Shown: piece after piece, positions 1 through 64,000 of the stretch
Layout of the letters: every line of letters begins with the position of its first letter
How positions within the stretch are numbered: position 1 is the stretch's first letter
Assembly: GCA_963692865.2 (NCBI GenBank)
Contig: OY843592.1
Location: 672,001-736,000, forward strand
From: a bacterium
GTDB lineage: Bacteria; UBA8248
Reading direction: 5' to 3'
Length of the DNA stretch: 64,000 nt
Notes under the pieces: generated by a model
Databases searched by the model: none
What the model was told of the DNA's origin: nothing
What the model saw: only the letters and a program-made list of their open reading frames with translations
Made by a program: the position numbers and the translations under genes

Positions 1-1737
1 ATTCGGTTCTGCCGCATGAACTTCTTTTGAATTTTTGATGATCACAACCCTCTGAACCAAGGAGCAGGCTTCGGCGTATACTTTGAGTTTTCTTTCCCTC
101 GACGCTTCCAACCGAACTTCTGAACCCATCGGGGCGTCGTTCAAGAAAAATTCAAGAATGATGCGCGCGCCCGTCGTGCCATAACAACGCCGCTCCCAAA
201 GGGCCTTGAATATCCCTTCCCGATCAAATGTCTCCGCCCATACACAGGCCAGTCCACCTCGCCAGGCATTCTTGAGGCGCAAACGATTCGAAAAGCCTGG
301 CTGAGAAGTATGCGTATCCGAACCGGCGATGATGCCCAGGCGGTATCCTTTCTCCAGCGCAGCCTGCACGCTTTGCCCTTCGTAGCGCGCCGGATTGACC
401 AAAGGCCTTTCGCAACCTTTTGATTCGGAGTTGCCCCAACAGGAATAGATTTCGACCAAGCGCTGAAACCTGGGGTCGTGCCAGCGCCAGCGTGTGCCAA
501 TCACGGCGCTCACCGAATGATGGGGAATCGTGAGTGCTCGACCTTCGAATCTTTCGAGTTGTTCCCAGAGTTTTTCCGGATGATCGGAATCCGGGCTGCG
601 AGAATCCAGTTTCGGGATGTTCTCGTCATCCAGAAAATAGACGTTTTTGTTCCCGTCTTGCTCGAGCATGCCAAACCATTCATAAGCGGGAAGGGCCACG
701 TATCTCCCCGTCTCAGAATAACGATTCGCCGCCTCGACAACCTCTCCCCACTGCGCCTCATCCATTCGCATGGCCAAGGAGGTGCATGCGGCGAAATCCA
801 CCCCTGCGCAATCCCGCGCATAGGTATGGACATACGCCACGATTTCACGAGCGGTCGATGGCCTCGGGTACTCCCCCACGCACAACCCGCTCATGCAATG
901 CGGGTCTCCAAAAAGAAGCGCGCGCGCAGGGGCTTGATCCAACACCTGAATTGGCGGTGTATGAGTTGTCGGCAAACCATCCGCCGAAACCTGCAGTCGA
1001 TGAACTCCCCGCGCCCTTAACGCCAGATTTTCACAAACAAAAATTCCGGGCGATTCCTGGCGAAAAGGGACTATGCTTTCATCAGGCAACTGAAGTTTAG
1101 GAGTGGATGCACCTGTTGTCGCTACGTTATGAAAACAATCTCGCGCAACGGCCCGGACGGAAAATGCTTGCCCTGCAACTGTCTGCGCCGGGGTCGTCAC
1201 CCAAAGAAAAGATGGTTCCTCGGGTGTCACTTCGAATCTCGGCGAATCCGAGAGAAGCTCCCAATCTCCCTGACCCTTCGAATCTACGGATAGAGTGAAT
1301 TCCACGGGCATGGCCAATATTTGCGCCTGCACGCCGGGGATTCCGGATGGCGTCCAGCCATAGTCGAGCTCAACAAAATCGCCTTCCGCCAAAGCAGAGT
1401 CTTGAACCGTCAATTCAAGGCTGGCGGGCAGGAAAGTATAGCCGAGTACGGGTTCTATCAATGAGGGAACCAAAGAAACATTCTCGTTCGAGCATCGGAA
1501 CTTGCAATATCCAGGAGCCGCCACATCTTCTAATTGAGGCTTGTTGAATCCATTCGGCGGCGTGAAGCGAAGACCACCATCACGCTCGATTCCTCGCGGA
1601 CCGACTGTGTAGGTAATGCGCCATCTGCCTAATCTGCCTGCCGTAATCGGGCCTTCGGGCTCTATGTTCGCTCGGCCCAAATCTTCACCAAAAAAATGCT
1701 CTCGCAGCGCGCCTATACCCCGGCGAGGGGTTCCCAT
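1..1737 (-). CDS. DUF3604/PHP-like metallo-phosphoesterase family protein (3' end runs off the window; not in ORF track)
   Basis: Manual translation from ATG 1737 (RBS AGGAG): MGTPRRG...WRITYTVGPRGI...LLFGDPHCMSG...YARDCAGVDFAA...PAYEW...TIPHH...LVEIYSCWG...YRLGIIAGSDTHTSQPG, the motif order typical of DUF3604 proteins. Confidence 0.8.
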   Translation of the reverse strand, partial: MGTPRRGIGALREHFFGEDLGRANIEPEGPITAGRLGRWRITYTVGPRGIERDGGLRFTPPNGFNKPQLEDVAAPGYCKFRCSNENVSLVPSLIEPVLGYTFLPASLELTVQDSALAEGDFVELDYGWTPSGIPGVQAQILAMPVEFTLSVDSKGQGDWELLSDSPRFEVTPEEPSFLWVTTPAQTVAGQAFSVRAVARDCFHNVATTGASTPKLQLPDESIVPFRQESPGIFVCENLALRARGVHRLQVSADGLPTTHTPPIQVLDQAPARALLFGDPHCMSGLCVGEYPRPSTAREIVAYVHTYARDCAGVDFAACTSLAMRMDEAQWGEVVEAANRYSETGRYVALPAYEWFGMLEQDGNKNVYFLDDENIPKLDSRSPDSDHPEKLWEQLERFEGRALTIPHHSVSAVIGTRWRWHDPRFQRLVEIYSCWGNSESKGCERPLVNPARYEGQSVQAALEKGYRLGIIAGSDTHTSQPGFSNRLRLKNAWRGGLACVWAETFDREGIFKALWERRCYGTTGARIILEFFLNDAPMGSEVRLEASRERKLKVYAEACSLVQRVVIIKNSKEVHAAEPN

Positions 1738-1822
1738 GAACAATCTCCTGTTTCAGGCCGACCAGCGATTTGGAAAATTCAACAATCATGAAAACAAAAT
1801 CAAAGCGAGAAAATGAACGCAT

Positions 1823-2494
1823 CTATTCCCACGTGAGCATTGCGGCATATCCATCCCTCGGTACGTTCACTTGAATCGGAAATCCCTCGTGGCGCTTAAA
1901 TGCCTGGATCGTGATCAGATGCACATCCGATTCCCACAATATGTGGCGGAACGAGCACTCGAGTGTTTGATAGTACAGATAAGGATCGCTTTCGTCTTTG
2001 CGAAAACCGCTTTCGTGCGCAGGCAGAACAAGATTTTGAAAATAATCTATCACTCGCTCACCGTTTGCCCATGTTCTATCCGGAGAGTACTTCCGTGGCA
2101 ATTCCTTTTCTCTTAGCGTGGCAAGCGTTTCTTTCGATAAAATCTCGCGGCACAAAGCGCAGGCATCATCAAGCGCATCTAGGACATCAGACATTTCAGA
2201 AAACCGGAAGGGATCGAGCATCCTGTCTGCTCCACCTTGATTTGCCAGAGATTTATCTCGCGGCAACGAATCCGGATACAAAACGGGGGGCCAGAATTCC
2301 AGAAAAAACAGATAAGGTATCCATGCGGTGTGGCTGATTTGTTCCTTGATGGACCATGCTCCCCAACTTTTCTCGGTCAACTTCAATTCCAATAATTCCC
2401 GTGGAAGCCCATTCGTTTCTTTGCGGAACAAATCCGCCAAATTCTTATATTCCGGAAATACGTCCAGTCCCGGAGTGGTTAAGCCTTCTGGCAT
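1823..2494 (-). CDS. DinB/YfiT-like four-helix-bundle protein
   Basis: WSIKEQISH near N-terminus and RHILWESDVH near C-terminus; paralogous to 4047..4730. Confidence 0.65.
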   Translation of the reverse strand: MPEGLTTPGLDVFPEYKNLADLFRKETNGLPRELLELKLTEKSWGAWSIKEQISHTAWIPYLFFLEFWPPVLYPDSLPRDKSLANQGGADRMLDPFRFSEMSDVLDALDDACALCREILSKETLATLREKELPRKYSPDRTWANGERVIDYFQNLVLPAHESGFRKDESDPYLYYQTLECSFRHILWESDVHLITIQAFKRHEGFPIQVNVPRDGYAAMLTWE

Positions 2495-2511
2495 ATCGCT
2501 TCCTCAAGTCA

Positions 2512-3411
2512 TCAATTTTCGTCCATTTTCATCGGCAAGTGCTCCGCATACACTTCCGCCGCTTGCTGCGGCGTCAAGCTTTTGTTTCTCGCCTCCAGAG
2601 TTTGCTCCGCCAAAGGCGTTTTCGCTAGATGAGAATAAACGGCCGCCGCTCCTTGATGAAACTTCGGGGTAACGCCGGCGGCCTCGAAGGTCTGCGCAAT
2701 TTGTTTCATCTCATCAATATAACGCCATGCCACGACGGGAAGGCGAGGCGCGCTCGAGGTCATCTGTTGATAATAAGCCTGCTGACTCGTTTGAAACTCA
2801 TGGCTCACTTCCTCGCTGAGACCGAGGGCTTCCGCCAAGGTTATAACGGCAGTTTGAAGAGCATGGGTCCCCTTCGTGAGGGCGGCGTAACACATCTTGA
2901 TTCCGGAAGCCCGACCAATCTCTGGCCCTAATAAGCGTACCATGATCCCTTTTCCGTCCAATTCTGACAGCAACTCCGCCCGCTCGCCGCTGAAGTAAAA
3001 CCTTGTGTTGTTCCGTGTCTCATTCGGTGGGGGACCCAATATCCCCCCATCGATAAAATCCGCTCCGGCATCTGAAATTTTCTTTGCGATAGCTTTTGCC
3101 GTTTCCGGCGATACGGCGTTGCAGTCGGCATATGGGGGACAAAAACCAGAGGCTGACATGGATTCCGCCACTTCGTCCGCCGCCTGGGCTGCCAAACCAG
3201 GAGGCACGATGGACAAAACAATGTCTGCTCGCTCCAGTATTTCTGTTATCGTCGGATAATCCCGAATGCCTCCTTTAGAGGCCAAGCGTTTCGTCCGTTC
3301 GCTTCTGTTCGCGAGACAAGTTATCACCTCAAAACCATGCAATCCCAGCATTCTCCCCACCGCATGTCCCATATCTCCCGGGCTGATGATGGCAACGGTT
3401 TTAAGTGCCAT
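2512..3411 (-). CDS. NAD(P)-dependent oxidoreductase, 6-phosphogluconate/3-hydroxyisobutyrate dehydrogenase-like (DUF1932 C-terminus)
   Basis: SPGDMGHAVG Rossmann motif, DCNAVSPET, DGGILGPPP, ASGIKMCYAALTKG. Confidence 0.85.
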   Translation of the reverse strand: MALKTVAIISPGDMGHAVGRMLGLHGFEVITCLANRSERTKRLASKGGIRDYPTITEILERADIVLSIVPPGLAAQAADEVAESMSASGFCPPYADCNAVSPETAKAIAKKISDAGADFIDGGILGPPPNETRNNTRFYFSGERAELLSELDGKGIMVRLLGPEIGRASGIKMCYAALTKGTHALQTAVITLAEALGLSEEVSHEFQTSQQAYYQQMTSSAPRLPVVAWRYIDEMKQIAQTFEAAGVTPKFHQGAAAVYSHLAKTPLAEQTLEARNKSLTPQQAAEVYAEHLPMKMDEN

Positions 3412-3543
3412 GTGAGCACCTCCTCTTGCCCGTAACTAGAAACAAACAATATATGCCGAGTCTAGCAGAAATGAAGCTCTTCAGAGAAAGAGCGTTGACA
3501 TTAGATGAATTTGCATTCTGATATGAACAGCTTTCTGAAAGAC

Positions 3544-4050
3544 CTATTTATTCCAGATACATTTTTTGTCTTTGGGAGAATACACCATCACACCCACAGG
3601 CTCGCTTACTGTTGAGTCTCTCGCCATGCGCAGGATATTCACAAATAAAATGGCATCTTTTGCTCCCGCGTTCTCTAGCATGTCTCTTCCCAGGCGGCAG
3701 ATTAACTCTGCTCTTTGCCTTCTCTTTTTTGCGCTCACCTCCGACCAAGGCAACAGGATATCAAGAGACAACCTGTCAGGACTCATCTCGGAAACGCGAA
3801 TTTCCGCACGGCTGGTGTGCTTTGAGGCATCCAGATATTTCTTGAGAATTTGGCCTACGTTTTTTGTGATGTCCCCCGGAGGCATTCCTCCCCATTTCTT
3901 TGCTTCTGCTACCAAAGATGCTTTTATGCCTGTTTTGGAAAGAAATAGTGGCTTCGAGAAAAACAATAGCGCGCCCGCTATAGATGCAAATGAGATGAAT
4001 AAAAACCAAAACAGAAAATTCACCCCTGAAGGTTTCCAGGTTCTCATCAA
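3544..4050 (-). CDS. hypothetical membrane-anchored protein
   Basis: 168-aa ORF with one N-terminal hydrophobic segment; start overlaps stop of upstream gene. Confidence 0.6.
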   Translation of the reverse strand: MMRTWKPSGVNFLFWFLFISFASIAGALLFFSKPLFLSKTGIKASLVAEAKKWGGMPPGDITKNVGQILKKYLDASKHTSRAEIRVSEMSPDRLSLDILLPWSEVSAKKRRQRAELICRLGRDMLENAGAKDAILFVNILRMARDSTVSEPVGVMVYSPKDKKCIWNK

Positions 4051-4730
4051 GAAACGGGATAGGCGGAGGCATAGCCGCCGACAGGGGCATCAGGATAAAC
4101 GGGAGACAAGCCCAGGGCTTCACGATGAAGCCTGATGGAGCGCAAGTGAATCAAATCGTCCCAAAGCACGTGACGCAAAGTTACCAGGGGAGTAATTCGA
4201 AATCCATGTGGGTGTTCAGTATCCAATGTAAATCCATCCGGGTGACACTTCATACAACGGTTCCACAAATCTATGGAACGCTCCTCGCTCACGCCCACAA
4301 TCGAGCTATCTGTAAAAACAAACAAGAGCCTTTTCTGTGTCGAGCCTTCGTGCTCAAACTTTTCAACTTCTGTAGCCGCTGCTTCGCATGCTTCGGAAAA
4401 ACGTAAATGCAGCCATTTGGGGTCCGCATACCGCTCAGAAGAAAAACGACGGTCATCCTCCCGCGTGTTGATGAACGTGCCGAACTGACTCATGTCCACG
4501 ACCGGCCAATGCAGGCGAGTGGCGCCGTAAAGAACCATGAACCATCTCGTCGTAATGTAAGCCATATGGCTGAGTTGCCTTCTTGGGGACCAACGCGCCC
4601 AATCTTCTGTCCCCGTTCTATCCAATTGCGCCTCGGATAAATCGGCGAGTTCGCCTATCGTCCATGCGGGGATTTGCCGGTAGACATAGGCGATTTCGCT
4701 TGGCGAAACCGGATAAGAAGATTCACTCAT
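4047..4730 (-). CDS. DinB/YfiT-like protein
   Basis: WSPRRQLSH and RHVLWDDLIH motifs; translationally coupled on both sides. Confidence 0.65.
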   Translation of the reverse strand: MSESSYPVSPSEIAYVYRQIPAWTIGELADLSEAQLDRTGTEDWARWSPRRQLSHMAYITTRWFMVLYGATRLHWPVVDMSQFGTFINTREDDRRFSSERYADPKWLHLRFSEACEAAATEVEKFEHEGSTQKRLLFVFTDSSIVGVSEERSIDLWNRCMKCHPDGFTLDTEHPHGFRITPLVTLRHVLWDDLIHLRSIRLHREALGLSPVYPDAPVGGYASAYPVS

Positions 4731-5437
4731 TCCCTAACGCCCCTTTTCAGGATTTCACAAATCGCCTCCTTGTCCTCCAGGGTAGCGAAAAGAAAATCCG
4801 GAGAAGCACTCGCCAACTCGTAAAGTGAATCCCCTTCTGTAGCCACTGCTACCGTCTTGGCACAACATGCGCGGCCCGCTTCAACGTCACGCCACGTATC
4901 GCCAATCACCCAACGGGAAATGGATTTATCGGGGAATTCCTTTTGAATAATCGCTTCGCCTCGCTGAAACCCCATTTCCAGCAACTTCGCCCTGTCGCCA
5001 GAATCGGAGCCAAACCCTCCGAACGAAAAAAACCGGTTCAACCCGCCGCGCGAGAGTTTGATTCGCGCACCATCTTCGATGTTGCCCGTGCCCAATCCCA
5101 TGAACACGTCTTTCCGACTCTCTAGACACGAAAGCAATTCTGGGATTCCCGGCATCAAATGAAAGTTTTTGGAATCCCTTACCGTGGTGGGTAGGATTTC
5201 CACATACTTCTCTAAAAGAACCTTTACCTCAGACTCGTTCCCGTAACGACCAAGATGAGAACTGAACATCTCTTGCACGATAAGTTCATCCGTTTTCCCA
5301 TGCGGGTGAACATGACGCATAGCGTTCGGTATCCCGTAAATTCGCTCAAAAGCGAGACTCAAGGCTCCTGCTCCGGCTCCCCCACTCAAAAGCAGCGTTC
5401 CATCCACATCGAACAGGATTAGGTGAATTGAGTTCAA
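4727..5437 (-). CDS. HAD-family hydrolase (phosphoglycolate phosphatase-like)
   Basis: LFDVDGTLL motif I, GTGN motif II, IGDTWRD motif IV. Confidence 0.9.
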   Translation of the reverse strand: MNSIHLILFDVDGTLLLSGGAGAGALSLAFERIYGIPNAMRHVHPHGKTDELIVQEMFSSHLGRYGNESEVKVLLEKYVEILPTTVRDSKNFHLMPGIPELLSCLESRKDVFMGLGTGNIEDGARIKLSRGGLNRFFSFGGFGSDSGDRAKLLEMGFQRGEAIIQKEFPDKSISRWVIGDTWRDVEAGRACCAKTVAVATEGDSLYELASASPDFLFATLEDKEAICEILKRGVRE

Positions 5438-5606
5438 TGGTTTCTTCCAATGTATATACTTGGAAATACTCTGAGCGAGAGACGATTCCCCTCTATGTTA
5501 TAACAGGGAGTCGAATTGATTCCAGAATCATTCCTGTTCGTGCTGGTGAAACACATGAATTCAGTGAAAATTATCCAGCAAAGCACACAGATAAAGGAGA
5601 TGAAAG

Positions 5607-6311
5607 TTGCCAGATGAGAAAATCGCCGTCGTAACGGGCGGGAACAAAGGTATCGGTTTCGGGATCTGCCGATCGCTTGCAAAACAAGGGATAAGAACCA
5701 TCCTCACGGCGCGAGACGTATCCAAAGGTGAAATCGCTAAAGAGCAGTTAAAACAAGAGGGGCTGGAAATCATATTCCATCCCCTGGATGTCACCGACGG
5801 GAATAGCATCGATTCTCTAGCCCGCTTTTTGGCCAAAGAATTTGGAAAACTAGACATTTTAATCAACAACGCGGCCATCAGAAAAGATGCCGGGATGATG
5901 GGGTTGGACGTTCCCATCGAGATCTTCCGAGAAATGATGGAAACCAACCTCTACGGGCCGCTCATGATGTGCCAGACATTGGCTCCTCTTCTGAAAAAAA
6001 GCGCAGCAGGCAGAATCGTGAACCTCTCAAGCGGCATGGGCTCTCTCGCCAGCATGGGAGGAGGCTCTCCCGCATACAGAATCACCAAAACCGCTCTGAA
6101 TGCGATGACGAAAGTGCTGGCGAGTGAATTCCGAGGATCTGGCGTATTAGTGAATTGTTGTCATCCAGGATGGGTGAGAACCGACATGGGCGGTCGGGGC
6201 GCCTCTAAATCAATAGACGAAGGAGCGGATACGCCTGTATGGCTCGCTTTGTTGCCAAAAAATGGGCCTACCGGAGGGTATTTCCAGGACAGAAAGCCCA
6301 TGCCTTGGTAG
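5607..6311 (+). CDS. short-chain dehydrogenase/reductase (carbonyl reductase-like)
   Basis: TGGNKGIG, NNAA, YRITK, HPGWVRTDMGG. Confidence 0.9.
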   Translation: MPDEKIAVVTGGNKGIGFGICRSLAKQGIRTILTARDVSKGEIAKEQLKQEGLEIIFHPLDVTDGNSIDSLARFLAKEFGKLDILINNAAIRKDAGMMGLDVPIEIFREMMETNLYGPLMMCQTLAPLLKKSAAGRIVNLSSGMGSLASMGGGSPAYRITKTALNAMTKVLASEFRGSGVLVNCCHPGWVRTDMGGRGASKSIDEGADTPVWLALLPKNGPTGGYFQDRKPMPW

Positions 6312-6424
6312 AAGGCGTGTTTATTTCATCACGTAGCTGGTGTTCGGTAGGCAGGTGTCTGGTGATTGCTTCGATGAAAAAATATTGAGAGGCGTTAATT
6401 ATCGATTTAGTCGGCTTTTATAAA

Positions 6425-7000
6425 TCAAGCCGATGTTTTTGCATAATCCCATCCCGTAACAAACAATTTCACCTCGCCGGTTGATTCCTCATATTTATAG
6501 CGAGTTAACTTGGCGAGATCATCACCATAGACATGAATACCCACCACAGGCTCAGTTGAAGCACAACTTACGCGATGCGCATCTTTATCTTTCGTACAGC
6601 AGACGAAAACATCTCCGGGCCCGGCCAGGCGTTTGCCTAGAGGCGTGAGTTTTACGCGGGCGCCGCTCTCGCGGGGACCTTCACGCAAAAAACTCTCTTC
6701 GTTTTCCGTTCCCCGGTAAATGCCTATCACTCCCCAGGTGCCGTGATCATGAATCGGGGTGGTCTGACCCACATCCCATATACCGGCGCCAACAGAAAAG
6801 CTCTCATCCGGCTCGACATGAATCCGGTTGAGCGTAAAACCTTCTTTTTTCACTAACAGCTGATCGGCATTCAAGAGGTTCGGCTCATCCAAAATTGGCT
6901 CAAGGGCCGTCACAACATGAGCCGTCACTTCTTCTTCGGTACCGCCAGTCTGTACAATTTCACGTACTTGGTCGATAAAATCCTTCATCTTTTTAGACAT
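6425..7000 (-). CDS. cysteine/3-mercaptopropionate dioxygenase-like cupin
   Basis: TPIHDHGTWG, DAHRV and IHVYG motifs of thiol dioxygenases. Confidence 0.8.
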   Translation of the reverse strand: MSKKMKDFIDQVREIVQTGGTEEEVTAHVVTALEPILDEPNLLNADQLLVKKEGFTLNRIHVEPDESFSVGAGIWDVGQTTPIHDHGTWGVIGIYRGTENEESFLREGPRESGARVKLTPLGKRLAGPGDVFVCCTKDKDAHRVSCASTEPVVGIHVYGDDLAKLTRYKYEESTGEVKLFVTGWDYAKTSA

Positions 7001-7048
7001 CTTTCATCCCCCAAGTTTTAGGATGCGTCCAAGCGAAATTCGTACGTC

Positions 7049-7600
7049 CTACATTTTATGATTCATCTCATGGACCAAGAGAGCCAACTTCAAAGATACG
7101 CTGCTTGCGAATCCACCGAGCTCGCCCGAGCCCGCGGTGACTCGATGTCATGGTATTATAAGCGGAACGGGATTTCTATGAAGCGCCTGGCCGACGGCGC
7201 GTGAAGCATTTGGGTTTCCAATCTGATTCGCCACCCAGCCGTAGGAGCGCGTCTCGCCATAAGGAATTTTTTCCGTCTCCTTGAGCACCTTGGTCATAAA
7301 TGGCGTGAGAGAGGAGATATCTGTCTTCAACTTGAAATTTTTTCGGGCGCCTTCAAGATATTCTTCTATCTCTTTTGAAGCTCGACGACTCAACGGTGTT
7401 GATTGCTCCTTTGCATGATTCGCCGCGAGAAGTTTTTCCACTCCATTCAACATTCTTATTTCTGCAATGCCCTTATCCGATACAAACACGGAGAATTCCG
7501 CACGCACTTTCTGAAGCCACTCGGCTACATGATTTTCCAGCGATTCTCCATCTTGCCGGAACAACTCACCCTGTTGCCATCCATCTACCCGGCGCGCCAT
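7049..7600 (-). CDS. ogt: methylated-DNA--protein-cysteine methyltransferase, selenocysteine-containing (in-frame TGA 7148-7150)
   Basis: IPYGETRSY, ASRAVGQA, NPVPLIIP then TGA-CAT-CGA-GTC = U-H-R-V (canonical PCHRV), continuing GELGGF...KLALL.HE to TAG at 7049. Confidence 0.88.
7108..7144 (-). promoter_or_regulatory. SECIS-like stem-loop 3' of ogt UGA
   Basis: mRNA CGAGUCACCG-CGGGCUC-GGGC-GAGCUCG-GUGGAUUCG; G-led apical loop ~21 nt after the UGA. Confidence 0.7.
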
Positions 7601-7623
7601 CTCAAATTCTCCTGTTCATGCCG

Positions 7624-8820
7624 CTAAAACGCCGTGGCCACTCCTCTTACATAGGCCTGTCCCGTTCTTAAGCGCAAGATCTGATTCGTTCCATCCGAAT
7701 GCAAGAACGTGCTGGCATCACGAAGATATTTCTCCATGGGCGCATCGTGCATAATGCCTGCGCCACCGAATACCTCCATGCCCAGGCGCGCGCAATCAAA
7801 GGCGACCTCCGAAGCGAAAACTTTGCACTTCCATCCTTGCGTGAAATCATAGGGCTTTTGATGATCCACCGCCCAGGCGGTGCGCCAGATGTACGTGCGC
7901 GCAATGTCCAGATTCATCGCCATATCGGCGAGAATAGTTTCTATCGCCTGGTGTTGCCCGATGGGCTTGCCGCCCTGGACGCGTTCGCGGCTGTAGGCGA
8001 GCGCTTTCTCGAAAGCGGCGCGTCCGACACCCAAGGCCGTGGCGGCTGCTTCGGGTTTTCCCATCGCCAGCAGATTGCCTCTGATTTCGAACATATTCCC
8101 TTCGCCCAGGATAATGTGGTTCTCGGGGATCTCGACGTCTTCATAGAAAATTTCTGAATTCATCGAAAGTCGCTGGCCAATTTTTTCATGCACTTCGCCT
8201 ATCGATACGCCGGGTGTCTCTCTAGGCACCAGAAAGCCGGTCAAGCCTTCTCTCAAGCTTTTGCTGAGGTCGGTTCTCGCCGCCAAAACGTACAACGACG
8301 CGACAGGGCCATTGCTGACATAGCGCTTTTCCCCATTGATGATCCATTTGCCGCCCTCTTTCTCCGCGCGCGTATAAAGCGCAATGGAGGGATCGTCGTA
8401 ATATCCCTGATGGTCGGTTCCCGCTCCCTCTTCCGTCATGGAAATCGCAGCCAGGAATCTGGGGTCTTCACACAGGCGTTTTATCCAGGGATCTCTGACT
8501 TCAGGCTCTACCTTTTCGAATATATGGGACAGCTTCCATGTCTGATCCAGGTTCACCGCAAAACCCAGATCTCCCACGGCAAGCTCCTCCCCCGCCAGAC
8601 AACAAGAAAGCACGTCGGCATCCATTCCGCCATATTCTTTGGGATAGGGAAGCTGCCTTAAACCCAAAGCGCTTGCTTTTTCGGTCAAATCCCACGGCAT
8701 CCGCTCTTCCCAGTTCTGAATCCGGTCACGCTCGGGAGCCACCGGAGCCAGTTCTTCACCAGCAAATTTTCTGGCTATTGTCTGAATTTGTATTTGTTCT
8801 TCATTCAATGTGAATTCCAT
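7624..8820 (-). CDS. acyl-CoA dehydrogenase
   Basis: SMTEEGAGTD, INGEKRYVSNG, ERVQGGKPI, FGGAG...EKYLRDA, GTNQI; start MEFTL with RBS GGAGGAG. Confidence 0.92.
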   Translation of the reverse strand: MEFTLNEEQIQIQTIARKFAGEELAPVAPERDRIQNWEERMPWDLTEKASALGLRQLPYPKEYGGMDADVLSCCLAGEELAVGDLGFAVNLDQTWKLSHIFEKVEPEVRDPWIKRLCEDPRFLAAISMTEEGAGTDHQGYYDDPSIALYTRAEKEGGKWIINGEKRYVSNGPVASLYVLAARTDLSKSLREGLTGFLVPRETPGVSIGEVHEKIGQRLSMNSEIFYEDVEIPENHIILGEGNMFEIRGNLLAMGKPEAAATALGVGRAAFEKALAYSRERVQGGKPIGQHQAIETILADMAMNLDIARTYIWRTAWAVDHQKPYDFTQGWKCKVFASEVAFDCARLGMEVFGGAGIMHDAPMEKYLRDASTFLHSDGTNQILRLRTGQAYVRGVATAF

Positions 8821-8895
8821 GCACACTCCTCCCGTCAATCATCCCCTGAAAGCGAGGCAAATGATACGATTCTCTTTAAGGAAAACAAAAGCGCA

Positions 8896-9279
8896 TCATG
8901 AAGAACAAGACAATGCGCGATTGGCCGCAGCCATCTCCATGACGCCGGGCGGTCTGCCGACGCCTGCGACAAAAGCGGCATCCGCTCCCGCCATTTCTAG
9001 CTGAAGAACAGATTCGTTCAAATCTGCATTTGGTGATAGCGATATGCCTCGCCTCGAAGGCATGTCTGTTTTTGCGACCTCTCCCACCTTTTGAAAAACC
9101 TCGGGCACACGAAGAAACTCATCCAGGTCTTTTTTGCTTACAACGCCAACCAAGCGATTTTCATCAAAAACAGCCGCCCAAGGCGAGTTTATCCTGTTCA
9201 TGGCCGTCCAAGCTTCTCTGGCGTCCTCCTCCACCCCAACAATCGCTACCGCCTGCAAAAAACACTCCCGAACCTTCAT
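8896..9279 (-). CDS. CBS-domain protein
   Basis: MKVRE..., VFDENRLVGVVSKKDL CBS pattern. Confidence 0.7.
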   Translation of the reverse strand: MKVRECFLQAVAIVGVEEDAREAWTAMNRINSPWAAVFDENRLVGVVSKKDLDEFLRVPEVFQKVGEVAKTDMPSRRGISLSPNADLNESVLQLEMAGADAAFVAGVGRPPGVMEMAAANRALSCSS

Positions 9280-9977
9280 CGAGCGATTTTCTCGGCCACC
9301 GACAGAAAACCAAAGCGCGGCATTGCTTCAATTTTCAAAAACGTTGATTTCATCGCTTTTAGTCTTTCCGGTGGATGTTGGGCGATTTCACTGGCCAGAT
9401 CACATGTTACCCTCATCAGGTCTATTTTCGATGTGAGGCGATTCACCAATCCTAAGCGATATCCCTCTCGCGCATCAAATCTTCTGCCGGTGAGCACCAA
9501 ATCCTTTGCTGATGGAATAAAAATCTGCCGCGTCAGACGAACGGTGGCGTCTCCTCCAGGAAATACGCCCATCGCAGTCTCCGGATATCCCAAAACGGCG
9601 CCCTCCACCGCAACACGAATATCGCATGAGAGCATCAACACCATCCCCCACCCGAAAGCGGGCCCGTTTACCGCTGCTATGGTCGGGATGGGCAGTTCAC
9701 GAAGGGCCGTACTCCACCTCTCGCCCAACATCATGAAGCGTTTCGCTTGTTCTTTCGTATGGGTAGCGCTTTCCTTAAGGTCGCGTCCTGAAGAAAAAGA
9801 CGTTCCTGAGCCGATTACAATAAGGACTTTAATATCTGGTGTCCTTTTAATTTCATCCATCTCCCTGCACATGGCTTCCATCAATGGCGTGTTGAATGCG
9901 TTTCGCGTTTCCGGACGATTCACGGTGATGATCGCAACATGGGATTCGATATGTGTGATGATCAGGCCTTTATCCAT
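9276..9977 (-). CDS. enoyl-CoA hydratase/isomerase family protein
   Basis: NRPETRNA, FSSGRDLKE, AAVNGPAFGWG, PETAMGVFPG; start moved to MDKGL because the longer ORF start crosses a terminator. Confidence 0.88.
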   Translation of the reverse strand: MDKGLIITHIESHVAIITVNRPETRNAFNTPLMEAMCREMDEIKRTPDIKVLIVIGSGTSFSSGRDLKESATHTKEQAKRFMMLGERWSTALRELPIPTIAAVNGPAFGWGMVLMLSCDIRVAVEGAVLGYPETAMGVFPGGDATVRLTRQIFIPSAKDLVLTGRRFDAREGYRLGLVNRLTSKIDLMRVTCDLASEIAQHPPERLKAMKSTFLKIEAMPRFGFLSVAEKIAR

Positions 9978-9991
9978 GTTTCGCCACAATG

Positions 9992-10023
9992 AAAAAAAAA
10001 GCCCGTCCCCTGAGGGACAGGCT
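9992..10023 (-). terminator. rho-independent terminator between the two crotonase paralogs
   Basis: Minus strand AGCCTGTCCC-TCAG-GGGACGGGCT followed by a run of T. Confidence 0.7.
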
Positions 10024-10050
10024 CGATGTATCATGGAAATTGGAAAGTCT

Positions 10051-10833
10051 TTATTCTCCGGTAAACACAGGTTTTCTCTTTTCTCTGAACGCCGCCAGCG
10101 CCTCGGCGAAATCCTTGGTGTGATTCAAAGGCAATCTGTGAGCGTTGGAAAACTCGACGGCCTGAGCGAGCGGCATATCGAGCGTTTGATCGATCACTTT
10201 TTTCGCGCTACGAACCCCCAAGGGGCCATTATCTCTTATCTTCTCCGCTATGGCGGTCGCTTCATCCATCAGCCTGTCCAGTGGATGCGCTTTGTTCACC
10301 AAACCAATACGCTCCGCTTCTTTTCCATCGATTCTCTTGCTCGTGTAAACCAATTCTTTCGCCTGTCCGGCCGGCATGATTCTTTGGAGCCAGACTACGC
10401 CACCTGCCCCGGGGAAGATTCCCAGGCTGCATTCCGGAAAACAAAGAGTAGCTTTTTCCGCGGCCAGTCTGATATCGCATACCAAGGTGATTTCCACGCC
10501 CCAGCCGAACGTATGACCGTTGATAGCGGCGATGGTGGGCATGGGCAAGCGTTCCCATAGCGACGTCGCCGTCATCACGTAGCGCTGGTATTGATCGGCC
10601 ATCTCCTTCGTATGCGTTGTGCTTTCTTTCAGGTCGCGGCCCGTGCTGAAACCACGTCCCTCGCCGGTGAGGATGACCACGCGCACGTTTTGTGCATCGG
10701 CCAAGGTTCGCGTCAATTCCACGAATTCTTCCGCCATCTTGAAGCTGATCGCGTTCAGGCTCTCCGGACGGTTGAACTTCACTACCGACAATCCATCTTC
10801 TTCCGTATAGGATAACGTTTCAAATTCGCGCAC
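10051..10833 (-). CDS. enoyl-CoA hydratase/isomerase family protein
   Basis: NRPESLNA, FSTGRDLKE, AAINGHTFGWGVE, PECSLGIFPG, AFREKRKPVFTG; paralog of adjacent gene. Confidence 0.92.
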   Translation of the reverse strand: MREFETLSYTEEDGLSVVKFNRPESLNAISFKMAEEFVELTRTLADAQNVRVVILTGEGRGFSTGRDLKESTTHTKEMADQYQRYVMTATSLWERLPMPTIAAINGHTFGWGVEITLVCDIRLAAEKATLCFPECSLGIFPGAGGVVWLQRIMPAGQAKELVYTSKRIDGKEAERIGLVNKAHPLDRLMDEATAIAEKIRDNGPLGVRSAKKVIDQTLDMPLAQAVEFSNAHRLPLNHTKDFAEALAAFREKRKPVFTGE

Positions 10834-10873
10834 GCGTCCCCTCCTGGAAAATATCTTTTCAACTCGATTCGGA

Positions 10874-11416
10874 TCAGCTTTTCAGATGGCTGGCCACTTC
10901 TTCGACAAACTTGAGTGTCGTGTCTCTCATTTCATCAGGCTGTAAATTGCTGACCGGGTGAGGCAACTGAATATAGGGATGGCCTTCCATACCCTTTCCG
11001 CGGAACTGAAAGTCCGCCGCATTCTTGAACGCCTCGGTGATAATGGTCGTCGAAGGAACGCCCCGTTTTTCAAATTCAACCGTGTCGTGCACACTGCACA
11101 ACGTGCAGGAGCCTCAGCCCCCCAATGCGGCTATCGCCACATCCACCTCCTGGGCCATTTCTTCAATCATTTCATCAGTGGCAGGCTTCGAGTAATGCTC
11201 TTTGCGCCGCGAGATGACTCTGGCCACGTCGAACTGCTCACGCAGGGCATTACCAAGAGTTTCCAAAATGATATCCGCTTGTTCTTTCGTGTTATCGAGG
11301 AGCCCCACCACCTTTCCCGAAAGATCGCCGGGCCGTTGCGCAAGCTCGATTCGCGCGGCCGATCCTCCCGCCGTCGGATCAATGAATCCCATTCCGTTCG
11401 CCATGGTTTTCTCCAT
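10874..11416 (-). CDS. UGSC-family selenoprotein (in-frame TGA 11114-11116)
   Basis: ORFs 11114..11416 and 10874..11101 share a frame; readthrough gives AIAALGG-U-GSCTLCSVHDTVEFEKRGVP. Confidence 0.88.
11084..11102 (-). promoter_or_regulatory. SECIS-like stem-loop 3' of UGSC UGA
   Basis: GUUGUGCA-GUG-UGCACGAC hairpin following an 11-nt spacer after UGA; G-led loop. Confidence 0.7.
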
Positions 11417-11599
11417 ATGATATGTGAATTCAACCGAGGCTAAATCATATCCCGCAATTCATTCCTTGTCTACGATATCAGCCTTTTCGTTCTTTTCATG
11501 AAAATGCGAATGATGTTTTTTCCGCTTCTCAGTTTCGCGGATTTTTGGCAAAATCAAGTCTAATTTACAGCAATCCTCTTAACCTTAAGGAGCAGACAA

Positions 11600-13861
11600 A
11601 TGGCCGATTACGATATCATCGGCAAGTCGAATGTTCGATACGACGCTATTCCGAAAGCGGATGGCTCCATGCCCTATGGAGAGGACGCGATACCCGCAGG
11701 CGCCTTACAGTGCGGCGTACTGTTTACGCCCATCCCCGTAGGCCGCCTGAAAAAACTCGACACTTCTAAAGCCGAAAAAATCCCGGGCGTAGCCGCCATT
11801 CTAACTGCAAAAGATATTCCGGGCACAAACGCGCGATTCGGCTCCGGAACACCGGGCCTGCCCCATCAACCGGTTCTGGTGGAAGATAAAATCGAATTTA
11901 CGGGAGACGCTCTCGCCATCGTAGGCGCCGAAAACAGAGAAGCGCTTGACGCCGCCATCGCGGCCATCGAGGTGGAAATCGAGGCGGAAGAAGGCGTGTG
12001 GACAACGCGTCACGATGAAACGAGCGCCGAGAAACGCCAGGCGTGTGATTTCGAGGCCACCCGCGGTGACATCAAAACCGCGTTCGATGAAGCCGACGTG
12101 GTGGTTGAGAAAACATACACCACGCAACTTGCCGAGCACGCCTTTCTGGAACCCGCTTCCGGTACCTCCTGGATGGAGGAAGACGGCGTTATCACAATCC
12201 GCGTCGGCACACAGCTTATTGAATACTATCGAGCCATTGCGGCGATTTTGGGAATCTCGCATAGCCGCGTCCGCCACCTCGGCACTTACGTCGGCGGCGG
12301 ATTCGGCGCCAAGGGTATGTTGACCGTAGAGCCTTACCTGGCGCTGCTTACATGGCATACACAAAGGCCAGCGGTAATGGTACTGGGTCGCGAGCACGGC
12401 ATCAGAAATACCTCGAAAAAACATCCTTTCTATATGAAATACAAAACAGGAGCGACCAAGGACGGGAAAATCCTTGCCGTAGAAGCGGATATCGTGGGCG
12501 ATGCAGGCGCCTATCCGTATAAGTCCAATCTATTCCTCCTGGGCGCGATGTGCATCGCCGCGGGTCCTTACGATGTCCCCAACGTAAAAATACGCGCGCA
12601 CGGCTATCTCACCAACAATCCCATCACCAACGCGATGCGCGGTGTCGGATCAAATCAAGTCTGCTTCGCATATGAGACCCAAATGAATCTGGTTGCAGAC
12701 GCCATCGGGATAGATAAATACGAATTCAGGCGCAAGAATTTCATCCAGAAAGGCCAGGAACTGCCGACCGGGCAGGTAATTCCTTACGAACCGAACCTGG
12801 AAGGATGCCTCGACGGCGCGCTTCAGGCATTGGGCGAACCTACAGAACCAGGGCCGGGCAAACGCATTGGCAGGGCGGCGGCGGCGAACATCACCGGCTA
12901 CGGAAGGCCGAATGACGACGCGAATGCGGCGGTTCACCTTGAGCCGGATGGCAGCGCCGTTGTCCGCGTAAGCGCGCCGGACATAGGCGCCGGCCAGGGC
13001 GCTACTCTCCAAAGCATCACGGCGGAAACCCTCGGACTCAGGCTAGATCAGGTTTCAACCCGTCTGTCCGATTCTGCTACTACGCCGCTCTCGGGCATCA
13101 CTGCAGGTTCTCGCCAAACACTCATGGCTGGGCACGCCGTTCAACTTGCCGCAGACGAAGTTCGAAAAGCCGTTACCAAAGGCGCCGCTTCGTTGCTCGA
13201 GGCTGCAGAAGAGGACATTCGCCTTGGAGGCGGCGAGGCATGGGTGGCCTCCGCTCCCGAGAGAATAGTTGGCATCGGTGCTGCGGCTGGCGAAGCCAAA
13301 AAAATGGGTGAATCGCTACATTGCACTCATGGCTACAACATGCCGGGACATGATTATGAGAATCCGGAGCGATACATGAACGGTATGGGCGGATGGTCGG
13401 ACTACACTTTTGGCGTTCATGCAAGTGAAGTGGAAGTCGACATCGAAACCGGCGAAGTGAATCTCTTGAAGCACATCGCTTCCCACGATGTCGGACGAGC
13501 GCTGAATCCTCAAAGCGTGGAGGGGCAATTCGAAGGCGGTGCGGTAATGGGAATTGGCTATGCGCTGCACGAGGAAATCACCATGGTGGAAGGAGACTGC
13601 CGATCACAAAGCTTTCACGAATACCTGATTCCCACCTCATCGGATATAGGCGAATTTGAGTCCGTCGTCCTCGAATGCGGGGAAGGGGCAGGCCCATATG
13701 GCGCACGCGGCGTCGGAGAACCTCCGTGCAATAACGCACCGGCCGCCGTCGCCCTCGCCATCAACGATGCGATAGGCACAGAAGTCTACGACCTCCCCAT
13801 CACGCCCGAGCGAGTCTGCTGGGCGGTAACAAAGAAAAACGGTAAAAGCAACGGTCATTAA
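11600..13861 (+). CDS. xanthine dehydrogenase/CO dehydrogenase-family molybdopterin-binding large subunit
   Basis: EHAFLEP, VGGGFGAKG, AMRGVG, DIGAGQG, AGSR, DVGRALNP..VEGQFEGG, GARGVGEPP. Confidence 0.92.
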   Translation: MADYDIIGKSNVRYDAIPKADGSMPYGEDAIPAGALQCGVLFTPIPVGRLKKLDTSKAEKIPGVAAILTAKDIPGTNARFGSGTPGLPHQPVLVEDKIEFTGDALAIVGAENREALDAAIAAIEVEIEAEEGVWTTRHDETSAEKRQACDFEATRGDIKTAFDEADVVVEKTYTTQLAEHAFLEPASGTSWMEEDGVITIRVGTQLIEYYRAIAAILGISHSRVRHLGTYVGGGFGAKGMLTVEPYLALLTWHTQRPAVMVLGREHGIRNTSKKHPFYMKYKTGATKDGKILAVEADIVGDAGAYPYKSNLFLLGAMCIAAGPYDVPNVKIRAHGYLTNNPITNAMRGVGSNQVCFAYETQMNLVADAIGIDKYEFRRKNFIQKGQELPTGQVIPYEPNLEGCLDGALQALGEPTEPGPGKRIGRAAAANITGYGRPNDDANAAVHLEPDGSAVVRVSAPDIGAGQGATLQSITAETLGLRLDQVSTRLSDSATTPLSGITAGSRQTLMAGHAVQLAADEVRKAVTKGAASLLEAAEEDIRLGGGEAWVASAPERIVGIGAAAGEAKKMGESLHCTHGYNMPGHDYENPERYMNGMGGWSDYTFGVHASEVEVDIETGEVNLLKHIASHDVGRALNPQSVEGQFEGGAVMGIGYALHEEITMVEGDCRSQSFHEYLIPTSSDIGEFESVVLECGEGAGPYGARGVGEPPCNNAPAAVALAINDAIGTEVYDLPITPERVCWAVTKKNGKSNGH

Positions 13862-13875
13862 CAGGCTTCGATCAC

Positions 13876-13909
13876 AAAAGAGCCCCGGCAATTTTGTCGG
13901 GGCTCTTTT
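13876..13909. terminator. bidirectional rho-independent terminator
   Basis: AAAAGAGCCCCGGCAA-T-TTGTCGGGGCTCTTTT-type inverted repeat between convergent genes. Confidence 0.85.
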
Positions 13910-14035
13910 CTAAAGAAATGCACAAAACATTGCTGTTAACTCAAAGAGTAGACCGAAAAGAGTCCTTTTCGAGATTTTGAGATGTGTTGCTGAAAATCCG
14001 GTCTTCTGATCATCATTTCTTGGAAAGAAAACTTA

Positions 14036-15055
14036 TCATAAGTCAAAATTTTTTGTCACCGCCCGACACGCCACCGTAATTCCGTGCATGACCATGCTGG
14101 AAGGCGAACCCCTGCTTCCTGCGACGATTAAATGAAGATCTTCGGGATCGCCAACCGCAGGCACAAAAAAATCATCATCTTTCACATCCACGGGAAACGG
14201 CCAACGATCCGCGCCTTTCTCGCCCCGCCAGATACCGCCGCGCTTGATATCCCCTATAGTGCGCCCACCCATTTCCAGTAATTTTTGATGGACATCACTA
14301 CGAGTCATTCCGGCGTCAGCGCAAAGATGCGCATGTTGCGCACCCAGGACAACCGCCATATCCGCTTGCCGATACATATTGGGTCCGCCCAGTGCGGACA
14401 TCATATCGGCAACCGTCGCAAGAAGCCGGTCGGGAGTCAGGCTCGCATCGTCCCACACCTGCACTGGCCCTTCGAGAGGAATCATGGTCACCACATTATC
14501 GCTCTTCGAAAACCCTTTCGATTCCGCATACGACTCCCAGGGCGATTCCTCCTCGTTCTCCCGGATGCAAAAGGTGTTTCGCCAGGGGCCGCCAAAACCG
14601 CCGAGACAGGTGATTCCGGGGATGCCTCCACCCACATTCATCATGATGAGCCGCACGGCGCGGCCGATGGTCAGATTCGCCCGAAAGCCGGGTCCCATGC
14701 AGCCCACGCCGCCGTGCAGACCGATCTCCCTGGCGTAGGGGCCATTCACCAACAGAAAAGGCGCGCCCGCACTCGTCGTGGCCTGAATCAGATTTACGTT
14801 GAAACGCTCATCAAGAAGCGCTTCCAGTCCAGCTATCAGCACAGGTATGTACTCGGGCCTACAACCCGCCATCACGGCATGGGCCGCCAGACTCTGGATG
14901 CTGAGTTCTCCCCCAGCCGGAGCTACTTGGCCAAGTACTTCACCCGGCTCCCTTTTGGTTCCCGAGAGCATCAAAGCGATTCTCTCTTCCGTCGGAGTCA
15001 CGACAGGCAGGCCGTCCGACCATTCTTTGTCAAAGAAAAACTCAAACTCATCCAT
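14036..15055 (-). CDS. uncharacterised 'WSDGLP' protein (UGSC-associated type), paralog 4
   Basis: WSDGLPVVTPTEER, AVMAGCRPEY, GCMGPGFRANLTIGRAVRL, ENEEESPW. Confidence 0.8.
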   Translation of the reverse strand: MDEFEFFFDKEWSDGLPVVTPTEERIALMLSGTKREPGEVLGQVAPAGGELSIQSLAAHAVMAGCRPEYIPVLIAGLEALLDERFNVNLIQATTSAGAPFLLVNGPYAREIGLHGGVGCMGPGFRANLTIGRAVRLIMMNVGGGIPGITCLGGFGGPWRNTFCIRENEEESPWESYAESKGFSKSDNVVTMIPLEGPVQVWDDASLTPDRLLATVADMMSALGGPNMYRQADMAVVLGAQHAHLCADAGMTRSDVHQKLLEMGGRTIGDIKRGGIWRGEKGADRWPFPVDVKDDDFFVPAVGDPEDLHLIVAGSRGSPSSMVMHGITVACRAVTKNFDL

Positions 15056-15090
15056 GTGCTCATCCTCAAAAGCAAGGCTGGCGGAAAGGC

Positions 15091-16107
15091 TTATGGTTGG
15101 TAGTCAGTCGAGACCGCTTCGCTGCCATCCACCCAGCCGGGCATGACGGCCGTCACCGGCCCGGGCGTACCGCCTGCGACGAGAAGTACCAGGTTATCTT
15201 CATCTTTAATCGCCGGCACCAGAAACGAATCATCCTGCAGGTTCACATCAAATGGCCACTTGGCTGCCATCTCATCACGCCAATAGCCCGATCTTTTCAA
15301 CTCGCCAAGGGGTCTGCGCGCAAGGCCCATAATTCTGTGATGAACATCTTTTTTGCTCAAACCAGCCTCCGCGCACATCCGCGCGTGGTCCGGCCCCAGG
15401 GCAACGACAATTTGGGTCTTCAGCCAGATGTTCAGCGAACCCAATGTGGATATTTTATCTGCTAATCCTACGAAAAAAGATTCCGGCTCCTTGGAATAAT
15501 CATCGATATATCCTTGGGGCGCTTCGGTCATCACGGCGGTTACAACATCGTCATCCAGATGAAATCCTCTCGTGACGGACAACGACTCCCATGGACTTTC
15601 CTCTTCGTTCTCGGCAATACAGAATGTATATCTGGCGGGAGAGCCGAAGGTGCTCATCGAGGCGAAAACCGGAACACCCCCACCCAGGTTCATGAGAATG
15701 AGCCGGATGGCGCGGCCAATCGTCGCATTCGCCCGAAAACCCGGCCCAAAGCACCCCGTGCCGCCGTGCAGACCGATTTTTTTCGCGTAAGGCCCATTCA
15801 CGATCATTAGAGGGGCCGCGCTGTGCATGGTTCCCTGAACGCCGTTCAAGTTGAGTTTCGGCGTGAGTAGCGCTCCAAGTCCTGCAATGACGACGGGCAA
15901 GTACGAAGGCTCGCACCCCGCCATCACGGCGTGAGCGGCAATCGCTTCAACTTTTGCTTCCCCCATGAGGGGCGGCACCAAACCGATGACTTCTGAAGCC
16001 CCAAGTCTTGTGCCTGAGAGCATGGAGGCCATTCGTTCTTGGGTTGGGGGAATAATCGGCAGGCCGTCCGACCAGGATTTTTGAAAGAAAAATTCGAATT
16101 CATCCAT
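15091..16107 (-). CDS. uncharacterised 'WSDGLP' protein, paralog 3
   Basis: WSDGLPIIPPT, AVMAGCEPSY, GCFGPGFRANATIGRAIRL. Confidence 0.8.
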   Translation of the reverse strand: MDEFEFFFQKSWSDGLPIIPPTQERMASMLSGTRLGASEVIGLVPPLMGEAKVEAIAAHAVMAGCEPSYLPVVIAGLGALLTPKLNLNGVQGTMHSAAPLMIVNGPYAKKIGLHGGTGCFGPGFRANATIGRAIRLILMNLGGGVPVFASMSTFGSPARYTFCIAENEEESPWESLSVTRGFHLDDDVVTAVMTEAPQGYIDDYSKEPESFFVGLADKISTLGSLNIWLKTQIVVALGPDHARMCAEAGLSKKDVHHRIMGLARRPLGELKRSGYWRDEMAAKWPFDVNLQDDSFLVPAIKDEDNLVLLVAGGTPGPVTAVMPGWVDGSEAVSTDYQP

Positions 16108-16148
16108 GGAAATATGACACCACTTTATCCATCGGGGCGACTCCGGCG

Positions 16149-17177
16149 CTACGCCTCATAGACCCCATGAACGGCGCGGCTGCCGCCGCTCCAGCCATGG
16201 CATACCGCGCTGCCCGATCCCCAGCCGCCCGCGACGATCAAGTGCAGGTCACGGGGGTCCTTGATGACGGGAACGAAAAACTCATCATCATCGGGGTCCA
16301 CGTGAATAAACATATCCAGCGCGCGTTCGCGCCGCCAGTTGCCGCCTCGTTTCAACTCCTTCACTTTGTGGCCTGCCAGCTCACAAAGCCGCCGATGCAC
16401 ATCCGCGCGCGCAAGACCGCCCTCGGAACAAATTTTCGCATGCTGGGGATTCATCGCGACGAGCATATCGGTTCTTGGCGCGTGCATGTTCCAGGAGCCC
16501 AAGCCCGTCATCGCATCGGCGATTCCCCGGAGCAGCCTCTCGGGCTCCTCGCTGACGTCATCGAAGGTCAGTCGCGGGCTTTCCACCATGGCCATGGTGA
16601 TAACGTTTTCATCCGCCCCGTATCCCCTGGATTCAGCGAGCGTCTCCCAGGGGTGAAACTGAAGGTTCTCCGTGACGCACGCGGTATAGCGCAGCGGCGT
16701 GCCGAAAATCGTCATGGAAGAAACGCCCGGGATGCCCCCGCCCAGGTTCATCAAAATCAGGCGAATGGCGCGGCCGATGGAAGCGTTGGCCCTGAACCCC
16801 GGGCCGAAACAGCCGTTGCCCCCGTGAATGCCGATTTTCTCGGAATACGGGCCGTTTACAATCATCAGGGGCGCTACGCCGTGCATCGTGCCCTGTACGC
16901 CGTTCATGTTGAACTCATCGCGAAGCATAAGCGTGGTGGCGCCGAGTACGACCGGCAGGTACTCGGGTTTGCAGCCCGCCATTACCGCATGAACCGCCAC
17001 GCTATGGACCGTGGCCTCGCCCATGGCGGGAGGAACCTGACCTATGAATTCGGCAGGATTTCTCTTCGTGCCCGAGAGCATGCGCTCGATGCGCTCTTCC
17101 GTCGGGGTGACGACGGGAAGGCCGTCCGACCAGGGTTTTTCCAGGAAAAACTCGAATTCATCTTGAGGAGCGTTCAA
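16149..17177 (-). CDS. uncharacterised 'WSDGLP' protein, paralog 2
   Basis: WSDGLPVVTPTEER, AVMAGCKPEY, GCFGPGFRANASIGRAIRL. Confidence 0.8.
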   Translation of the reverse strand: MNAPQDEFEFFLEKPWSDGLPVVTPTEERIERMLSGTKRNPAEFIGQVPPAMGEATVHSVAVHAVMAGCKPEYLPVVLGATTLMLRDEFNMNGVQGTMHGVAPLMIVNGPYSEKIGIHGGNGCFGPGFRANASIGRAIRLILMNLGGGIPGVSSMTIFGTPLRYTACVTENLQFHPWETLAESRGYGADENVITMAMVESPRLTFDDVSEEPERLLRGIADAMTGLGSWNMHAPRTDMLVAMNPQHAKICSEGGLARADVHRRLCELAGHKVKELKRGGNWRRERALDMFIHVDPDDDEFFVPVIKDPRDLHLIVAGGWGSGSAVCHGWSGGSRAVHGVYEA

Positions 17178-17206
17178 GCCCTTTCACCTTTTGAAGTATA
17201 TGGACA

Positions 17207-18241
17207 TCATGACGACGCAAATGCGCGGGAGACGGAACGGCTGCTCCCGTTCCAGCCGTGCATCACGGCCGTAATCGGGCCCGGAATCCCGCCCGCCACG
17301 ATCAAGATCAGCCTCCCGGCCTCTTTTATCGTCGGAACGAACGCGCCGTCATCGTCCAGATCGACGGGGAACGGAAAATCCCTGATGCGATTTTCCCTGA
17401 AATGCCCTCCCGTTTTGAGTTCGCCCACCGTGCGGCCCGCGATTTCGCAAAGGCGCCCGTGGACATCCGCCTTTGAATACCCCCTCTTTGCGCATATCGC
17501 GGCCTGCTGCGGGCTCATCGCCACCACCAGATCCGTGTTGGCCCAACAGTTCCACGAACCCAAATGCGACATGGTGTCCGCGATGGAGGGGAGCATGCGC
17601 TCGGGGTCGTCGCTCACGTCATCCCAGGACATGACGGGGCCTTCCACGTGCACGGCGGTGACGACGTTCTCCTCAACTTCAAAACCATGCGTCTGAGCGA
17701 GAGACTCCCAGGGGCTTTCCGCTTCATTCTCGGCGATGCAGTACGTGAACCTCCCCGGTTGGGAGAACGTGCTCATCGAGGTGATGCCCGGAATTCCGCC
17801 GCCAATGTTGAGCAGCAGAAGCCTGATGGCGCGGCCGATCGTCGCGTTGGCGCGATTCCCGGGGCCGAAACAGCCGAGCCCCCCATGCAGGCCGATTTCC
17901 CTGGCGTAGGGGCCGTTCACGATCAAAAGGGGGGCCGCGCAGGAGAGCGTCGCCTGAACGCCGCCCACGTTGAATTTTTCCTCCAGAATCGCCTCCACGG
18001 CCCCGACGAGAACCGGCATATACGCCGGCTTGCATCCGGCCATGACGGCGTGAACGGCGATGGTCCGAACGTCCGCTTGCGCCAGAAGCGGGGGCACGTC
18101 TCCGAGGACTTCATCCGGATCGCGGCTCGTTCCCGCCAGCATGAGTCCCAGGCGCTCTTCCGTCGGAGGGATGACAGGCAGGCCGTCGGACCAGGCTTGT
18201 TCAAAGAAATACTCGTACTCATCCACGGGAGGGGCGCTCAC
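17207..18241 (-). CDS. uncharacterised 'WSDGLP' protein, paralog 1
   Basis: WSDGLPVIPPTEER, AVMAGCKPAY, GCFGPGNRANATIGRAIRL. Confidence 0.8.
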   Translation of the reverse strand: MSAPPVDEYEYFFEQAWSDGLPVIPPTEERLGLMLAGTSRDPDEVLGDVPPLLAQADVRTIAVHAVMAGCKPAYMPVLVGAVEAILEEKFNVGGVQATLSCAAPLLIVNGPYAREIGLHGGLGCFGPGNRANATIGRAIRLLLLNIGGGIPGITSMSTFSQPGRFTYCIAENEAESPWESLAQTHGFEVEENVVTAVHVEGPVMSWDDVSDDPERMLPSIADTMSHLGSWNCWANTDLVVAMSPQQAAICAKRGYSKADVHGRLCEIAGRTVGELKTGGHFRENRIRDFPFPVDLDDDGAFVPTIKEAGRLILIVAGGIPGPITAVMHGWNGSSRSVSRAFASS

Positions 18242-18305
18242 GAAATGCCTCCGGAGAAATTTTCACGAAATGAAAAATGATTCGACGCCAAGTAAGATAC
18301 CCGGT

Positions 18306-18746
18306 CTATTTTTCGCTTTCGTCGATCAGCTTTTTCAGGTCCTCCGCCAACGGCGAGCGCAGAGCAACCAGCTTTTGGTAATCCCGCATGGCGGCGACCC
18401 GGTTCCCCCGCAGCAGATGGGCGACGCCCCGGTATTCGACGGCTTCGGCGTGTACCGGATTCACGGCCAAGGCCCTGTTGTACGCCGAAATGGCCTCATC
18501 GAGGCGGCCGAGGTGACGAAGGCTGTAGCCCATCAGGGTATGCGCCCTGAAGTCTTCGGGGTCCTCGGCGACCGCGAGGCGGAAATGCAAAAACGCCCTT
18601 TCCATGTCTCCGTTGTGAATGTGGACGCGGCCCAGTTCATACGCAGTGCCCGGATCCGCGGGCAACGGCTGTTTCGCCGGGTCGTACGCGACGGCGGAAA
18701 AAGCGGAGCCGAGAAGCAGGGCGAGAATGAGTGCGGTGATTTTCAC
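18306..18746 (-). CDS. secreted tetratricopeptide-repeat protein
   Basis: GTG start after GGAGG, signal peptide KITALILALLLGSAFSAVA, TPR helices (AHTLMGYSLRHLGRLDEAISAYNRAL). Confidence 0.8.
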   Translation of the reverse strand: MKITALILALLLGSAFSAVAYDPAKQPLPADPGTAYELGRVHIHNGDMERAFLHFRLAVAEDPEDFRAHTLMGYSLRHLGRLDEAISAYNRALAVNPVHAEAVEYRGVAHLLRGNRVAAMRDYQKLVALRSPLAEDLKKLIDESEK

Positions 18747-18937
18747 GTCTACGTTCCTCCCGAAACCAGAGTGGATTGGAAGCCATGACCTGGCGAAACC
18801 TTCGCCGGATGGTATACGCTTGCCGTCGAACATGTCGAGCAAATATACACGGGCGCCGGACGGATTGCGAGTCCATGCCGTTAGAATACGCCCGAGGTTA
18901 CATGTCGCAACCACCGCCAATCTACAGGAGCCGTTCC

Positions 18938-19324
18938 ATGCCGATTTACAGAAACCTCGCCGCCCGGAGCCAGGGAAAGGCGGCCGACTACGTCACCGCA
19001 AACGCCGCCTGGGTGGACGGCGCCCACGCCACCATCGGTTATTTCCGCATGGAGGCGGGAGGCCATTCCAGCCCGCACTATCACCACGACGAGCAGTTCT
19101 TGTATCTCCTCAAGGGCGGGCTTCGCATCGCCGTGGAAGGAGAGATTCTCGAAGCCGCGCCCGGGGATCTGGTGCAGTTCGCGCCCGGGGAGGTGCACGA
19201 GATCATGGCGCTCGACGAGCCCGTGGAGCTTCTGCTCACGAGGTCTCCGGCGAGGCCGAGCCTCGAGGCGCTCGCGGTGACGCCCGAAGGCGAGCGGGCC
19301 AGGAGCCTTTTGCGCCCCGAATAG
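18938..19324 (+). CDS. cupin-domain protein
   Basis: PHYHHDEQ...GDLVQFAPGEVH; RBS AGGAG before ATG 18938. Confidence 0.85.
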   Translation: MPIYRNLAARSQGKAADYVTANAAWVDGAHATIGYFRMEAGGHSSPHYHHDEQFLYLLKGGLRIAVEGEILEAAPGDLVQFAPGEVHEIMALDEPVELLLTRSPARPSLEALAVTPEGERARSLLRPE

Positions 19325-19564
19325 CCCCGAACGGGCATAACCCGTTAAAAAACAATCGGATAAATTTTCAGGAATTTATCGAAAAACGTCGTGAATTTAT
19401 ACAATTTTATCCAATTTTTCAGGAATTCCCTTGGGGCCCCGAAGAGGCCCGTTCCGGGCGGGCCGCGCGGGTCGATTCCGCCCGAAGAGGCGGGTCGATT
19501 CCGGCCGGCGCGGGAGGAATTGACGAGCGGACGGCCTCCTCACCCCGCGCGGCAGCCTCCCCAT

Positions 19565-19631
19565 CCGCCTCACCCTGAGTAGCCGCCGAAGGTCAAACGC
19601 GACTGAGAAAGAAGCGTTTGTATCGAAGGGC
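19565..19631 (+). repeat. palindromic repeat family A (CACCCTGAGTAGCCGCCGAAGG...GTATCGAAGGGC), uninterrupted copy
   Basis: Related copies at 20567, 26095, 29227, 33668/33875 and 40123. Confidence 0.75.
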
Positions 19632-19883
19632 GGGGGATTCGATTGCCGGCCGGGGAGGCGAATATCCTGCCGCCCGAAGCCGAATCGTCCGCTCCATTTT
19701 CTTTCCTCCTCCAATGGACGGGAGCGCCAATCGCGGCCCGCCCTTTCCGCCGGGGTCGATTTCCCGCGCGGGATTATTGCGCGCGCCGGCAAAAACCCAA
19801 TGACGCCAAATGCGGGGAAATGCGTCCCGATCTTTCAATGAACCCGGGGCTTTCCCTCCGCGACTGAATCCGGAACGACGGCG

Positions 19884-20354
19884 CTACCCGTTCACGTGCC
19901 AGACTTCGCGCATGGCGCAGCCGCCGGCCTTGAAGAGGTTGTAGACCGGGCACCTGCGGAAATAATCCGCCTTGAGCGCCTCCACCTGCTCTTCCGTCGC
20001 GTCGATATCGAGCCATATCTCGCTGCGCGCCTCGCTGGGGTTCGACTGGTAGCCCTCCCGGCCGGCGATGCCCCTGGGGCTGTAGACGATAGTGGACTTC
20101 ACCTTGAGGGAGTCGATTTCGAGCTTCGCGTCCTTGGCGCATCTCTCCAGAATCACCGCCGTACACCCGGCGAGCGAATTGACGAGATAGTCCATGGGTG
20201 AGGGAGCCTCGCCCGAGCCGCCCAGATGCCCGGGCTCGTCCATCACCAGGGTATACCCGCGCATGAGAGTCATGATGCTCTTCGAGCGCCCCTTGAAGTC
20301 GGCTTCCGCCCAGTTCTCCGTGGTTTCCGGCAGTTCCTTCGGCCGAATCGCCAT
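19884..20354 (-). CDS. OsmC/Ohr-family protein
   Basis: DEPGHLGG, PSPMDYL..SLAGC, RRCPVY (both Cys present). Confidence 0.88.
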   Translation of the reverse strand: MAIRPKELPETTENWAEADFKGRSKSIMTLMRGYTLVMDEPGHLGGSGEAPSPMDYLVNSLAGCTAVILERCAKDAKLEIDSLKVKSTIVYSPRGIAGREGYQSNPSEARSEIWLDIDATEEQVEALKADYFRRCPVYNLFKAGGCAMREVWHVNG

Positions 20355-20566
20355 GATTTGCGCTCCTTCTGATGATGAGAAATGAAAATTCCTTACCGGC
20401 GACGACACCGCGCGGGTCGCCCTTGAAGACTACCGTTGCATACGCGAGGCTCAATCGTCCGCGTCTTGTAGCAGGGGATTCTGGAAATGGTCAAATTCTC
20501 GTCTTGCATCGCCGCCGTATCGACCTCGCCCCGAGTAGCGCCGCGGCCGCCAGATACTCTTCCCCC

Positions 20567-20668
20567 CACCCTGAGCAGCCGCGCAGCGGCGTATCGAAGG
20601 GCCTGTTCCGAGTCTGTCGAAGTGGCGCTCCCTTGATACGGCCCCTTACGGGGCCTGCTCGGGACGAG
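20567..20668. repeat. family A inverted doublet
   Basis: CACCCTGAGCAGCCGCGCAGCGGCGTATCGAAGGG ... CCTTGATACGGCCCCTTACGGGGCCTGCTCGGGACGAGG. Confidence 0.7.
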
Positions 20669-20798
20669 GAGAAAACACCCCCTTCTTCTCCCGGGAGGGA
20701 GCGGAGGGGCAGAAACAGGCCCCCGCGCCTGTCCGAGGCCGCGGCCCACCCCTCCAGCGACAGGCCAACTGCATCTCATGCAGGGGCGGCGCTCGCAC

Positions 20799-20834
20799 AA
20801 AAAAACCGCCCCGCTCCCCGGAGGGAACGAGGCG
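20799..20834 (-). terminator. rho-independent terminator after bcp
   Basis: Minus strand CGCCTCGTTCCC-loop-GGGAGCGGGGCG followed by T run. Confidence 0.65.
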
Positions 20835-20855
20835 ATGAGGATTTGAAAAACTCGC

Positions 20856-21314
20856 CTAAAGCGCTTTCAGCACGTCCTTCGTGTGCCCGGCCACCTTGAC
20901 GTCCTTGAACACCTTCTCGATGACGCCGGTCTCGTCGATGATGTAGGTGGTGCGGAAGATGCCGTTGAACTTCTCGCCGAACAGCGTCTTCTCCCCGTAC
21001 GCCCCGTATTTCGAGGAGATCAATCCGTCGGGGTCCGCCAACAGGGTGAAGTCGAGCTCCAGTTGCTCGGAGAACTTCTTGTGGCTGACCTCGTTGTCGG
21101 GACTGACGCCGATTACGGTCGCGTTCTTCTTCTGGATCTTCTGCAGTTGCTTGTTGAAGTCCCGCGCCTCCGCCGTGCATCCGGGCGTGTTGTCCTTCGG
21201 GTAGAAGTAGAGCACCACCTTCTGGCCCTTGTATTTCGAGAGCCGGTGCACCTTGCCGTTTTCATCCCTCAAGGCGAAGGCGGGGGCTTTCACTCCTTCT
21301 TTCAGCGCTGCCAT
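20856..21314 (-). CDS. bcp: peroxiredoxin Q / bacterioferritin comigratory protein
   Basis: VVLYFYPKDNTPGCTAEA, RTTYIID. Confidence 0.92.
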   Translation of the reverse strand: MAALKEGVKAPAFALRDENGKVHRLSKYKGQKVVLYFYPKDNTPGCTAEARDFNKQLQKIQKKNATVIGVSPDNEVSHKKFSEQLELDFTLLADPDGLISSKYGAYGEKTLFGEKFNGIFRTTYIIDETGVIEKVFKDVKVAGHTKDVLKAL

Positions 21315-21452
21315 TTCGCCCCCCTGTCGTTGCAGTCCTGGAATCAAAAAAACCACGCGCCTGATTACGCATGTTTGGGATATTGCAGGAATAATCGACG
21401 TTCGGGTGATTATAATGCCATAGATGAGAAGAGACTTCAAGCGTCGTCGGAG

Positions 21453-22274
21453 TTACAGCCCCCAGTCGCGGGCGTAGCGGAAATCGCGGTCTATCGTGCG
21501 CTGGCTGAGCTTGGCGATGAGCGGAAGGCGCCGCTTGTACTGGCTGCGCTGCACGAGGCGCTGGATGCCGTCCACGAGTTCCGGCGGGAAGCCCTCGCCG
21601 AGGAGTTCCTCGCGCGTGTAGCGGCGGTCGATCATCCGGTAGAGAACGGCGTCGGCCACCTCGTAGGTGTAGCCGAGTTCCTGCTCGTCGGTCTGGCCCA
21701 CCCACAGGTCCGCGCTCGGGGCCTTCTCCACCACCTGCGCGGGCACGCCGACGTGGCGCGAGAGCTGGCGCACCTGCGTCTTGAACAGATCGCCGATGGG
21801 GTTCACCGCGCTGGCCATGTCGCCGAAGAGCGTCCCGTAGCCGAGCAGGAGTTCGGTCTTGTTGCTCGTGCCCACGACCAGCGCGCCGAGCATGGCCGAA
21901 TGGTCGTAGAGAATCGTCATCCGCTCGCGCGCCATCTTGTTGCCCCGGCGCAGGTTGTCCGCGCCCGGGAAACGCTCGAAATACGCGTCCACCTGGGGCG
22001 AGATGTCCACTACTTCGATTCGGATGTTGCTTTTCTCGGCCACCGCGCGCGCGTCCGCCTCGCTCTGGGGGTTCGAGAGGCGGTAGGGCATGATGACGCC
22101 GGTCACGTTCTCGGGGCCCATGGCGCGCGCCGCCAGGAAGGCGGAGAGCGCGCTGTCTATCCCGCCCGAAAGTCCCAGGACGAGTTTCCCGACGCCCACT
22201 TTCGAGACCTCATCGCGAATGAAGCCCGCCAGCAGGCCGGCGGCGAGGTCGCCGTCGAGCTCCAGTTCCGCCAT
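21453..22274 (-). CDS. nadE: NAD+ synthetase, synthetase subunit only
   Basis: [50 protein letters not shown]. Confidence 0.93.
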
Positions 22275-22444
22275 CGCGCCTTCAATAAGCTCTTCGTCCA
22301 GCAAGTGCCATGCCTCCACTAATAGATTTCGCGGCGATTCGCCTACTATCATGCCTCCCGCCCGCTCGGCCTGCAACGCCGCCGGGCCATTGACCGCGCG
22401 CGGCGCGGGGGGCGCCCTTCTATCATCCATCTACCGATTATATA

Positions 22445-22829
22445 GCTGTTGAAAAAGTCCCCTGACGAGGGAGGCTGGGGGTTGCTGCCCCGATGAACGA
22501 GGGTTTAACGCGACCGGGGAGGAGGCGGTTTTTGCAGGTCAGACATATATGTCTGACATATTATGCGGCCCGGCTTTTTCGCCTTTACAATGCGGGTCGC
22601 ATACTATGCGACCCCTACACGAGTATTGACATCCCGACCAAGGGGGAAGTGGTTCTCTTGCCTCTCGCCGGGGGAGGTCGCCTTCAGCGGGAAGACCGCT
22701 TCCGCGCGAACCCCCCGCCCTCATCGTCGAAAGCAACCCCCTCTACCCCCCCTGGCAAGGGCCGTTCGCGAACGGCCCCTACAATCGAGATTACGCACCG
22801 TCATTCCGGCAATCAATCCCGACCGGGGA
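22445..22829. repeat. mosaic of an orphan MITE end and REP-like palindromes
   Basis: GCTGTTGAAAAAGTCCCC at 22445; GTCAGACATATATGTCTGAC; GGGTCGCATACTATGCGACCCCTAC; GGGCCGTTCGCGAACGGCCCCTAC. Confidence 0.7.
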
Positions 22830-23033
22830 GGGGGTGTTGAAAAACCCCTTGCGGGCCGGTCGGGATATCACCGTAGGGGCCGCATATTATGCGGCCCTGC
22901 CTTATCGCCTTCACAATACGGATCGCATGATATGTCAGACATATATGTCCGACCTGCCAACCTCTGCGAAACGAAACGCAGGGGCGGACATATGTGTCCG
23001 CCCGACCCCGGAACAGGGTTTTTCAACAGCCCC
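22830..23033. mobile_element. MITE-like element with REPIN cargo
   Basis: Ends GGGGGTGTTGAAAAACCC / GGGTTTTTCAACAGCCCC; internal GTAGGGGCCGCATATTATGCGGCCC; no target duplication recognisable. Confidence 0.65.
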
Positions 23034-23151
23034 TCTTCACTCGCGTTTGACCCCTGACAAGGGGGGTTGCCTTTATGGGGTTTCCCTTTCAAGGAAGTTG
23101 CCTTTACCCTGTCAGGGGGACTTATTCAACGACCTCTCTCATGGAGTCCTT

Positions 23152-23931
23152 ATGCCATACGTGGGAAACATCGAAGACCTGAAATGGGTGTACGACCCCG
23201 AAGAAGCGATGCGCCAAGGCTCGCCCATCCTCATCGACACGCCGAACCTGGAGGTTCGGGTCATCGTCCTTCAGCCGGGCATGTACCCTCCCTATCACGC
23301 GCATCACGAGGAGATGGACGAGGGCTACCTCATCTACAACGGGCGCGGACTCATCCTCAACGACGGCGCCACGTTCGAAGTCGCAAAGGGCGACGTGCTC
23401 CTGAACCCGCGCGGGGCGATGCACAACATGAAGAACACAGGCGATGGCGAGTTGATAGAGTTCAACTTCAGGGGCGGGCGGATGCCCTCGGGCTTTCTGT
23501 TGCCGCCGGGCGACCCGCCGCCCAGTCCCGATCCCGAATCGGTGGAAAACCCCCTCGCCCCGCCCGTGCCCTACGTCAAGGGCGACGTCGCCGGACTCAC
23601 GGGGCCGTTCGACGCAAGCTCCGTGAAAGAGAAGGGCCTCTCGCGCGCCATCTCCACCGAATACCTCGAATGCCAGATCGTCTCGTTCCCGCCGGGCGGG
23701 AGGCCGCACGTCCACCGGCACCTGAACACGATGGACGAGGCGACGCTCGTTCTGGAGGGACGCATGAACTTCATCATCGAAGACGAAACCATCGAAGCGT
23801 CAGTCGGCGATCTGGTGCACACCCCCGGCGGGGCGTGGCACACCGTGCACAACGCGAGCGATGCGCCCGCCGTGCTCTTCAACTTCAGAGGCGGCGCGCT
23901 GCCCTCCAGAACCGAATGGCGCGATGCGTAG
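23152..23931 (+). CDS. bicupin protein (two cupin domains)
   Basis: PYHAHHEEMDEGY...GAMH and PHVHRHLNTMDEA...GAWH; real start MPYVG (upstream ORF extension lies in repeats). Confidence 0.85.
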   Translation: MPYVGNIEDLKWVYDPEEAMRQGSPILIDTPNLEVRVIVLQPGMYPPYHAHHEEMDEGYLIYNGRGLILNDGATFEVAKGDVLLNPRGAMHNMKNTGDGELIEFNFRGGRMPSGFLLPPGDPPPSPDPESVENPLAPPVPYVKGDVAGLTGPFDASSVKEKGLSRAISTEYLECQIVSFPPGGRPHVHRHLNTMDEATLVLEGRMNFIIEDETIEASVGDLVHTPGGAWHTVHNASDAPAVLFNFRGGALPSRTEWRDA

Positions 23932-23943
23932 AGAGAGACCGCC

Positions 23944-24638
23944 CGTAGGGGCGGACCCGTGTGTCGGCCCGTCTCGATCCGCAAGGCTCTTGTAGGGACA
24001 GGCCTCCGCGCCTGTCCTCAAGAGGGACAACCACAGGGGGCAGGACAACCCTGAAGGGTTGTCCCTACGGTTTAATCAATTCTTGAATCCTTGGAAACGA
24101 ACCCTTCCTGCGATGTCGTTTTGATCGTCATTCCGGCGTCAAACCCGACCGGGGAAGAAGGAAACTTCACTCCCCCTTGAGGGGGAGTCGAAGAGGCCGA
24201 GCCTCCGGCGAAGGCCGATTCGGTGGGGGGTAAATCGCGTTTTTACGCATTCCGAATTATACCCCCCACCAGTTCGCTTTCGGGCTTACGCCCTCAACTC
24301 ACTGACTCCCCCTCAAGGGGGGAGTGAAATTCAGCGCACTCCCTTTGTGGGATTTTTCAACAATCCCGAAGGAATCCGGTTTGGTAGGAACAGGTCGCGG
24401 CCTTGGGCTGTTCAAAAGAACAGCCCACTACGGTGAGAGACAACAACGGGGCAAAGTGTATTGTAGGGGTCGCATACATGCGACCCGCGGTTTAACGGCG
24501 AAAAAACAGGGACGCATGTATGCGTCCCCTACAATGCCATCGCGTTTTTCCTGACAGGTCAGGCACGGGGGCCTGTCCCTACGGATCCCGGTCGGTTACA
24601 TCTTCCGAAACACGAAATCAGAGTTTTTCAACAACCCC
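23944..24638. repeat. REP/REPIN mosaic with two MITE-type right ends
   Basis: GTAGGGGCGGACCCGTGTGTCGGCCC; GTAGGGACAGGCCTCCGCGCCTGTCC; GGACAACCCTGAAGGGTTGTCCCTAC; long palindrome 24166-24328; GTAGGGGTCGCATACATGCGACCC...GGGACGCATGTATGCGTCCCCTAC; TTTTTCAACAA(T/C)CCC ending at 24367 and 24638. Confidence 0.8.
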
Positions 24639-24652
24639 TCCCCGCTTGGGTT

Positions 24653-25513
24653 TTACCCCGCCCGCGAGCGCTGGATGCGGCGGAGTTCGCGCAGGGTGAG
24701 GTGCAGATCCTCGTCCCGGAGCGTGGGGGATGCGATGCGCGCGCGGCGCACGTTCGCCGTGTCCACTTCCGCCGCGAGCAATTCTTCGCCTCCGCGCTCC
24801 GCCTGGGCGAGCGGCTCCCCGCTCGGCGCGAGAATTTCGGACCCGCCCCAGAAGTTGATGCCGTCCTCGTATCCCACTCGGTTGCTGAAGACGACGTGCT
24901 GGTTGTAGGCCGCGGCGTATGTTCTCGTGAGCGACTGCCAGACGCGCTGGATGGCGAGGCCGCCCTCGCCGTTCGCCTTGCTCACGCCGCGCGCGGGACT
25001 CGCCGAGGGGACGATGAGCAGGTCCGCGCCGTCGAGCGAGGCGACCCCCGCCAGGCTCGGGTGCCAGGCGTCCTCGCATATCAAGATGGCCGCGCGCCCG
25101 AACCGCGTGTCGAAGGCGCGCACCTTGTCCCCCCGGCCCACGTAGCGGTTCTCGTCGAACAGCCCGTAGGTCGGCAGGTACACCTTTCGGTGCACGTGGA
25201 GAAGCTCGCCGCCCTCGAAATAGGCGGCGGAGTTGAAAAACCCGTGCCTGCCCGATTCCTCCACGAACCCCACCACGAGGGAGAGTTTCTCGCTCAGGGC
25301 GGCGATTTCCTTCATCGCCGAGGTGTTGCGCCGGATGGCCACCTCGGGAACCATGTCCTTGAGGAAATAGCCCGTGAGGGAGAGTTCGGGAAACACGAGG
25401 AGATCGACGCCTCCCGCCTCGGCCTTTCTCACCGCATCCACCAGCAATTCGCGGTTCGCGTCGAGGTTCCCGAGCCTGGGGCCTATCTGCGCCGCCGCCG
25501 CCAGAAATTTCAT
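24653..25513 (-). CDS. carbon-nitrogen hydrolase, probable glutaminase subunit of NAD+ synthetase
   Basis: VFPELSLTGY, HRKVYLPTYGLFDENRY, ICEDAW, SASP: E-K-C triad with the NadE glutaminase-type LPTYGxFDE motif. Confidence 0.85.
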   Translation of the reverse strand: MKFLAAAAQIGPRLGNLDANRELLVDAVRKAEAGGVDLLVFPELSLTGYFLKDMVPEVAIRRNTSAMKEIAALSEKLSLVVGFVEESGRHGFFNSAAYFEGGELLHVHRKVYLPTYGLFDENRYVGRGDKVRAFDTRFGRAAILICEDAWHPSLAGVASLDGADLLIVPSASPARGVSKANGEGGLAIQRVWQSLTRTYAAAYNQHVVFSNRVGYEDGINFWGGSEILAPSGEPLAQAERGGEELLAAEVDTANVRRARIASPTLRDEDLHLTLRELRRIQRSRAG

Positions 25514-25638
25514 GTCCTCTTCCCGTCGAGATCGAATAAAAATTCAAAACGTCCTGCGCTTGGCGTCAAGACGCCGCGCGCCCATCCTTGTCTAGCACAT
25601 TATCGGCGATCCTAGGAAACCGGCGCGGGAAAAGCGGC

Positions 25639-26013
25639 TCAGATGAAGAGCTTGGTCTCCGCGCCCCTGGTTTTCCGCATGAACTCGGGCAGGCTGATTA
25701 CCTCGTCCACGACGTCCGCCACCTCCTCGGGCGCGAGTCCCAGGAGCTTGGGCTGTGCGGCGCAGGCGTATAGTTTCAGTTTCCCGAGCCTCCTCGCGGA
25801 CTCGATGAGTTCCTCCGCCGAATGCGCCCCGCGCGCGCCCTCCGCTGCGGGAAGCGCGGCATCGAGATCATCATCGACGAATCGCTTGAGCGCGCCGAAG
25901 AACAGGATGACATGCGCCTCGTCCCCGTTCGCGGCGGCGCTCGCCGCAAGCGCGGCTACCTGATGGATGCGCTCGGCGTCGCCGCTGTGGGCGTATATGA
26001 CGAACTGGGACAT
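25639..26013 (-). CDS. DsrE/DsrF-like protein
   Basis: ASAAANGDEAHVILFFGAL, KLYAC, terminal LFI. Confidence 0.75.
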   Translation of the reverse strand: MSQFVIYAHSGDAERIHQVAALAASAAANGDEAHVILFFGALKRFVDDDLDAALPAAEGARGAHSAEELIESARRLGKLKLYACAAQPKLLGLAPEEVADVVDEVISLPEFMRKTRGAETKLFI

Positions 26014-26094
26014 GTGGGCCTTAATGGTTATGCGGGTGGAATTGGGGAGGGCTTACGCAATCCCCCTCCTCGTCCTGCGCAGCCCGCCGCTCCG

Positions 26095-26206
26095 CCTCAC
26101 CCTGAGTAGCGGCGAAGCCGCGTATCGAAGGGCGAAATTTACGCCCACCACAGAGATACGCTCCCCATCCTTCGATACGGCGCTTACGCGCCTACTCAGG
26201 ATGAGG
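26095..26206. repeat. family A inverted doublet
   Basis: CCTCACCCTGAGTAGCGGCGAAGCCGCGTATCGAAGG ... CCTTCGATACGGCGCTTACGCGCCTACTCAGGATGAGG; orphan MITE right end follows at ~26253-26267. Confidence 0.8.
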
Positions 26207-26370
26207 AAAATTGGTTCTGTCGGGGAAGACCTGTGTGTCTTCCCCATCGCAATTTTTCAACAGCCCCCTCAAGGAGGGAATGGTTTCATAGGCAACTTTT
26301 CTTACGATGCTCGAAGAATTTTTCAAATGCCCGAAACACCCGACCGCGGAAACCCGATTCCCCAACCGCA

Positions 26371-26640
26371 TCACTCGAAATCTTTCGGCTTTACGTTCTC
26401 GAAGTCATAGTCGGGCAGGTCCGATCGGGGCGGCGGGTCGACGCCCTCGTCCTGCATGTGGCGAGGCCTCGGCTGCGAGGCCAGAAGGTGGACGATCAAA
26501 CGATAGAGGCCGTAGATCAGGCCGAAGGCCGCGACGAACCAGAGCGCTCCCGTGAAGTCGCGTTGATAGAAGTAGTACGCGATGCCCAGCCAGAAAACGA
26601 ACCCGGCGAATATGCCCAGAGCCGATCGGTTGTTCTCCAT
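26371..26640 (-). CDS. small two-TM hypothetical protein
   Basis: MENNRSALGIFAGFVFWLG... two hydrophobic segments; downstream of bactofilin. Confidence 0.6.
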   Translation of the reverse strand: MENNRSALGIFAGFVFWLGIAYYFYQRDFTGALWFVAAFGLIYGLYRLIVHLLASQPRPRHMQDEGVDPPPRSDLPDYDFENVKPKDFE

Positions 26641-26678
26641 CGCCAGCCGCCTTCTTCGAACCGCCCGCAAGCGCGCGC

Positions 26679-27122
26679 TCAGTCCGTCTCGGAAGCGGGC
26701 GTCGCGGACGCACTCTCCCCGGTATCCGCCTCCGCCGTTCCGGGGTCTTCCTCCGCTTCCCCCGCGCTCGCCGCCGCGCCCGTTCCATCGCTCGCCATGT
26801 GGCAGGCGCCCTCGAACACGGCGCCCTCTTCGATGTAGATGCTCGGCGTGAAAATTTCGCCGATCACGTGGGCGCCGACCCTGATCTCGCATTTTTCCCT
26901 GGCCTCTATGCTGCCGTCCATCCGGCCCATCACAATCACGACGCCGGCCTTGACCTGGGCCTTCACCTTCGCCGCGTTCCCGACGATGAAGGTGTCGTCC
27001 GTGATGACCTCGCCCTCGAGGACGCCGTCCACGCGCACGGTGCCCTCGAAGGTGATGACGCCCTTGAACTCGGTGCCCTCCCCCAGGAAGGCGCGAATGC
27101 TCTTCTCGTAGTTTTTCGCCAT
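26679..27122 (-). CDS. bactofilin (polymer-forming cytoskeletal protein)
   Basis: FLGEGTEFKGVITFEGTVRVDGVLEGEV...IEEGAVFEGACHM; adjacent to parB. Confidence 0.9.
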   Translation of the reverse strand: MAKNYEKSIRAFLGEGTEFKGVITFEGTVRVDGVLEGEVITDDTFIVGNAAKVKAQVKAGVVIVMGRMDGSIEAREKCEIRVGAHVIGEIFTPSIYIEEGAVFEGACHMASDGTGAAASAGEAEEDPGTAEADTGESASATPASETD

Positions 27123-27161
27123 CCATCGACCCTCGCCTGATTCCCGATAGAAAAACCGAAG

Positions 27162-28088
27162 CTAACTAAGCCGCTGGAGCAATCCCTCGAGCGTCTCCCT
27201 CGTATAATACTCTATTTCTATCTTTCCGCTCTCCCCGTCTCCTGAAATTGCGACTTTCGTACCCAGCGCGCTTCGGAGCCGCCCGGCCGCCTCGCGCAGA
27301 TAAATCGCCTGCGGCCCCGTCGGCCCGTTCGGGGGAGCGGACCGCGGGGAGGCTTCCCTCTTCCCGCTTCCGCCTTCGAGCGCGCGCCTCACGCGCGCTT
27401 CGAGCCCGCGCACGGAGAGCCTCTTCTGGGTGGCGGCCTCGGCGTGGCTCGCCATCTCCTCTTCCGTGCGCAGGGACAGGAGCGCCCTGGCGTGCCCCAT
27501 GGAGAGAAGGCCGGCGGCCACGCTCTCCTGAACCGAGGCGGGCAGATTGAGGAGGCGGACGTAGTTCGCGACCGTGGAGCGATCCTTCCCCACGCGCGCG
27601 GCGACTTCTTCCTGCGTGAGACCCAGGCGCTCCATCATGCCCGCGTATGCGGCCGCCTCCTCCATGGGGTTCAGGTCCGCGCGCTGCACGTTCTCGACGA
27701 TGGCGAGCTCCAAGGCCTCGTCTCCGCCCGCGTCGAGCAGGACGGCGGGAACCTCATCGACTTCCGCCAGCCGGGCGGCGCGCCATCGCCGCTCCCCGGC
27801 CACGATCTCATACCCCCCGCCCGCGGCGCGGCGCACCAGAAGGGGCTGGATCACCCCGTGGCGCCGAACGGATTCGGCGAGCTCGGCCAGGTCCTCCTCG
27901 TCGAAATCGACGCGCGGCTGGTGAACGCCCGGTGCGAGGCGGTCGGGAGAAAGCCGCAGCAGAATTCCCGCATCCTCGGCGGCGCCTCCAGGAGTATCCA
28001 GTACCGCTGGTGTGGGTTCTTGCGTTTCCTGGGAGGCCAGGAGCGCGTCCAGGCCGCGTCCGAGCACTTTTTTCCTCATGGTCGTCAT
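27162..28088 (-). CDS. parB: chromosome partitioning protein ParB
   Basis: LGRGLDAL, QPR, GVIQPLLVR, IVAGERRWRAA, ENVQRADLNPMEEA, GKDRSTVAN. Confidence 0.96.
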   Translation of the reverse strand: MTTMRKKVLGRGLDALLASQETQEPTPAVLDTPGGAAEDAGILLRLSPDRLAPGVHQPRVDFDEEDLAELAESVRRHGVIQPLLVRRAAGGGYEIVAGERRWRAARLAEVDEVPAVLLDAGGDEALELAIVENVQRADLNPMEEAAAYAGMMERLGLTQEEVAARVGKDRSTVANYVRLLNLPASVQESVAAGLLSMGHARALLSLRTEEEMASHAEAATQKRLSVRGLEARVRRALEGGSGKREASPRSAPPNGPTGPQAIYLREAAGRLRSALGTKVAISGDGESGKIEIEYYTRETLEGLLQRLS

Positions 28089-28930
28089 GTCCGGTTTTTC
28101 ATCCTTTCCTTCGAGCGCACGATGAACTCGCCCGCCAGCGCGAGATACGCCTGCGCGCCCGGCGAGGAGATGTCGTACGTGATCACCGGCTTCCCGTGGC
28201 TGGGCGCCTCGGCGAGGCGCACGTTCCTGGGAATCACGGCCCGGTAGGTCAACTCCGGCAGGTGGGAGCGCAAATCCTCGTTCACCTGACGCGAAAGGTT
28301 CGTCCTCGAATCATACATCGTCAGCAGGATCCCGCCTATCCTCAAGCCCGGATGAACGCTCCCGCGTATCCGCTCCACCGTCTTCATCAGCCGCGCCAGA
28401 CCCTCGAGCGCGAAATACTCCGCCTGGATGGGGATGAGCACCTCGTCCGCCGCCCGCAGGCCGTTCAGCGTCAGAAAACCCAGTGAGGGCGGGCAGTCGA
28501 TGAGGATACAGCGGTACCGGCTTCTGAGCGGCTCTATGACGCCCAGCAAGCGGCTCTCCCTTTGCGGCAAATCGGCAATCTCCACCTCCGCGCCCGCCAG
28601 GTCGATGGAGGAGGGAAGGATGTCAAGCCCTTTAATATCAGTAGCATGCAATGATTCATCGCCTATCGGCTCGCCAAGCACGAGCGCCCGGTAGAGCGAA
28701 GAAGATGGCGAAAACAAACCGAAATTGCTCGTCGCGTTCGATTGCGGGTCCATGTCGACCAGCAGCGTCGGCTGGTCCGCCACCGCGAGGCAGGCCGCGA
28801 GGTTGACGGCCGTCGTCGTCTTGCCGACGCCGCCTTTCTGGTTCACGACGGCCACGACCGTGCAGGGGGCCTCGTTTGCTTCGGCCTCGGGAGCGCTCGG
28901 GTGGATCGTCGCTCCGGGTGTGGTTTCCAT
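28085..28930 (-). CDS. parA: chromosome partitioning ATPase ParA/Soj
   Basis: NQKGGVGKTTT, DMDPQSNAT, DCPPSLG, IPRNVRLAEAPSHG. Confidence 0.96.
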   Translation of the reverse strand: METTPGATIHPSAPEAEANEAPCTVVAVVNQKGGVGKTTTAVNLAACLAVADQPTLLVDMDPQSNATSNFGLFSPSSSLYRALVLGEPIGDESLHATDIKGLDILPSSIDLAGAEVEIADLPQRESRLLGVIEPLRSRYRCILIDCPPSLGFLTLNGLRAADEVLIPIQAEYFALEGLARLMKTVERIRGSVHPGLRIGGILLTMYDSRTNLSRQVNEDLRSHLPELTYRAVIPRNVRLAEAPSHGKPVITYDISSPGAQAYLALAGEFIVRSKERMKNRT

Positions 28931-29005
28931 ATTCTTGCTTCAAGGCGGATGAAAACGGGTGCGATGATCAAAGGTTCTCACACCGCCCCCGAAAATTCAA
29001 CCGGA

Positions 29006-29021
29006 TGTTTCACGTGGAACA
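29006..29021. promoter_or_regulatory. parS site
   Basis: TGTTTCACGTGGAACA matches TGTTNCACGTGAAACA consensus. Confidence 0.9.
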
Positions 29022-29049
29022 AAATTTCTCGATAATTCGGCTAGGGATA

Positions 29050-29065
29050 TGTTCCACGTGGAACG
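29050..29065. promoter_or_regulatory. parS site
   Basis: TGTTCCACGTGGAACG. Confidence 0.85.
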
Positions 29066-29099
29066 GTGGGGATTTTGACGATGAGACGGGTGTTATTTG

Positions 29100-29657
29100 G
29101 TAGGGACAGGTCGTGGCCTGTCCCTGCAGGCTTGTTTGGAAATACGCCAGATTGTAGGGGTTGCCGAAAAAGCCGACCCTGGGATCGAGCACGTATGATG
29201 CTCGTCTTGTATGGCCGCTGTATCAACCTCATCCTGAGTAGGCGCGCAAGCGCCGTATCGAAGGATGGGAGGCGCAAACGCTCATTCATCAATCACGTTT
29301 GACCCCGCAGGAGCGAACTTCGCCCTTCGATACGCCGCCTTCGGCGGCTACTCAGGGTGAAGCAGAGCGGTGCGTTGCTCAGGAGAAAGTAGGGGCGGTT
29401 CGCGAACCGCCCCTACGGGATTCCGCAACCCTTCTTTGAGCAGGCTCCGTAGGGACAGGCCCCCGTGCCTGTCCGAAGCTCTTGAAAAAGGACAACCACG
29501 GAGGGCAGGACAACCCAAAAGGGTTGTCCCTACAAACCCTGGCGGGAGGCGGCAGGGGCGGACCTGTGTGTCCGCCCGCTTTTCTTATTCACCCGTCCCA
29601 CAATCTGCAGATACGTTCCTCAAACAAACAGGGCGGACACACAGGTCCGCCCCTACG
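29100..29657. repeat. REP/REPIN mosaic between parA and mnmG
   Basis: GTAGGGACAGG..CCTGTCCC; family A doublet 29227-29361; GTAGGGGCGGTTCGCGAACCGCCCCTAC; GGACAACCCAAAAGGGTTGTCCCTAC; GGGGCGGACCTGTGTGTCCGCCC...GGGCGGACACACAGGTCCGCCCCTAC. Confidence 0.85.
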
Positions 29658-29698
29658 GGTAAAATATGGTTTTCGGAAGAAAACTCCCAAGGGTGGCA

Positions 29699-31618
29699 TC
29701 ACGAAACCGTCGAGGCGGCCCCCTCCCGCGCATTTCCGCCCTGTTTGCGGATGTAGACCTCCAGCACGGCGACGGCGGCGGGCGTCACGCCCGATATGCG
29801 GCTCGCCTGCCCGAGGGTCTTGGGGCGTATCTGCTCGAGCCGCTGGCGCACCTCCGCTGTCAGGTGGCTCACATCGGCGTAGGAGATGCTCTCGGGTATC
29901 CTCACCCTGTCGGCCATCCTCAGATGATGCACCTGCCGGTATTCCCTCTCGAAATACTCCTTGTACTTCACTTCCGCCATCACGTATCGGCGCGATTCTC
30001 CGTCCAGCGCCTCCCAAATCGCCCCGAAACGCCCCCCGCCGACGGAATCGACGCGGACAGCCAGCTCCGGCCCCGCTTCCGGGCGTCTCAGGATGTCTCC
30101 CAGCGTGGCGGGTTTCTTGAGCGGTTTCGAACCCGCCGCCTCCATGGCGTCTCGCACGTCGGGCCTGGGCGTCACGGAAGTGGTTTCGAGATAAGAGATG
30201 GCCTCTCCCGCTCCTTTCGCCTTCTTCTCAAAGGCGCGCCAGACAGCCTCATCCAGCGAACCGACCCTGTGGCCGAGCGCCATCAGCCTGAAATCCGCGT
30301 TGTCGTGGCGGAGCAGGAGCCTGTGCTCGGCCCGGCTGGTGAACATCCGGTAGGGCTCGGCCGTTCCCTTGGTGATGAGATCGTCAATCAGAACGCCGAT
30401 ATAGGCTTCTTCCCTGCTCAGGACGACGGGTTCCTCGCCGCGCACGTAGCGTGTGGCGTTGATCCCCGCCATGATCCCCTGGGCGGCGGCCTCCTCATAC
30501 CCCGTCGTCCCGTTGATCTGGCCGGCGTGGAAGAGCCCCGGCACCTTCTTCGTCATCAGGCTCGGCCCCAGCTCGGTCGGCTCCACGTGGTCGTACTCGA
30601 CGGCGTAGCCCGGGCGCATCATCTCGGCCCGCTCCAGGCCCTTGATTGTTCGGAGCATACGGATTTGCACGTCCACCGGCAGGCTGGTGGAAAGCCCGTT
30701 CACGTATATCTCGCAAGTCTCGCGCCCTTCGGGCTCCAGGAAAATCTGGTGCTCCCCCTTGCCCTCGAAGCGCATGATCTTGTCCTCGATGCTCGGGCAG
30801 TAGCGCACGCCGATGGCGTCTATCTGCCCGTTGTACATGGGCGCGCGCTCGATGTTTTGCCGGATGACCTCGTGCGTCGCCGGGTTCGTATAGGTGATCC
30901 AGCACGGCATCTGCTCTTGTTCGACCGCCTTGGTGCGGTATGAGAACGGGAGCGGCGGGTCGTCGCCGGGCTGTAAGTCAAGTATTTGAAAATCAATGGA
31001 TTTCGCGTCCACGCGCGGCGGCGTTCCCGTCTTCATGCGCCCGATGGCGAAGCCGAACGAGGCGAGTTGCTTCGTGAGCTCGTTCGCCGAACCCTCGCCC
31101 GCGCGCCCGCCCTCGACCTGCCTGTCGCCGTAGTGCAGAAGACCGCGCGTGAAGGTGCCCGGCGTCAGAACGACCGCCCCGGCCTCCCAGGTCTCTCCGA
31201 AATGATCCTGAAGCCCCGCCACGACGCCGTCCTTCACGAGGAGCCTCCGCACCATACCCTGCTTGAGGTCGAGTCCCGCCTGGCTTTCGACGGCGTTCTT
31301 CATATACGCGCGGTAGCGCTGCTTGTCCGCCTGGGCGCGCAGGGCCTGCACGGCGGGGCCTTTCTTCGTGTTGAGCATCCGGAACTGGATACCCGTGGCG
31401 TCGATGGCGCGCGCCATCTCGCCGCCCAGCGCGTCCACCTCGCGCACGAGGACGCCCTTCGCCAGCCCGCCGATGGCCGGATTGCACGACATGAGGCCCA
31501 CGGTGTCGAGGTTCATCGTGAGCATCATCGCGCGCGCGCCCATGCGCGCCGCGGCCAGGGCCGCCTCGCATCCGGCGTGTCCGCCGCCCACGACGATGAC
31601 GTCATACGGAATCTTCAA
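29699..31618 (-). CDS. mnmG: tRNA uridine-5-carboxymethylaminomethyl modification enzyme MnmG
   Basis: [53 protein letters not shown]. Confidence 0.97.
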
Positions 31619-31708
31619 GCGAAAACCTCCCAGATATTCATATAATTACAAAAAACTCTCTGCTATATATCTAAATTTATCGTCTTTTGTGTCGTCATTA
31701 GATTATTT

Positions 31709-33142
31709 TCATTTCCCGATGCAGAACGTGGAGAAAATCCTGTCCAGTAGCGCCTCTCCGTAATCCCGGCCCAGGAGCTCGGACAGCGCGGTCTGCGCCT
31801 CGTTCAGGTGAACCGCCACCAACTCGGGGGACAGTTCGCCCTCCGCCCCCGCCCTTGCATTTCTCACGGCTCTTAAGCATTTCGCTATCTGGCCGCGGTG
31901 GCGCTCGCGGGTGAGCATGGACTCCGCGCCCGAGAGGCCATCTTCATCCATCAAAACACGCGCCACCTCTTCGCGCAACTCAGGGATTCCCTCGCCCGTC
32001 AGCGCGGAGATGAAGAGCGGCTCACGGGCTTCCGGCGCGCGCGCGCCCAAAACCGCGCGGGCGCGCTCTTGCTCTTGAAGCGTGGCCTTGTCCATCTTGT
32101 TGAAAACAAACAGGTTTTCGCAGTCAAGCGCGCCCGCCTCCCGCGCCGCCCAACGGATCTCGGCGTCGCCCGCGGTCAGGTCCGTCACCATCAGGCCGAT
32201 GTCCGCTCCTTCCGCCGCCTTACGCGCGCGTTCGGCGCCTTCGAGCTCCACCGGATCCCCCGTATCGCGCAGGCCCGCCGTGTCGATGAGACGCACCGGC
32301 GCGCCGCCGAAGTCGCAAACTTCTTCCACGGTGTCGCGCGTGGTGCCGGGAATCTCGCTCGTGATGGCGCGATCCGCCCCCAGGAGCGCGTTCAACAACG
32401 TGGATTTCCCCGCGTTGGGCCTGCCGAGAATGGCGGCGCGCGCGCCCTCTCTCAGGATTCTGCCGGAGCGGTAGCTTTCGATGAGCCTCCCGAGCGCATT
32501 TTCTATCTCCGCGAACAGATCGGCGAGTTCCGCGCTTCCCATCGGCGCGCCCGAAACGGAAGGCCCCGCGCCCGGCTCGAACTCGTCGGGAAAATCAATC
32601 GCCGCCTCGATGTGCGCGCCCGCCTCCACGATCTTCCCCCACACCTCCTCCAAGGCCTTGGAGAGGCGTCCTTCCAGGTGATGGAGCGCCGCTTTCGCCG
32701 CTTTTTCGGTCTGCGCGCTTACTAGATCGGCCACCGCTTCGGCCTGGAGCAGATCGATCTTCCCCTCCAGGAAGGCGCGGCGGGTGAACTCGCCCTCTGC
32801 GGCCGGCCTCGCGCCCATCTCGCGGGCGAGGCGCAGGATGGTCCCCACGATGGCCGGGCCGCCGTGGCAGTGCATCTCGACCACGTCCTCGCCGGTGACC
32901 GAATCGGGCGCCTGATGATAGAGCGCGAGACCCTCATCAAACGCCTGGGTCCCATCCATGAAACGCCCCAGCACGGGCCGCCCCCTGGGAAAGGCGCTCC
33001 TCTCTTTTCTCGGCTTGAATATCCCCTCGAGAATCGGGAGAGATTCCGCCCCGCTCAGGCGGACGATAGCGATGGCCCCGCGCCCCGGCGCCGTGGACAG
33101 CGCGACGATGGTTTCCCTCTCAAAATCACTCATCCGCCTCAT
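31709..33142 (-). CDS. mnmE: tRNA modification GTPase MnmE
   Basis: TGEDVVEMHCHGG, GEFTRRAF, GRPNAGKS, GTTRD, DTAG, NKMD, terminal FCIGK. Confidence 0.97.
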   Translation of the reverse strand: MRRMSDFERETIVALSTAPGRGAIAIVRLSGAESLPILEGIFKPRKERSAFPRGRPVLGRFMDGTQAFDEGLALYHQAPDSVTGEDVVEMHCHGGPAIVGTILRLAREMGARPAAEGEFTRRAFLEGKIDLLQAEAVADLVSAQTEKAAKAALHHLEGRLSKALEEVWGKIVEAGAHIEAAIDFPDEFEPGAGPSVSGAPMGSAELADLFAEIENALGRLIESYRSGRILREGARAAILGRPNAGKSTLLNALLGADRAITSEIPGTTRDTVEEVCDFGGAPVRLIDTAGLRDTGDPVELEGAERARKAAEGADIGLMVTDLTAGDAEIRWAAREAGALDCENLFVFNKMDKATLQEQERARAVLGARAPEAREPLFISALTGEGIPELREEVARVLMDEDGLSGAESMLTRERHRGQIAKCLRAVRNARAGAEGELSPELVAVHLNEAQTALSELLGRDYGEALLDRIFSTFCIGK

Positions 33143-33692
33143 TTCTCCATCGTTCGAGGATGCGCCCGCCCGATTGCGCGCCGCGTTCGTCCGTAATGAA
33201 GCGGATTTGCGCCTTCATTGCAAGACCGGGCGGGCGGAGGCGCAAGCTCCTTCCCCGCGAATTCGTTTCGATTCGCGAGGCGGAATCTCGCAGGGGCCGC
33301 TCGCAAACGGTCCTAGCCGAAGGAGGCGGGCGCTTCACGAAGCGCTCCCATGGAGCCATCGCCACCCACGGCTTTGGCGCAGGCGCCTCATATTTGCGGT
33401 ATGCGAGCCGCGGCAGGGGCCCTCCGTCCCCGCGAGACGAGGGGAAAGTCCGTTCCTTCACCCGGAGGGACAGACCTCCGTGCCTGCCCTGATCGTATCC
33501 GCCTGACACAAGGACGACCACGGAGGGCAGGGCGACCCACAAGGGTTGTCCTCTACGATAGACCGCCACCCATCGCCCCTCCTTCCAGGGGGGTTCAAAT
33601 GTCGAGCGCATCATCCCAAAACGAAGCCTCTTCCCACCCTGCGCAGCGGCCTCCCGACTCCCTTCACCCTTCGATACAAACGCTCCCTTCTC

Positions 33693-33874
33693 GGGGCTGT
33701 TGAAAAAGTCGGAGAGAGACCATTTGTTTGTAGGTCAGACATATATGTCTGACATATCAGGCGACCCTGATTTTCGCCTCCACAAGGCGGGCCGCATGAT
33801 ATGCGGCCCCTACAAAAACCTTTCCTCCCCGGTCACGTAAAACACTCGTTCATCAGGTCTTTTTCAACAGCCCC
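33693..33874. mobile_element. MITE (182 bp) with 16-bp terminal inverted repeats and TTCTC target duplication, inserted in a family A repeat
   Basis: GGGGCTGTTGAAAAAG / CTTTTTCAACAGCCCC; TTCTC at 33688-33692 and 33875-33879; flanks rejoin to match the reverse complement of 19565-19631. Confidence 0.85.
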
Positions 33875-34149
33875 TTCTCAGTCGCGTTTGACCTTCGGCG
33901 GCTGCTCAGGGCGAAGCGGACAGGAGGGTGCTACCCGGAACGGAGTGGGGTCGCTTGCGGGTCCGCGCCAGCGGCGTCATTTTCGCTCGATGAGAACAGG
34001 GTTCGACGGAATCCGGGCGGCCGAAAAACACATTGAGGAGAGAGACTGTGGATTCCGGCATGCGCCGGCATGGGGAGACAAAACCAATCAGAGAAAAAGG
34101 GTGCCCGTTGCGGGGGTCGTGAATGCGTGGCTAACCTGCGACGCCGCCC

Positions 34150-35178
34150 CTACGCCTTCCCGGTACGATCCGCCAGCCCGCGCAGGAGGGTCTCCCGGGA
34201 GACGGCGCCCACGACGGCGCCCGCATCGTCCACCACCCGCAGCGGCGCGTCGCTCTCGACGCACTTGGGCAGCATGTCCTGAAGCACGGTGTCGCGCGAG
34301 ACGAGGGGTCCGGTCGCGTCGCCGCCCGGCGGCGTCATGATGGCGCCCGCCGTCACCACGCGCCCGCGTTTCACCTCGCGCACGAACTCGCGCACGTAGT
34401 CGGTGGCCGGGTTGAGCAGAATCTCCTCCGGTCCGCCTATCTGATCGACCACGCCGTCTTTCAGAATCGCGACGTGGTCGCCCAGCTTGAGGGCCTCGTC
34501 CAGATCGTGGGTGATGAACACGATGGTCTTCTTGAGGTCGCGCTGGAGCGCGACGAGATGTTCCTGCATCTGTTTGCGGATCAGCGGGTCCAGGGCGCTG
34601 AAGGGCTCGTCCATGAGCAGAATTTCGGGATCCGTGCAAAGCGCGCGCGCCAGGCCCACCCGCTGCTGCATGCCGCCCGAGAGCTGGGCCGGGTAGGCGC
34701 TCTCGTAGCCGAGGAGCCCCACGTCCTCTATCCACCGCATCGCGCGCCGCCGGCGCCGGGGGATATCCACGCCCTGCACCTCGAGGCCGTAGCCCACGTT
34801 CTCCATGACCGTCATGTGGGGAAAGAGCGCGAACCGCTGAAAGACCATGCTCACCATGCCGCGGCGGAACGCGAGCAGTTCCTCGGGCGAGAACTCGAGA
34901 ACGTCCTGGCCGTCGACGAGCACCCGGCCCGCGGTCGGGTCGATCAGCCGGTTGACGTGGCGGATCAGGGTCGATTTGCCCGAACCCGAAAGTCCCATGA
35001 CCACGAACGTCTCGCCGCGCTCGACGGAGAGGCCCACGTCTTTGAGGCCCAGCGTGCATCCGGTCTCGGCCAGCACGTTTTTCTTCTCGACTCCCGCGCG
35101 CGCCAGAGCGAGCGCCGCCTCTTGCGCGCGTCCCGTTCCGAATATCTTGTAGACGTTCCGTATCTCGATCAGCGCCAC
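34150..35178 (-). CDS. proV: glycine betaine/proline ABC transporter ATP-binding protein
   Basis: GLSGSGKS, LSGGMQQRVGLARAL, MDEPFSALDPLIR. Confidence 0.92.
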   Translation of the reverse strand: MALIEIRNVYKIFGTGRAQEAALALARAGVEKKNVLAETGCTLGLKDVGLSVERGETFVVMGLSGSGKSTLIRHVNRLIDPTAGRVLVDGQDVLEFSPEELLAFRRGMVSMVFQRFALFPHMTVMENVGYGLEVQGVDIPRRRRRAMRWIEDVGLLGYESAYPAQLSGGMQQRVGLARALCTDPEILLMDEPFSALDPLIRKQMQEHLVALQRDLKKTIVFITHDLDEALKLGDHVAILKDGVVDQIGGPEEILLNPATDYVREFVREVKRGRVVTAGAIMTPPGGDATGPLVSRDTVLQDMLPKCVESDAPLRVVDDAGAVVGAVSRETLLRGLADRTGKA

Positions 35179-35182
35179 CTGT

Positions 35183-36091
35183 TCAGCGCCTCCCGCCCGC
35201 GCGGATGAACCGCCCGCCGTAGGCCTGGGTCACCCGGTCCATGACGATGGCGAGCAGCACGATCGCCACGCCGGCTTCCAGCGCGCGCCCGACGTTGAGC
35301 TGCTGGAGGCCGATGAGCACTTCGGTGCCGAGCCCCCGGGTTCCGATCATCGAGGCGATCACCACCATCGAGAGCGCCATCATCGTGGTCTGGTTGACCC
35401 CCTGCATGATGTTGGGCAGCGCCATCGGCATCTGCACGCGAAGGAGCTTCTGCCTCCGGCTCGCGCCCATGGCGTCGGAAGCCTCGACCAGGTCTTCATC
35501 CACCAGGCGGATGCCCAAGTCGGTCAGGCGGATCACCGGCGGGATGGCGTAGATCACCGTGGCGAAGACGGCGGGCACGGCGCCCAGGCCGAAGAGCATG
35601 ATCGCCGGAATGAGATAGACGAAACTCGGCATGGTCTGCATGAGGTCGAGCGCGGGCAGCACCATGTCGCGCATCCGGTTGTTTCTCGAAATCACGATGC
35701 CGATCGGGACGCCCAGGCCGATGCAGATGACGGTGGAGACGAGCATCACCGAGAAAGTCATCATCGACAAATCCCATAGCCTGGGATCGGTGAGGCCGAT
35801 GAAGAACATGCAGGCGACCACGAGCGCGGTCAGGCTCCATTTGCGCCCGCCCGCGAAGTAGGTGAGCGCTCCCACGCCCGCGAACACGACGAGCCAGGGG
35901 AGATCGCGCAAGAAGCGCTCGAGGCCGACCAGCAGCACGAGAACCGCGTCCGAGGTGGTCTCGAAAATAACCCCGTAATCGGAGACCAGCCACTCGACGA
36001 AATCGTTGGTCCATTTGTTGAGCGGCAGGTTCAGGCCCTTGGGCCACTCGACCGCCCAGTCGGGGAACAGTCCGCGGATAAACTTCATCAA
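35183..36091 (-). CDS. proW: glycine betaine/proline ABC transporter permease
   Basis: DLMQTMPSFVYLIP, GVNQTTMMALSMVVIASMIG. Confidence 0.92.
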   Translation of the reverse strand: MMKFIRGLFPDWAVEWPKGLNLPLNKWTNDFVEWLVSDYGVIFETTSDAVLVLLVGLERFLRDLPWLVVFAGVGALTYFAGGRKWSLTALVVACMFFIGLTDPRLWDLSMMTFSVMLVSTVICIGLGVPIGIVISRNNRMRDMVLPALDLMQTMPSFVYLIPAIMLFGLGAVPAVFATVIYAIPPVIRLTDLGIRLVDEDLVEASDAMGASRRQKLLRVQMPMALPNIMQGVNQTTMMALSMVVIASMIGTRGLGTEVLIGLQQLNVGRALEAGVAIVLLAIVMDRVTQAYGGRFIRAGGRR

Positions 36092-36153
36092 CTGCGGCCC
36101 TCCCCGGGATTACGATGCGACTCCATGAGAGAAAAGCATCGCGCGGGCGCGGC

Positions 36154-37188
36154 TTAACTCGATTTGAGCGCCGCCTCGACCTTTTTCGCGACGTCGGCCG
36201 GAACCCACTTCTTCCAGACCTTGTCGGTCTTGAGGAAATGGATCGCGGTGGCCTTCGCGTCTCCGCCGGCTTCTTTCTCCAGATAGGAGAGCGCCTTAGA
36301 GACGACCGCCGAGGGGAGAGTGTACTTCTCGATGAAGGCGACGATTTCGGGATGCTTGGCCGCGAACTTCGCGGTGACCGATTTCGGCAACTCCATCGTG
36401 CGGTAGGCGGTCGCTTTCTTCGGATTCCCCAGGGCCCCCTCGCCGCCCTTTTTGAGCGCGGTCACGGCCTTCATCATCTCGCCCCAGTCGGCCCCGTTCC
36501 ACTTGGGCTCCTCGAGCCGCGCGAGGTCGAGCTGGCCGATGAGCGGCGTCGGCGACCAGTAATAGGCGAGCACCGGCTTTTTCTTGAGATACGCGCCCTT
36601 GATGGCCGCCGCGAGCGCGCCGCCGGAACCCGGCCGGAAGTTGGTGAAGTGCTTCTCCAGCCCGTAGACGCGCAGCTTCACGGTGTTGATGAGCTCGCAC
36701 GACCAGCCGGGGATGCAGTTCACGAACCGCCCCTTGGAGGGCTCTTCGGGATCCTTGAAGAGGTGCTTGTACTTGGGCAGGTCGTAGACCGACTTGAGGC
36801 CGGGGTTCGCCTTCTGGACGAAGCGCGGTATGTACCAGCCCTGCTCGGCGTCCGGCGTGTTGACGCTCAACATCTTGACCTTGCCGCTTTTCATGGCGGC
36901 GTCATACTGGTCCTTGATGTTGTAATACCAGAGCTCCATGACCAGATCGTTCTTTCCCTCGTAGTGGGCCGTCATGATCGGCAGCGTGCCGCCGTAAGTG
37001 AGCCGCACCCGGCAGCCGTAGCCGTGTTGGAGGATGTAGGCGGCCACCTGATCGTGAAAGTTCGCGCTGTCCCAGTTCAGGTCGCCGATGTGGACCCGGC
37101 AGGCGGCATCCGCCCGGACGGGGAGGGAAACGAGCGCCGTTCCTGCAATGGCGATGGTGAAGACGAGGACAAGAAGTTTACGTCCCAT
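36154..37188 (-). CDS. proX: glycine betaine/proline ABC transporter substrate-binding protein
   Basis: Signal peptide, NWDSA, MELW, CIPGWSC, YYWSPT. Confidence 0.88.
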   Translation of the reverse strand: MGRKLLVLVFTIAIAGTALVSLPVRADAACRVHIGDLNWDSANFHDQVAAYILQHGYGCRVRLTYGGTLPIMTAHYEGKNDLVMELWYYNIKDQYDAAMKSGKVKMLSVNTPDAEQGWYIPRFVQKANPGLKSVYDLPKYKHLFKDPEEPSKGRFVNCIPGWSCELINTVKLRVYGLEKHFTNFRPGSGGALAAAIKGAYLKKKPVLAYYWSPTPLIGQLDLARLEEPKWNGADWGEMMKAVTALKKGGEGALGNPKKATAYRTMELPKSVTAKFAAKHPEIVAFIEKYTLPSAVVSKALSYLEKEAGGDAKATAIHFLKTDKVWKKWVPADVAKKVEAALKSS

Positions 37189-37461
37189 GGCGAGCCTCCT
37201 TCGTCGGTTTTGGCGTCAGGCGAAACGGCGATGAATGGATACATCCAACCGCCGCATCGCGGGGATAAGGCGGCTGCGCCACTACCCCGCAAAATCGCTC
37301 GTGGGCAAGGGTTTCGGCGAAAGCCGCCGAGTCTGATTTTCAAGACACTCAAAATTCTAATGCGGATCAGCGCGAAAATGCAACTTAAATTTATCTCCCG
37401 AAAACTGCCTTTCATGCTAACATCGTCTCAATACCGGCATCGTTCGACAAGCGAGGCGCTC

Positions 37462-38520
37462 ATGCCCGAGTTGAGATACGACCCGCATCGAGGGGAATGG
37501 ACGCTCCTTGCGCCGGGCAGGCGCGCGCGTCCCCGGCCCGCGCACTACGCAAACGCCACGCCCGCGCAGGACGACCCGGCATGCCCCTTCTGCCCGGGCA
37601 ACGAGCGCGCGACGCCGCCCGAGGTCGCGGTTCTCAGGGAGGGGGGAGAAGCGAACGCGCCCGGCTGGCGCGCGCGCTGCGTGGCGAACAAATACCCCGC
37701 CGTCGGGAGCGGAGGTCTCGCGCGCGAAGGAGAGGGCGTCTTCTCGTCCCTGCGGGGCGGGGGGCGCCACGAGGTGCTCGTCGATTCGCCCCGCCACACG
37801 AAGGGCCTGGCCGATCTGGGCGAGGCCCATGCGGCCGGCGTCCTGGGCTTGCTGCAGGAGAGGGCGCGGAAGCTCATGGAAGCCCCCGGCGTTCGCTGCG
37901 TCTACGCCTTCAAGAACCACGGCGCACAGGCGGGCGCATCGATTCTCCACTCGCATTTCCAGATACTCGGCCTCCCGGTCGGGGCCGGCGGCATCGAGAA
38001 GAAGCTGGAAAAAGAAGCCGCCTTCTATCGAGAGCGGAAAATCCCGCTTTTGGACTACATGGTCGGGGCGGAGCGCAAGGGCGCAGCGCGGATGGTGGAA
38101 GCGGGCGAAGAGGGCGCCGCCGTGTTTTGTCCCTGGGCCTCGCGATTCCCCTATCTCGCCTGCATCACCCCCTGGCCGACGGAAGGCTCCTTCATCGAGA
38201 GCGCGCCCGATACGATCGCCGCAGCCGGAGCCGCGCTGGCGCGAACCTTGAGGCGCTACAAGGAGCTTCTCCGCGACCCGCCCGTCAATCTTTGGTTTCT
38301 GCTTGCCGCGGCGGGTGTGGAGGAAAATCCGGAGGGGCATCGCTGGCACATCGAGCTCTTCCCGCGCCTCACGCCGCAGGCTGCTCTCGAGACGGGGCTG
38401 GGCGCGCACATCAACGAGGTGGCTCCCGAGCGCGCCGCCGACGAACTGCGAGGCGTCGGCTTGGGGGAATGCGCCGCATCGCCTTCATTGTATTCTTGCA
38501 GAGGATCCGAAAATGAATAA
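37462..38520 (+). CDS. galT: galactose-1-phosphate uridylyltransferase family protein
   Basis: MPELRYDP, CPFCPGNE, NKYP, GASILHSHFQ (HxHxQ); start at 37462. Confidence 0.88.
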   Translation: MPELRYDPHRGEWTLLAPGRRARPRPAHYANATPAQDDPACPFCPGNERATPPEVAVLREGGEANAPGWRARCVANKYPAVGSGGLAREGEGVFSSLRGGGRHEVLVDSPRHTKGLADLGEAHAAGVLGLLQERARKLMEAPGVRCVYAFKNHGAQAGASILHSHFQILGLPVGAGGIEKKLEKEAAFYRERKIPLLDYMVGAERKGAARMVEAGEEGAAVFCPWASRFPYLACITPWPTEGSFIESAPDTIAAAGAALARTLRRYKELLRDPPVNLWFLLAAAGVEENPEGHRWHIELFPRLTPQAALETGLGAHINEVAPERAADELRGVGLGECAASPSLYSCRGSENE

Positions 38521-39571
38521 TAAAAAGAGCCCGCAAAAATCCGTCTCTTTTCTCACCGGCGGAGATCTGGCGCCCGACAGGGCTTCGGCCAGGGGAATGT
38601 TCGGCCGCCTGGGGAAGCTCTTCCGCGAGGCCGATTTTTCCTTCGCGAACCTGGAGAATGCGCTTTCCACGCGCGGCGAGCTGATGAAGGGAAAGCCGAC
38701 GCGCCACCGGGGGCATCCCTCGCTCGCGGCGGGGCTGGTGGACGCGGGCTTCGATGCCGTGGGAATCGCCAACAACCACGTGCTCGACTTCGGGGTTCCC
38801 TCTTTGGAGGAAACGATGATGACGCTGCGCCGCGCGGGAATTCCCTTCACGGGCGCGGGCATGGGCCTGGACGAAGCGCGCGCGCCCGTCGTGCTCGAAC
38901 GCGGCGGACTTGCAATCGGCCTCCTCGCCTATTCGTCCGTGCTCCCTCAGGGCCATGCGGCGGGCCCGGATGAGCCCGGCGTGAACCCGCTGCGCGTCAA
39001 AACCTCTTACACGCCGCTCAGGAACCTGGATGAATACCCGGCCTCCGAACCCGTCATCCACTCCTGGGCGGAGGCGGGGGACCTTGCGCGGATGAAAGGG
39101 GACATCGAGCGGCTCAGGACCCAAGTCGACCTGGTCTTCGTCTACCAGCACTGGGGAGCGAGCCTGCGCCACGAGGTGCACGAGCATCAAAGGCAAATCG
39201 GACACGCGGCGATCGACGCGGGCGCGTGCGCCGTTTTCGGCGGACACCAGCACGTGCTCTCCGCCGTCGAGTTCTATCATGGCCGGCCCATCGTCCACTG
39301 CACCGGAAATCTGATCTTCGAAGAAATCGAGCCTTTCTTCACCGAGGCGACGAGCCAGACGTTCCTGCTGGGCGGGCGGATGGACAAGGAAGGGGTGAGC
39401 GACCTTCACCTCATCCCCTGCCATTGCGGCGTGGGGCGCGCGCCCCGGCTCCTTTCGCCGAGGCGCGGCGAGGGCCGCGAGATCGTGAACATGATGCAAA
39501 ACCTCTCCGCCCCCTACGGAACGGAGATCGCCGTCAGGGACGGGGAGGTCGCCGTCTCGCCGCTTGCTTAA
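38513..39571 (+). CDS. CapA family (poly-gamma-glutamate synthesis-like) metallophosphoesterase
   Basis: GD, ANLE, ANNHVLDFG, HWG, GGHQHV, GNLIF. Confidence 0.88.
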   Translation: MNNKKSPQKSVSFLTGGDLAPDRASARGMFGRLGKLFREADFSFANLENALSTRGELMKGKPTRHRGHPSLAAGLVDAGFDAVGIANNHVLDFGVPSLEETMMTLRRAGIPFTGAGMGLDEARAPVVLERGGLAIGLLAYSSVLPQGHAAGPDEPGVNPLRVKTSYTPLRNLDEYPASEPVIHSWAEAGDLARMKGDIERLRTQVDLVFVYQHWGASLRHEVHEHQRQIGHAAIDAGACAVFGGHQHVLSAVEFYHGRPIVHCTGNLIFEEIEPFFTEATSQTFLLGGRMDKEGVSDLHLIPCHCGVGRAPRLLSPRRGEGREIVNMMQNLSAPYGTEIAVRDGEVAVSPLA

Positions 39572-39577
39572 AAACGC

Positions 39578-39601
39578 AAAAGGCCCGCCGCAGCGGGCCC
39601 T
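39578..39601. terminator. probable terminator between convergent genes
   Basis: AAAAGGCCCGC-CGCA-GCGGGCCCT. Confidence 0.55.
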
Positions 39602-39622
39602 CATGCGCCGGGTTGTCCCGCC

Positions 39623-40027
39623 TTAAAGCGCGCGCTCCATGAGGCCTCGGATGCTCGCCAGGTCCACGTCGCCCGTCGAGCGGCCCCTCTCCTGCCCGCC
39701 CTTGAAGGCGATGATCGTCGACTGGAAACGAACCTTGTGTTTCTTGAGAAAGTCTCCCGGCGAGTCGAACTGCACCACGAACGCCGTCGCGTTCTCGAAC
39801 TTCTTCTCCTTCATGAGGGACTGAAGCAGCGGAACCTGCTGCCTGCACGTCCCTCACCAGTCCGCGTGAACGGATACGAAAATCGTCTTTCCGTCCTTCT
39901 GCGCCCGAGCGAACGTCTTGGCGTCGTAGGGCTTCCACCGGCCCTCGGCGAGCGCGCCTTGCGGGAGGATGAGGGCGGCGGCGAGCAAAACCAGGGCGAT
40001 GAGGTATCCGGGGCGTCGCATTTGCAT
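39623..40027 (-). CDS. secreted thioredoxin-like selenoprotein (UxxC; in-frame TGA 39854-39856)
   Basis: ATG 40027 with RBS AGAGGAG; MQMRRPGYLIALVLLAAALILPQGALA signal; ...FVSVHADW-U-GTCRQQ...QSTIIAFKGGQE; the track shows only the 63-aa C-terminal part. Confidence 0.9.
39814..39856 (-). promoter_or_regulatory. SECIS-like stem-loop of thioredoxin
   Basis: UGAGGGAC...GUCCCUCA outer stem and AGGCAGC-AGGUUCC-GCUGCUU inner stem-loop. Confidence 0.75.
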
Positions 40028-40097
40028 GGCTCCTCTGATGCTCAGGCGGCTTCAAGAGCTTCGCGCCGGAAGATGATATCACGAATCCGCGAGATTG

Positions 40098-40589
40098 GGG
40101 GTTGTTGAAAAACCCCTCTCCGCCTCATCCTGAGTAGCGGCGGAGCCGCGTATCGAAGGTCAATCGCAACCAATGCGGGAGCGATTGCCCTCTCGCCCGG
40201 CGCGAGGCGCTCGACTTCCCTCGCCCTTCGATACGCCGCCTTCGGCGGCTACTCAGGGTGAGGTAAAGAGGCGTTGGCGGTTTGCGGGGGCCGAACCCTC
40301 ATTCCTCGGGGTTGTTGAAAAAGGCCATGTATCCCCTCGGTCGCCGACGTGATGATCCCGTAGGGACAGGTCTCCGTGTCTGTCCTGCTACGCAAAACGC
40401 GATGGCATTGTAGGGGCCGCATATCATGCGGCCCTGATTTTCGCCTCCACAAGGCGGGCCGCATGATATGCGGCCCCTACAAACAAATTGTCTCTCTCCG
40501 GGTTTTTCAACAGCCCCTCCTCAATCGGGTTCGACGCGACCGGGGAGGGAGCGTTCGCTGCCCTTGACGGGGACTTTTTCAACCACCCC
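40098..40589. mobile_element. outer MITE with GATTG target duplication, containing a family A doublet and a nested MITE
   Basis: GGGGTTGTTGAAAAA / TTTTTCAACCACCCC; GATTG at 40093-40097 and 40590-40594. Confidence 0.8.
40308..40517. mobile_element. nested inner MITE with TCCTC target duplication and REPIN cargo
   Basis: GGGGTTGTTGAAAAA / TTTTTCAACAGCCCC; TCCTC at 40303-40307 and 40518-40522; internal GTAGGGGCCGCATATCATGCGGCCC...GGGCCGCATGATATGCGGCCCCTAC. Confidence 0.85.
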
Positions 40590-40634
40590 GATTGCGGCGG
40601 CTTCGGCGCGCGCCGGCGGAGATTTTCCGGCCCG

Positions 40635-41393
40635 CTAGTGCACGTATTGACCGCCGTTCACGTCGATGGTCGCGCCCGTGACGTAGCCCGAACCGGGGGT
40701 GGAGAAATACCATATCGCGTCGGCGATGTCCTCGGGCTCCCCGCCGAAGCCCACGGGCAGGTTCGCCACTATCTGCGGCACGCGCTCTCCGTGCACGAGG
40801 CGGAACCGCTTGGTGAGCGTCACGCCCGGGGCCACGGCGTTCACCGTGATGCCGTGCGGGGCGAGCTCCACCGCGAGCCTTCTCGTGAATCCCTGCATCG
40901 CGGATTTCGCGGCGCTGTAGACCAGAGACACGTTCGCCAGGGCGTCGCGCGCGGAGATGGAGGAGACGTTCACGATGCGGCCGTAGCCGCGCTCTTTCAT
41001 GGGGGCCGCCGCCGCACGGCTGGCGAGATAGCAGCTCGTGAGGTTCCACTCCACGATCTTCTCCCACTCCGACTCGTCGAGGCCGTCGATGTCCGAGACC
41101 TCCACGAAACCGCCCGCGCAGTTCACGAGAGCGTCGAGACGGCCCCACGTGCCGAGCGTACGGGAGAAAAGAAGGTCGACGTCCTCTTTCCGCGCGGCGT
41201 CGCCCTGGACGTATATTGCGTCGCCGCGCGCGCTCACCTGGGCGAGCGCCGCCGAGCCGCGCCCGGGGTCGCGCCCCATGATGGCCACCTTCGCGCCCTC
41301 GTCCGCGAAGCGCATCGCCGTTGCCAGACCGATGCCGTCGGTCGCGCCGGTGACGATGGCGACGTGGCTCTTGATGGAAGATCGCTCGTGCAC
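40635..41393 (-). CDS. SDR oxidoreductase (FabG-like)
   Basis: TGATDGIG, NCAG, YSAAK, DVNGG; tandem paralog. Confidence 0.9.
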   Translation of the reverse strand: MHERSSIKSHVAIVTGATDGIGLATAMRFADEGAKVAIMGRDPGRGSAALAQVSARGDAIYVQGDAARKEDVDLLFSRTLGTWGRLDALVNCAGGFVEVSDIDGLDESEWEKIVEWNLTSCYLASRAAAAPMKERGYGRIVNVSSISARDALANVSLVYSAAKSAMQGFTRRLAVELAPHGITVNAVAPGVTLTKRFRLVHGERVPQIVANLPVGFGGEPEDIADAIWYFSTPGSGYVTGATIDVNGGQYVH

Positions 41394-41406
41394 GCGAATG
41401 CCCTCT

Positions 41407-42168
41407 CTAGTGGACGTACCTGCCGCCGTTCACGTCGAGCGTCACGCCCGTAACGTAGCGCGCCTCGGGCCTGGCGAGATACCACACGACATCCGCGATA
41501 TCCGCGGCGTCCGCCAGGCGGCCCGCCGGAATCTTCGAGAGTATCTCGGGCAACCTGTCCTTGTGGAGGACGCCCGTCCTCGGGGTGAGCACGACGCCCG
41601 GCGCCACCGTGTTCACCGTGACGCCGTGAGGCGCCGCCTCGACCGCCAGCCGCCTGCAAAAGCCGAACAGGCCCGCCTTGGCCGCGCTGTAGGCGAGACC
41701 CGTCTCGATGACGGCGTCGCGGCCCGACTGGGAGGCGATGTTCACGATGCGGCCGTAACCCGCCTTCTTCATAAAGGGCATGACGGCGCGCGAACACAGG
41801 TAGGCGCTCTTCAGGTTCAGGTCCACGACCCGGCGCCACTGCGCCTCGTCGAGCTCCTCGATGGCGGGGTTCTCCACGAAGCCGCCCGCGCAGTTCACCA
41901 GAATGTCGATGCGGCCCCAGGCGAGGAGCGCCTCCTCCGCGGCCGCCTTGACTTCGTTCGCCGAAGTGGCGTCGGTATCCATGAAGCGGACATCTCCGCC
42001 CCCGTCGCCAATCCGCCGCGCGGTCGCCTCGCCCAGCGCCTCGTCCAGATCCAGCAGCGCGACGCGCGCGCCCTCGTCCGCCAGACGCTCGGCTATCGCC
42101 TCGCCGATGCCCACCGCGCCCGCCGTCACGAGCGCCACGTGCCCTTGAATCGAGGATTTGCCTTCCAT
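41407..42168 (-). CDS. SDR oxidoreductase (FabG-like)
   Basis: TAGAVGIG, NCAG, YSAAK, DVNGG; start MEGKSS after GGAGG. Confidence 0.9.
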   Translation of the reverse strand: MEGKSSIQGHVALVTAGAVGIGEAIAERLADEGARVALLDLDEALGEATARRIGDGGGDVRFMDTDATSANEVKAAAEEALLAWGRIDILVNCAGGFVENPAIEELDEAQWRRVVDLNLKSAYLCSRAVMPFMKKAGYGRIVNIASQSGRDAVIETGLAYSAAKAGLFGFCRRLAVEAAPHGVTVNTVAPGVVLTPRTGVLHKDRLPEILSKIPAGRLADAADIADVVWYLARPEARYVTGVTLDVNGGRYVH

Positions 42169-42227
42169 CTCGCTCACCTCCTCCATGGGGGCCGGATTAT
42201 AGCGCATCGCCCCAACCCTGGCAGCCG

Positions 42228-42824
42228 CTAGGGCGCATGCGCGGTGGCGAAATAGGTGTTGCCGTCAAAATCCCGCCAGCCGGCATCTTGAAAGCCCGCC
42301 GCGCGCAATTCGCTCACGAGTTCTTCCGGCTCGAAGCGCGCTTCAAGAGGCGGACCCACGTCCATGGGCTTTTTGTGCCAGTCGATCAGCGTGATGGCGG
42401 CGCCCCCCTTCATCGCGCGGCGCGATTCGGCGAGCAGGGGCCGGGCGTCGGCCAGCGCATGAAGCACGAACGCGATGAGGGCGAAGTCCGCGCTCGCGTC
42501 CGGAAAGGGAATCCGGGAACCCCGGCTTCGCTTCGTGATCAGTTGGGCGCAGCCGCGCGTTTTCGCGGCCGCCCGGAGTTCGGCGATCATCACGGGAGAG
42601 ATGTCGCACGCGAGTACGCGGCCGTATTTCCCCACGACCCCGCAGGCGGGTATCGCGAAATACCCGGGGCCGCAGCCGATGTCCAGGAAGCTCATGCCGC
42701 GCTCGAGGCCCAAAGCGCGCAGCGTCTTGACGGGCGGCATGGCCCGCCGTCTTCCCCTGGTGAGCAGGAGGTGGCGGTTGCGGACGGGAAGCGACCACCG
42801 CCTCCGTGAGGCCGCCTTGCTCAA
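42228..42824 (-). CDS. class I SAM-dependent methyltransferase
   Basis: FLDIGCGPG, ACDIS, FVLH, IDWHK..MDVGPP; probable TTG start overlapping the upstream stop. Confidence 0.85.
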   Translation of the reverse strand: MSKAASRRRWSLPVRNRHLLLTRGRRRAMPPVKTLRALGLERGMSFLDIGCGPGYFAIPACGVVGKYGRVLACDISPVMIAELRAAAKTRGCAQLITKRSRGSRIPFPDASADFALIAFVLHALADARPLLAESRRAMKGGAAITLIDWHKKPMDVGPPLEARFEPEELVSELRAAGFQDAGWRDFDGNTYFATAHAP

Positions 42825-43912
42825 GCCTCGTCCTCGAGATAGCCGCCGAGCGCCTCGCGGATGAAGTCCTCGGGGTGTCCCTCCCGGATGAGCATGAAAC
42901 CCTCCGCCAGGCACTCGAGCTTCCGGCGCTCCCTGTCGAGGCGCGTCTGTCCCTTGCGGCTGAGCAGCCTCTCGACGTCTTCCATCGAGGCGCCCTCGAG
43001 CGCCCACTTGAGCCCCGTCTTGAGAAGGGGCTCCTGAACCCGTTCGAGGCGCTCCGCAATCGCGCCGCCCTCGTCGCGGTAGGCGAGGCCCGCGAGCTCC
43101 ACGCACAGGCGGATGATGTCGGCCGCCGCCTGGGCCGAGGGAGAAAACCGGACGCCGGGCAGGCGCTCGTAATCCGCCTCGCCCTCGGGCAAAAAGGCGA
43201 CGAGCCTCGCCCGCGCGCGACCCTCGCTCACGCCCTCGAGAACCGCCAGCGCGCCCTCGATGGCGATCTCCTTGTTCCTCTCCATCGCGCCGAGGAAGGA
43301 CTCGATTTGCCGGGCGAGAATCATCTCGGCCTCGTTCCAGGGCGCCTGATCGACCAGCATCCGAAGGCCGGTGGAGAAAATACCGTCCGGAATCCGCTCC
43401 AGGGCCGGTTCGAGGGAGAGTTGTCCGTGCCGCTCCGCCCGCGCCGCCAGGGCGACGATGAGCGACACGGCGTGTTCGGCCTTGCTGTCCGGGGAATGAA
43501 ACGCGGCGAGCGCCGCTTCGAGCGCCCGGTCCGGCGGAGGAATGGCATCGTCGGCGGGACCCTCGAAGGTAATGTCGCCGTGGTTCTTCATGGCGTAGGC
43601 GGTCTCCATCAGCATCTGGCGCGCCTCGACGCTCCGCTCGCTCTCACCGGAACCCGGGCGCCTGATCTCCTCGCGAATGCGGGCCGCGTTCCTGGAGGAG
43701 ACGTTTCTGAGCACCCGCTCGACAACGCGCGCCTCGGCGTCGCGGAGCGCGAGCGCGAGAATTTCCGGGTCCACCCGCTCGATGACGCGCCTGAGCGCGC
43801 GGCCCGACATCTCCGCGAAGGGCGTCAGGTCGGGGTTCTCGCCCGGGGAGAAAAACCGATGCCCCGGGCCTTCCATTCCGCCGTCGATCCAGCCACCGCC
43901 GTCAAGACTCAT
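42821..43912 (-). CDS. FliG C-terminal-domain protein with two MotA-like cytoplasmic repeats
   Basis: ALRRVIERVDPEILALALR...RNVSSRNAARIREEI (FliG_C); LAARAERHGQLSLE...FSTGLRMLVD and LAGLAYRDEG...LLKTGLKWALEG (MotA cytoplasmic loop pattern). Confidence 0.7.
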   Translation of the reverse strand: MSLDGGGWIDGGMEGPGHRFFSPGENPDLTPFAEMSGRALRRVIERVDPEILALALRDAEARVVERVLRNVSSRNAARIREEIRRPGSGESERSVEARQMLMETAYAMKNHGDITFEGPADDAIPPPDRALEAALAAFHSPDSKAEHAVSLIVALAARAERHGQLSLEPALERIPDGIFSTGLRMLVDQAPWNEAEMILARQIESFLGAMERNKEIAIEGALAVLEGVSEGRARARLVAFLPEGEADYERLPGVRFSPSAQAAADIIRLCVELAGLAYRDEGGAIAERLERVQEPLLKTGLKWALEGASMEDVERLLSRKGQTRLDRERRKLECLAEGFMLIREGHPEDFIREALGGYLEDEA

Positions 43913-43991
43913 TTCTCATCTCCTGGGCTTTGGGGAGCGCCGCGCCGGGCGGGCCCGATCGTTCCTGGGGGCCGCCCGCGCATTTTCCGCG

Positions 43992-45635
43992 TCAGTTCTC
44001 CTCGGCCAGCTTGGGCGGCTGCACGGAGCGGTTCACGTAGAACTGCTGGGCGATGGAGAGCAGGTTGTTCACCAGCCAGTAGATCACCAGGCCCACGGGC
44101 ACGGGATAGAAGATGAACATGCCCGTGAAGACGACGGGCATGAACATCATCATCTTCGCCTGGGTGGGGTCGCCCGCGGTGGGCGTCATCTTCTGCTGCA
44201 GGAACATCGAGGCGCCCATGAGTATCGTATACACGTGGTAGGGGTCCTGCACCGAGAGGTCCTGCACCCAGCCGAAAAACGGCGCGTTGCGCAGCTCTAT
44301 CGACACCAGAAGCGCCTCGTACAACCCGAAGAAGACGGGAATCTGTATCAGCATGGGCAGGCAGCCCATCATCGGGTTGACCTTGTGCTCCTTGTACAAG
44401 GCCATGGTCTGCTCGTTCAGCCTGTTCTTGTCGTCCTTGTAGATCTCGCGCAGTTGCGTGATGCGCGGCTGGAGTTTCTGCATCTCCTTCATGTTGCGCA
44501 TGCTGACGTGGGTGAGGGGATAGAAGATGATCTTCACCAGGATGGTCAGCAATATGATCGCCACGCCCCAGTTGCCCACGAACCCGTGGAAAAAGCGCAG
44601 TATCGACATGAGCGGCTTCGCGATGAAGGAGAACATCCCGTAGTCCAGGGAATCCTCGAGGCTGACCTTGAGCCTTTCGAGGTGATCCACCGCCTTCGGC
44701 CCCACGTAGACGTCGAAGGCCGCATCCACGTCCTTCCCCCGCGCGAAGGGGACGATGGCGGCGTATTCGCTCAAGTCGTCCGTCTGGGAGAGCAGGCGGA
44801 TCTCCGCGCCGCCCGCGCCGCCCCGGGGGACGAGCGCCGCGATGAAGTGTTTCGACTGGAGCGAGGTCCACTTGAGGCTCTCGCCGTGGTTGACCGGCTT
44901 CGCTTCCTCGGGATAGTCGTATTCGAGCTCCCCTCCCACGAAGCTCATCGGCCCCTCGATGACGCCGCCGTAGGTGTTGCCGTCGCTGCCTCCCACGCGC
45001 GGGCCCCAGACGATTCCCATCGCCTCATCGCCCGTGGGCCTCGTGACGCGAATCCTCGTCTGGATGTTGAATTCGTTGTGGCGGAAAGTGAGCGCCTTCT
45101 CCGCCGAGAGGCCGTCCGCCCCCCGGTAGACGAAGCGGACCGTTCCTTCGGGCCTGTCTTTCGAGAGCGAGAGGTCGCCGCCCTCGACCTGGTAGGAGGC
45201 CTCGTTGAGCCGCTGCGCGGTCTTTCCGCCCCAGAAGAAAAGGGGCCGCACGTCCGGGCGGCCCGGGGGCACGAGCTGGACGAAGTTCTTCTCGCCCTGT
45301 TTGTACTTGAGAAGGCGCGCGGACAAAAAGCCCGCGCCCCGGTTGGTCAGTTCATACACCGCGTCGCCCACGTCCACCCGGATGCGCCGCCCCGGAGCGG
45401 CCTGCGTGGGCGCGGTAGGGGCGGCGGGCGCGGCAGGCTGTCCGGCGACGGAGGGCGGCGCCTTGAGCGGCGCGCTCGCGGCGCTCGTCCGCTCCTCGTT
45501 CCGGGCCGCCGCCCGCGCCTTGGCCGCCTTCTGTTTCTGGGCCTGCTCGTCCTCCATCGGCTTCACGACGAGGTATTGCCAGCCGATCAGTATCGCCATC
45601 GACAAGACGGCGGCGAGAATCGCGTTTCTTTCCAT
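43992..45635 (-). CDS. yidC: membrane protein insertase YidC
   Basis: GNWGVAIILLTILVK, MQKLQP, VNPMMGCLPMLIQIPVF, GLVIYWLVNN. Confidence 0.96.
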   Translation of the reverse strand: MERNAILAAVLSMAILIGWQYLVVKPMEDEQAQKQKAAKARAAARNEERTSAASAPLKAPPSVAGQPAAPAAPTAPTQAAPGRRIRVDVGDAVYELTNRGAGFLSARLLKYKQGEKNFVQLVPPGRPDVRPLFFWGGKTAQRLNEASYQVEGGDLSLSKDRPEGTVRFVYRGADGLSAEKALTFRHNEFNIQTRIRVTRPTGDEAMGIVWGPRVGGSDGNTYGGVIEGPMSFVGGELEYDYPEEAKPVNHGESLKWTSLQSKHFIAALVPRGGAGGAEIRLLSQTDDLSEYAAIVPFARGKDVDAAFDVYVGPKAVDHLERLKVSLEDSLDYGMFSFIAKPLMSILRFFHGFVGNWGVAIILLTILVKIIFYPLTHVSMRNMKEMQKLQPRITQLREIYKDDKNRLNEQTMALYKEHKVNPMMGCLPMLIQIPVFFGLYEALLVSIELRNAPFFGWVQDLSVQDPYHVYTILMGASMFLQQKMTPTAGDPTQAKMMMFMPVVFTGMFIFYPVPVGLVIYWLVNNLLSIAQQFYVNRSVQPPKLAEEN

Positions 45636-45661
45636 GGTGTAAAGCGCCTCCGCCGGATCCG

Positions 45662-45949
45662 TCAGGGAACCGGGTCGTTTCCCCCTGGGTGAAATGGATG
45701 GCAGCGCCCGATGCGGCGCACGGCGAGCCACAGGGCCCGCGCGGGCGCATGGCGCCGGAACGCTTCGAGCGCGTATTGAGAACAAGAGGGCGAAAATCGG
45801 CAACTGCCCGGCATCACGGGAGACAGGATGAGCTGATACCCCCGAATCAAAACCGTCGCCAGGACGCACACGGCCCGGGAGATGGGGCCAATCTCTGTTC
45901 TAAGGCTCTTTTTTTCCTGGGAAAGTGTCGCGGAACGCCCTTTCAACAT
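45662..45949 (-). CDS. yidD: membrane protein insertion efficiency factor YidD (start uncertain)
   Basis: YQLILSP..PGSCRFSPSCSQY, RIGRCHPFHPGGNDPVP. Confidence 0.92.
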   Translation of the reverse strand: MLKGRSATLSQEKKSLRTEIGPISRAVCVLATVLIRGYQLILSPVMPGSCRFSPSCSQYALEAFRRHAPARALWLAVRRIGRCHPFHPGGNDPVP

Positions 45950-46247
45950 CCTCTAGCCTCGCCTTGGCGATCGGGTTTCTCGCCACGGCCACAAGGTCCA
46001 TCCCCGCAGGGATTCGAGAGCCGGATCGGCGAAACGCTTCGCGGAGAAGCCGCTTGGCGCGATTCCTCTGAACGGCGGCGCCCACGCGCCGCGACGCGAT
46101 GATTCCGAGCCGCGCGCGGTCCCGAGAAGGGTCGGGCAGGATATGCAGCGTGAAATACGGACACCTGCGCTTGCGTCCTTTTCCGAGAACGGCGGCGAAC
46201 TCGCTTCCCTTGCGAATCCGGCGCTCCGGCGGGAAGCTCTCGTCCAC
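45900..46247 (-). CDS. rnpA: ribonuclease P protein component
   Basis: RLGIIASRRVGAAVQRNRAKRLLRE. Confidence 0.93.
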   Translation of the reverse strand: MDESFPPERRIRKGSEFAAVLGKGRKRRCPYFTLHILPDPSRDRARLGIIASRRVGAAVQRNRAKRLLREAFRRSGSRIPAGMDLVAVARNPIAKARLEDVERAFRDTFPGKKEP

Positions 46248-46288
46248 GCCCGCGCCCTCCCAATCGGGTCGGAGGCCCGGCGCGCCGC

Positions 46289-46429
46289 CTAGGCGGAAAC
46301 GCCGAGCCGCTTGCGGCCCTTGGCCCGGCGGCGCCTTATGATCGCGCGTCCGCCGGTGGTCTTCATCCGGCGGCGAAACCCGTGCGTTTTCGTGCGTTTT
46401 CTTCTGTTCGGCTGATAAGTTCGTTTCAT
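46289..46429 (-). CDS. rpmH: 50S ribosomal protein L34
   Basis: [22 protein letters not shown]...[10 protein letters not shown]. Confidence 0.97.
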
Positions 46430-46678
46430 CAAAGACTCCATCGACGGCCCCGGGGCCGTTCGTTCAACCCGCCATATAGCAACGAAGGGGAGCTTCCCGA
46501 AGAAGCCGAGCGTAAGGTAGCCACCCAAACCCCGATTGTCAAGAACCTCTCGCCGGGGCGCTTCCGAACTCGCCGGACCTGGCCGAGCCGGGGGCTTCTC
46601 GGAGGCCCCTTTGCTTTTCCATCGAAGAAGCCGCGTTACCGCTCAAAAAAGACAAAAAGCGAAGACTTCAAGCCTTTT

Positions 46679-46759
46679 TGTGGAAAAGCGGCTTGCCTTC
46701 GCCGGGCGTTTGTGGAAAAATGCCCGTTCTCTTGCTCTGTTGTACCGCCCTGTGGAAAA
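46679..46759. promoter_or_regulatory. three DnaA boxes upstream of dnaA
   Basis: TGTGGAAAA (= TTTTCCACA) at 46679, 46711 and 46751. Confidence 0.8.
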
Positions 46760-46822
46760 CGCGCCCGTTGAGTGGCCCCGGAAACCCTCTCACCCAACGG
46801 CCCCCGTGGATTGGCTCACAGA

Positions 46823-48184
46823 ATGACGGATCTTTGGCAACGCTGCTCGGAAAAAATCAAACAGGAAGTCTCCCCCCAGACGTTCGATCGTTGGTTCGCG
46901 GGCATCGAGGAACTCGACTCGAGCGAGTCCTCTCTCGCAATCCAGGCGCCCGACCCGTTCACTGCGAACACCTTGCGCTCACGCTACTGGGGAATCGTCG
47001 CCGACATACTCAAACAAGAAGCCGGTCCCGGCGTCGTGCTTAGCCTTTCGGTGAACGATGCGCCGACCAACGGAGCGAGCCCGTCATCCGGGCCGGCCGC
47101 AGCCCCCCCGGCGGAAGGAGTGGAAACGCCCCGGAAGAAGCCCCAGGCCCCTCCCGCGAAACCGGATTTCCTCAACCCCAAGCACCACTTCGAGAATTTC
47201 GTGGTGGGCAACTCCAACCGCTTCGCCCACGCATGCAGCCTCCGCCTGGCGGACGGCAAGGGGGCGGTGCTCTCCCCGCTCTTCATTTACGGCGGCGTCG
47301 GGCTCGGAAAAACCCACCTGATGCACGCCATTGCCCACCACGTTCTCGATCGACAACCGAAGACGCGCATCTTCTACACCTCGTCGGAGAACTTCATCAA
47401 CGAGCTCATCGCCTCGATCAGGCAGAACCAGATGGCCGCCTTCAGAAGCAAATACCGGAAAGTGGACATCCTGATGATAGACGATATCCAGTTCATCGCC
47501 GGGAAGGAGCGCACGCAGGAGGAGTTCTTCTTCACTTTCAACGCCTTGCAGGAAGCGAGAAAACAGATCGTCATCACGGGAGATAAAATGCCCAAGGATA
47601 CGCCGGGGCTGGAGGAGCGCCTCAGATCGCGCTTCGTCTCGGGGATGATAGCGGACATCGGCGCGCCGGATTTCGAGACCAAGGTCGCCATCCTGCAGAA
47701 AAAGGCGGACGAACAAGAGTTCCTTCTCGACAGGGAGGTCGCCCACTACATCGCGGAGAAGGTTCGCTCCAATGTCCGGGAACTCGAGGGCTGCCTCATC
47801 AGGCTCGGCATTCACGCTTCCTTGCACGACATGGAAATCGATCTTCCCGTCGCGCAGGAAGTGCTGCGCGGCATCATTCGCGACCCCTCCCGCAGTTCCT
47901 CGGTGGACAGCATCCAAAAAATCGTCGCCGAACATTTCCAGGTTCGAGTCGGCGACTTGAAATCAAAAAACCGCTCACGCTCTTTCGCCGTCCCCCGCCA
48001 GATCGCCATGTTCCTCGCGCGGAAACTCACGCGCGCCTCGACCACCGAAATCGGCCGGCGCTTCGGCGGCAAGGATCACTCCACGGTGATCCACTCCACC
48101 CAAAAAATCGAGGCCCTGCTCAAAACGGACCAGTCCCTCTCCGCCACCATCCAAGCGCTCGAACAAAAGATAGATCTGCCCTGA
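46823..48184 (+). CDS. dnaA: chromosomal replication initiator DnaA
   Basis: PLFIYGGVGLGKTHL, IDDIQF, RLRSRF, NVRELEG, GGKDHSTVIH; start MTDLW. Confidence 0.98.
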   Translation: MTDLWQRCSEKIKQEVSPQTFDRWFAGIEELDSSESSLAIQAPDPFTANTLRSRYWGIVADILKQEAGPGVVLSLSVNDAPTNGASPSSGPAAAPPAEGVETPRKKPQAPPAKPDFLNPKHHFENFVVGNSNRFAHACSLRLADGKGAVLSPLFIYGGVGLGKTHLMHAIAHHVLDRQPKTRIFYTSSENFINELIASIRQNQMAAFRSKYRKVDILMIDDIQFIAGKERTQEEFFFTFNALQEARKQIVITGDKMPKDTPGLEERLRSRFVSGMIADIGAPDFETKVAILQKKADEQEFLLDREVAHYIAEKVRSNVRELEGCLIRLGIHASLHDMEIDLPVAQEVLRGIIRDPSRSSSVDSIQKIVAEHFQVRVGDLKSKNRSRSFAVPRQIAMFLARKLTRASTTEIGRRFGGKDHSTVIHSTQKIEALLKTDQSLSATIQALEQKIDLP

Positions 48185-48400
48185 AAACACCCGTGGAAAG
48201 AGTTGTGGACAACCACACCGAAACCCCCGTTCTCATCACGCGGAAAGAAAAAACGCCCGGCCCCGCACCTTTTCCCACAGACAATTCCACGCCTTGCCTG
48301 TCGGATAAAAGCTTTCCTTTGAGCGCCTTGCGCGGTTGTCCACAATTCCACCGCCCCTTCTACTACTACCAATTAATGTTATATATGGATATGAGAGAAA
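48185..48400. other. oriC: DnaA boxes, GC cluster, DnaA-trios and AT-rich unwinding element
   Basis: TGTGGACAA 48204; TTGTCCACA 48336-48344 plus adjacent weak box, GCCCC, CTACTACTAC 48360-48369, then AATTAATGTTATATAT. Confidence 0.8.
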
Positions 48401-48419
48401 CAGTATCCGGGGATATCCC

Positions 48420-49529
48420 TTGCGCCTCGCCGAACTAACCCTGAAAAACTTCAGAAACTATCCAAGGCTCGAATTCAGGCCTCACCCGGGATTCAACTAC
48501 ATTTTCGGCGATAATGGAGCGGGTAAAACGAACCTGCTGGAAGCTGTTTATTACCTTTCGCACCTGCGCTCTTTTCGCCCGATCTCCAGGGAGAAGATGG
48601 TGCTCCATGGCAGCGAGGGGATGTATGCGTCCGGCGTGTTCGCCGAGGACGGGAGCGGCGGGGAGACGCGGCTCGAGGCCGCGTTTTACGGGTTGGAGCG
48701 AAGGTACAAGAAAAACGGACGGGAACTGCGGGGGCTGATGCCCTACCTCGACAGCTCGCACGTCATCGTTTTTTTTCCCGAGACGCCCCAAATCGTCAGG
48801 GAGGGACCGGGAGCAAGGCGGCGTTTTTTCGATCGGGCGATAGCGGCCGTCGAGCCGGCCCATCTCGATGATTCCAGGGCCTATGCGAAACTGCTCTCGG
48901 AGAGGAATCATCTTTTGAGAAAAGGAGCCGATTCTGCTATGATTCTGGTGTGGCAGGAGCGACTGGTTGAAACGGCCGCCCGCATCATCGTCCGCAGGAA
49001 AAGATATATACATTCATTGAAAAACCGGCTGAATCACCTGGAGAGTCTGTTTGGAGAAACACGGGAATCCAGGATTTCGGTGGCGTATGAAGCCAAAGGA
49101 CTCCCCGGAGGAGACGAAGGAACCGAAGGGGACATACGAGAGGGTTTGCTGGCGACGGCGCGGAGGCTCGCCAAAGAGGAGACGACGAGGAAGACGACGC
49201 TCTGGGGGCCGCAGCTTGATGATTTCCACTTGTCCTGGAAGGAGCGCCGCGCGAAGGACGTCGCTTCCCAGGGCGAACAGCGGCTCATCACGATACTGCT
49301 GGTGTCGGCGAACGCCGAGGAATACAAGAGCAGAAGAAAAGAGACCCCCGTCGTGTTGCTTGATGATTTGGGTTCCGAACTCGACGCGGACAGGGAGAAG
49401 AAGGTCTTGCTGTTCCTCGGCTCCCTGGGAGCGCAGACCTTCATCACGTCGACCGAGGATTCCCGGTTGAGTGAGGTCGAGGGAAAGAAGTTTCTGGTTC
49501 GAGACGCGGCTGTTAAAAGCATGGACTGA
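48420..49529 (+). CDS. recF: DNA replication/repair protein RecF
   Basis: LKNFRNY, GDNGAGKTNLLEA, SQGEQR, LLDDLGSELD; TTG start 48420. Confidence 0.95.
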   Translation: MRLAELTLKNFRNYPRLEFRPHPGFNYIFGDNGAGKTNLLEAVYYLSHLRSFRPISREKMVLHGSEGMYASGVFAEDGSGGETRLEAAFYGLERRYKKNGRELRGLMPYLDSSHVIVFFPETPQIVREGPGARRRFFDRAIAAVEPAHLDDSRAYAKLLSERNHLLRKGADSAMILVWQERLVETAARIIVRRKRYIHSLKNRLNHLESLFGETRESRISVAYEAKGLPGGDEGTEGDIREGLLATARRLAKEETTRKTTLWGPQLDDFHLSWKERRAKDVASQGEQRLITILLVSANAEEYKSRRKETPVVLLDDLGSELDADREKKVLLFLGSLGAQTFITSTEDSRLSEVEGKKFLVRDAAVKSMD

Positions 49530-52022
<2,493 letters not shown>

Positions 52023-52058
52023 CGCGGGAGGCCCGCTCTGCCCGCAATTTCTCCGAGA

Positions 52059-52517
52059 CTAGAAGCGCGCCTCCTCGTGGCAGCGCACGCAGGCGGCGTG
52101 CACCCCCAAGAGCGCTTTGGCGGCGTCGTCGATTTTCTTGCTCCCCGCCGCTTTGGCGAGGCCCGACGCGGCGCCTTCGAGCCGCCGCGAGAAAGCGAGC
52201 ATCGAGCTGTCCCCCCGGAACTCCTCAGCGCCGGGAAGGATTTTCGCCGTGGCGGCGATGGCCTTCGCATGCTTTTGGATGGTTGCATAGGGCGTCTCGC
52301 TCACGAGCTCCTGAACCGAGGTGACGAGGACGGCCTTTACCAGCGCGCCGAAGTCCGCATCGAGCGCCTCCATCAAAGCCCCCACCTCATGGGAGTGGGC
52401 TCCGTCCTTTCCGCCCTTGTGGCTCTCGACCATTCCCGAGGAAGCGAGGAGCGCCGGCAGAAAGACGATGGCCGCAACGAGGCGAGCGAACGGCTTGAAT
52501 TTCTCGGAAGGCCGCAT
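52059..52517 (-). CDS. secreted cytochrome c'-like (class II) protein
   Basis: Signal peptide, helical body, C-terminal CVRCH heme motif. Confidence 0.75.
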   Translation of the reverse strand: MRPSEKFKPFARLVAAIVFLPALLASSGMVESHKGGKDGAHSHEVGALMEALDADFGALVKAVLVTSVQELVSETPYATIQKHAKAIAATAKILPGAEEFRGDSSMLAFSRRLEGAASGLAKAAGSKKIDDAAKALLGVHAACVRCHEEARF

Positions 52518-52825
52518 GGTTTTCCTCCGGGGCAAGAGGGAGTAGCCGGGGATTGGTTCGGGTTTTGCGCTCCTATTGTCCACAAACGGAGGCTCTTGGG
52601 CAATCAGGCGGACGAATAAAAGCGCGGACCTTCAAACCTTTGAAACAAGGGGGCTTGCGGCCTCCCCAAAAGCGGCGCAAGTTGTTGTTTTCGTTTTCCA
52701 TCGCAACCGTTTTTATGGTATAAGACGGTGTTTGCGTTTCCCCCCGCCTGGGTCGCCCCTATCCGGTTTTTTGGAGCCATTGAGACGGCCTTTGTTCGCG
52801 CCGTCGGCAGGAGAGTTTCGAGAGC

Positions 52826-55255
<2,430 letters not shown>

Positions 55256-55269
55256 ACACTGGGTGGAAG

Positions 55270-56820
55270 ATGCGGAACAAGAATGAAAGGGCGGGGCGTC
55301 CGGCTCTCCTCTCGGCCCCGGCGTGTTTGCTTGCGCTGGCTTTTTTGTGTTTTGGATGCGGCGGCGCGGAGCCGCCCTCCCGTGAGCCTGCGGCGCCGGA
55401 GCAAAAGACGAGAGAGGCCGTTTCCCTGTCCGCCCGGGTGCTCAAGCGAGCGCCTTCTCCCGCCCGGCCTGCGCCCTCACCGGAATCAGAGACGCCGCCG
55501 GAGGCCGAGCCGTCCCCACCGAGCCGCGCCACGGTTTTGAGCGAAAAAGGAGAGGCGGCTTATCGGCAAGAGGACTACCGGCTTGCCGAAAAGAGGTTTC
55601 GCGAGGCGCTTGTCCATGATCCGGCGCTCCTCCATGCCCTCACGGGCCTCGGCTGGGCCCTTTACGATTCGGAACGCCCCGATGAGGCTTTCCTCTATTT
55701 CGAGCGGGCGAAAAAACTCTACCCGAACAGCGGGAGCGCGCGGCGTGGACTCGCCTACCTGTTGTATCGCTACGGGCGGCTGAAGGAGGCGACGGCGCTT
55801 CTCGGCTCGCTCGACAAGGCGATATGGCCTGAACTCGCCAACATCGAGTATGAACTCAAGGCTCGCTCGATCAAGGGATCGCCCGCCCCTCGGCTCCCGG
55901 GGGGAAAGGACGAGGAGAAGAGCGCTGAGCCGCCAACCGCGGCCGCGTTTCCCGAGCCGACCGAGCCTGCGTTGCAACGAGCGGCCAAGCCGCAATCAGC
56001 GCCGAAAACGGAGCCCGAGAACGAAACCGCGAAACTCGCGCGCGAGGTGTTGAAACCGCCGCGCCCGCCTGCCGAGAACATTGCGCCGCCGCCCGCCCGA
56101 AGGCCTTCTCTCAAGGGGATGGTGAACATTCCCGGCGGGCGCTTCATGATGGGCGTCGAGTTCGCTTATCCGAAAAGGGCGCGCGGCAGACGGCGGCGCA
56201 GGCGCGCGGCCCTGAAAGCAACGGGCGGCAGGCCCGTCGATGTCGCATCCTTTCGACTGGACAAGTTCGAGGTGACGAATTCTCTCTACGCGGATTTCGT
56301 GCGTGCGACGAGGGGGCCGGAGCCCCCCTTTTGGCGCAAAGTCCATTTCGCGGGGCCTCATCTGCCCGTGGTCGGGATTACCTGGGAGGAGGCGCGCGCG
56401 TACTGCGCGTGGGCCGGAAAGCGGTTGCCCACGGAGGCCGAATGGGAGTACGCCGCTCGGGGCGCGGGGAAGGGCAGGCGGTATCCGTGGGGCAACGCGC
56501 GGCGCGACAGGAACGCCGTTTTCGGCTTGAGTCCCGACGCGGGCGGCCCCAAGGCCGTGGGAAGGCGGCCCGATGGCGCCAGCGTTTACGGGGTGGAGGA
56601 TCTGGCCGGAAACGTCTGGGAGTGGGTGGAGGATGAATTCAGGACGAAGCCCGAAGACGCCCGGCCAATTACGCGAAACGGCCGGCCGCTCCGAACGCTC
56701 AAGGGCGGTTCGTGGGTGAACGGGTGGTGGGCGCTTGCCTCCTCCCACAGAACGGGCGACGTCCCCGAGCACAGATTGCCCGCATACGGGTTTCGTTGCG
56801 CGGCGGATGCGCCGAAATGA
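55270..56820 (+). CDS. lipoprotein with TPR and FGE-sulfatase (SUMF1/EgtB/PvdO) domains
   Basis: LCFGC lipobox, TPR helices, EVTN, PVVGITWEEA..YC.W..KRLPTEAEWEYAARG, GNVWEW, GFRC. Confidence 0.85.
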   Translation: MRNKNERAGRPALLSAPACLLALAFLCFGCGGAEPPSREPAAPEQKTREAVSLSARVLKRAPSPARPAPSPESETPPEAEPSPPSRATVLSEKGEAAYRQEDYRLAEKRFREALVHDPALLHALTGLGWALYDSERPDEAFLYFERAKKLYPNSGSARRGLAYLLYRYGRLKEATALLGSLDKAIWPELANIEYELKARSIKGSPAPRLPGGKDEEKSAEPPTAAAFPEPTEPALQRAAKPQSAPKTEPENETAKLAREVLKPPRPPAENIAPPPARRPSLKGMVNIPGGRFMMGVEFAYPKRARGRRRRRRAALKATGGRPVDVASFRLDKFEVTNSLYADFVRATRGPEPPFWRKVHFAGPHLPVVGITWEEARAYCAWAGKRLPTEAEWEYAARGAGKGRRYPWGNARRDRNAVFGLSPDAGGPKAVGRRPDGASVYGVEDLAGNVWEWVEDEFRTKPEDARPITRNGRPLRTLKGGSWVNGWWALASSHRTGDVPEHRLPAYGFRCAADAPK

Positions 56821-56897
56821 GATATGCGAGTATAATTTCCCATACGTCTTTAATAAAATAAACGATGGAACACGACTCCCCGGAAAAGGAGAGTATC

Positions 56898-57425
56898 ATG
56901 CGTTCGAGAAATGGACGGTTTCTATTGCTGTTGCCCGCAGTTCTTGGGGCGCTCCTTTGGGCGGCGGGCGCCGAGGCGCAGAGCCTGACGCCGCCGCTGA
57001 CCCCGCCCGAGGCGCAGCCCGTTCCGGGCCAGTCGCCTTCCGCGGCCCCGACCCTCGCGCCGCCTGCGCCGGCGATGCCCCAGCAGGCTCCTCTAACTCC
57101 GGCAGAGCCGCAGCGTCCTCTGGACATCATCGTCACCATCACGCTGGCGACGGGAAGAGCGGAAACTTTCGCGCGCGAGATCGACCGGCTCGAAATCATC
57201 ACCGGAGCCGGCGGCGCGGTCGAGATGATCCATCTGCTTCTGGTCACGGGCGGGGAGCGCAACACGCACGTCTGGTACAACTACGGCCAGGTCGCCAAGC
57301 TGAGTTATCGCTTCGTCACCCCCGAGGGGAAGGCGAAGGTGTACGTGCGCCCGCTGCAGACTTCACCGACGACGAGGGACCTCACGGACAGGCTCGAGCC
57401 GCTCAGCCCCCGCGAGTTCAGGTAG
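56898..57425 (+). CDS. hypothetical secreted Pro-rich protein
   Basis: RBS AAGGAG, signal peptide ending AEA, Pro/Ala-rich linker, C-terminal globular region. Confidence 0.65.
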   Translation: MRSRNGRFLLLLPAVLGALLWAAGAEAQSLTPPLTPPEAQPVPGQSPSAAPTLAPPAPAMPQQAPLTPAEPQRPLDIIVTITLATGRAETFAREIDRLEIITGAGGAVEMIHLLLVTGGERNTHVWYNYGQVAKLSYRFVTPEGKAKVYVRPLQTSPTTRDLTDRLEPLSPREFR

Positions 57426-57437
57426 GGCGTTTCGCCG

Positions 57438-58337
57438 ATGAGCGACAAGGGCTACGCGAACCCGGACCTCGCCTTGACGCCCGCGCGGCTCGCAGAGCGC
57501 ATCGGCGAGCGCAAGGGAGACGACCTCGTCATCATCGACACGCGGCAGGCGCCCGAGTTTTGCGCGGGCCACATCGAGGGCGCCGCGCATCTGGATCTCT
57601 ACGGAATTTCGCTGAACGACACCCGCCCGCAGGCGCTGGCCGCCTTTACCTGGATGCTCGCCTATCTCATGGAGATACGGGGCGTCGACTACGACAAGAC
57701 GGTGGTCTTCTATCAGGAGAACGCGGGCTTTCGTTCGGCGCGCGGGTTCTGGTTCCTGGAGTATCTCGGCCATGAGGACGTCCATGTTCTGGACGGCGGC
57801 ATCGACGCCTGGAAAGCCGCGGGGCTGCCCGTGACGCGCGACGCCTGGCCGATGGCGGGTGGCCCCTACGAGGCGGGCGTCGAGGGCCACAGGCGCATCC
57901 TGAGAACCTCGTTCGCGAGCCGGCTCGAACCGTTCGAGGAGGGCCGCATCGCCACGGCGGACTATATACTGAACCATCTGGGCGATCCGGACGTTGCGAT
58001 TCACGACACGCGCTCGGAGGGCGAGTATTTCGCCGAGAACGTCCGGGCCGCGCGCGGCGGCGCGGTTCCGGGCTCGATCCACCTCGAATGGAGCGAGGCC
58101 GTCGCGGCGGACGGATCGCTCAAGCCCGCCCCCGAATTGAAGGCGCTGCTCGAACCGAGGGGCCTGACGCCCGACAGGGAAATGGCGCCGCTCTGCCAGG
58201 GCGGTTACCGCTCCGCCCACGCCTATCTCGTCTACCGGCTGCTCGGCTACCCGAGGATCAGGAACTATCTCGGCTCCTGGAAAGAGTGGGGCGACAGAAA
58301 AGACCTGCCCATTGAAGTCCCCAGGCGAAGCGCTTAA
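57438..58337 (+). CDS. tandem-domain rhodanese / thiosulfate sulfurtransferase
   Basis: GHIEGA, VLDGG, DTRS..EY, CQGGYRS, YLGSWKEW. Confidence 0.92.
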   Translation: MSDKGYANPDLALTPARLAERIGERKGDDLVIIDTRQAPEFCAGHIEGAAHLDLYGISLNDTRPQALAAFTWMLAYLMEIRGVDYDKTVVFYQENAGFRSARGFWFLEYLGHEDVHVLDGGIDAWKAAGLPVTRDAWPMAGGPYEAGVEGHRRILRTSFASRLEPFEEGRIATADYILNHLGDPDVAIHDTRSEGEYFAENVRAARGGAVPGSIHLEWSEAVAADGSLKPAPELKALLEPRGLTPDREMAPLCQGGYRSAHAYLVYRLLGYPRIRNYLGSWKEWGDRKDLPIEVPRRSA

Positions 58338-58361
58338 TCACCGGATCGGACTCGGCGCGGC

Positions 58362-58880
58362 TCAGCCGCCCTTCAGGACGCGCACGAGCGTTTGGGCGAC
58401 GACGCCGGCCACGGGCGGAATCCAGAACACGGCCATTACGCGGAACATAAAGAACTCCGATCCGAGGATGGGGATCTCATACGCGAACGCGCGCACCGGG
58501 CCGATCAGGGCCGATGCGGTAAGCATCGTAATCATCGGCCCGAAGCCCGCGCCTCCCTGGATCAGCCCGGCCACGAGCGGGTAGAGCACGAAGGGCGCGC
58601 CCATGGGGAACATGAACCCCGCCAGCCAGCCGATGAAGATGCCGCGCCAGCCGGATCGATCGGAGAGCCAGTTCTGTAGAATCTCCTTCGGCAGGACCTC
58701 GGCCACGAGCGCGCCGATGAACATGCCGAGAATGAGCTTGGGAAGAATGGTCACGATGAGGCTTCCCGCGCGGCCCGCGGGAGCCCAGGGCAATTCGCCT
58801 GATTTCTGATACGCCAGAAACGCCAGGAGCAGCGCGATGCCCGCGAGAAAAAGAGAGGTCTTGTCGAAAATGCCGGACAT
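58362..58880 (-). CDS. small membrane permease-like protein
   Basis: MSGIFDKTSL start; several TM segments; GAPFVLYPLVAGL..GGAG pattern of DUF318-type half-permeases. Confidence 0.7.
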   Translation of the reverse strand: MSGIFDKTSLFLAGIALLLAFLAYQKSGELPWAPAGRAGSLIVTILPKLILGMFIGALVAEVLPKEILQNWLSDRSGWRGIFIGWLAGFMFPMGAPFVLYPLVAGLIQGGAGFGPMITMLTASALIGPVRAFAYEIPILGSEFFMFRVMAVFWIPPVAGVVAQTLVRVLKGG

Positions 58881-59037
58881 GTTCGTTCCTCTTGGAAAGG
58901 GAGCCGTAAAAACGCCGGTGGAACCCGTTCGGCGGGAACAGCGAGTATAGCCCCAGGGGGCGCCCCGGGTGAACCGATCCGGCGGATTTTGGCGAGGCGG
59001 GAAAGAGGGCGCTTCATCGGCTTTCAGGGAGAGGAAA

Positions 59038-60306
59038 TTGGCGGGAGCGTATCTCACCGCTTCCCTCGCCGGAACGGGCGGGCGGCTGCGGGCTAGACCA
59101 GAGGATTTCCGGGTGGAGGAGATTCCGCTCGCGCGCCCGAGCGGCGACGGGGAGCATCTCCATTTGTGGGTGGAAAAGCGAGGGGTTTCGACCATCGATG
59201 CGTTTCGGGCCTTGCGCCGGGCGCTGGATGTCCCCGAGGCGGAGGCGGGCTACGCGGGCCTGAAAGACGCCAATGCAGTGACGAGGCAATGGTTTTCTTT
59301 CAGGACGAAAACACGAAAACCTCCCGGCGCCGTCTCGAGGCTGGAGCAAAAGGGAATCCGGGTTCTCGAGGCGACGCGCTCCGGGAACCGCATAAGACAG
59401 GGCTTGCTCGCGGGCAATCGCTTCGAGATATTGGTTCGAGACGTCGGCCCTGAGGCCGGGCAGAAAGCCCGAGAAATTTTGGACTGCCTCGCCGCGCGGG
59501 GGCTGCCCAATGCGTTCGGCGATCAGAGGTTCGGGGTTCACGGCCATACGGCGCGGGTCGGTTTCGAGCTCGCGAGAGGAGACTGGCGTGGCGTGCTGGA
59601 TGTGCTCCTTGGCCTTTCCCGATTTTCCCTTGCGCCGGGACATGTCGACGCCCGCCTTGTGGAAGCCGCGCACAGGTATGAGGCGGGCGGGTTCAGGGGG
59701 GCGAGGGAACTCTATCCCCCTTCCTGGGAAGCGGAGAGGCGCTCGCTCGCCGGCCTGGCGGCAGGGGCCTCGCCCCGGCAGGCGGCGGCTTCGATTCCCT
59801 TGAGGGAGCGGGTCTTGTATGGCGGCGCGCTTCAGGCCGCCGTGTTCAACTCGTGTCTGGCGGGAAGGCTCGAAGCGGGCGCGCACGATCGCATCTGGAC
59901 GGGCGAGGTGATTTTGCACCACGAAACGGGCAAGACCAGGAGGGTGGGCGCGCCGGAGACGGAGGCGCGCTCGCTTGCGCGCTTCGAGATTAGCCCGGCG
60001 GGGCCCCTGATTGGCCGGAAACTCATCGAAGCCCGCGGGGAGGCGGGAAAACTCGAGAGAAGCGTGCTAGAATCCCTCGGCGTCGAGGGGCCGGATATTC
60101 TCGATGGACTCGAAAAGCTGAAACTTTATGGCTCCAGACGCCCGTATCGCGCGCAAATAAAAGAGATGAGCCTGAGGCCGGAAAAAGAAGGCCTGCGCCT
60201 CGGGTTCACCCTGCCGCCGGGGGCGTATGCGAGCGAGGTGTTGCGGGAGTTGACGAAAAACGAACCTCCGGTGGGCGCCGTCACGCGCATCGGGGGCGGG
60301 CGCTGA
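59038..60306 (+). CDS. truD: tRNA pseudouridine(13) synthase TruD
   Basis: PEDFRVEE, YAGLKDANAVTRQWFS, GNRFEI, PNAFGDQRFG, FTLPPGAYA; probable TTG start 59038. Confidence 0.93.
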   Translation: MAGAYLTASLAGTGGRLRARPEDFRVEEIPLARPSGDGEHLHLWVEKRGVSTIDAFRALRRALDVPEAEAGYAGLKDANAVTRQWFSFRTKTRKPPGAVSRLEQKGIRVLEATRSGNRIRQGLLAGNRFEILVRDVGPEAGQKAREILDCLAARGLPNAFGDQRFGVHGHTARVGFELARGDWRGVLDVLLGLSRFSLAPGHVDARLVEAAHRYEAGGFRGARELYPPSWEAERRSLAGLAAGASPRQAAASIPLRERVLYGGALQAAVFNSCLAGRLEAGAHDRIWTGEVILHHETGKTRRVGAPETEARSLARFEISPAGPLIGRKLIEARGEAGKLERSVLESLGVEGPDILDGLEKLKLYGSRRPYRAQIKEMSLRPEKEGLRLGFTLPPGAYASEVLRELTKNEPPVGAVTRIGGGR

Positions 60307-60342
60307 GCGGATCTGGCCGCTTCGTGGGGGAGGTAGTGAATC

Positions 60343-61245
60343 ATGAAGGTTTTTTTGACGGGCGGAACAGGATATGTCGGAGGCGCGCTGCTTTCCCTTC
60401 TGTCGCTGGCGGGCCATGAGATCAGGATGCTCTCACGCGACCCCGAACCGGCGAGGCAGCGCCTCACCTCGACGAGCGGGGCCTTTCCCGTACGCGGTGA
60501 CATCACTGAATACTCGGTCGACCAACTTGCCGAGTTGATGAAGAAACAAGACGCCGTGATCCACCTGGTGGGCATCATCATCGAGAAGGGAACGCCCGGT
60601 TTCGAGGCGGTCCACACCGAGGGCACGCGCCGCATGGTGGCCGCCGCCGAGCAGGCGGGGGTGAAGCGTTTCGTGCACATGAGCGCCCTGGGCACCAGGG
60701 AGAACGCCGTCGCCCGCTATCATAAATCCAAGTTCGCCGCCGAACAGTTCGTCCGCGAGAGCGATCTGGACTGGACGATTTTCCGGCCCTCCATCATCTT
60801 CGGCGAGAACGACGAGTTCCTGAACACCTTCGCGGGCATCGCGCGCATGGCGCCCGCTCTTCCCCTCATCGGCGGAGGAGAGGGAAAGCTCCAGCCCATC
60901 TGGGTGGAGGACGTGTGCCGATGCTTCGCGCAATGCCTCGCCATGCCCGAGACCGTCGGACAGACTTACGACATGGGCGGAGACGCCGCCTATTCGATCA
61001 GGGATATCCTCTCCATGCTGGTGAAGGCGATGGGGAAAAGAAGACTGCTCGTGAACCTGCCCACGCCCATCGCGCGCCTGCAGGCCAGGCTGTTCAACCT
61101 GCTCCCCATGAAGCCCCCCTTTACCGAGGATCAGATAACGATGCTGGGCGAGGACAACGTGTGCGATCCGGCGCCGATGAAAGAGGCTTTCGGCCTCACG
61201 CCTCGGACGCTGGAGAATTATCTGGCCGATCACTTCGGCAGGTAG
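60343..61245 (+). CDS. NDUFA9-like NAD-dependent epimerase/SDR
   Basis: TGGTGYVG, VIHLVGII, HMSALG, YHKSK, RPSIIFG, QPIWVEDV. Confidence 0.9.
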   Translation: MKVFLTGGTGYVGGALLSLLSLAGHEIRMLSRDPEPARQRLTSTSGAFPVRGDITEYSVDQLAELMKKQDAVIHLVGIIIEKGTPGFEAVHTEGTRRMVAAAEQAGVKRFVHMSALGTRENAVARYHKSKFAAEQFVRESDLDWTIFRPSIIFGENDEFLNTFAGIARMAPALPLIGGGEGKLQPIWVEDVCRCFAQCLAMPETVGQTYDMGGDAAYSIRDILSMLVKAMGKRRLLVNLPTPIARLQARLFNLLPMKPPFTEDQITMLGEDNVCDPAPMKEAFGLTPRTLENYLADHFGR

Positions 61246-61286
61246 GCCCGAGAGGCAGATTAAAAGGCGGGAGACTCGCCCGCGCC

Positions 61287-62438
61287 TCATCGTCCGTTCT
61301 TTTTTCCATCCGTGTTGCAGAGCGCGTTTTTGGCCGCGCGCCATGCGGCCCGCTGGGCGGTGGAGACGGGGAGCGTGCGGAAGTCTTCCTCGGACGCCCA
61401 CAGCAATCCGCTCTGGTTGGCCGCCGGCGCGATCTTCCCGAGATTTTCCCCCAGGTACACGACGAACAGAATCTTCCTGTGAGTGAGCGTTCTCTGGATT
61501 CTGGCGAGTTCGCGTCCTGGCCGCCAGCCCGGCCCGAGGAGTTTTGCGCACTGCGCTCTCAGCCGGCGGGGGTCGGCTCTCTCGCGGTGGCCATCCACCA
61601 TGAAGCCGGGCAACTCCCACATGCCGCCGAAAAGGCCCGTTTTCTCCCTTTGGGTGAGAAGAACCCGCCCGCCCTGTTCCGCCCGGAACTGGAAAACGGT
61701 GACCGGCGCGGGCGGTTTTTTGGCGGTTTTCACCGGGAGGGCGTCCTGGGTTCCGGCTTCGTGTCCCGCGCACAGATCGCGCACGGGACACCCTGCGCAA
61801 CCGGGGTTTTTGGGCAGGCAGACTCGGGATCCCAAGTCCATCAGCGCCTCGTTGAAGTCGCCGGGCCTTGCGCGCGGAACGAGCGCTTGCGTCTCCTCTC
61901 GGATGGCTTTTTGAGCGGGTGGGGAATCAACCGGGAGCGAGAAGTTCATGATGCGGCTCATGACCCGCAGGACGTTCCCGTCTATGGCCGCGCACCGCTC
62001 TCCGAAGGCGATGCTGGCGATCGCCCCCGCCATGTAGGGACCGACCCCCGGCAAAGCCAGCAGCGCGGCGCTCGTTTCGGGCATTGCGCCTCCGCCGTCT
62101 CTCGCCACCTGCTGCGCGGCGCGGTGAAGATTTCTCGCGCGGCCGTAATAGCCGAGACCCTGCCATTCGGCCAGCACGGCGTCCAGGGGCGCGTCGGCCA
62201 GAGAGGCCAGGGTGGGAAACCGCTCGATGAAGGCGGGATAGCGAAGCCGGACGGTCTCCGCCCGGGTTTGCTGGAGCATGGCTTCCGAAACCCAGATCCG
62301 GTAGGGGTCTTTCTCGCCGCGCCAGGGGAATTCTCTTTTCTCCTTCTCGTACCAGCTCAGGATGCGCCTTCTGAACCGCCTCCGCCCGGGGGGAGCGAAC
62401 CGGAGGCTTTTCGGTCTGTTTTTCGCGTTGTTTGACAT
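61287..62438 (-). CDS. mutY: A/G-specific adenine glycosylase
   Basis: DPYRIWVSEAMLQQT, WQGLGYY.RARNL, LPGVGPY, DGNV.RV, Cx6Cx2Cx5C cluster. Confidence 0.96.
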   Translation of the reverse strand: MSNNAKNRPKSLRFAPPGRRRFRRRILSWYEKEKREFPWRGEKDPYRIWVSEAMLQQTRAETVRLRYPAFIERFPTLASLADAPLDAVLAEWQGLGYYGRARNLHRAAQQVARDGGGAMPETSAALLALPGVGPYMAGAIASIAFGERCAAIDGNVLRVMSRIMNFSLPVDSPPAQKAIREETQALVPRARPGDFNEALMDLGSRVCLPKNPGCAGCPVRDLCAGHEAGTQDALPVKTAKKPPAPVTVFQFRAEQGGRVLLTQREKTGLFGGMWELPGFMVDGHRERADPRRLRAQCAKLLGPGWRPGRELARIQRTLTHRKILFVVYLGENLGKIAPAANQSGLLWASEEDFRTLPVSTAQRAAWRAAKNALCNTDGKKNGR

Positions 62439-62514
62439 GCGCAGGGCCAGCCGTTATCAAGCGAGTACGTGGTTTCCAGAGACGCCGCTCCAGGTTTCGG
62501 AGTAATGATAGAGC

Positions 62515-63684
62515 ATGAGCGTGGCGATCAAAAACGGATGGCGCATGAAACGGGTGGCGGCGCTGGCGGTTTTTTGTTGCGCCTGCGCCGGCGTTGCGGA
62601 GGCGGTTTCGCCGGGCAGAATCGTCGTCGGGCTGGCGTCGAATCTGTCGAGAGCGGCCGGGACTGCGGGCCGGGAAGCCCGCAACGCGCTTTTGCTTGAA
62701 ATCGAGCGGATCAACCGCAGGGGCGTCGCCGGCGCGCACATGTTCCTTCTCACCCTCGACACCAAAGGAAGCCCCCAAGCGGCCGCCGCCGCCGTCCGCA
62801 GTCTCGCGCGCGAGCACAAAGCCGTCGCCGTGATAGGACCCGCCGAGCATTACGCCGCCATCGCCGCCGCCAAGGCGGCGCAGGAAGAACGGCTGACGCT
62901 TTTCTCCCTGACCGCTCCAGAGGAGATTCTCGTCCCGGCGCGCAAGTGGGTGTTTTCCACCGCGATACCGGCGTCGCTGCCCGTCCGGCTGATACTGGGG
63001 CACCTGAAGAGCAGGGGGATCAAGCGCGCGGCGGTGCTGGGTTCGTCCCTGGGTTACGGCACCGAGGGGCGCGAGCAGATCACCGCGCTGGCGCCCGATT
63101 TCGGCGTATCCATCCTCCTGAACGAATCCTTCAAGCCTGGCGAGCATAATTTCCTGCCCTTCCTGAAGCGCGCGTCTCGGCGCGGCGTCGGGGGTTTCGT
63201 GCACTGGGCGCGCGGGGGGTCGCGCGTGGATCTGGTGCGCGCTCGCGCGGCGCTCGACCTCAAGATGCCGCTCTACGTTTCTCTTGCGTCTCCGGGGCTG
63301 TTTGGCCCCAAGAGCGGGGGCCGGGCCGCCGAGGGCGTGGTGTTTCCCGCCTCGTGGATCGCGGCGACCCGCCTTCTGGACGAATCGCATCCCGCCAGGG
63401 GAGACCTCATGGCGTTCCGGGCCGCATACCGCAAGAAATACAAGAGCGCGCCGGGCGAGACGGCCGCCGCCGCCGCCGACGCGCTGCGCCTTCTGGCTTG
63501 GGCGGCGCGGGGCGTGGGCGCGAACCGGGAGAGAATCCCCGCGGGCGTGGAGGAGGCGCGCTATTTCATTGGACTGAACGGGATCTACGGCTTTTCCCAA
63601 GACAATCACAACGCCCTGGACGCCGCCTCTCTCGCCCTGGTGCGCGTGAGAAAGAGCAAGTGGGAACTGGTGAAGGGGAAGTAG
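62515..63684 (+). CDS. branched-chain amino acid-type ABC substrate-binding protein (orphan)
   Basis: Signal peptide, INRRGVAG, LDTKGSP, AVIGP, GLNGIYGFS..NHN. Confidence 0.8.
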   Translation: MSVAIKNGWRMKRVAALAVFCCACAGVAEAVSPGRIVVGLASNLSRAAGTAGREARNALLLEIERINRRGVAGAHMFLLTLDTKGSPQAAAAAVRSLAREHKAVAVIGPAEHYAAIAAAKAAQEERLTLFSLTAPEEILVPARKWVFSTAIPASLPVRLILGHLKSRGIKRAAVLGSSLGYGTEGREQITALAPDFGVSILLNESFKPGEHNFLPFLKRASRRGVGGFVHWARGGSRVDLVRARAALDLKMPLYVSLASPGLFGPKSGGRAAEGVVFPASWIAATRLLDESHPARGDLMAFRAAYRKKYKSAPGETAAAAADALRLLAWAARGVGANRERIPAGVEEARYFIGLNGIYGFSQDNHNALDAASLALVRVRKSKWELVKGK

Positions 63685-63766
63685 GGGGGAGGTGCGCTGT
63701 GGTTTGCCTGGCCGGAGGGAGCGCATTCGGTGTCGTTTAATAGCGTTGATTTTATGTTCCAAACCC

Positions 63767-63796
63767 TTGACAGAAGCCCGTTTGGGGCGTATATAT
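63767..63796 (+). promoter_or_regulatory. candidate sigma70 promoter for the Rrf2 gene
   Basis: TTGACA, 17-bp spacer, TATATA(T). Confidence 0.45.
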
Positions 63797-63911
63797 GCGA
63801 CTGGATGGGTCGGCGACCATTTGGGTCGCATTTAGTGGGGGAAAGACGCCGTCAGCTTCCAAATGGTCGGATTTGACCGATAATCCTGTATAATTCAAGG
63901 CGGTGTGCGGA

Positions 63912-64000
63912 ATGTTCACGATTGCGAAGCGCACGGATTACGGCCTGATGGCGCTCTCCTTCCTCGCGGAGCAGGAAGAGGACGAGGCGATTACCTCGCG
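63912..64000 (+). CDS. Rrf2-family transcriptional regulator (5' partial, runs off window)
   Basis: MFTIAKRTDYGLMALSFLAE, typical Rrf2/IscR-SufR N-terminus. Confidence 0.75.
   Translation, partial: MFTIAKRTDYGLMALSFLAEQEEDEAITS

Follow-up and report, generated by a model that had tools for sequence, protein, structure and literature searches.

Does the in-frame TGA at positions 7148-7150 of this stretch end a gene of the Ogt/MGMT family of DNA alkyltransferases, or does it encode the very residue that accepts the alkyl group? The gene lies on the minus strand of a 64,000-nucleotide stretch of DNA, the whole of which was analysed and is here called the window (C1:672001-736000), in a genome of 4.15 Mb that is assembled in 8 contigs and is 97.4% complete, with an estimated contamination of 6.69%. 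Gene callers halting at the UGA would yield a truncated product of 150 residues. Our results make it highly probable, at about 0.93, that this is an intact Ogt/MGMT gene with selenocysteine (Sec) as the alkyl-accepting residue. The gene has the following parts.

7049..7600, minus strand: ogt/MGMT coding sequence, 183 codons plus TAG, read through one UGA (Sec151).
7148..7150, minus strand: UGA at the alkyl-accepting position of the P-C-H-R-V motif, in the same column as the Cys of homologues; predicted Sec.
7609..7613, minus strand: Shine-Dalgarno-like AGGAG, read from the sequence and putative in function, 8 nt upstream of the ATG.

The reading frame runs from an ATG at 7600-7598 to a TAG at 7051-7049, and its translation consists, in order, of ...HRNPVPLIIP, the TGA at 7148-7150, HRVTAGSGELGGFASSVSLKLALLVHEMNHKM and then the TAG. 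The DNA context of the in-frame TGA is CCA TGA CAT CGA GTC, which gives the motif P-U-H-R-V. An earlier reading of the letters alone (the sequence-only reading) had placed the TGA exactly at the Cys of PCHRV and had described the frame as open beyond it up to the TAG at 7049. Both statements were confirmed, and the match of the read-through protein to PF01035 (E 2.4e-29; 101.4 bits, cut-off 27; residues 100-178) has the TGA inside it. The read-through protein also matched TIGR00589, the ogt model (E 1.3e-28; 98.8 bits, cut-off 46.4) and, marginally, the N-terminal domain PF02870 (22.6 bits, cut-off 21; E 1.6e-4). Among solved structures, the best match of the 183-aa protein is OGT 4wxc (E 1.5e-22), which covers residues 75-178 across the UGA. 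In an alignment of 51 homologues, covering both Sec and Cys forms, the active site shows no variation at Y, R, N, U/C, H and R and almost none at an E. Their spacings of 14, 9, 8 and 27 fit human AGT, and the ranges of the structure matches set query residue 179 opposite residue 173 of chain 1eh6; we take the human counterparts to be Y114, R128, N137, H146, R147 and E172.

Two other identities were considered and rejected for the 183-aa protein. ATL proteins lack both the nucleophile of the motif and the N-terminal domain, whereas here there are a Sec codon at the motif and an N-terminal domain, and the ATL chain 3gva gave a far weaker match (E 4.3e-7) than the OGT chains. Ada proteins are bifunctional regulators and methyltransferases that carry an N-terminal Zn methyl-phosphotriester domain and an AraC-type HTH; identity as an Ada protein was rejected based on a score of 71 bits against the cut-off of 345 for NF011964 and on the length of only 183 residues. 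By comparison to Cys-type Ogt and Ada proteins (OGT 4wxc and the C-terminal domain of E. coli Ada, 1sfe), the protein belongs to the same two-domain family and shares the motif and the DNA-binding and catalytic residues, but in the Cys-type proteins the nucleophile is Cys, and its codon is not followed by a hairpin.

TGA is otherwise the commonest stop in the window, where it ends 31 of the 54 ORFs of at least 250 aa. A genome-wide reassignment of UGA is ruled out by this use and, TGA being an ordinary stop here, recoding at ogt must be local. The Sec machinery, which the sequence-only reading had named as a check on its proposal, was found in the genome in all its parts, tRNA-Sec, selA, selB and selD. 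Across the whole genome there are two tRNA-Sec loci scoring 76.7 bits each, with the anticodon UCA according to ARAGORN; selA scores 567 bits and is directly adjoined by selB (392 bits). The selD gene (335 bits; G000:C1:65915-66877, L013) has a single in-frame TGA of its own, and the selenophosphate synthetase of this genome is probably itself a selenoprotein. The two tRNA-Sec genes are located on different contigs, at G000:C1:1207504-1207596 and G000:C4:29719-29811 (L001 and L002), and an alignment of the 3 kb around each shows 367 differences in 3093 positions. Either the gene is genuinely duplicated or, with contamination put at 6.69%, one copy belongs to another, related strain within the assembly. 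Within the window, ARAGORN found no tRNA, and an Rfam scan of the whole window at gathering thresholds returned no match, including none to a SECIS model.

The sequence-only reading had further described a hairpin with a G-led loop after the TGA. This hairpin proved real, with a 7-bp stem and a GGGC loop, and it is conserved and co-varying in the family.

7117..7134, minus strand: bSECIS-type apical hairpin, 7-bp stem with loop GGGC, nt 17-34 from the U of the UGA.
7108..7144, minus strand: possible lower stem, nt 7-12 with nt 38-43, from the minimum free energy (MFE) structure of this sequence only.

The arms CGGGCUC (7134-7128) and GAGCUCG (7123-7117) enclose the loop GGGC (7127-7124). The lower stem is only partially conserved, being seen in many, not all, genus members. 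As a single sequence, the fold is unremarkable for a G+C-rich stretch (z -1.31 over 51 nt, where 23 of 200 shuffled versions folded equally well or better; z -0.45 over 91 nt); the significance of the hairpin comes from comparative data and not from the single-sequence fold. The family's 35 Sec forms comprise 31 distinct sequences, which are kin and not independent samples; in them, 217 of 217 cells of the stem form standard pairs. Compensatory changes were observed at two pairs (GC/CG/AU and CG/UA), with 13 cells changed on both sides. When the 3' arm was moved by 1-3 columns as a control, pairing was only 26-53%. Column shuffles reached the observed percentage paired, number of cells changed on both sides and covariation score in 0 of 500 cases; two further measures were indistinct from the shuffles, namely the pairs with double changes (222/500) and the further pair types (467/500). 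A subset of 24 sequences gave a result in agreement with that of the 35. At the level of the class, a group of six sequences builds its stem differently, as GGGUCCC/GGGACCU, displaced by about 1.5 nt and with a loop of GGG or GUG; in this stem 95% of cells are paired and, among these six, no covariation was found. A third stem, GGCCUCC/GGAGGCC with the loop GGC, is positioned at the same place in G025. The SECIS element of bacteria, of the E. coli fdhF type, is a hairpin that directly follows the UGA inside the coding region and has a G in its apical loop. The ogt hairpin is like it in position and in the apical-loop G and differs from it in sequence and stem.

A wider sample came from a motif scan of metagenomes, which returned at least 119 stretches. 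Among the 119 matches listed, 98 are Ogt sequences with the TGA and the conserved downstream peptide, 11 contain the upstream part only and 10 are unrelated; the Sec set was chosen by a motif that includes the TGA. Pooled with those of this phylum, at least 123 distinct Sec forms were available (89 metagenomic, among the matches listed, and 34 from the phylum). In this pooled set, with its metagenomic part again among the matches listed, 111 of 123 have an apical loop that opens at nt 24-25, and 122 of 123 have a G as first or second loop letter. The median MFE of nt 10-45 was -13.7 and -14.2 kcal/mol for the 123 Sec forms (among the matches listed) versus -10.6 kcal/mol for the Cys controls, of which only 21 passed the filter. 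The difference gave a Mann-Whitney p of 1.2e-6, or of 0.01 at a G+C content of at least 0.62, for sequences that are related to one another and with the metagenomic Sec forms taken among the matches listed. The controls came from 80 related loci of many phyla, not individually checked, and one of the two seed patterns held the Cys codon and was unable to pick up Sec forms.

The TGA is not peculiar to this genome. In a six-frame search, a single TGA was present in the best Ogt match of 32 of 41 relatives, comprising all 23 genus genomes, one of a second genus and eight from other families of the class. Phylum-wide, 43 of the 51 genomes available have a TGA in their best Ogt match, and in all 43 TGA-bearing loci that were read it occupies the P-x-HRV column. 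Of the remaining eight genomes, four have a Cys orthologue (G047, G048, G049 and G053), three have distant Cys forms as their only Ogt matches (G026, G024 and G056), and one, G042, which is 67% complete, has no Ogt match. Nine other aligned homologues have Cys at the TGA column, with a TGC or TGT codon read for eight of them, and a tenth Cys form, that of G048 (TGC), lies outside that alignment. Relatives therefore carry both TGA and TGC/TGT at the same column, which is the kind of Sec/Cys pairing that the sequence-only reading had suggested looking for. With respect to the base call itself, public DNA contigs covering ogt (X2, X3 and X12), from other runs, show none at 7148-7150 among the differences listed. 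The single RNA run, X23, covers 6410-6938, in the neighbour gene and outside ogt. Many further public runs that share small parts of the window are labelled as sponge, coral or marine metagenomes; these labels carry no weight as evidence on habitat.

Two orthologues are damaged and were excluded from the protein alignment and the tree. In G028 (L042), there are a one-base deletion in the G-run/loop of the hairpin and a stop 9 codons past the TGA, and in G048 (L058), a Cys form, ogt is split over two frames. These broken copies could be pseudogenes or homopolymer assembly errors.

The Cys orthologues show what becomes of the hairpin when the codon is TGC. In G053 there is one stem mismatch, and its sisters G050 and G052 have retained the TGA with a fully paired stem. 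G049 has a changed 3' arm, and with it a changed peptide, from SGELGG to SGALGG; no stem is left in G047 and G048. Both selA and tRNA-Sec scored above the cut-off in all five genomes tested (G047, G048, G049, G053 and G050). Loss of the Sec trait was rejected on these grounds as the cause of reversion to Cys; with selA and tRNA-Sec retained in the Cys genomes, the change was not forced in this way.

These comparisons bear on whether the UGA might be read as a residue other than Sec, either as Cys through a mis-charged tRNA-Sec or as Trp or Cys through near-cognate read-through, with a normal Cys-type Ogt or an inactive protein as the product. The existence of Cys orthologues in the same clade shows that Cys works at this site. 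Yet the genome has a complete Sec pathway, the position and G-rich loop of the hairpin are as expected for a SelB-binding element, and the hairpin decays once the codon is TGC; plain read-through, moreover, needs no hairpin. We consider decoding as another residue very unlikely.

A second question is whether the TGA is simply a true stop, so that the gene is a recent pseudogene or encodes only a truncated protein of 150 residues. The sequence after the TGA argues against this. Nei-Gojobori estimates, pooled over pairs of the 23 genus members, gave a dN/dS of 0.142 for 29 codons after the TGA and of 0.148 for 85 codons before it, and the two alternative frames downstream of the TGA contain 38 and 30 stops. 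The sequence-only reading had raised the possibility that relatives have a degraded sequence after the TGA; what we observed instead is purifying selection, equal on the two sides. Over the 11 codons of the hairpin, dS is 0.49, lower than elsewhere (0.74-0.79), which fits an extra constraint at the level of RNA. The read-through frame of ogt is kept in genomes down to 37% identity. Judged from selection, these data show the region downstream of the UGA to be translated. In favour of a true stop are the frequency of TGA among the stops of the window (31 of 54 long ORFs), the unremarkable single-sequence fold, the frameshift 9 codons past the TGA in G028 and the splitting of the G048 gene over two frames. 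Against it are the 32 codons after the TGA, which are open and under equal purifying selection down to the identity just given, and the fact that the truncated product would be without the active-site His, Arg and Glu. A true stop is extremely improbable in the light of these data.

The genome encodes a second alkyltransferase, an Ada-type protein of 366 aa with Cys at PCHRV (G000:C1:2645246-2645548; L035 1489-2589, minus strand), whose N-terminal part, judged from the sequence by eye, resembles a Zn methyl-acceptor and an AraC-type region. A long Cys-type paralogue is present in every genus member. These paralogues favour a reading, compatible with Sec insertion, in which the UGA is a selenium-dependent switch, giving the full enzyme with Se and, without Se, a truncated DNA-binding fragment that has its own role or none, with the Cys-type Ada taking over; but the fragment would stop short of HRV and Glu and its function is purely hypothetical, which leaves a switch exceedingly improbable.

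The neighbours of ogt on the same strand are as follows.

6425-7000, minus strand: 191-aa ORF, thiol dioxygenase of the cysteine/3-mercaptopropionate dioxygenase family, 48 nt downstream of ogt.
7624-8838, minus strand: acyl-CoA dehydrogenase, ending 23 nt upstream of the ogt start.
9276-10034, minus strand: 252-aa ORF, further upstream of ogt.

The dioxygenase ORF matched the PDB entries 6xb9 (E 3.1e-20) and 3uss/4tlf (E 8.4e-19), and its score with the Pfam model CDO_I was 16 bits, under the cut-off. Among 53 loci from the phylum and its relatives, many with flanks of only about 500 nt, 33 have it next to ogt, and these include the Cys revertant G053. A dioxygenase was found beside ogt in 0 of 119 metagenomic loci (among the matches listed) and 0 of 80 Cys loci, both with short flanks. 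A functional link between ogt and the thiol dioxygenase was rejected based on this distribution, which points to synteny of the lineage. The acyl-CoA dehydrogenase adjoins ogt in 26 of the 53 loci. No terminator-like sites were found on the minus strand between the dehydrogenase, ogt and the dioxygenase, and it is thus possible that the three genes may be co-transcribed. A sigma-70-like promoter match (10/12) is present inside ogt at 7155-7182 on the minus strand, just upstream of the TGA. This match is probably due to chance, two such matches having been found in the region versus a mean of 2.7 in shuffles.

The history of the Sec form was addressed with a maximum-likelihood tree of 51 C-terminal domains over 115 columns, with a midpoint root used for drawing only. 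The tree contains at least four changes between the Sec and Cys states, three of which are forced by well-supported branches, and G053 is nested among Sec forms with a support of 100/99. The alignment is short and unrooted, and its long outgroup branches tend to attract each other; its simplest reading is that the Sec form is old in the phylum and that several reversions to Cys would have followed later.

Sec-containing Ogt proteins have been catalogued as a kind since 2005, and the locus described here is a well-supported addition to them and no discovery. The first, CHY0809 of Carboxydothermus hydrogenoformans, was reported in 2005 and is called unique and recent in the passage that describes it (PMC1287953). 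Two Sec-Ogt sequences are given for the metagenomes of Olavius symbionts (PMC1976440), and the GOS data are stated to contain one Sec form versus 2,879 Cys homologues (PMC2398784). A 2022 review includes Sec-Ogt in its list of families (PMC9312934), and the relevant part of a 2026 review classes it as 'Predicted with high confidence' and not as 'Experimentally verified' (PMC13188914). Our search of the full-text literature returned no bench study of a natural Sec-Ogt, a provisional result given that most subscription journals are outside its coverage. The statement of the sequence-only reading that such proteins have been predicted computationally without biochemistry agrees with the relevant parts of these surveys and reviews; what can be added is the engineered human AGT C145U (Haruna et al. 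2014), which according to the passages on it protects E. coli lacking ada and ogt against MNNG (PMC4150793). In this variant, Sec was introduced at a suppressed UAG codon through an EF-Tu system, without a SECIS, and its Asn137 is described there as dispensable in the presence of Sec (PMC4150793). For the engineered AGT C145U, alkyl transfer to a selenolate is shown to be feasible in vivo (PMC4150793).

By its published description, CHY0809 resembles the protein described here in having Sec in place of the catalytic Cys, a stem-loop directly downstream of the UGA, and selA, selB, selD and tRNA-Sec in the organism. By the same description it is set apart as a single recent case in the 2005 paper, whereas the present protein belongs to another lineage in which Sec is near-universal (43 of 51 phylum genomes). 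AGT C145U, as described, is alike in having Sec at the alkyl-accepting position of AGT. It differs in being artificial and in the dispensability of Asn137, an Asn that, with the human numbering as we presume it, is present in 51 of 51 aligned homologues here.

We propose the following course of events for this protein. SelB with Sec-tRNA(Sec) would bind the hairpin, whose first base lies 17 nt from the U of UGA-151, and would place Sec at that codon. The ribosome would then go on through the last 32 codons, which encode the His-Arg-Val of the motif as well as the C-terminal helix that carries the conserved Glu. Full-length Ogt would bind DNA via the conserved helix-turn-helix with its Arg finger, with the O6-alkylguanine flipped out, and the selenolate would take the alkyl group from the O6-alkylguanine in one irreversible step, such that one Sec-protein is spent per repair. 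The separate Cys-type Ada of 366 aa encoded in the same genome would supply the classical adaptive response. Both the actual incorporation of Se and the DNA-repair activity of this Ogt are predicted here from sequence comparisons, and Sec would presumably act through its lower pKa and higher nucleophilicity.

In conclusion, Sec is costly and is inserted with low efficiency, and a suicide protein that uses one up for every repaired base poses a standing puzzle among selenoproteins. The retention of Sec throughout the phylum, the hundreds of metagenomic relatives and the rarity of reversion to Cys despite a path of one base show that Sec is selectively maintained and is no accident. One explanation, which we consider very unlikely, is that Sec is kept because Ogt gains abilities from it, either a removable Se-alkyl adduct that would allow turnover or action on lesions or under conditions beyond those of the Cys form. 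To this puzzle, the locus adds a small phylum in which the Sec form is close to fixed throughout, as well as very close Sec and Cys orthologues (G050 and G052 versus G053) and the decay of the SECIS in genomes that are Sec-competent. It also adds evidence for Sec-Ogt genes being common in environmental metagenomes.

Follow-up and report, generated by a model that had tools for sequence, protein, structure and literature searches.

The gene under study lies on the minus strand of a 64,000-nucleotide stretch of DNA (the window, to which all coordinates refer unless given as contig positions), and its features are collected in Table 1 with those of the flanking genes. It encodes a protein of the UGSC family in which an internal UGA is predicted to be read as selenocysteine (Sec). 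A gene for the large subunit of a molybdenum hydroxylase stands divergent from UGSC and convergent with a tandem array of genes for a protein of ~340 residues, denoted the partner in the following, and further genes follow downstream of UGSC on its own strand.

Table 1. Genes and sequence features at the UGSC locus, in window coordinates
Feature	Coordinates	Strand	Remarks
UGSC-family selenoprotein gene	11416..10877	-	180 codons; translation, PF24696, NF041046, AlphaFold2 model
UGA read as selenocysteine (predicted)	11116..11114	-	residue 101; opens U-G-S-C-T-L-C motif
SECIS-type hairpin	11102..11084	-	8 bp + GUG loop; begins 11 nt past UGA
Stop codon TGA of UGSC gene	10876..10874	-
Molybdenum hydroxylase large subunit (xanthine dehydrogenase family)	11600..13861	+	MoCoBD_1, MoCoBD_2, Ald_Xan_dh_C
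Partner copy 1	14036..15055	-	339 aa; no Pfam/NCBIfam match; model pLDDT 92.9
Partner copy 2	15091..16107	-	338 aa; 51-53% identical to copy 1
Partner copy 3	16149..17177	-	342 aa
Partner copy 4	17207..18241	-	344 aa
Enoyl-CoA hydratase, first	10833..10051	-	downstream of UGSC
Enoyl-CoA hydratase, second	10034..9276	-	downstream of UGSC
CBS-domain protein	9279..8896	-	downstream of UGSC
Acyl-CoA dehydrogenase	8838..7624	-	downstream of UGSC

Reading frame, decoding signals and family of the UGSC gene

Table-11 ORF calls split the UGSC gene into two pieces (11416..11114, 100 aa, and 11101..10874, 75 aa). Translation of 11416..10877 on the minus strand revealed one frame with a single internal TGA, at residue 101. 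The peptide around it (...VAIAALGG-U-GSCTLCSVHDTVEFEKRGVPSTTI..., with the read-through motif ALGG-U-GSCTLC) is the one given in an initial inspection of the DNA (the sequence-only reading), which had likewise joined two in-frame ORFs by the TGA. The Pfam model of the family, PF24696, covers residues 12–179 uninterrupted by the TGA (E = 7.5e-51, 173.1 bits, cut-off 25). As the model spans the TGA, the two ORFs are attributed to halves of a single gene and not to a chance junction. Moreover, exactly one in-frame TGA is found in each of at least 150 family matches listed, from 43 genomes of the phylum, and the second half of the gene lacks a plausible start codon, the sole candidate being a TTG within helix 3. 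Translation may alternatively begin at a second ATG (11404), which carries GGAG 8 nt upstream. Judged by frame and family model, the gene is assigned as a read-through UGSC selenoprotein.

Signals for Sec decoding of UGSC are in place. The hairpin with an 11-nt spacer that had been proposed earlier is present, the order being UGA, 11 nt, GUUGUGCA-GUG-UGCACGAC (8 bp, 3-nt loop), and it was found in all eight UGSC paralogues of the genome. Its folding energy is unremarkable (z = -0.39 for a 76-nt stretch, with 66 of 200 shuffles equally stable). The six core pairs are formed in 30 of 31 distinct Sec-form sequences, and every core pair is a standard pair in 30–31 of the 31 Sec-form rows, a conservation to be read with the caveat that Cys forms retain on average 5.1 of these six pairs via coding sequence alone. 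Two-sided changes occur at three hairpin pairs and the observed pairing was reached by none of 500 shuffles, albeit a partner strand slid by +3 scores similarly. The GU of the loop shows no variation among the 31 distinct Sec-form sequences. In the Sec forms codon +7 is always NGT, as compared to none of the 35 Ser/Cys codons at this position in the Cys forms and only about 20% of such Ser/Cys codons genome-wide. This comparison of codons indicates that the loop GU is maintained against codon bias in the Sec forms. The genome encodes selB (391.7 bits), selA (567.2 bits) and selD (334.6 bits), each above its cut-off, and ARAGORN identified two tRNA-Sec genes. A promoter-like site lies 5' of UGSC (11472..11444) and a terminator-like site past the partner array (13972..13953), with counts of either type not above those in shuffled sequence.

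The window gene matches positions 3–171 of the 172 in PF24696 and 2–146 of the 147 in NF041046 (149.8 bits against a cut-off of 125), and on these scores it is classified as a full member of the UGSC family. In an alignment of 70 sequences (A3), Sec or Cys occupies the residue-101 column throughout; C101 and G102 are invariant, and at least 90% of the rows have S103 and C104. The +6 residue of the UxxCxxC motif is Cys in the window protein, whereas at least 90% of the family (n = 70) have Trp. A profile built from seven UGSC sequences retrieved 4,682 matches at E ≤ 0.001 from 1.84 billion representatives; the 150 of these that were listed are all strong and full-length to the profile, 15 being of fusion length. 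A protein atlas returned only unnamed clusters, apart from a single cluster in which 16% of the members carry UGSC. Cultured carriers of Cys forms include Sphingobium wenxiniae, Paraburkholderia caffeinilytica, Natrinema zhouii and Methanobacterium ferruginis.

In the accessible text of their reports, Zhang and Gladyshev listed UGSC among the abundant aquatic selenoproteins whose function is unknown (PMC1976440, 2007; PMC2398784, 2008). Their ocean survey comprised 255 Sec and 21 Cys forms, one of them fused to a domain termed ‘Unknown_1’ (PMC1976440; PMC2398784), which may well correspond to the ~340-aa partner. A review of May 2026 still carries the family entry without a function (PMC13188914), so far as its available sections go, and the sequence-only reading, which had called the function unknown, agrees with all three sources. 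Relative to the accessible parts of the earlier UGSC papers, the present analysis adds a predicted flavodoxin/Rossmann-like fold, a profile link to GrdB/PrdB and a near-obligate partner as opposed to an occasional fusion (see below).

Partner genes and genomic neighbourhood

The four tandem copies of the window array (14036..18241) and the proteins encoded next to all UGSC genes of the genome form one family. Each of the eight UGSC loci of the genome has the partner next to UGSC or fused to it, and so do 79 of 80 Cys-form loci, sampled from haloarchaea, Methanobacterium, Actinomycetota, Alpha- and Betaproteobacteria, Binatia and Dehalococcoidia; in 16 of these the two share one open frame. The 80 loci were gathered with the pattern DCGSCT[SP]W, and the sample therefore holds Cys forms only. 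PF24696 is present on 29 of 37 long partner homologues. As far as gene order can tell, the linkage of UGSC to its partner, fusions included, is established, which speaks against a “miniature” in the sense of an enzyme that is sufficient by itself. Two database relatives, P0068 and P0042, have a C-terminus that runs straight into a UGSC gene and that, on visual comparison, is most similar to copy 3. In total, the genome holds 15 partner genes and 8 UGSC genes, and three of the partner genes are located far from any UGSC.

One Cys residue of the partner, Cys65, is nearly invariant, and it is the only such Cys. Together with Cys65, the set of invariant positions comprises D14, N127, R132, E166 and H241, numbered as in copy 1. 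Searches with Pfam over 57 partner sequences and with NCBIfam over the four window copies gave no recurrent named family, and none of the 57 matched PF09338 at E ≤ 1. The partner was also considered as a relative of GrdB/PrdB-like proteins or of UGSC, and this assignment was rejected on hhalign probabilities of 0.1–0.6% (0.6% and 0.4% against GrdB and PrdB-like, respectively).

The UGSC stop is separated by 40 nt from the next gene, and the gene order of 7624..10833 is kept in three congeners; UGSC and these downstream minus-strand genes probably form an operon. Recurrent neighbour clusters were counted over 88 loci, i.e. the 80 Cys-form loci and the eight of this genome. They comprise CoA-transferase III (9), acyl-CoA dehydrogenases (9 and 4), SDR (9), acyl-CoA ligase (6) and enoyl-CoA hydratase (4), and no third universal gene besides UGSC and the partner was found over the 88 loci. 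The neighbours of UGSC in the Methanobacterium loci are housekeeping genes. Among the 37 long partner homologues, one carries Redoxin/thioredoxin-like domains and two carry Pyr_redox_2 (one named thioredoxin reductase in its source), so that thioredoxin-type fusions amount to only 3/37; a Pyr_redox_2 neighbour is found at four loci.

Predicted fold and relation to selenoprotein B

The AlphaFold2 model of UGSC (pLDDT 95.3) consists of five alternating beta-alpha units, with Sec101 between strand 93–99 and helix 102–117. The protein is accordingly modelled as a flavodoxin/Rossmann-like (beta-alpha)5 domain of ~180 residues. The structure-search matches listed (Foldseek, VIA) are flavodoxin-like, Rossmann-like, TIR and receiver domains, and none of those listed is a thioredoxin-fold chain; the generic flavodoxin-like background lies at a Z of about 10. 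In the accessible text of Zhang and Gladyshev, the fold was suggested to be ‘likely Trx-like’ (PMC1976440; PMC2398784). Sequence searches of the PDB, started from UGSC itself or from the profiles of UGSC and of the partner, gave nothing below E 0.3. Queried with the GrdB-like and PrdB-like proteins encoded in the genome, the PDB copy yielded no GrdB/PrdB chain by sequence.

The sequence-only reading had noted a resemblance of the active-site motif to GrdB/PrdB, the selenoprotein B of glycine and proline reductase, and a profile comparison bears this out for the Sec region. With the 70-sequence UGSC alignment, hhalign reported 94.7% against 27 GrdB sequences (E 5.6e-8, 97 columns), 83.2% against 17 PrdB-like sequences (E 8.8e-6), and 95.9% against both sets combined (E 5.6e-9, 96 columns), placing Sec on Sec. 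Masking the Sec and +3 Cys columns left 80.8% and 90.8% (E 1.3e-5 and 1.2e-6). The controls were flat, with 0.1–0.2% for reversed templates, a maximum of 0.4% for column shuffles (19 of 20 returning a row) and 0.1% for the partner family. Against a 14-sequence UGSC alignment, the PrdB-like set alone gave 20.8%.

A scan of 14 UGSC members against the 18,950 NCBIfam models gave matches, all of them weak, to TIGR01917 (7), GrdF (4), TIGR01918 (3), PrdB (3) and GrdH (2); each family that is not of GrdB type matched one of the 14 members and none of these recurred. Together, the hhalign values of 94.7–95.9% and the weak GrdB-type matches in 7 of 14 members mean that the absence of profile similarity, which would have spoken against the proposed resemblance, is not what was found. 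At E ≤ 10 the UGSC profile did not recover any of the four GrdB/PrdB-like genes that the genome carries, and at E ≤ 1 Pfam GRDB (PF07355) matched none of the 14 members. Identity is 15% over the aligned columns, and the aligned span is confined to UGSC residues ~81–180 and to GrdB from about 337 to its end. At the level of sequence profiles, the last ~95 residues of UGSC are assigned as distantly homologous to the C-terminal region of GrdB/GrdF/GrdH/PrdB that carries Sec.

UGSC and its partner as a putative two-part enzyme

We consider it likely that UGSC and the partner constitute a two-part selenol/thiol reductase, in which UGSC would be the redox-active subunit, re-reduced by a thioredoxin-type system. 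The other part would be the ~340-residue partner, represented in the window by four tandem paralogues and presumably responsible for substrate binding. With Sec101 at the N-terminus of helix 3, in the U-x-x-C(-x-x-C) motif, its selenolate could attack or reduce the substrate. Cys104 would then resolve the adduct to give a selenenylsulfide, and the latter would be re-reduced through the thioredoxin-type system. Judged by the neighbours that recur, the putative substrate would be an organic acid or an acyl-CoA. Within this scheme, the type of reaction (nucleophilic or redox), the supply of electrons by thioredoxin and the kind of substrate are inferred. By analogy with the selenoprotein B homologues, the reductive C–N, C–S or X–O cleavage proposed in the sequence-only reading would be a candidate reaction for UGSC.

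A further-reaching and more tentative suggestion, which we hold to be possible, is that UGSC and the partner represent an undescribed and very widespread Sec- or Cys-dependent reductase. Such an enzyme would have arisen from the Sec domain of selenoprotein B together with a different, structurally unprecedented substrate subunit, and would have radiated to 8 UGSC and 15 partner genes in this genus. If true, the window locus, with its four partners, UGSC, lone hydroxylase subunit, two hydratases and acyl-CoA dehydrogenase, would encode a new, selenium-dependent reaction of organic-acid or acyl-CoA degradation. The window gene alone is an ordinary family member of modest value. The function of UGSC becomes testable through a defined partner, a homology-based role for Sec with Cys104 as the resolving residue, and cultured hosts of Cys forms.

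The foremost competing explanation for the two-part enzyme is that UGSC is an electron carrier only, i.e. a selenenylsulfide/dithiol shuttle in the manner of thioredoxin, which reduces the partner (e.g. at Cys65) and makes no contact with a substrate, its likeness to GrdB reflecting a redox module and not a mechanism. Reviews group the family, in their available sections, with thiol oxidoreductase-like proteins (PMC2398784, PMC13188914). As in classic redox carriers, the U/C-x-x-C motif of UGSC lies at the start of a helix, the single nearly invariant Cys of the partner is consistent with such a role, and the ratio of one UGSC to four partners in the window, or 8 to 15 genome-wide with three partners remote, would fit a shared carrier. 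Conversely, the sole recurrent sequence relatives of UGSC are selenoprotein B proteins, whose Sec is taken to react with the substrate. Fusion into a single chain (16/80 loci; 29/37 long forms) is commoner among catalytic domains than among diffusible carriers, and the thioredoxin-type domains on some partners suggest that thioredoxin already fills the carrier role. Taken together, we regard a role as carrier only as rather doubtful.

It appears improbable that the likeness to GrdB/PrdB is convergence, or a generic Rossmann-like beta-alpha-beta unit with a CxxC-type motif that is uninformative on function. Such a reading gains from the low identity over the aligned columns, from the failure of HMMER-level searches in one direction and with Pfam GRDB, and from a fold that is among the commonest. 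Yet the signal outlasts the masking of Sec and Cys, and about 95 columns align, with a common E-x-E-x-x-G-x-P strand and H-P motif. Moreover, reversed, shuffled and unrelated profiles are without signal, and the GrdB group alone recurs among the NCBIfam models.

We consider it very unlikely that UGSC and the partner array serve the molybdenum hydroxylase, either by delivering Se/S to its cofactor or as its electron partner. The large-subunit gene does lie between UGSC and the partner array, an arrangement common to three congeners, and no gene for a small or medium subunit was found among ORFs ≥110 aa in 1823..22430. The best NCBIfam models of the large-subunit gene, all under cut-off, include selenium-dependent xanthine dehydrogenase models. 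The other seven UGSC loci of the genome share no such neighbour with this one, however, within the 9 kb scanned on each side, and no molybdenum hydroxylase is seen in the annotated part (22) of the 25 neighbour clusters that recur most often (88 loci). The link is consequently local to the window locus, and the hydroxylase is assigned, from gene order, as conserved local context outside the universal module.

That the TGA is a true stop, with the halves made separately or the gene broken, can hardly be upheld: gene callers do end most database relatives at about 100 aa, but the family model and the single in-frame TGA of the listed matches, the lack of a credible second start, the Cys found at the TGA column in Cys forms, and the SECIS and Sec machinery all argue against it.

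Compared to known systems, UGSC has in common with the thioredoxin-fold oxidoreductases (Trx, Grx and Prx-like selenoproteins) the U/C-x-x-C motif at a helix N-terminus, but its model differs in that beta and alpha elements alternate five times. With the UGSC family the window gene shares motif (U-G-S-C) and length, and no feature separates it from the family. Membership in selenoprotein B itself, a group formed by GrdB, GrdF and GrdH of glycine/sarcosine/betaine reductase and PrdB of D-proline reductase (TIGR01917, TIGR01918, TIGR04483, PF07355), was rejected. The scores of the window gene are far under the cut-offs (18 bits against 602.2 for TIGR01917; 11.8 bits against 65.45 for TIGR01918). 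UGSC has 180 residues, while the PrdB-like and GrdB-like proteins encoded in the genome are about 300 to 440 residues long, and their N-terminal region (model positions about 1–320 in GrdB, about 216–320 in PrdB-like) has no UGSC counterpart. Neither a GrdE/PrdA pyruvoyl proprotein nor GrdA is encoded near the UGSC locus. The genome's own GrdB-like/GrdE/GrdA cluster is located at contig position 3.118–3.123 Mb, and the sole PF09338 match of the genome (contig 3,121,299–3,122,453) adjoins the GrdB-like gene there, 2.4 Mb from the UGSC locus. As no GrdE/PrdA-type subunit is nearby, the pyruvoyl chemistry of the Grd/Prd systems would be unavailable to UGSC. The window protein also has the full UxxCxxC motif, which the 2026 review, in its accessible text, gives as that of GrdB (PMC13188914). 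In common with GrdB/PrdB, UGSC contains a strand followed by U-G-(S/T)-C-T-x-C, a helix, an E-x-E-x-x-G-(I/V)-P strand and an H-P loop.

The UGSC gene and its selenocysteine decoding

The UGSC gene forms a single frame across a TGA, which translation table 11 cuts into ORFs of 100 and 75 residues (see the table of features). The in-frame TGA and the ALGG-U peptide proposed in the sequence-only reading were borne out by translation (...VAIAALGG-U-GSCTLCSVHDTVEFEKRGVPSTTI...) and by the Pfam UGSC model PF24696, which matches residues 12–179 unbroken across the TGA (E 7.5e-51). NF041046, "UGSC family (seleno)protein", scored 149.8 bits against a cut-off of 125. Translation may start at the ATG at 11404 instead of at 11416, as a GGAG precedes the former by 8 nt. 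Within its catalogued family the protein is unexceptional. In the relevant passages of the literature, UGSC makes its first appearance in 2007, as a selenoprotein with no function assigned (PMC1976440), ranks among the most abundant selenoproteins in a 2008 ocean survey that also describes its fusion to "Unknown_1" (PMC2398784), and stands without function in reviews of 2022 and 2026 (PMC9312934, PMC13188914).

The host genome (4.15 Mb, 8 contigs, 61% G+C) encodes selA (567.2 bits), selB (391.7 bits) and selD (334.6 bits), all above cut-off, together with two tRNA-SeC genes identified by ARAGORN, of which the first is on the contig C1 and the second on a small contig; as the contamination estimate is 6.7%, the second tRNA-SeC gene may be foreign. 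A single in-frame TGA marks selD as a selenoprotein gene too. Each of the eight UGSC genes of this genome contains one in-frame TGA, as do 150 of the 150 UGSC matches listed for the phylum, where the family occurs in 43 of 51 species genomes. The Sec column holds Cys or Sec in all 70 aligned sequences.

The hairpin lies where the sequence-only reading had placed it, with a stem beginning 11 nt past the UGA, a spacing which we take to equal that of the minimal E. coli fdhF element. Its folding energy alone is unremarkable (z = -0.39). The hairpin is seen in 8/8 paralogues of the genome. Of 31 distinct Sec-form sequences, 30 form the complete six-pair core, every core pair being standard in 30–31 rows. 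Two-sided changes occur at three pairs: five sequences have G:C in place of C:G, one has A:U in place of G:C, via two synonymous changes, and one further change lies at the outermost pair. None of 500 shuffles matched the observed pairing or covariation score, with the caveat that sliding the 3' arm by +3 yields a similar covariation score. A further caveat is that Cys forms, for which a SECIS is not needed, still keep on average 5.1 of the 6 core pairs from coding sequence alone, the codons for S-W-x-x-H-D being self-complementary; this stretch may be the source of the SECIS, or may preserve a remnant of it. The loop GU is invariant among Sec forms and absent from the Cys forms (loci L063–L142), in which pairing is mostly retained. 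Codon +7 after Sec is NGT in 31/31 Sec forms (TGT 24, AGT 7). The search pattern caught this codon in 51 of 80 Cys-form loci, with AGC/TGC in 35 and AGT/TGT in 0. In long frames of the host genome, AGT makes up 19% of AGY and TGT 21% of TGY. Present in all Sec forms and in none of these Cys forms, against the codon bias, the loop GU is held at the RNA level.

Features of the locus (window positions) and of the contig C1 of the same genome
Feature	Position	Strand	Remarks
UGSC	11416..10877	-	one 180-codon frame, single internal TGA
UGSC Sec TGA	11116..11114	-	
UGSC stop TGA	10876..10874	-	
SECIS-type hairpin	11102..11084	-	GUUGUGCA-GUG-UGCACGAC, 11 nt after UGA
Partner copies 4-3-2-1	18241..14036	-	first in locus order
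Partner copy 1	14036..15055	-	
Partner copy 2	15091..16107	-	
Partner copy 3	16149..17177	-	
Partner copy 4	17207..18241	-	
Molybdenum hydroxylase large subunit	11600..13861	+	between partner array and UGSC
Two enoyl-CoA hydratases, CBS protein, acyl-CoA dehydrogenase, Ogt	after UGSC, in order	-	
Ogt (O6-methylguanine-DNA methyltransferase)	7049..7600	-	TGA at 7148..7150
selD	C1 65,915-66,877		
Grd-type cluster	C1 3,117,963-3,122,920		
Short PrdB-like selenoproteins	C1 1,076,041-1,076,943; 554,862-555,752; 846,219-847,016		

A partner protein and a proposed reaction

UGSC works with a near-obligate second protein, frequently covalently fused to it. A member of this ~340-aa partner family is encoded near 8/8 UGSC genes of the genome (9 kb scanned on each side) and is the adjacent gene at six of these loci; in the eighth paralogue the partner is fused in the same frame, followed by a second partner copy. 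With each species represented by one genome, a scan whose pattern could find Cys forms only returned 80 loci spread widely over two domains of life (haloarchaea, Methanobacterium, Actinomycetota, Sphingomonadales, Xanthobacter, Paraburkholderia, Binatia, Dehalococcoidia and others). The partner stands beside UGSC on the same strand, or in the same open frame, in 79/80, a count that is not to be read as a probability since the loci are kin-structured; the lone locus without it stops 336 nt past UGSC. Both proteins share a single open frame in 16 of the 80 loci, and PF24696 is present in 29 of 37 partner homologues of at least 595 aa. The partner family has many members (4,941 of 8,000 scored candidates at E <= 0.001); no Pfam or NCBIfam model was found for it, and the source labels of its homologues read "hypothetical", except for one UniRef "Thioredoxin".

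In the window, which has four tandem partner copies to one UGSC gene, copies 2–4 are 51–53% identical to copy 1, and the gene order, including the four-copy array, is retained in three congeners whose UGSC proteins are 91–97% identical. As the hydroxylase gene lies on the opposite strand between UGSC and the array in this conserved order, UGSC is here transcribed separately from its partners, which is unusual for the family. In two database relatives, P0068 and P0042 (68–71% identical over the matched part), the partner C-terminus, closest by eye to that of copy 3, runs directly into UGSC. The intervening hydroxylase is a molybdenum-binding large subunit of the xanthine dehydrogenase family; no small (2Fe–2S) or medium (FAD) subunit gene was found among the ORFs scanned beside it, and every NCBIfam equivalog, including 4-hydroxybenzoyl-CoA reductase alpha and selenium-dependent xanthine dehydrogenase, scored below cut-off. 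The Ogt frame ends at residue 150 by table 11, and read-through (...IIP-U-HRV...) adds 32 residues and replaces the active-site cysteine with Sec; passages of the two reviews already include an Ogt selenoprotein family (PMC9312934, PMC13188914).

The Sec/Cys-x-x-Cys motif of UGSC is located at a helix N-terminus. We propose that the partner would hold the substrate and Sec101 would attack or reduce it, upon which Cys104 would resolve the adduct to give a selenenylsulfide and a thioredoxin-type system would restore the selenol. Comparative support for such regeneration, as judged from domains and neighbours, is thin: Redoxin/thioredoxin-like domains occur in 1/37 long partner homologues, a pyridine nucleotide-disulfide oxidoreductase domain in 2/37 (one labelled thioredoxin reductase), and a neighbour of the latter type in four loci. 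The main rival is that UGSC serves as a mere redox carrier for the partner, a reading which fits the excess of partner genes over UGSC genes in the genome (15 to 8). Three partner genes lie far from any UGSC (C1 1,855,280; 3,141,646; 3,314,717).

Neighbour clusters were tallied across the 80 loci together with the 8 of the host genome. Family III CoA-transferase (9 loci), acyl-CoA dehydrogenases (9 and 4), SDR (9), acyl-CoA ligase (6) and enoyl-CoA hydratase (4) recur. Since these loci share no universal third gene and those of Methanobacterium have housekeeping neighbours, the recurrent clusters give only a hint that the substrate is an organic acid or acyl-CoA. What is of interest is the question posed by the family as a whole, for which a partner has now been defined, along with candidate catalytic residues and Cys-form hosts in culture.

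Relation to selenoprotein B

The sequence-only reading had described UGSC as a miniature selenoprotein-B-like protein. The likeness to GrdB was upheld by the NCBIfam scan and by hhalign, whereas the partner protein speaks against a stand-alone enzyme. The UGSC protein matches TIGR01917 (E 0.0011, residues 80–173 on model 325–415), GrdH (E 0.0079) and TIGR01918 (E 0.085), all far below cut-off. When 14 members were scanned singly against 18,950 NCBIfam models, seven matched TIGR01917 (best E 1.5e-4), and the other selenoprotein B models were matched by four (GrdF), three (TIGR01918), three (PrdB) and two (GrdH); each remaining family was matched by one member only. For hhalign, a 70-sequence UGSC alignment was compared with alignments of read-through genes of the phylum, and the printed alignments place Sec on Sec (against both sets and against the PrdB-like set).

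hhalign comparison of UGSC with GrdB-type and short PrdB-like alignments
Template	hhalign probability	E	Columns
GrdB (27 sequences)	94.7%	5.6e-8	97
PrdB-like (17 sequences)	83.2%	8.8e-6	84
Both (44 sequences)	95.9%	5.6e-9	96
GrdB, Sec and +3 Cys columns masked	80.8%	1.3e-5	96
Both, Sec and +3 Cys columns masked	90.8%	1.2e-6	88
Control, reversed templates	0.1-0.2%	0.27-0.42	
Control, column-shuffled "both" (19/20 runs gave a row)	<=0.4%	>=0.15	
Control, partner family (unrelated)	0.1%	0.45	

Other results weigh against close kinship. With a 14-sequence UGSC profile, none of the four GrdB/PrdB-like genes of the genome was found at E <= 10, Pfam GRDB matched 0/14 members, and the PrdB-like set reached only 20.8% against the 14-sequence alignment. 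Identity is 15%, and the likeness is confined to the last ~95 residues. The profile comparisons make it quite probable that the Sec module of UGSC shares remote ancestry with GrdB/PrdB, as distinct from family membership. A true GrdB/PrdB was rejected, as the scores are far below cut-offs, UGSC lacks the part that precedes the Sec module and no pyruvoyl proprotein is encoded nearby. No UGSC–GrdB link is drawn in the passages naming UGSC in literature that also names GrdB, nor in those around GrdB in PMC13188914 and PMC2398784.

Most genomes of the phylum encode several short PrdB-like selenoproteins. The three in this genome (266–301 aa, motif U-P/G-L-C-x-R-S) match the C-terminal half of the selenoprotein B model only, below cut-off. 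The GrdB-like selenoprotein of the Grd-type cluster carries U-G-T-G-T, with no Cys at +3.

The single PF09338 match of the genome, a GrdE-type proprotein, adjoins the GrdB-like gene and a Sec-containing GrdA in the Grd-type cluster, 2.4 Mb from UGSC. In UGSC and GrdB/PrdB alike, a strand leads into U-G-(S/T)-C-T-x-C; a helix follows, then E-x-E-x-x-G-(I/V)-P together with the following strand, and then an H-P loop.

Follow-up and report, generated by a model that had tools for sequence, protein, structure and literature searches.

In the Stickland reductases, a selenocysteine (Sec)-containing protein such as GrdB or PrdB is one part of a two-protein enzyme. GrdE and PrdA, which take the place of its larger substrate-binding partner, are cleaved at a cysteine to yield a pyruvoyl group. 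A second point of reference is the “UGSC-containing protein” of Zhang and Gladyshev (PLoS Genet 2008, PMC2398784), a family called uncharacterized in the relevant passages of that paper and of reviews from 2022 and 2026. According to the text and the figure S1A legend of the 2008 paper, UGSC can be fused to “Unknown_1,” a conserved domain of unknown function that is found both UGSC-fused and free-standing in aquatic organisms.

Here, we analyze a locus within a 64,000-nucleotide stretch of bacterial DNA (the window) in which four tandem genes of a family that we call W, for WSDGLP, lie near a gene for a UGSC selenoprotein. W resembles Unknown_1 in being both UGSC-fused and free-standing, a match made by description only; W comprises 8005 clusters at 50% identity from soil, groundwater, and marine lineages, whereas Unknown_1 was described from aquatic organisms in the passages cited. 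The preliminary description of the locus presented it as a candidate undescribed system. That wording is too strong, because the UGSC-Unknown_1 fusion printed in 2008 (PMC2398784) means that the pairing of UGSC with W is not wholly new; still, a search for an assignment found no characterized family that claims W.

A four-gene W array and a UGSC selenoprotein gene

The features of the locus are listed below in window coordinates.

17207..18241, minus strand: paralog A, W (WSDGLP) family, 344 aa, open frame without internal stop
16149..17177, minus strand: paralog B, W family, 342 aa, open frame without internal stop
15091..16107, minus strand: paralog C, W family, 338 aa, open frame without internal stop
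14036..15055, minus strand: paralog D, W family, 339 aa, open frame without internal stop
13953..13972, minus strand: terminator-like hairpin directly 3' of paralog D; weak, consensus match only
11600..13861, plus strand: Mo hydroxylase large subunit (xanthine dehydrogenase/aldehyde oxidase family); Pfam Ald_Xan_dh_C, MoCoBD_1, MoCoBD_2
11444..11472, minus strand: promoter-like site 5' of the UGSC start; weak, consensus match only, 10/12 hexamer matches
10874..11416, minus strand: UGSC-family selenoprotein, 180 aa, Sec at residue 101 (GGUGSC), TGA stop at 10874-10876
11114..11116, minus strand: in-frame UGA, selenocysteine when the UGSC frame is read with TGA as U
11084..11102, minus strand: SECIS-like hairpin, 8-bp stem, GUG loop, starting 11 nt after the UGA
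10833..10051, minus strand: enoyl-CoA hydratase after UGSC (Pfam)
10034..9276, minus strand: second enoyl-CoA hydratase after UGSC (Pfam)
9279..8896, minus strand: CBS-domain protein after UGSC (Pfam)
8838..7624, minus strand: acyl-CoA dehydrogenase after UGSC (Pfam)

The array had been described as four intact, co-oriented genes of about 340 codons set some 30 to 40 bp apart, and it is: the frames encode 338 to 344 aa and are separated by spacers of 29 (A-B), 41 (B-C), and 35 nt (C-D). In the alignment, B, C, and D are 53-56% identical to A and about 115 columns are invariant. These columns include every motif that had been claimed as common to the four copies (WSDGLP, PT, HAVMAGC, NGPY, HGG.GC.GPG.RAN..IGRA.RL, EN, and PW), and the short loops said to vary do differ from copy to copy. 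Four co-oriented paralogs at such identity cannot be the product of chance. The dN/dS values (A, 0.07-0.11; B, 0.05-0.08; C, 0.08-0.10; D, 0.05-0.07) fall between 0.05 and 0.11, indicating that purifying selection keeps all four copies. One array member carries an in-frame stop in each of two relatives (TAA in G027, TAG in G016), so the four copies may not all be needed, unless these stops are assembly errors. Terminator-like sites are rarer in the region than in shuffled sequences, and only the position of the hairpin 3' of D is suggestive.

The UGSC gene belongs to the UGSC family: it scores 173.1 bits with Pfam PF24696 (E 7e-51; cut-off 25) and 149.8 bits with NCBIfam NF041046 (cut-off 125). 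Past the UGA, its frame runs on through another 79 conserved residues, its dN/dS is 0.03-0.05, and the UGSC matches listed for the phylum have exactly one TGA each. All 8 pairs of the SECIS-like hairpin are kept in eight of eight orthologs; its site is a run of 21 invariant nucleotides, whereas neighboring third codon positions vary. With this hairpin, a tRNA-Sec, and a SelB (391.7 bits; cut-off 242) encoded in the genome, the bacterium has the means to decode the UGA as Sec. Promoter-like sites in the UGSC/array region are no more numerous than in shuffled sequences. The predicted structure of the protein (pLDDT 92.3) shows five successive beta-alpha units in a flavodoxin-like arrangement, and its best Foldseek matches are G domains, flavodoxin-like proteins, and a PTS IIB (TM at most 0.51), with no thioredoxin-fold protein among the matches listed. 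This model seems to depart from the thioredoxin-like fold guessed in 2008 (PMC2398784).

A distance of 2.6 kb, occupied by the Mo hydroxylase gene, separates the array from the UGSC gene. The latter does lie on the strand of the array, as first noted, but relative to the Mo gene the array is convergent and the UGSC gene divergent; the UGSC gene therefore heads its own minus-strand gene run (7624..10833 on its 3' side) without being co-transcribed with the array, and the two are separate transcription units. Four congeneric species share the order UGSC-Mo-D-C-B-A. The layout of UGSC and array also recurs at a locus from a different lineage (L011), where an enoyl-CoA hydratase gene likewise lies 3' of the orthologous UGSC gene.

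This conserved order raises the question of whether the array and UGSC serve the Mo hydroxylase between them, for instance as sulfur or selenium carriers for its cofactor. Each of the three Pfam domains of the Mo protein exceeds its cut-off, and the protein also matches the NCBIfam model for selenium-dependent xanthine dehydrogenase, as such a role might lead one to expect. Yet that match, at 380.8 bits, is far under the cut-off of 830, and no NCBIfam equivalog cut-off is reached (the best being pucD, with 412 bits against 783). Moreover, Mo-enzyme genes are not a recurrent neighbor among 80 W loci from other lineages, nor does a Mo-enzyme cluster stand beside any of the other seven UGSC-W loci of the genome. 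We consider such a service role highly improbable.

Genomic partnership of W and UGSC

According to the preliminary description, no function has been assigned to this family, whose members frequently adjoin UGSC domains or are fused to them. This is borne out, with a strong genomic association and natural fusions. Together, tblastn and Pfam locate 15 genes for W and 8 for UGSC in the genome, and every UGSC gene lies within 3 kb of a W gene, seven being immediately adjacent. At L009:9662-11269 (minus strand), a single open frame, read with TGA as U, fuses UGSC (GVUGGC) to a W domain. Across the 80 loci from other lineages (Pseudomonadota, Chloroflexota, Methylomirabilota/Rokubacteria, Acidobacteriota, Binatota, Actinomycetota, and others), a same-strand UGSC gene occurs within 700 nt of W in 66, with W first in 55 and UGSC first in 11. 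The fusion scan covered only the 74 W representatives longer than 400 aa among the top 150 cluster representatives; UGSC sequence is present in 47 of them, as a whole N-terminal UGSC in 17, as the part after the Sec codon in 26, and as the part before it, C-terminally, in 4. Within the phylum, UGSC and W co-occur in the same 43 of 51 genomes, and the family and genus tallies are identical.

The W and UGSC family trees mirror each other. On the W tree, the nearest relatives of A are three tandem copies in L011. The sister group of B (100% local support) consists of betaproteobacterial W genes (L020, L014, L015, and L025) that directly adjoin UGSC genes, the L020 protein being 74% identical to B; C falls inside a 15-row clade, group 1; and D is sister, also with 100% local support, to the UGSC-adjacent L012 and L019 and to L013. 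The UGSC tree places the window protein in a fully supported clade of eight, whose other members are the UGSC of L011 and six UGSCs that adjoin group-1 W genes; the latter W genes are the relatives of B and D in the W tree. Judged by its place in these trees, the window UGSC is of the type that partners the W branch of the array.

One might still argue that the window UGSC is unrelated to the four paralogs and that their proximity is incidental, since they form separate transcription units with one gene in between. The trees speak against this, as the clade mates of the window UGSC directly adjoin group-1 W genes, and the genome, despite its seven group-1 W genes, contains no other UGSC of that clade. 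The recurrence of the layout in L011 and in four congeneric species points the same way, and we find mere coincidence very hard to credit. Adjacency, fusion, phyletic pattern, and mirrored trees together establish W as the cognate partner of UGSC selenoproteins. Because adjacency or fusion is nearly constant, W and UGSC probably act jointly as a single enzyme.

A possible two-component reductase

Sequence and fold searches did not place W in a known family. Paralogs A to D match none of the Pfam or NCBIfam families, a PDB profile search gives a best E of 1.5, and W contains no recognizable cofactor site. The AlphaFold model of A (pLDDT 95.8) has no Foldseek match to PDB folds at E up to 0.001. 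In W, the cysteine of the MAGC motif (C70 in A) is at least 90% conserved in sets of 86 and 85 sequences, and the preceding G69 is invariant.

Further W fusions involve thiol-redox modules: Pyr_redox_2 (P0152, thioredoxin-reductase-like), AhpC-TSA/Redoxin (P0204 and P0226, peroxiredoxin-like), a ferredoxin-thioredoxin reductase catalytic chain (P0209), and N-terminal CxxC domains (P0250 and P0271). Fusion to four such modules, together with the co-diversification of UGSC and W, suggests that reducing equivalents enter the reaction. The commonest neighbors of W are CoA-transferases of family III (14 of the 80 loci, and L004 and L007 in the genome), acyl-CoA dehydrogenases (9 and 4 of the 80 loci, and the window and L005), and enoyl-CoA hydratases; amidases, aminotransferases, and amino-acid transporters adjoin some loci. 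Since the neighbors vary greatly from locus to locus and lack phylogenetic independence, they do not allow a substrate to be named.

Our preferred reading, to which we assign a probability of roughly 0.5, is that W and UGSC form a two-component thiol/selenol-dependent reductase. W would be the substrate-binding catalytic subunit, with the near-invariant MAGC cysteine (residue 70 in A) and a conserved motif, G.RANATIGRA, that could bind an anionic group. UGSC, a small alpha/beta protein whose Sec occupies a U-x-x-C motif where a helix begins, may deliver reducing equivalents or attack the enzyme-bound substrate, and would finish in a selenenyl-sulfide state that the thioredoxin system would re-reduce. 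We imagine a contact between U101 and the W cysteine. In the reaction, a small organic acid, amine, or CoA ester could be reduced or reductively cleaved in a thiol/selenol-dependent manner, in the setting of catabolic gene clusters. In the least supported step, the four W proteins of the window would probably form hetero-oligomers or alternative complexes drawing on the single UGSC, which might serve four interchangeable W subunits, as initially proposed; proteins with two W domains (six of 709-741 aa and one of 616 aa) fit a hetero-oligomer.

A possible but unlikely alternative is that W is a non-redox enzyme, such as a hydro-lyase or isomerase, acting on carboxylates or CoA esters, and that UGSC is an accessory that reduces the W cysteine or a redox regulator. 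In keeping with this, 6 of the 17 whole UGSC-W fusions (P0147, P0169, P0200, P0223, P0236, and P0253) have neither Cys nor Sec in the UGSC motif while the W cysteine is kept. Together with a UGSC of the genome that reads UGSS and has no second cysteine, these fusions mean that a U/C-x-x-C redox relay is not universal. Adjacent UGSC genes are also missing at 14 of the 80 loci, several of which are short contigs, and three group-1 W genes of the genome (L001, L002, and L003) stand without one. The CoA-transferase, enoyl-CoA hydratase, and acyl-CoA dehydrogenase neighbors would suit such an enzyme, as would the best folds for W, those of class I fumarate hydratase, Fe-S serine dehydratase, and cyanuric acid hydrolase-type enzymes; these fold matches, however, are not significant (Foldseek, E 2.7e-3 and TM 0.31; VIA-align, Z 5.1 over 92 residues). 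Against an accessory UGSC, the Sec codon position is TGA in 56 of the 73 UGSC matches at the 80 loci, a costly retention for so minor a role, and the tight co-diversification and the four kinds of redox fusion favor a reductase.

Comparison with Stickland and thiol-dependent reductases

The analogy with component B of the Stickland reductases, drawn in the preliminary description, finds weak sequence support on the side of UGSC and none on the side of W. Four of seven UGSC proteins of the genome weakly match GrdB (TIGR01917, best E 2.3e-4), two match GrdH, two GrdF, and one PrdB, all over the Sec region; the matches cover only positions 322-415 of the selenoprotein B model. The window UGSC scores far below the selenoprotein B cut-offs (17.9 against 602.2 bits for TIGR01917; 11.7 against 65.45 for TIGR01918). 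When the UGSC profile was compared by hhalign with the GrdB-like selenoprotein of the genome, the 61-column alignment set U against U (E 8.3e-4, probability 24%); the comparison with a PrdB-like protein gave E 9.3e-3. For W, profile comparisons reveal no likeness to GrdE/PrdA or to the N-terminal region of GrdB. Paralogs A and D have no Pfam match to PF09338 at E up to 10, and hhalign of the W profile against the PF09338 protein of the genome gives a probability of 0.2.

A true Stickland analog would require W to process itself at G69|C70, the resulting pyruvoyl group binding an amine whose C-N bond the UGSC selenol would cleave, as in PrdA/PrdB and GrdE/GrdB. The likeness of UGSC to the Sec segment of GrdB/PrdB, the conservation of G69 and C70, and the amidases, aminotransferases, and amino-acid transporters beside some loci would agree with this. 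The genome also holds a classical pair of GrdB-like and GrdE/PrdA-like proteins, which indicates that Stickland-type chemistry is in use there. In pyruvoyl enzymes, however, the cleavage cysteine lies in a strand-turn, whereas C70 is modeled between two helices (H58-68 and H72-85), and W is dissimilar to PF09338 proteins. Fusions to peroxiredoxin-like and thioredoxin-reductase-like modules suit a plain redox cysteine equally well, and we regard the pyruvoyl route as improbable.

The proposed thiol/selenol-dependent reductase would be akin in principle to protein B of the glycine, betaine, and proline reductases, with an unrelated partner. Like GrdB, GrdF, GrdH, and PrdB (TIGR01917, TIGR01918, and PF07355), UGSC has a U-x-x-C/G Sec loop after a beta strand, with a helix, an LE..G.PT strand, and a later HP motif behind it; alignments with these proteins set U against U, and UGSC would likewise be one part of a two-protein enzyme. 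It differs from them in its length of 180 aa, with 100 residues before the Sec in place of an N-terminal GRDB region of about 340 residues, and in having a partner from outside the PF09338 pyruvoyl proteins. W would occupy the place of GrdE/PrdA as the larger substrate-binding partner of the Sec protein, without sequence similarity to them or evidence of self-cleavage. A further parallel comes from methionine sulfoxide reductase-thioredoxin fusions, in which a thiol-dependent reductase is joined to its reductant module. W has no similarity to any thiol-dependent reductase family of that kind, but it would share their design, a catalytic domain with one key cysteine that is fused to varied thiol-redox modules across lineages.

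The W array and its UGSC gene

The preliminary description had proposed four tandem, co-oriented, intact paralogues sharing WSDGLP and other motifs, and the open frames and the alignment confirm this. With A as the reference, B, C and D are 53-56% identical to it, and the spacers A/B, B/C and C/D measure 29, 41 and 35 nt. We call this unnamed WSDGLP-motif family W. The array is convergent with a gene for a molybdenum-type enzyme (the Mo gene), and the gene for a selenoprotein of the UGSC family is divergent from the Mo gene.

Genes of the array and of the adjoining UGSC locus (window coordinates)
18241..17207, minus strand: W paralogue A, 344 aa, open frame without internal stop
17177..16149, minus strand: W paralogue B, 342 aa, open frame without internal stop
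16107..15091, minus strand: W paralogue C, 338 aa, open frame without internal stop
15055..14036, minus strand: W paralogue D, 339 aa, open frame without internal stop
11600..13861, plus strand: Mo gene, three Pfam domains, xanthine dehydrogenase / aldehyde oxidase large subunit
11416..10877, minus strand: UGSC selenoprotein gene, 180 aa with TGA read as U, GGUGSC at residue 101

The window UGSC protein scores above the curated cut-offs of both Pfam PF24696 and NCBIfam NF041046, and the Mo gene reaches none of the NCBIfam equivalog cut-offs. According to Pfam matches, the UGSC gene is the first in a run with two enoyl-CoA hydratases, a CBS protein and an acyl-CoA dehydrogenase. Promoter and terminator scans of the region gave counts not above those of shuffles. 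Genes were called with a codon-usage score, as longest-ORF calls gave antisense artefacts.

Upstream of the array, on the minus strand (18306-21440), lie genes for a TPR protein (18920..18306), an OsmC-like protein (20408..19884) and an AhpC/TSA peroxiredoxin (21440..20856); these are genes of thiol peroxidase type near a putative thiol/selenol enzyme. G+C is 0.50-0.56 in positions 1-16000 and 0.58-0.69 (mostly >0.60) in 16001-64000, and under a codon-usage model of the genome itself, scores are low for genes of the low-G+C part, UGSC, the Mo gene, C and D among them. Positions 1-16000 may be of foreign origin, yet four further species of the genus show synteny here. This part also holds a second selenoprotein gene (7049-7600, minus strand; TGA at 7148-7150), a homologue of methylated-DNA-protein-cysteine methyltransferase whose active-site motif reads IPUHRV with TGA as U. 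Its table-11 ORF ends at the TGA, cutting the Pfam match at position 51 of 81; published tables already list this selenoprotein family.

For selenocysteine decoding, the genome has tRNA-Sec and a SelB above its cut-off, and all 8 of its UGSC genes carry an in-frame TGA. A hairpin with an 8-bp stem and GUG as its loop begins 11 nt after the UGA of the window UGSC. Among 8 orthologues (the window, L011 from another lineage and six betaproteobacterial loci) all 8 pairs are unchanged and 21 consecutive nt are invariant, while flanking third codon positions vary. The 70 nt after the UGA, folded as a whole, are no more stable than shuffles (z 0.32); the case for a SECIS element is made by the conserved local hairpin. 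Two tRNA-Sec genes were found, one on the main contig (C1:1207500-1207596) and one on a 50-kb contig (C4:29715-29811); the latter may be a duplicate or lie on a foreign contig, the estimated assembly contamination being 6.69%.

Partnership of W with UGSC

By tblastn, the source genome has 15 W genes and 7 UGSC genes, and Pfam added an eighth UGSC. All eight UGSC genes lie within 3 kb of a W gene and seven are immediately adjacent; the window UGSC is the one exception, with the Mo gene intervening. At another locus of the genome (L009:9662-11269, minus strand, about 327662-329269 of contig C1), one frame through a single TGA encodes a fusion selenoprotein with a UGSC domain (GVUGGC) and a W domain. 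A further W gene directly follows it (L009:8624-9655).

Fusions recur elsewhere. We scanned the 74 of the top 150 W representatives that exceed 400 aa: in 17 the UGSC domain is complete and N-terminal, 26 start with the UGSC part that follows the Sec codon, as expected of a gene caller restarting after TGA, and four end with the pre-Sec UGSC part, that is, in reverse domain order. Four others carry different thiol-redox modules, and 23 have no Pfam match. These fusions came from the W-side search; the UGSC-side search for longer proteins gave one protein. For gene neighbourhoods we took the best 80 loci among 580 W relatives in other lineages (one genome per species) and located UGSC with custom HMMs on six-frame translations. 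A same-strand UGSC lies within 700 nt of W in 66 of the 80 loci, 55 downstream and 11 upstream, and several of the remaining 14 are short contigs. One of these 14, L011, repeats the window's layout: its W genes form a tandem of three, and a UGSC follows 3.9 kb downstream. The statement of the preliminary description that W is often adjacent or fused to UGSC is borne out by 66/80 loci, by UGSC sequence in 47/74 long proteins and by the 8/8 UGSC genes within 3 kb. Across 51 genomes of the phylum, UGSC and W are both present in an identical set of 43, with the same tallies by family and genus; because the genomes are kin, this represents few independent events. A betaproteobacterial MAG locus (L015, 5266-14785) holds three UGSC-W pairs of three subtypes within one 10-kb stretch, interleaved with TctC, TauD, amidase and ComA-like genes.

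According to the W tree (FastTree), A, B, C and D are not recent duplicates; all fall in one fully supported clade of 15 (group 1). B is sister to betaproteobacterial W genes beside UGSC, D to another set of UGSC-adjacent W genes, and A to the L011 copies. In the UGSC tree (IQ-TREE, short search), the window UGSC belongs to a fully supported clade of eight, whose other members are the L011 UGSC and precisely the six UGSCs that adjoin these group-1 W relatives. This placement indicates that the window UGSC is of the type that partners the array's W branch. Further pairs match across both trees (L005-L046, L006-L015, L004-L044 and L007-L052, each a source-genome locus and one of another lineage). 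The partnership is supported about as well as comparative genomics allows, and these data show UGSC to have an obligate partner family, W, with thousands of members, that diversifies together with it.

Four further species of the genus retain the order UGSC-Mo-D-C-B-A, and dN/dS is low throughout: 0.07-0.11 for A, 0.05-0.08 for B, 0.08-0.10 for C, 0.05-0.07 for D and 0.03-0.05 for UGSC. The genome has seven group-1 W genes and one UGSC of the matching clade, and double-domain W-W proteins exist among W relatives. These observations and the trees fit the idea that the single window UGSC may serve four W proteins, either as a hetero-oligomer or in turn. A whole-genome search found an in-frame stop in one array member in each of two relatives of the same genus (G027:C4:863408-864430, TAA; G016:C260:3108-4133, TAG); these stops may count against a need for all four, or may reflect a pseudogene or an assembly error. 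The array with its single UGSC offers a natural experiment on whether several partners can share one selenoprotein.

The W protein and its possible chemistry

That W has no assigned function, as stated in the preliminary description, also holds: A, B, C and D match no family in Pfam or NCBIfam, and a profile of the four finds nothing among PDB sequences (best E 1.5). Of 8000 candidates scored in a word-indexed search, 7527 were W relatives; each is unnamed or labelled "hypothetical", and a precomputed Pfam domain is attached to none. The profile of the genome's 15 copies gathers 8005 clusters (50% identity) at E<=0.001 and 2460 at E<=1e-30. The AlphaFold model of A, built with 86 sequences in the alignment, is very confident (pLDDT 95.8, pTM 0.94). 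Foldseek returned no PDB match at E<=0.001, its best rows being class I fumarate hydratase and cyanuric acid hydrolase-type enzymes at TM ~0.2-0.3; VIA-align against 48,161 chains peaked at Z 5.1 over 92 residues, under the tool's meaningful level. We treat the modelled fold as one without a recognisable solved relative, which does not by itself prove it new.

UGSC has been listed since 2007-2008 among the commonest selenoprotein families of ocean and freshwater metagenomes and reviews up to 2026, in their passages on UGSC, still assign it no function. The pairing has a partial precedent in the literature, a fusion of UGSC with an "Unknown_1" domain reported in 2008 (PMC2398784). In the UGSC passages of the accounts from 2008-2026 compared, that report alone names a partner domain, and the W family, its size, its co-diversification with UGSC and the other redox fusions are not described. 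To call the system undescribed, as the preliminary description does, goes too far.

Conserved in 85-86 W sequences are DGLP..PT, (M)AGC, NGP, G.G.RANATIGRA.RL, a second cysteine before ENE, PW and a C-terminal VAGG. Other W fusions carry a pyridine-nucleotide disulfide oxidoreductase domain (P0152), AhpC-TSA/Redoxin domains (P0204, P0226), the catalytic chain of ferredoxin-thioredoxin reductase (P0209) or N-terminal CxxC domains (P0250, P0271). As all of these are thiol-redox modules, the nearly invariant W cysteine is likely a redox or nucleophilic residue that would receive electrons from the partner; W would bind the substrate and UGSC would provide the selenol. From the fusions, the conserved residues and weak homology, we give even odds that UGSC and W form a two-component thiol/selenol-dependent reductase. 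A universal redox relay is disfavoured, since six of the 17 whole UGSC-W fusions have neither Cys nor Sec in the UGSC motif, one UGSC of the genome reads UGSS and some W genes stand alone. The UGSS paralogue of UGSC (L004:9454-10077, minus strand; GHUGSS) has Sec but no second cysteine, and its nearest relative, L044_U9203, aligns as GHCGSS.

For substrate context, we clustered the ORFs lying up to 7 kb from W at the 80 loci and annotated the cluster representatives.

Gene families near W (loci of 80)
Family III CoA-transferase: 14
Luciferase-like monooxygenase: 13
Short-chain dehydrogenase: 12
TctC binding protein: 10
Acyl-CoA dehydrogenase: 9 and 4
NHL-repeat protein: 9
TauD dioxygenase: 8
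FMN dehydrogenase: 7
Enoyl-CoA hydratase: 5
Amidase: 5

The source genome has similar neighbours: family III CoA-transferases at L004 and L007, acyl-CoA dehydrogenases in the window and at L005, enoyl-CoA hydratases in the window and at L004, and an amidase at L008. Judged by such neighbours, W/UGSC loci are clusters for the catabolism of small organic acids, amines or sulfonates, in many cases handled as CoA esters; no single substrate emerges from the neighbours of these 80 non-independent loci. Cultured bacteria carry the pair, namely Candidimonas nitroreducens SC-089 (L043, where a family III CoA-transferase adjoins it) and Parapusillimonas granuli LMG 24012 (L051), so genetics and biochemistry are feasible. 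With a partner family that has a confident predicted structure and diversifies together with UGSC, the question of UGSC function becomes tractable: find the reaction of a two-protein enzyme.

Possible relation to the Stickland reductases

The UGSC model (pLDDT 92.3) has five beta-alpha units, with Sec between strand 3 and helix 3. A thioredoxin-like fold, guessed in 2008, finds no support in this model, for which Foldseek gave generic alpha/beta matches only; against PDB sequences, the UGSC profile found ArsA alone (E 0.019). Seven UGSC proteins were scanned for the Sec region of selenoprotein B, and weak matches appeared to GrdB in 4/7 (best E 2.3e-4), GrdH in 2/7, GrdF in 2/7 and PrdB in 1/7. 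Also present in the genome are a classical GrdB-like selenoprotein (…PATUGTG…, U350), with a PF09338 GrdE/PrdA-like gene 2 kb away, and three small PrdB-like genes, one with …IPVUPLC….

Genes of the source genome related to Stickland reductases
GrdB-like: L095, G000:C1:3118230-3119264
GrdE/PrdA-like: L098, 3121299-3122453
PrdB-like: L096, L097

With hhalign, the UGSC profile aligns U on U with the GrdB-like protein (E 8.3e-4, probability 24%) and with a PrdB-like selenoprotein (E 9.3e-3). UGSC is thus probably a remote homologue of selenoprotein B and not a member. A search for full-length GrdB relatives gave 41 matches, all 41 being gene calls that end at the Sec codon (348-363 aa).

Taken jointly, UGSC and W may constitute a widespread selenium-dependent reductase family whose fold lacks a solved relative, a counterpart of the Stickland reductases in non-fermenting bacteria. 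The W subtype would set substrate specificity, eight such systems would exist in the genome, and the window UGSC would be shared by a W hetero-oligomer or by alternative W subunits. This full reading is tentative, with a probability of roughly 0.3. If true, it would give a function to a selenoprotein family that ranks among the most abundant in aquatic environments, and would reveal hidden reductions in the catabolism of small organic acids containing nitrogen or sulfur, or of their CoA esters.

The analogy to Stickland component B, raised in the preliminary description, has weak sequence support on the UGSC side. In selenoprotein B (GrdB/PrdB), the Sec segment weakly resembles UGSC. W shows no similarity either to the N-terminal part of GrdB or to the genome's GrdE/PrdA-like protein. 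The likeness to the Stickland reductases would therefore lie on the UGSC side of the pair.
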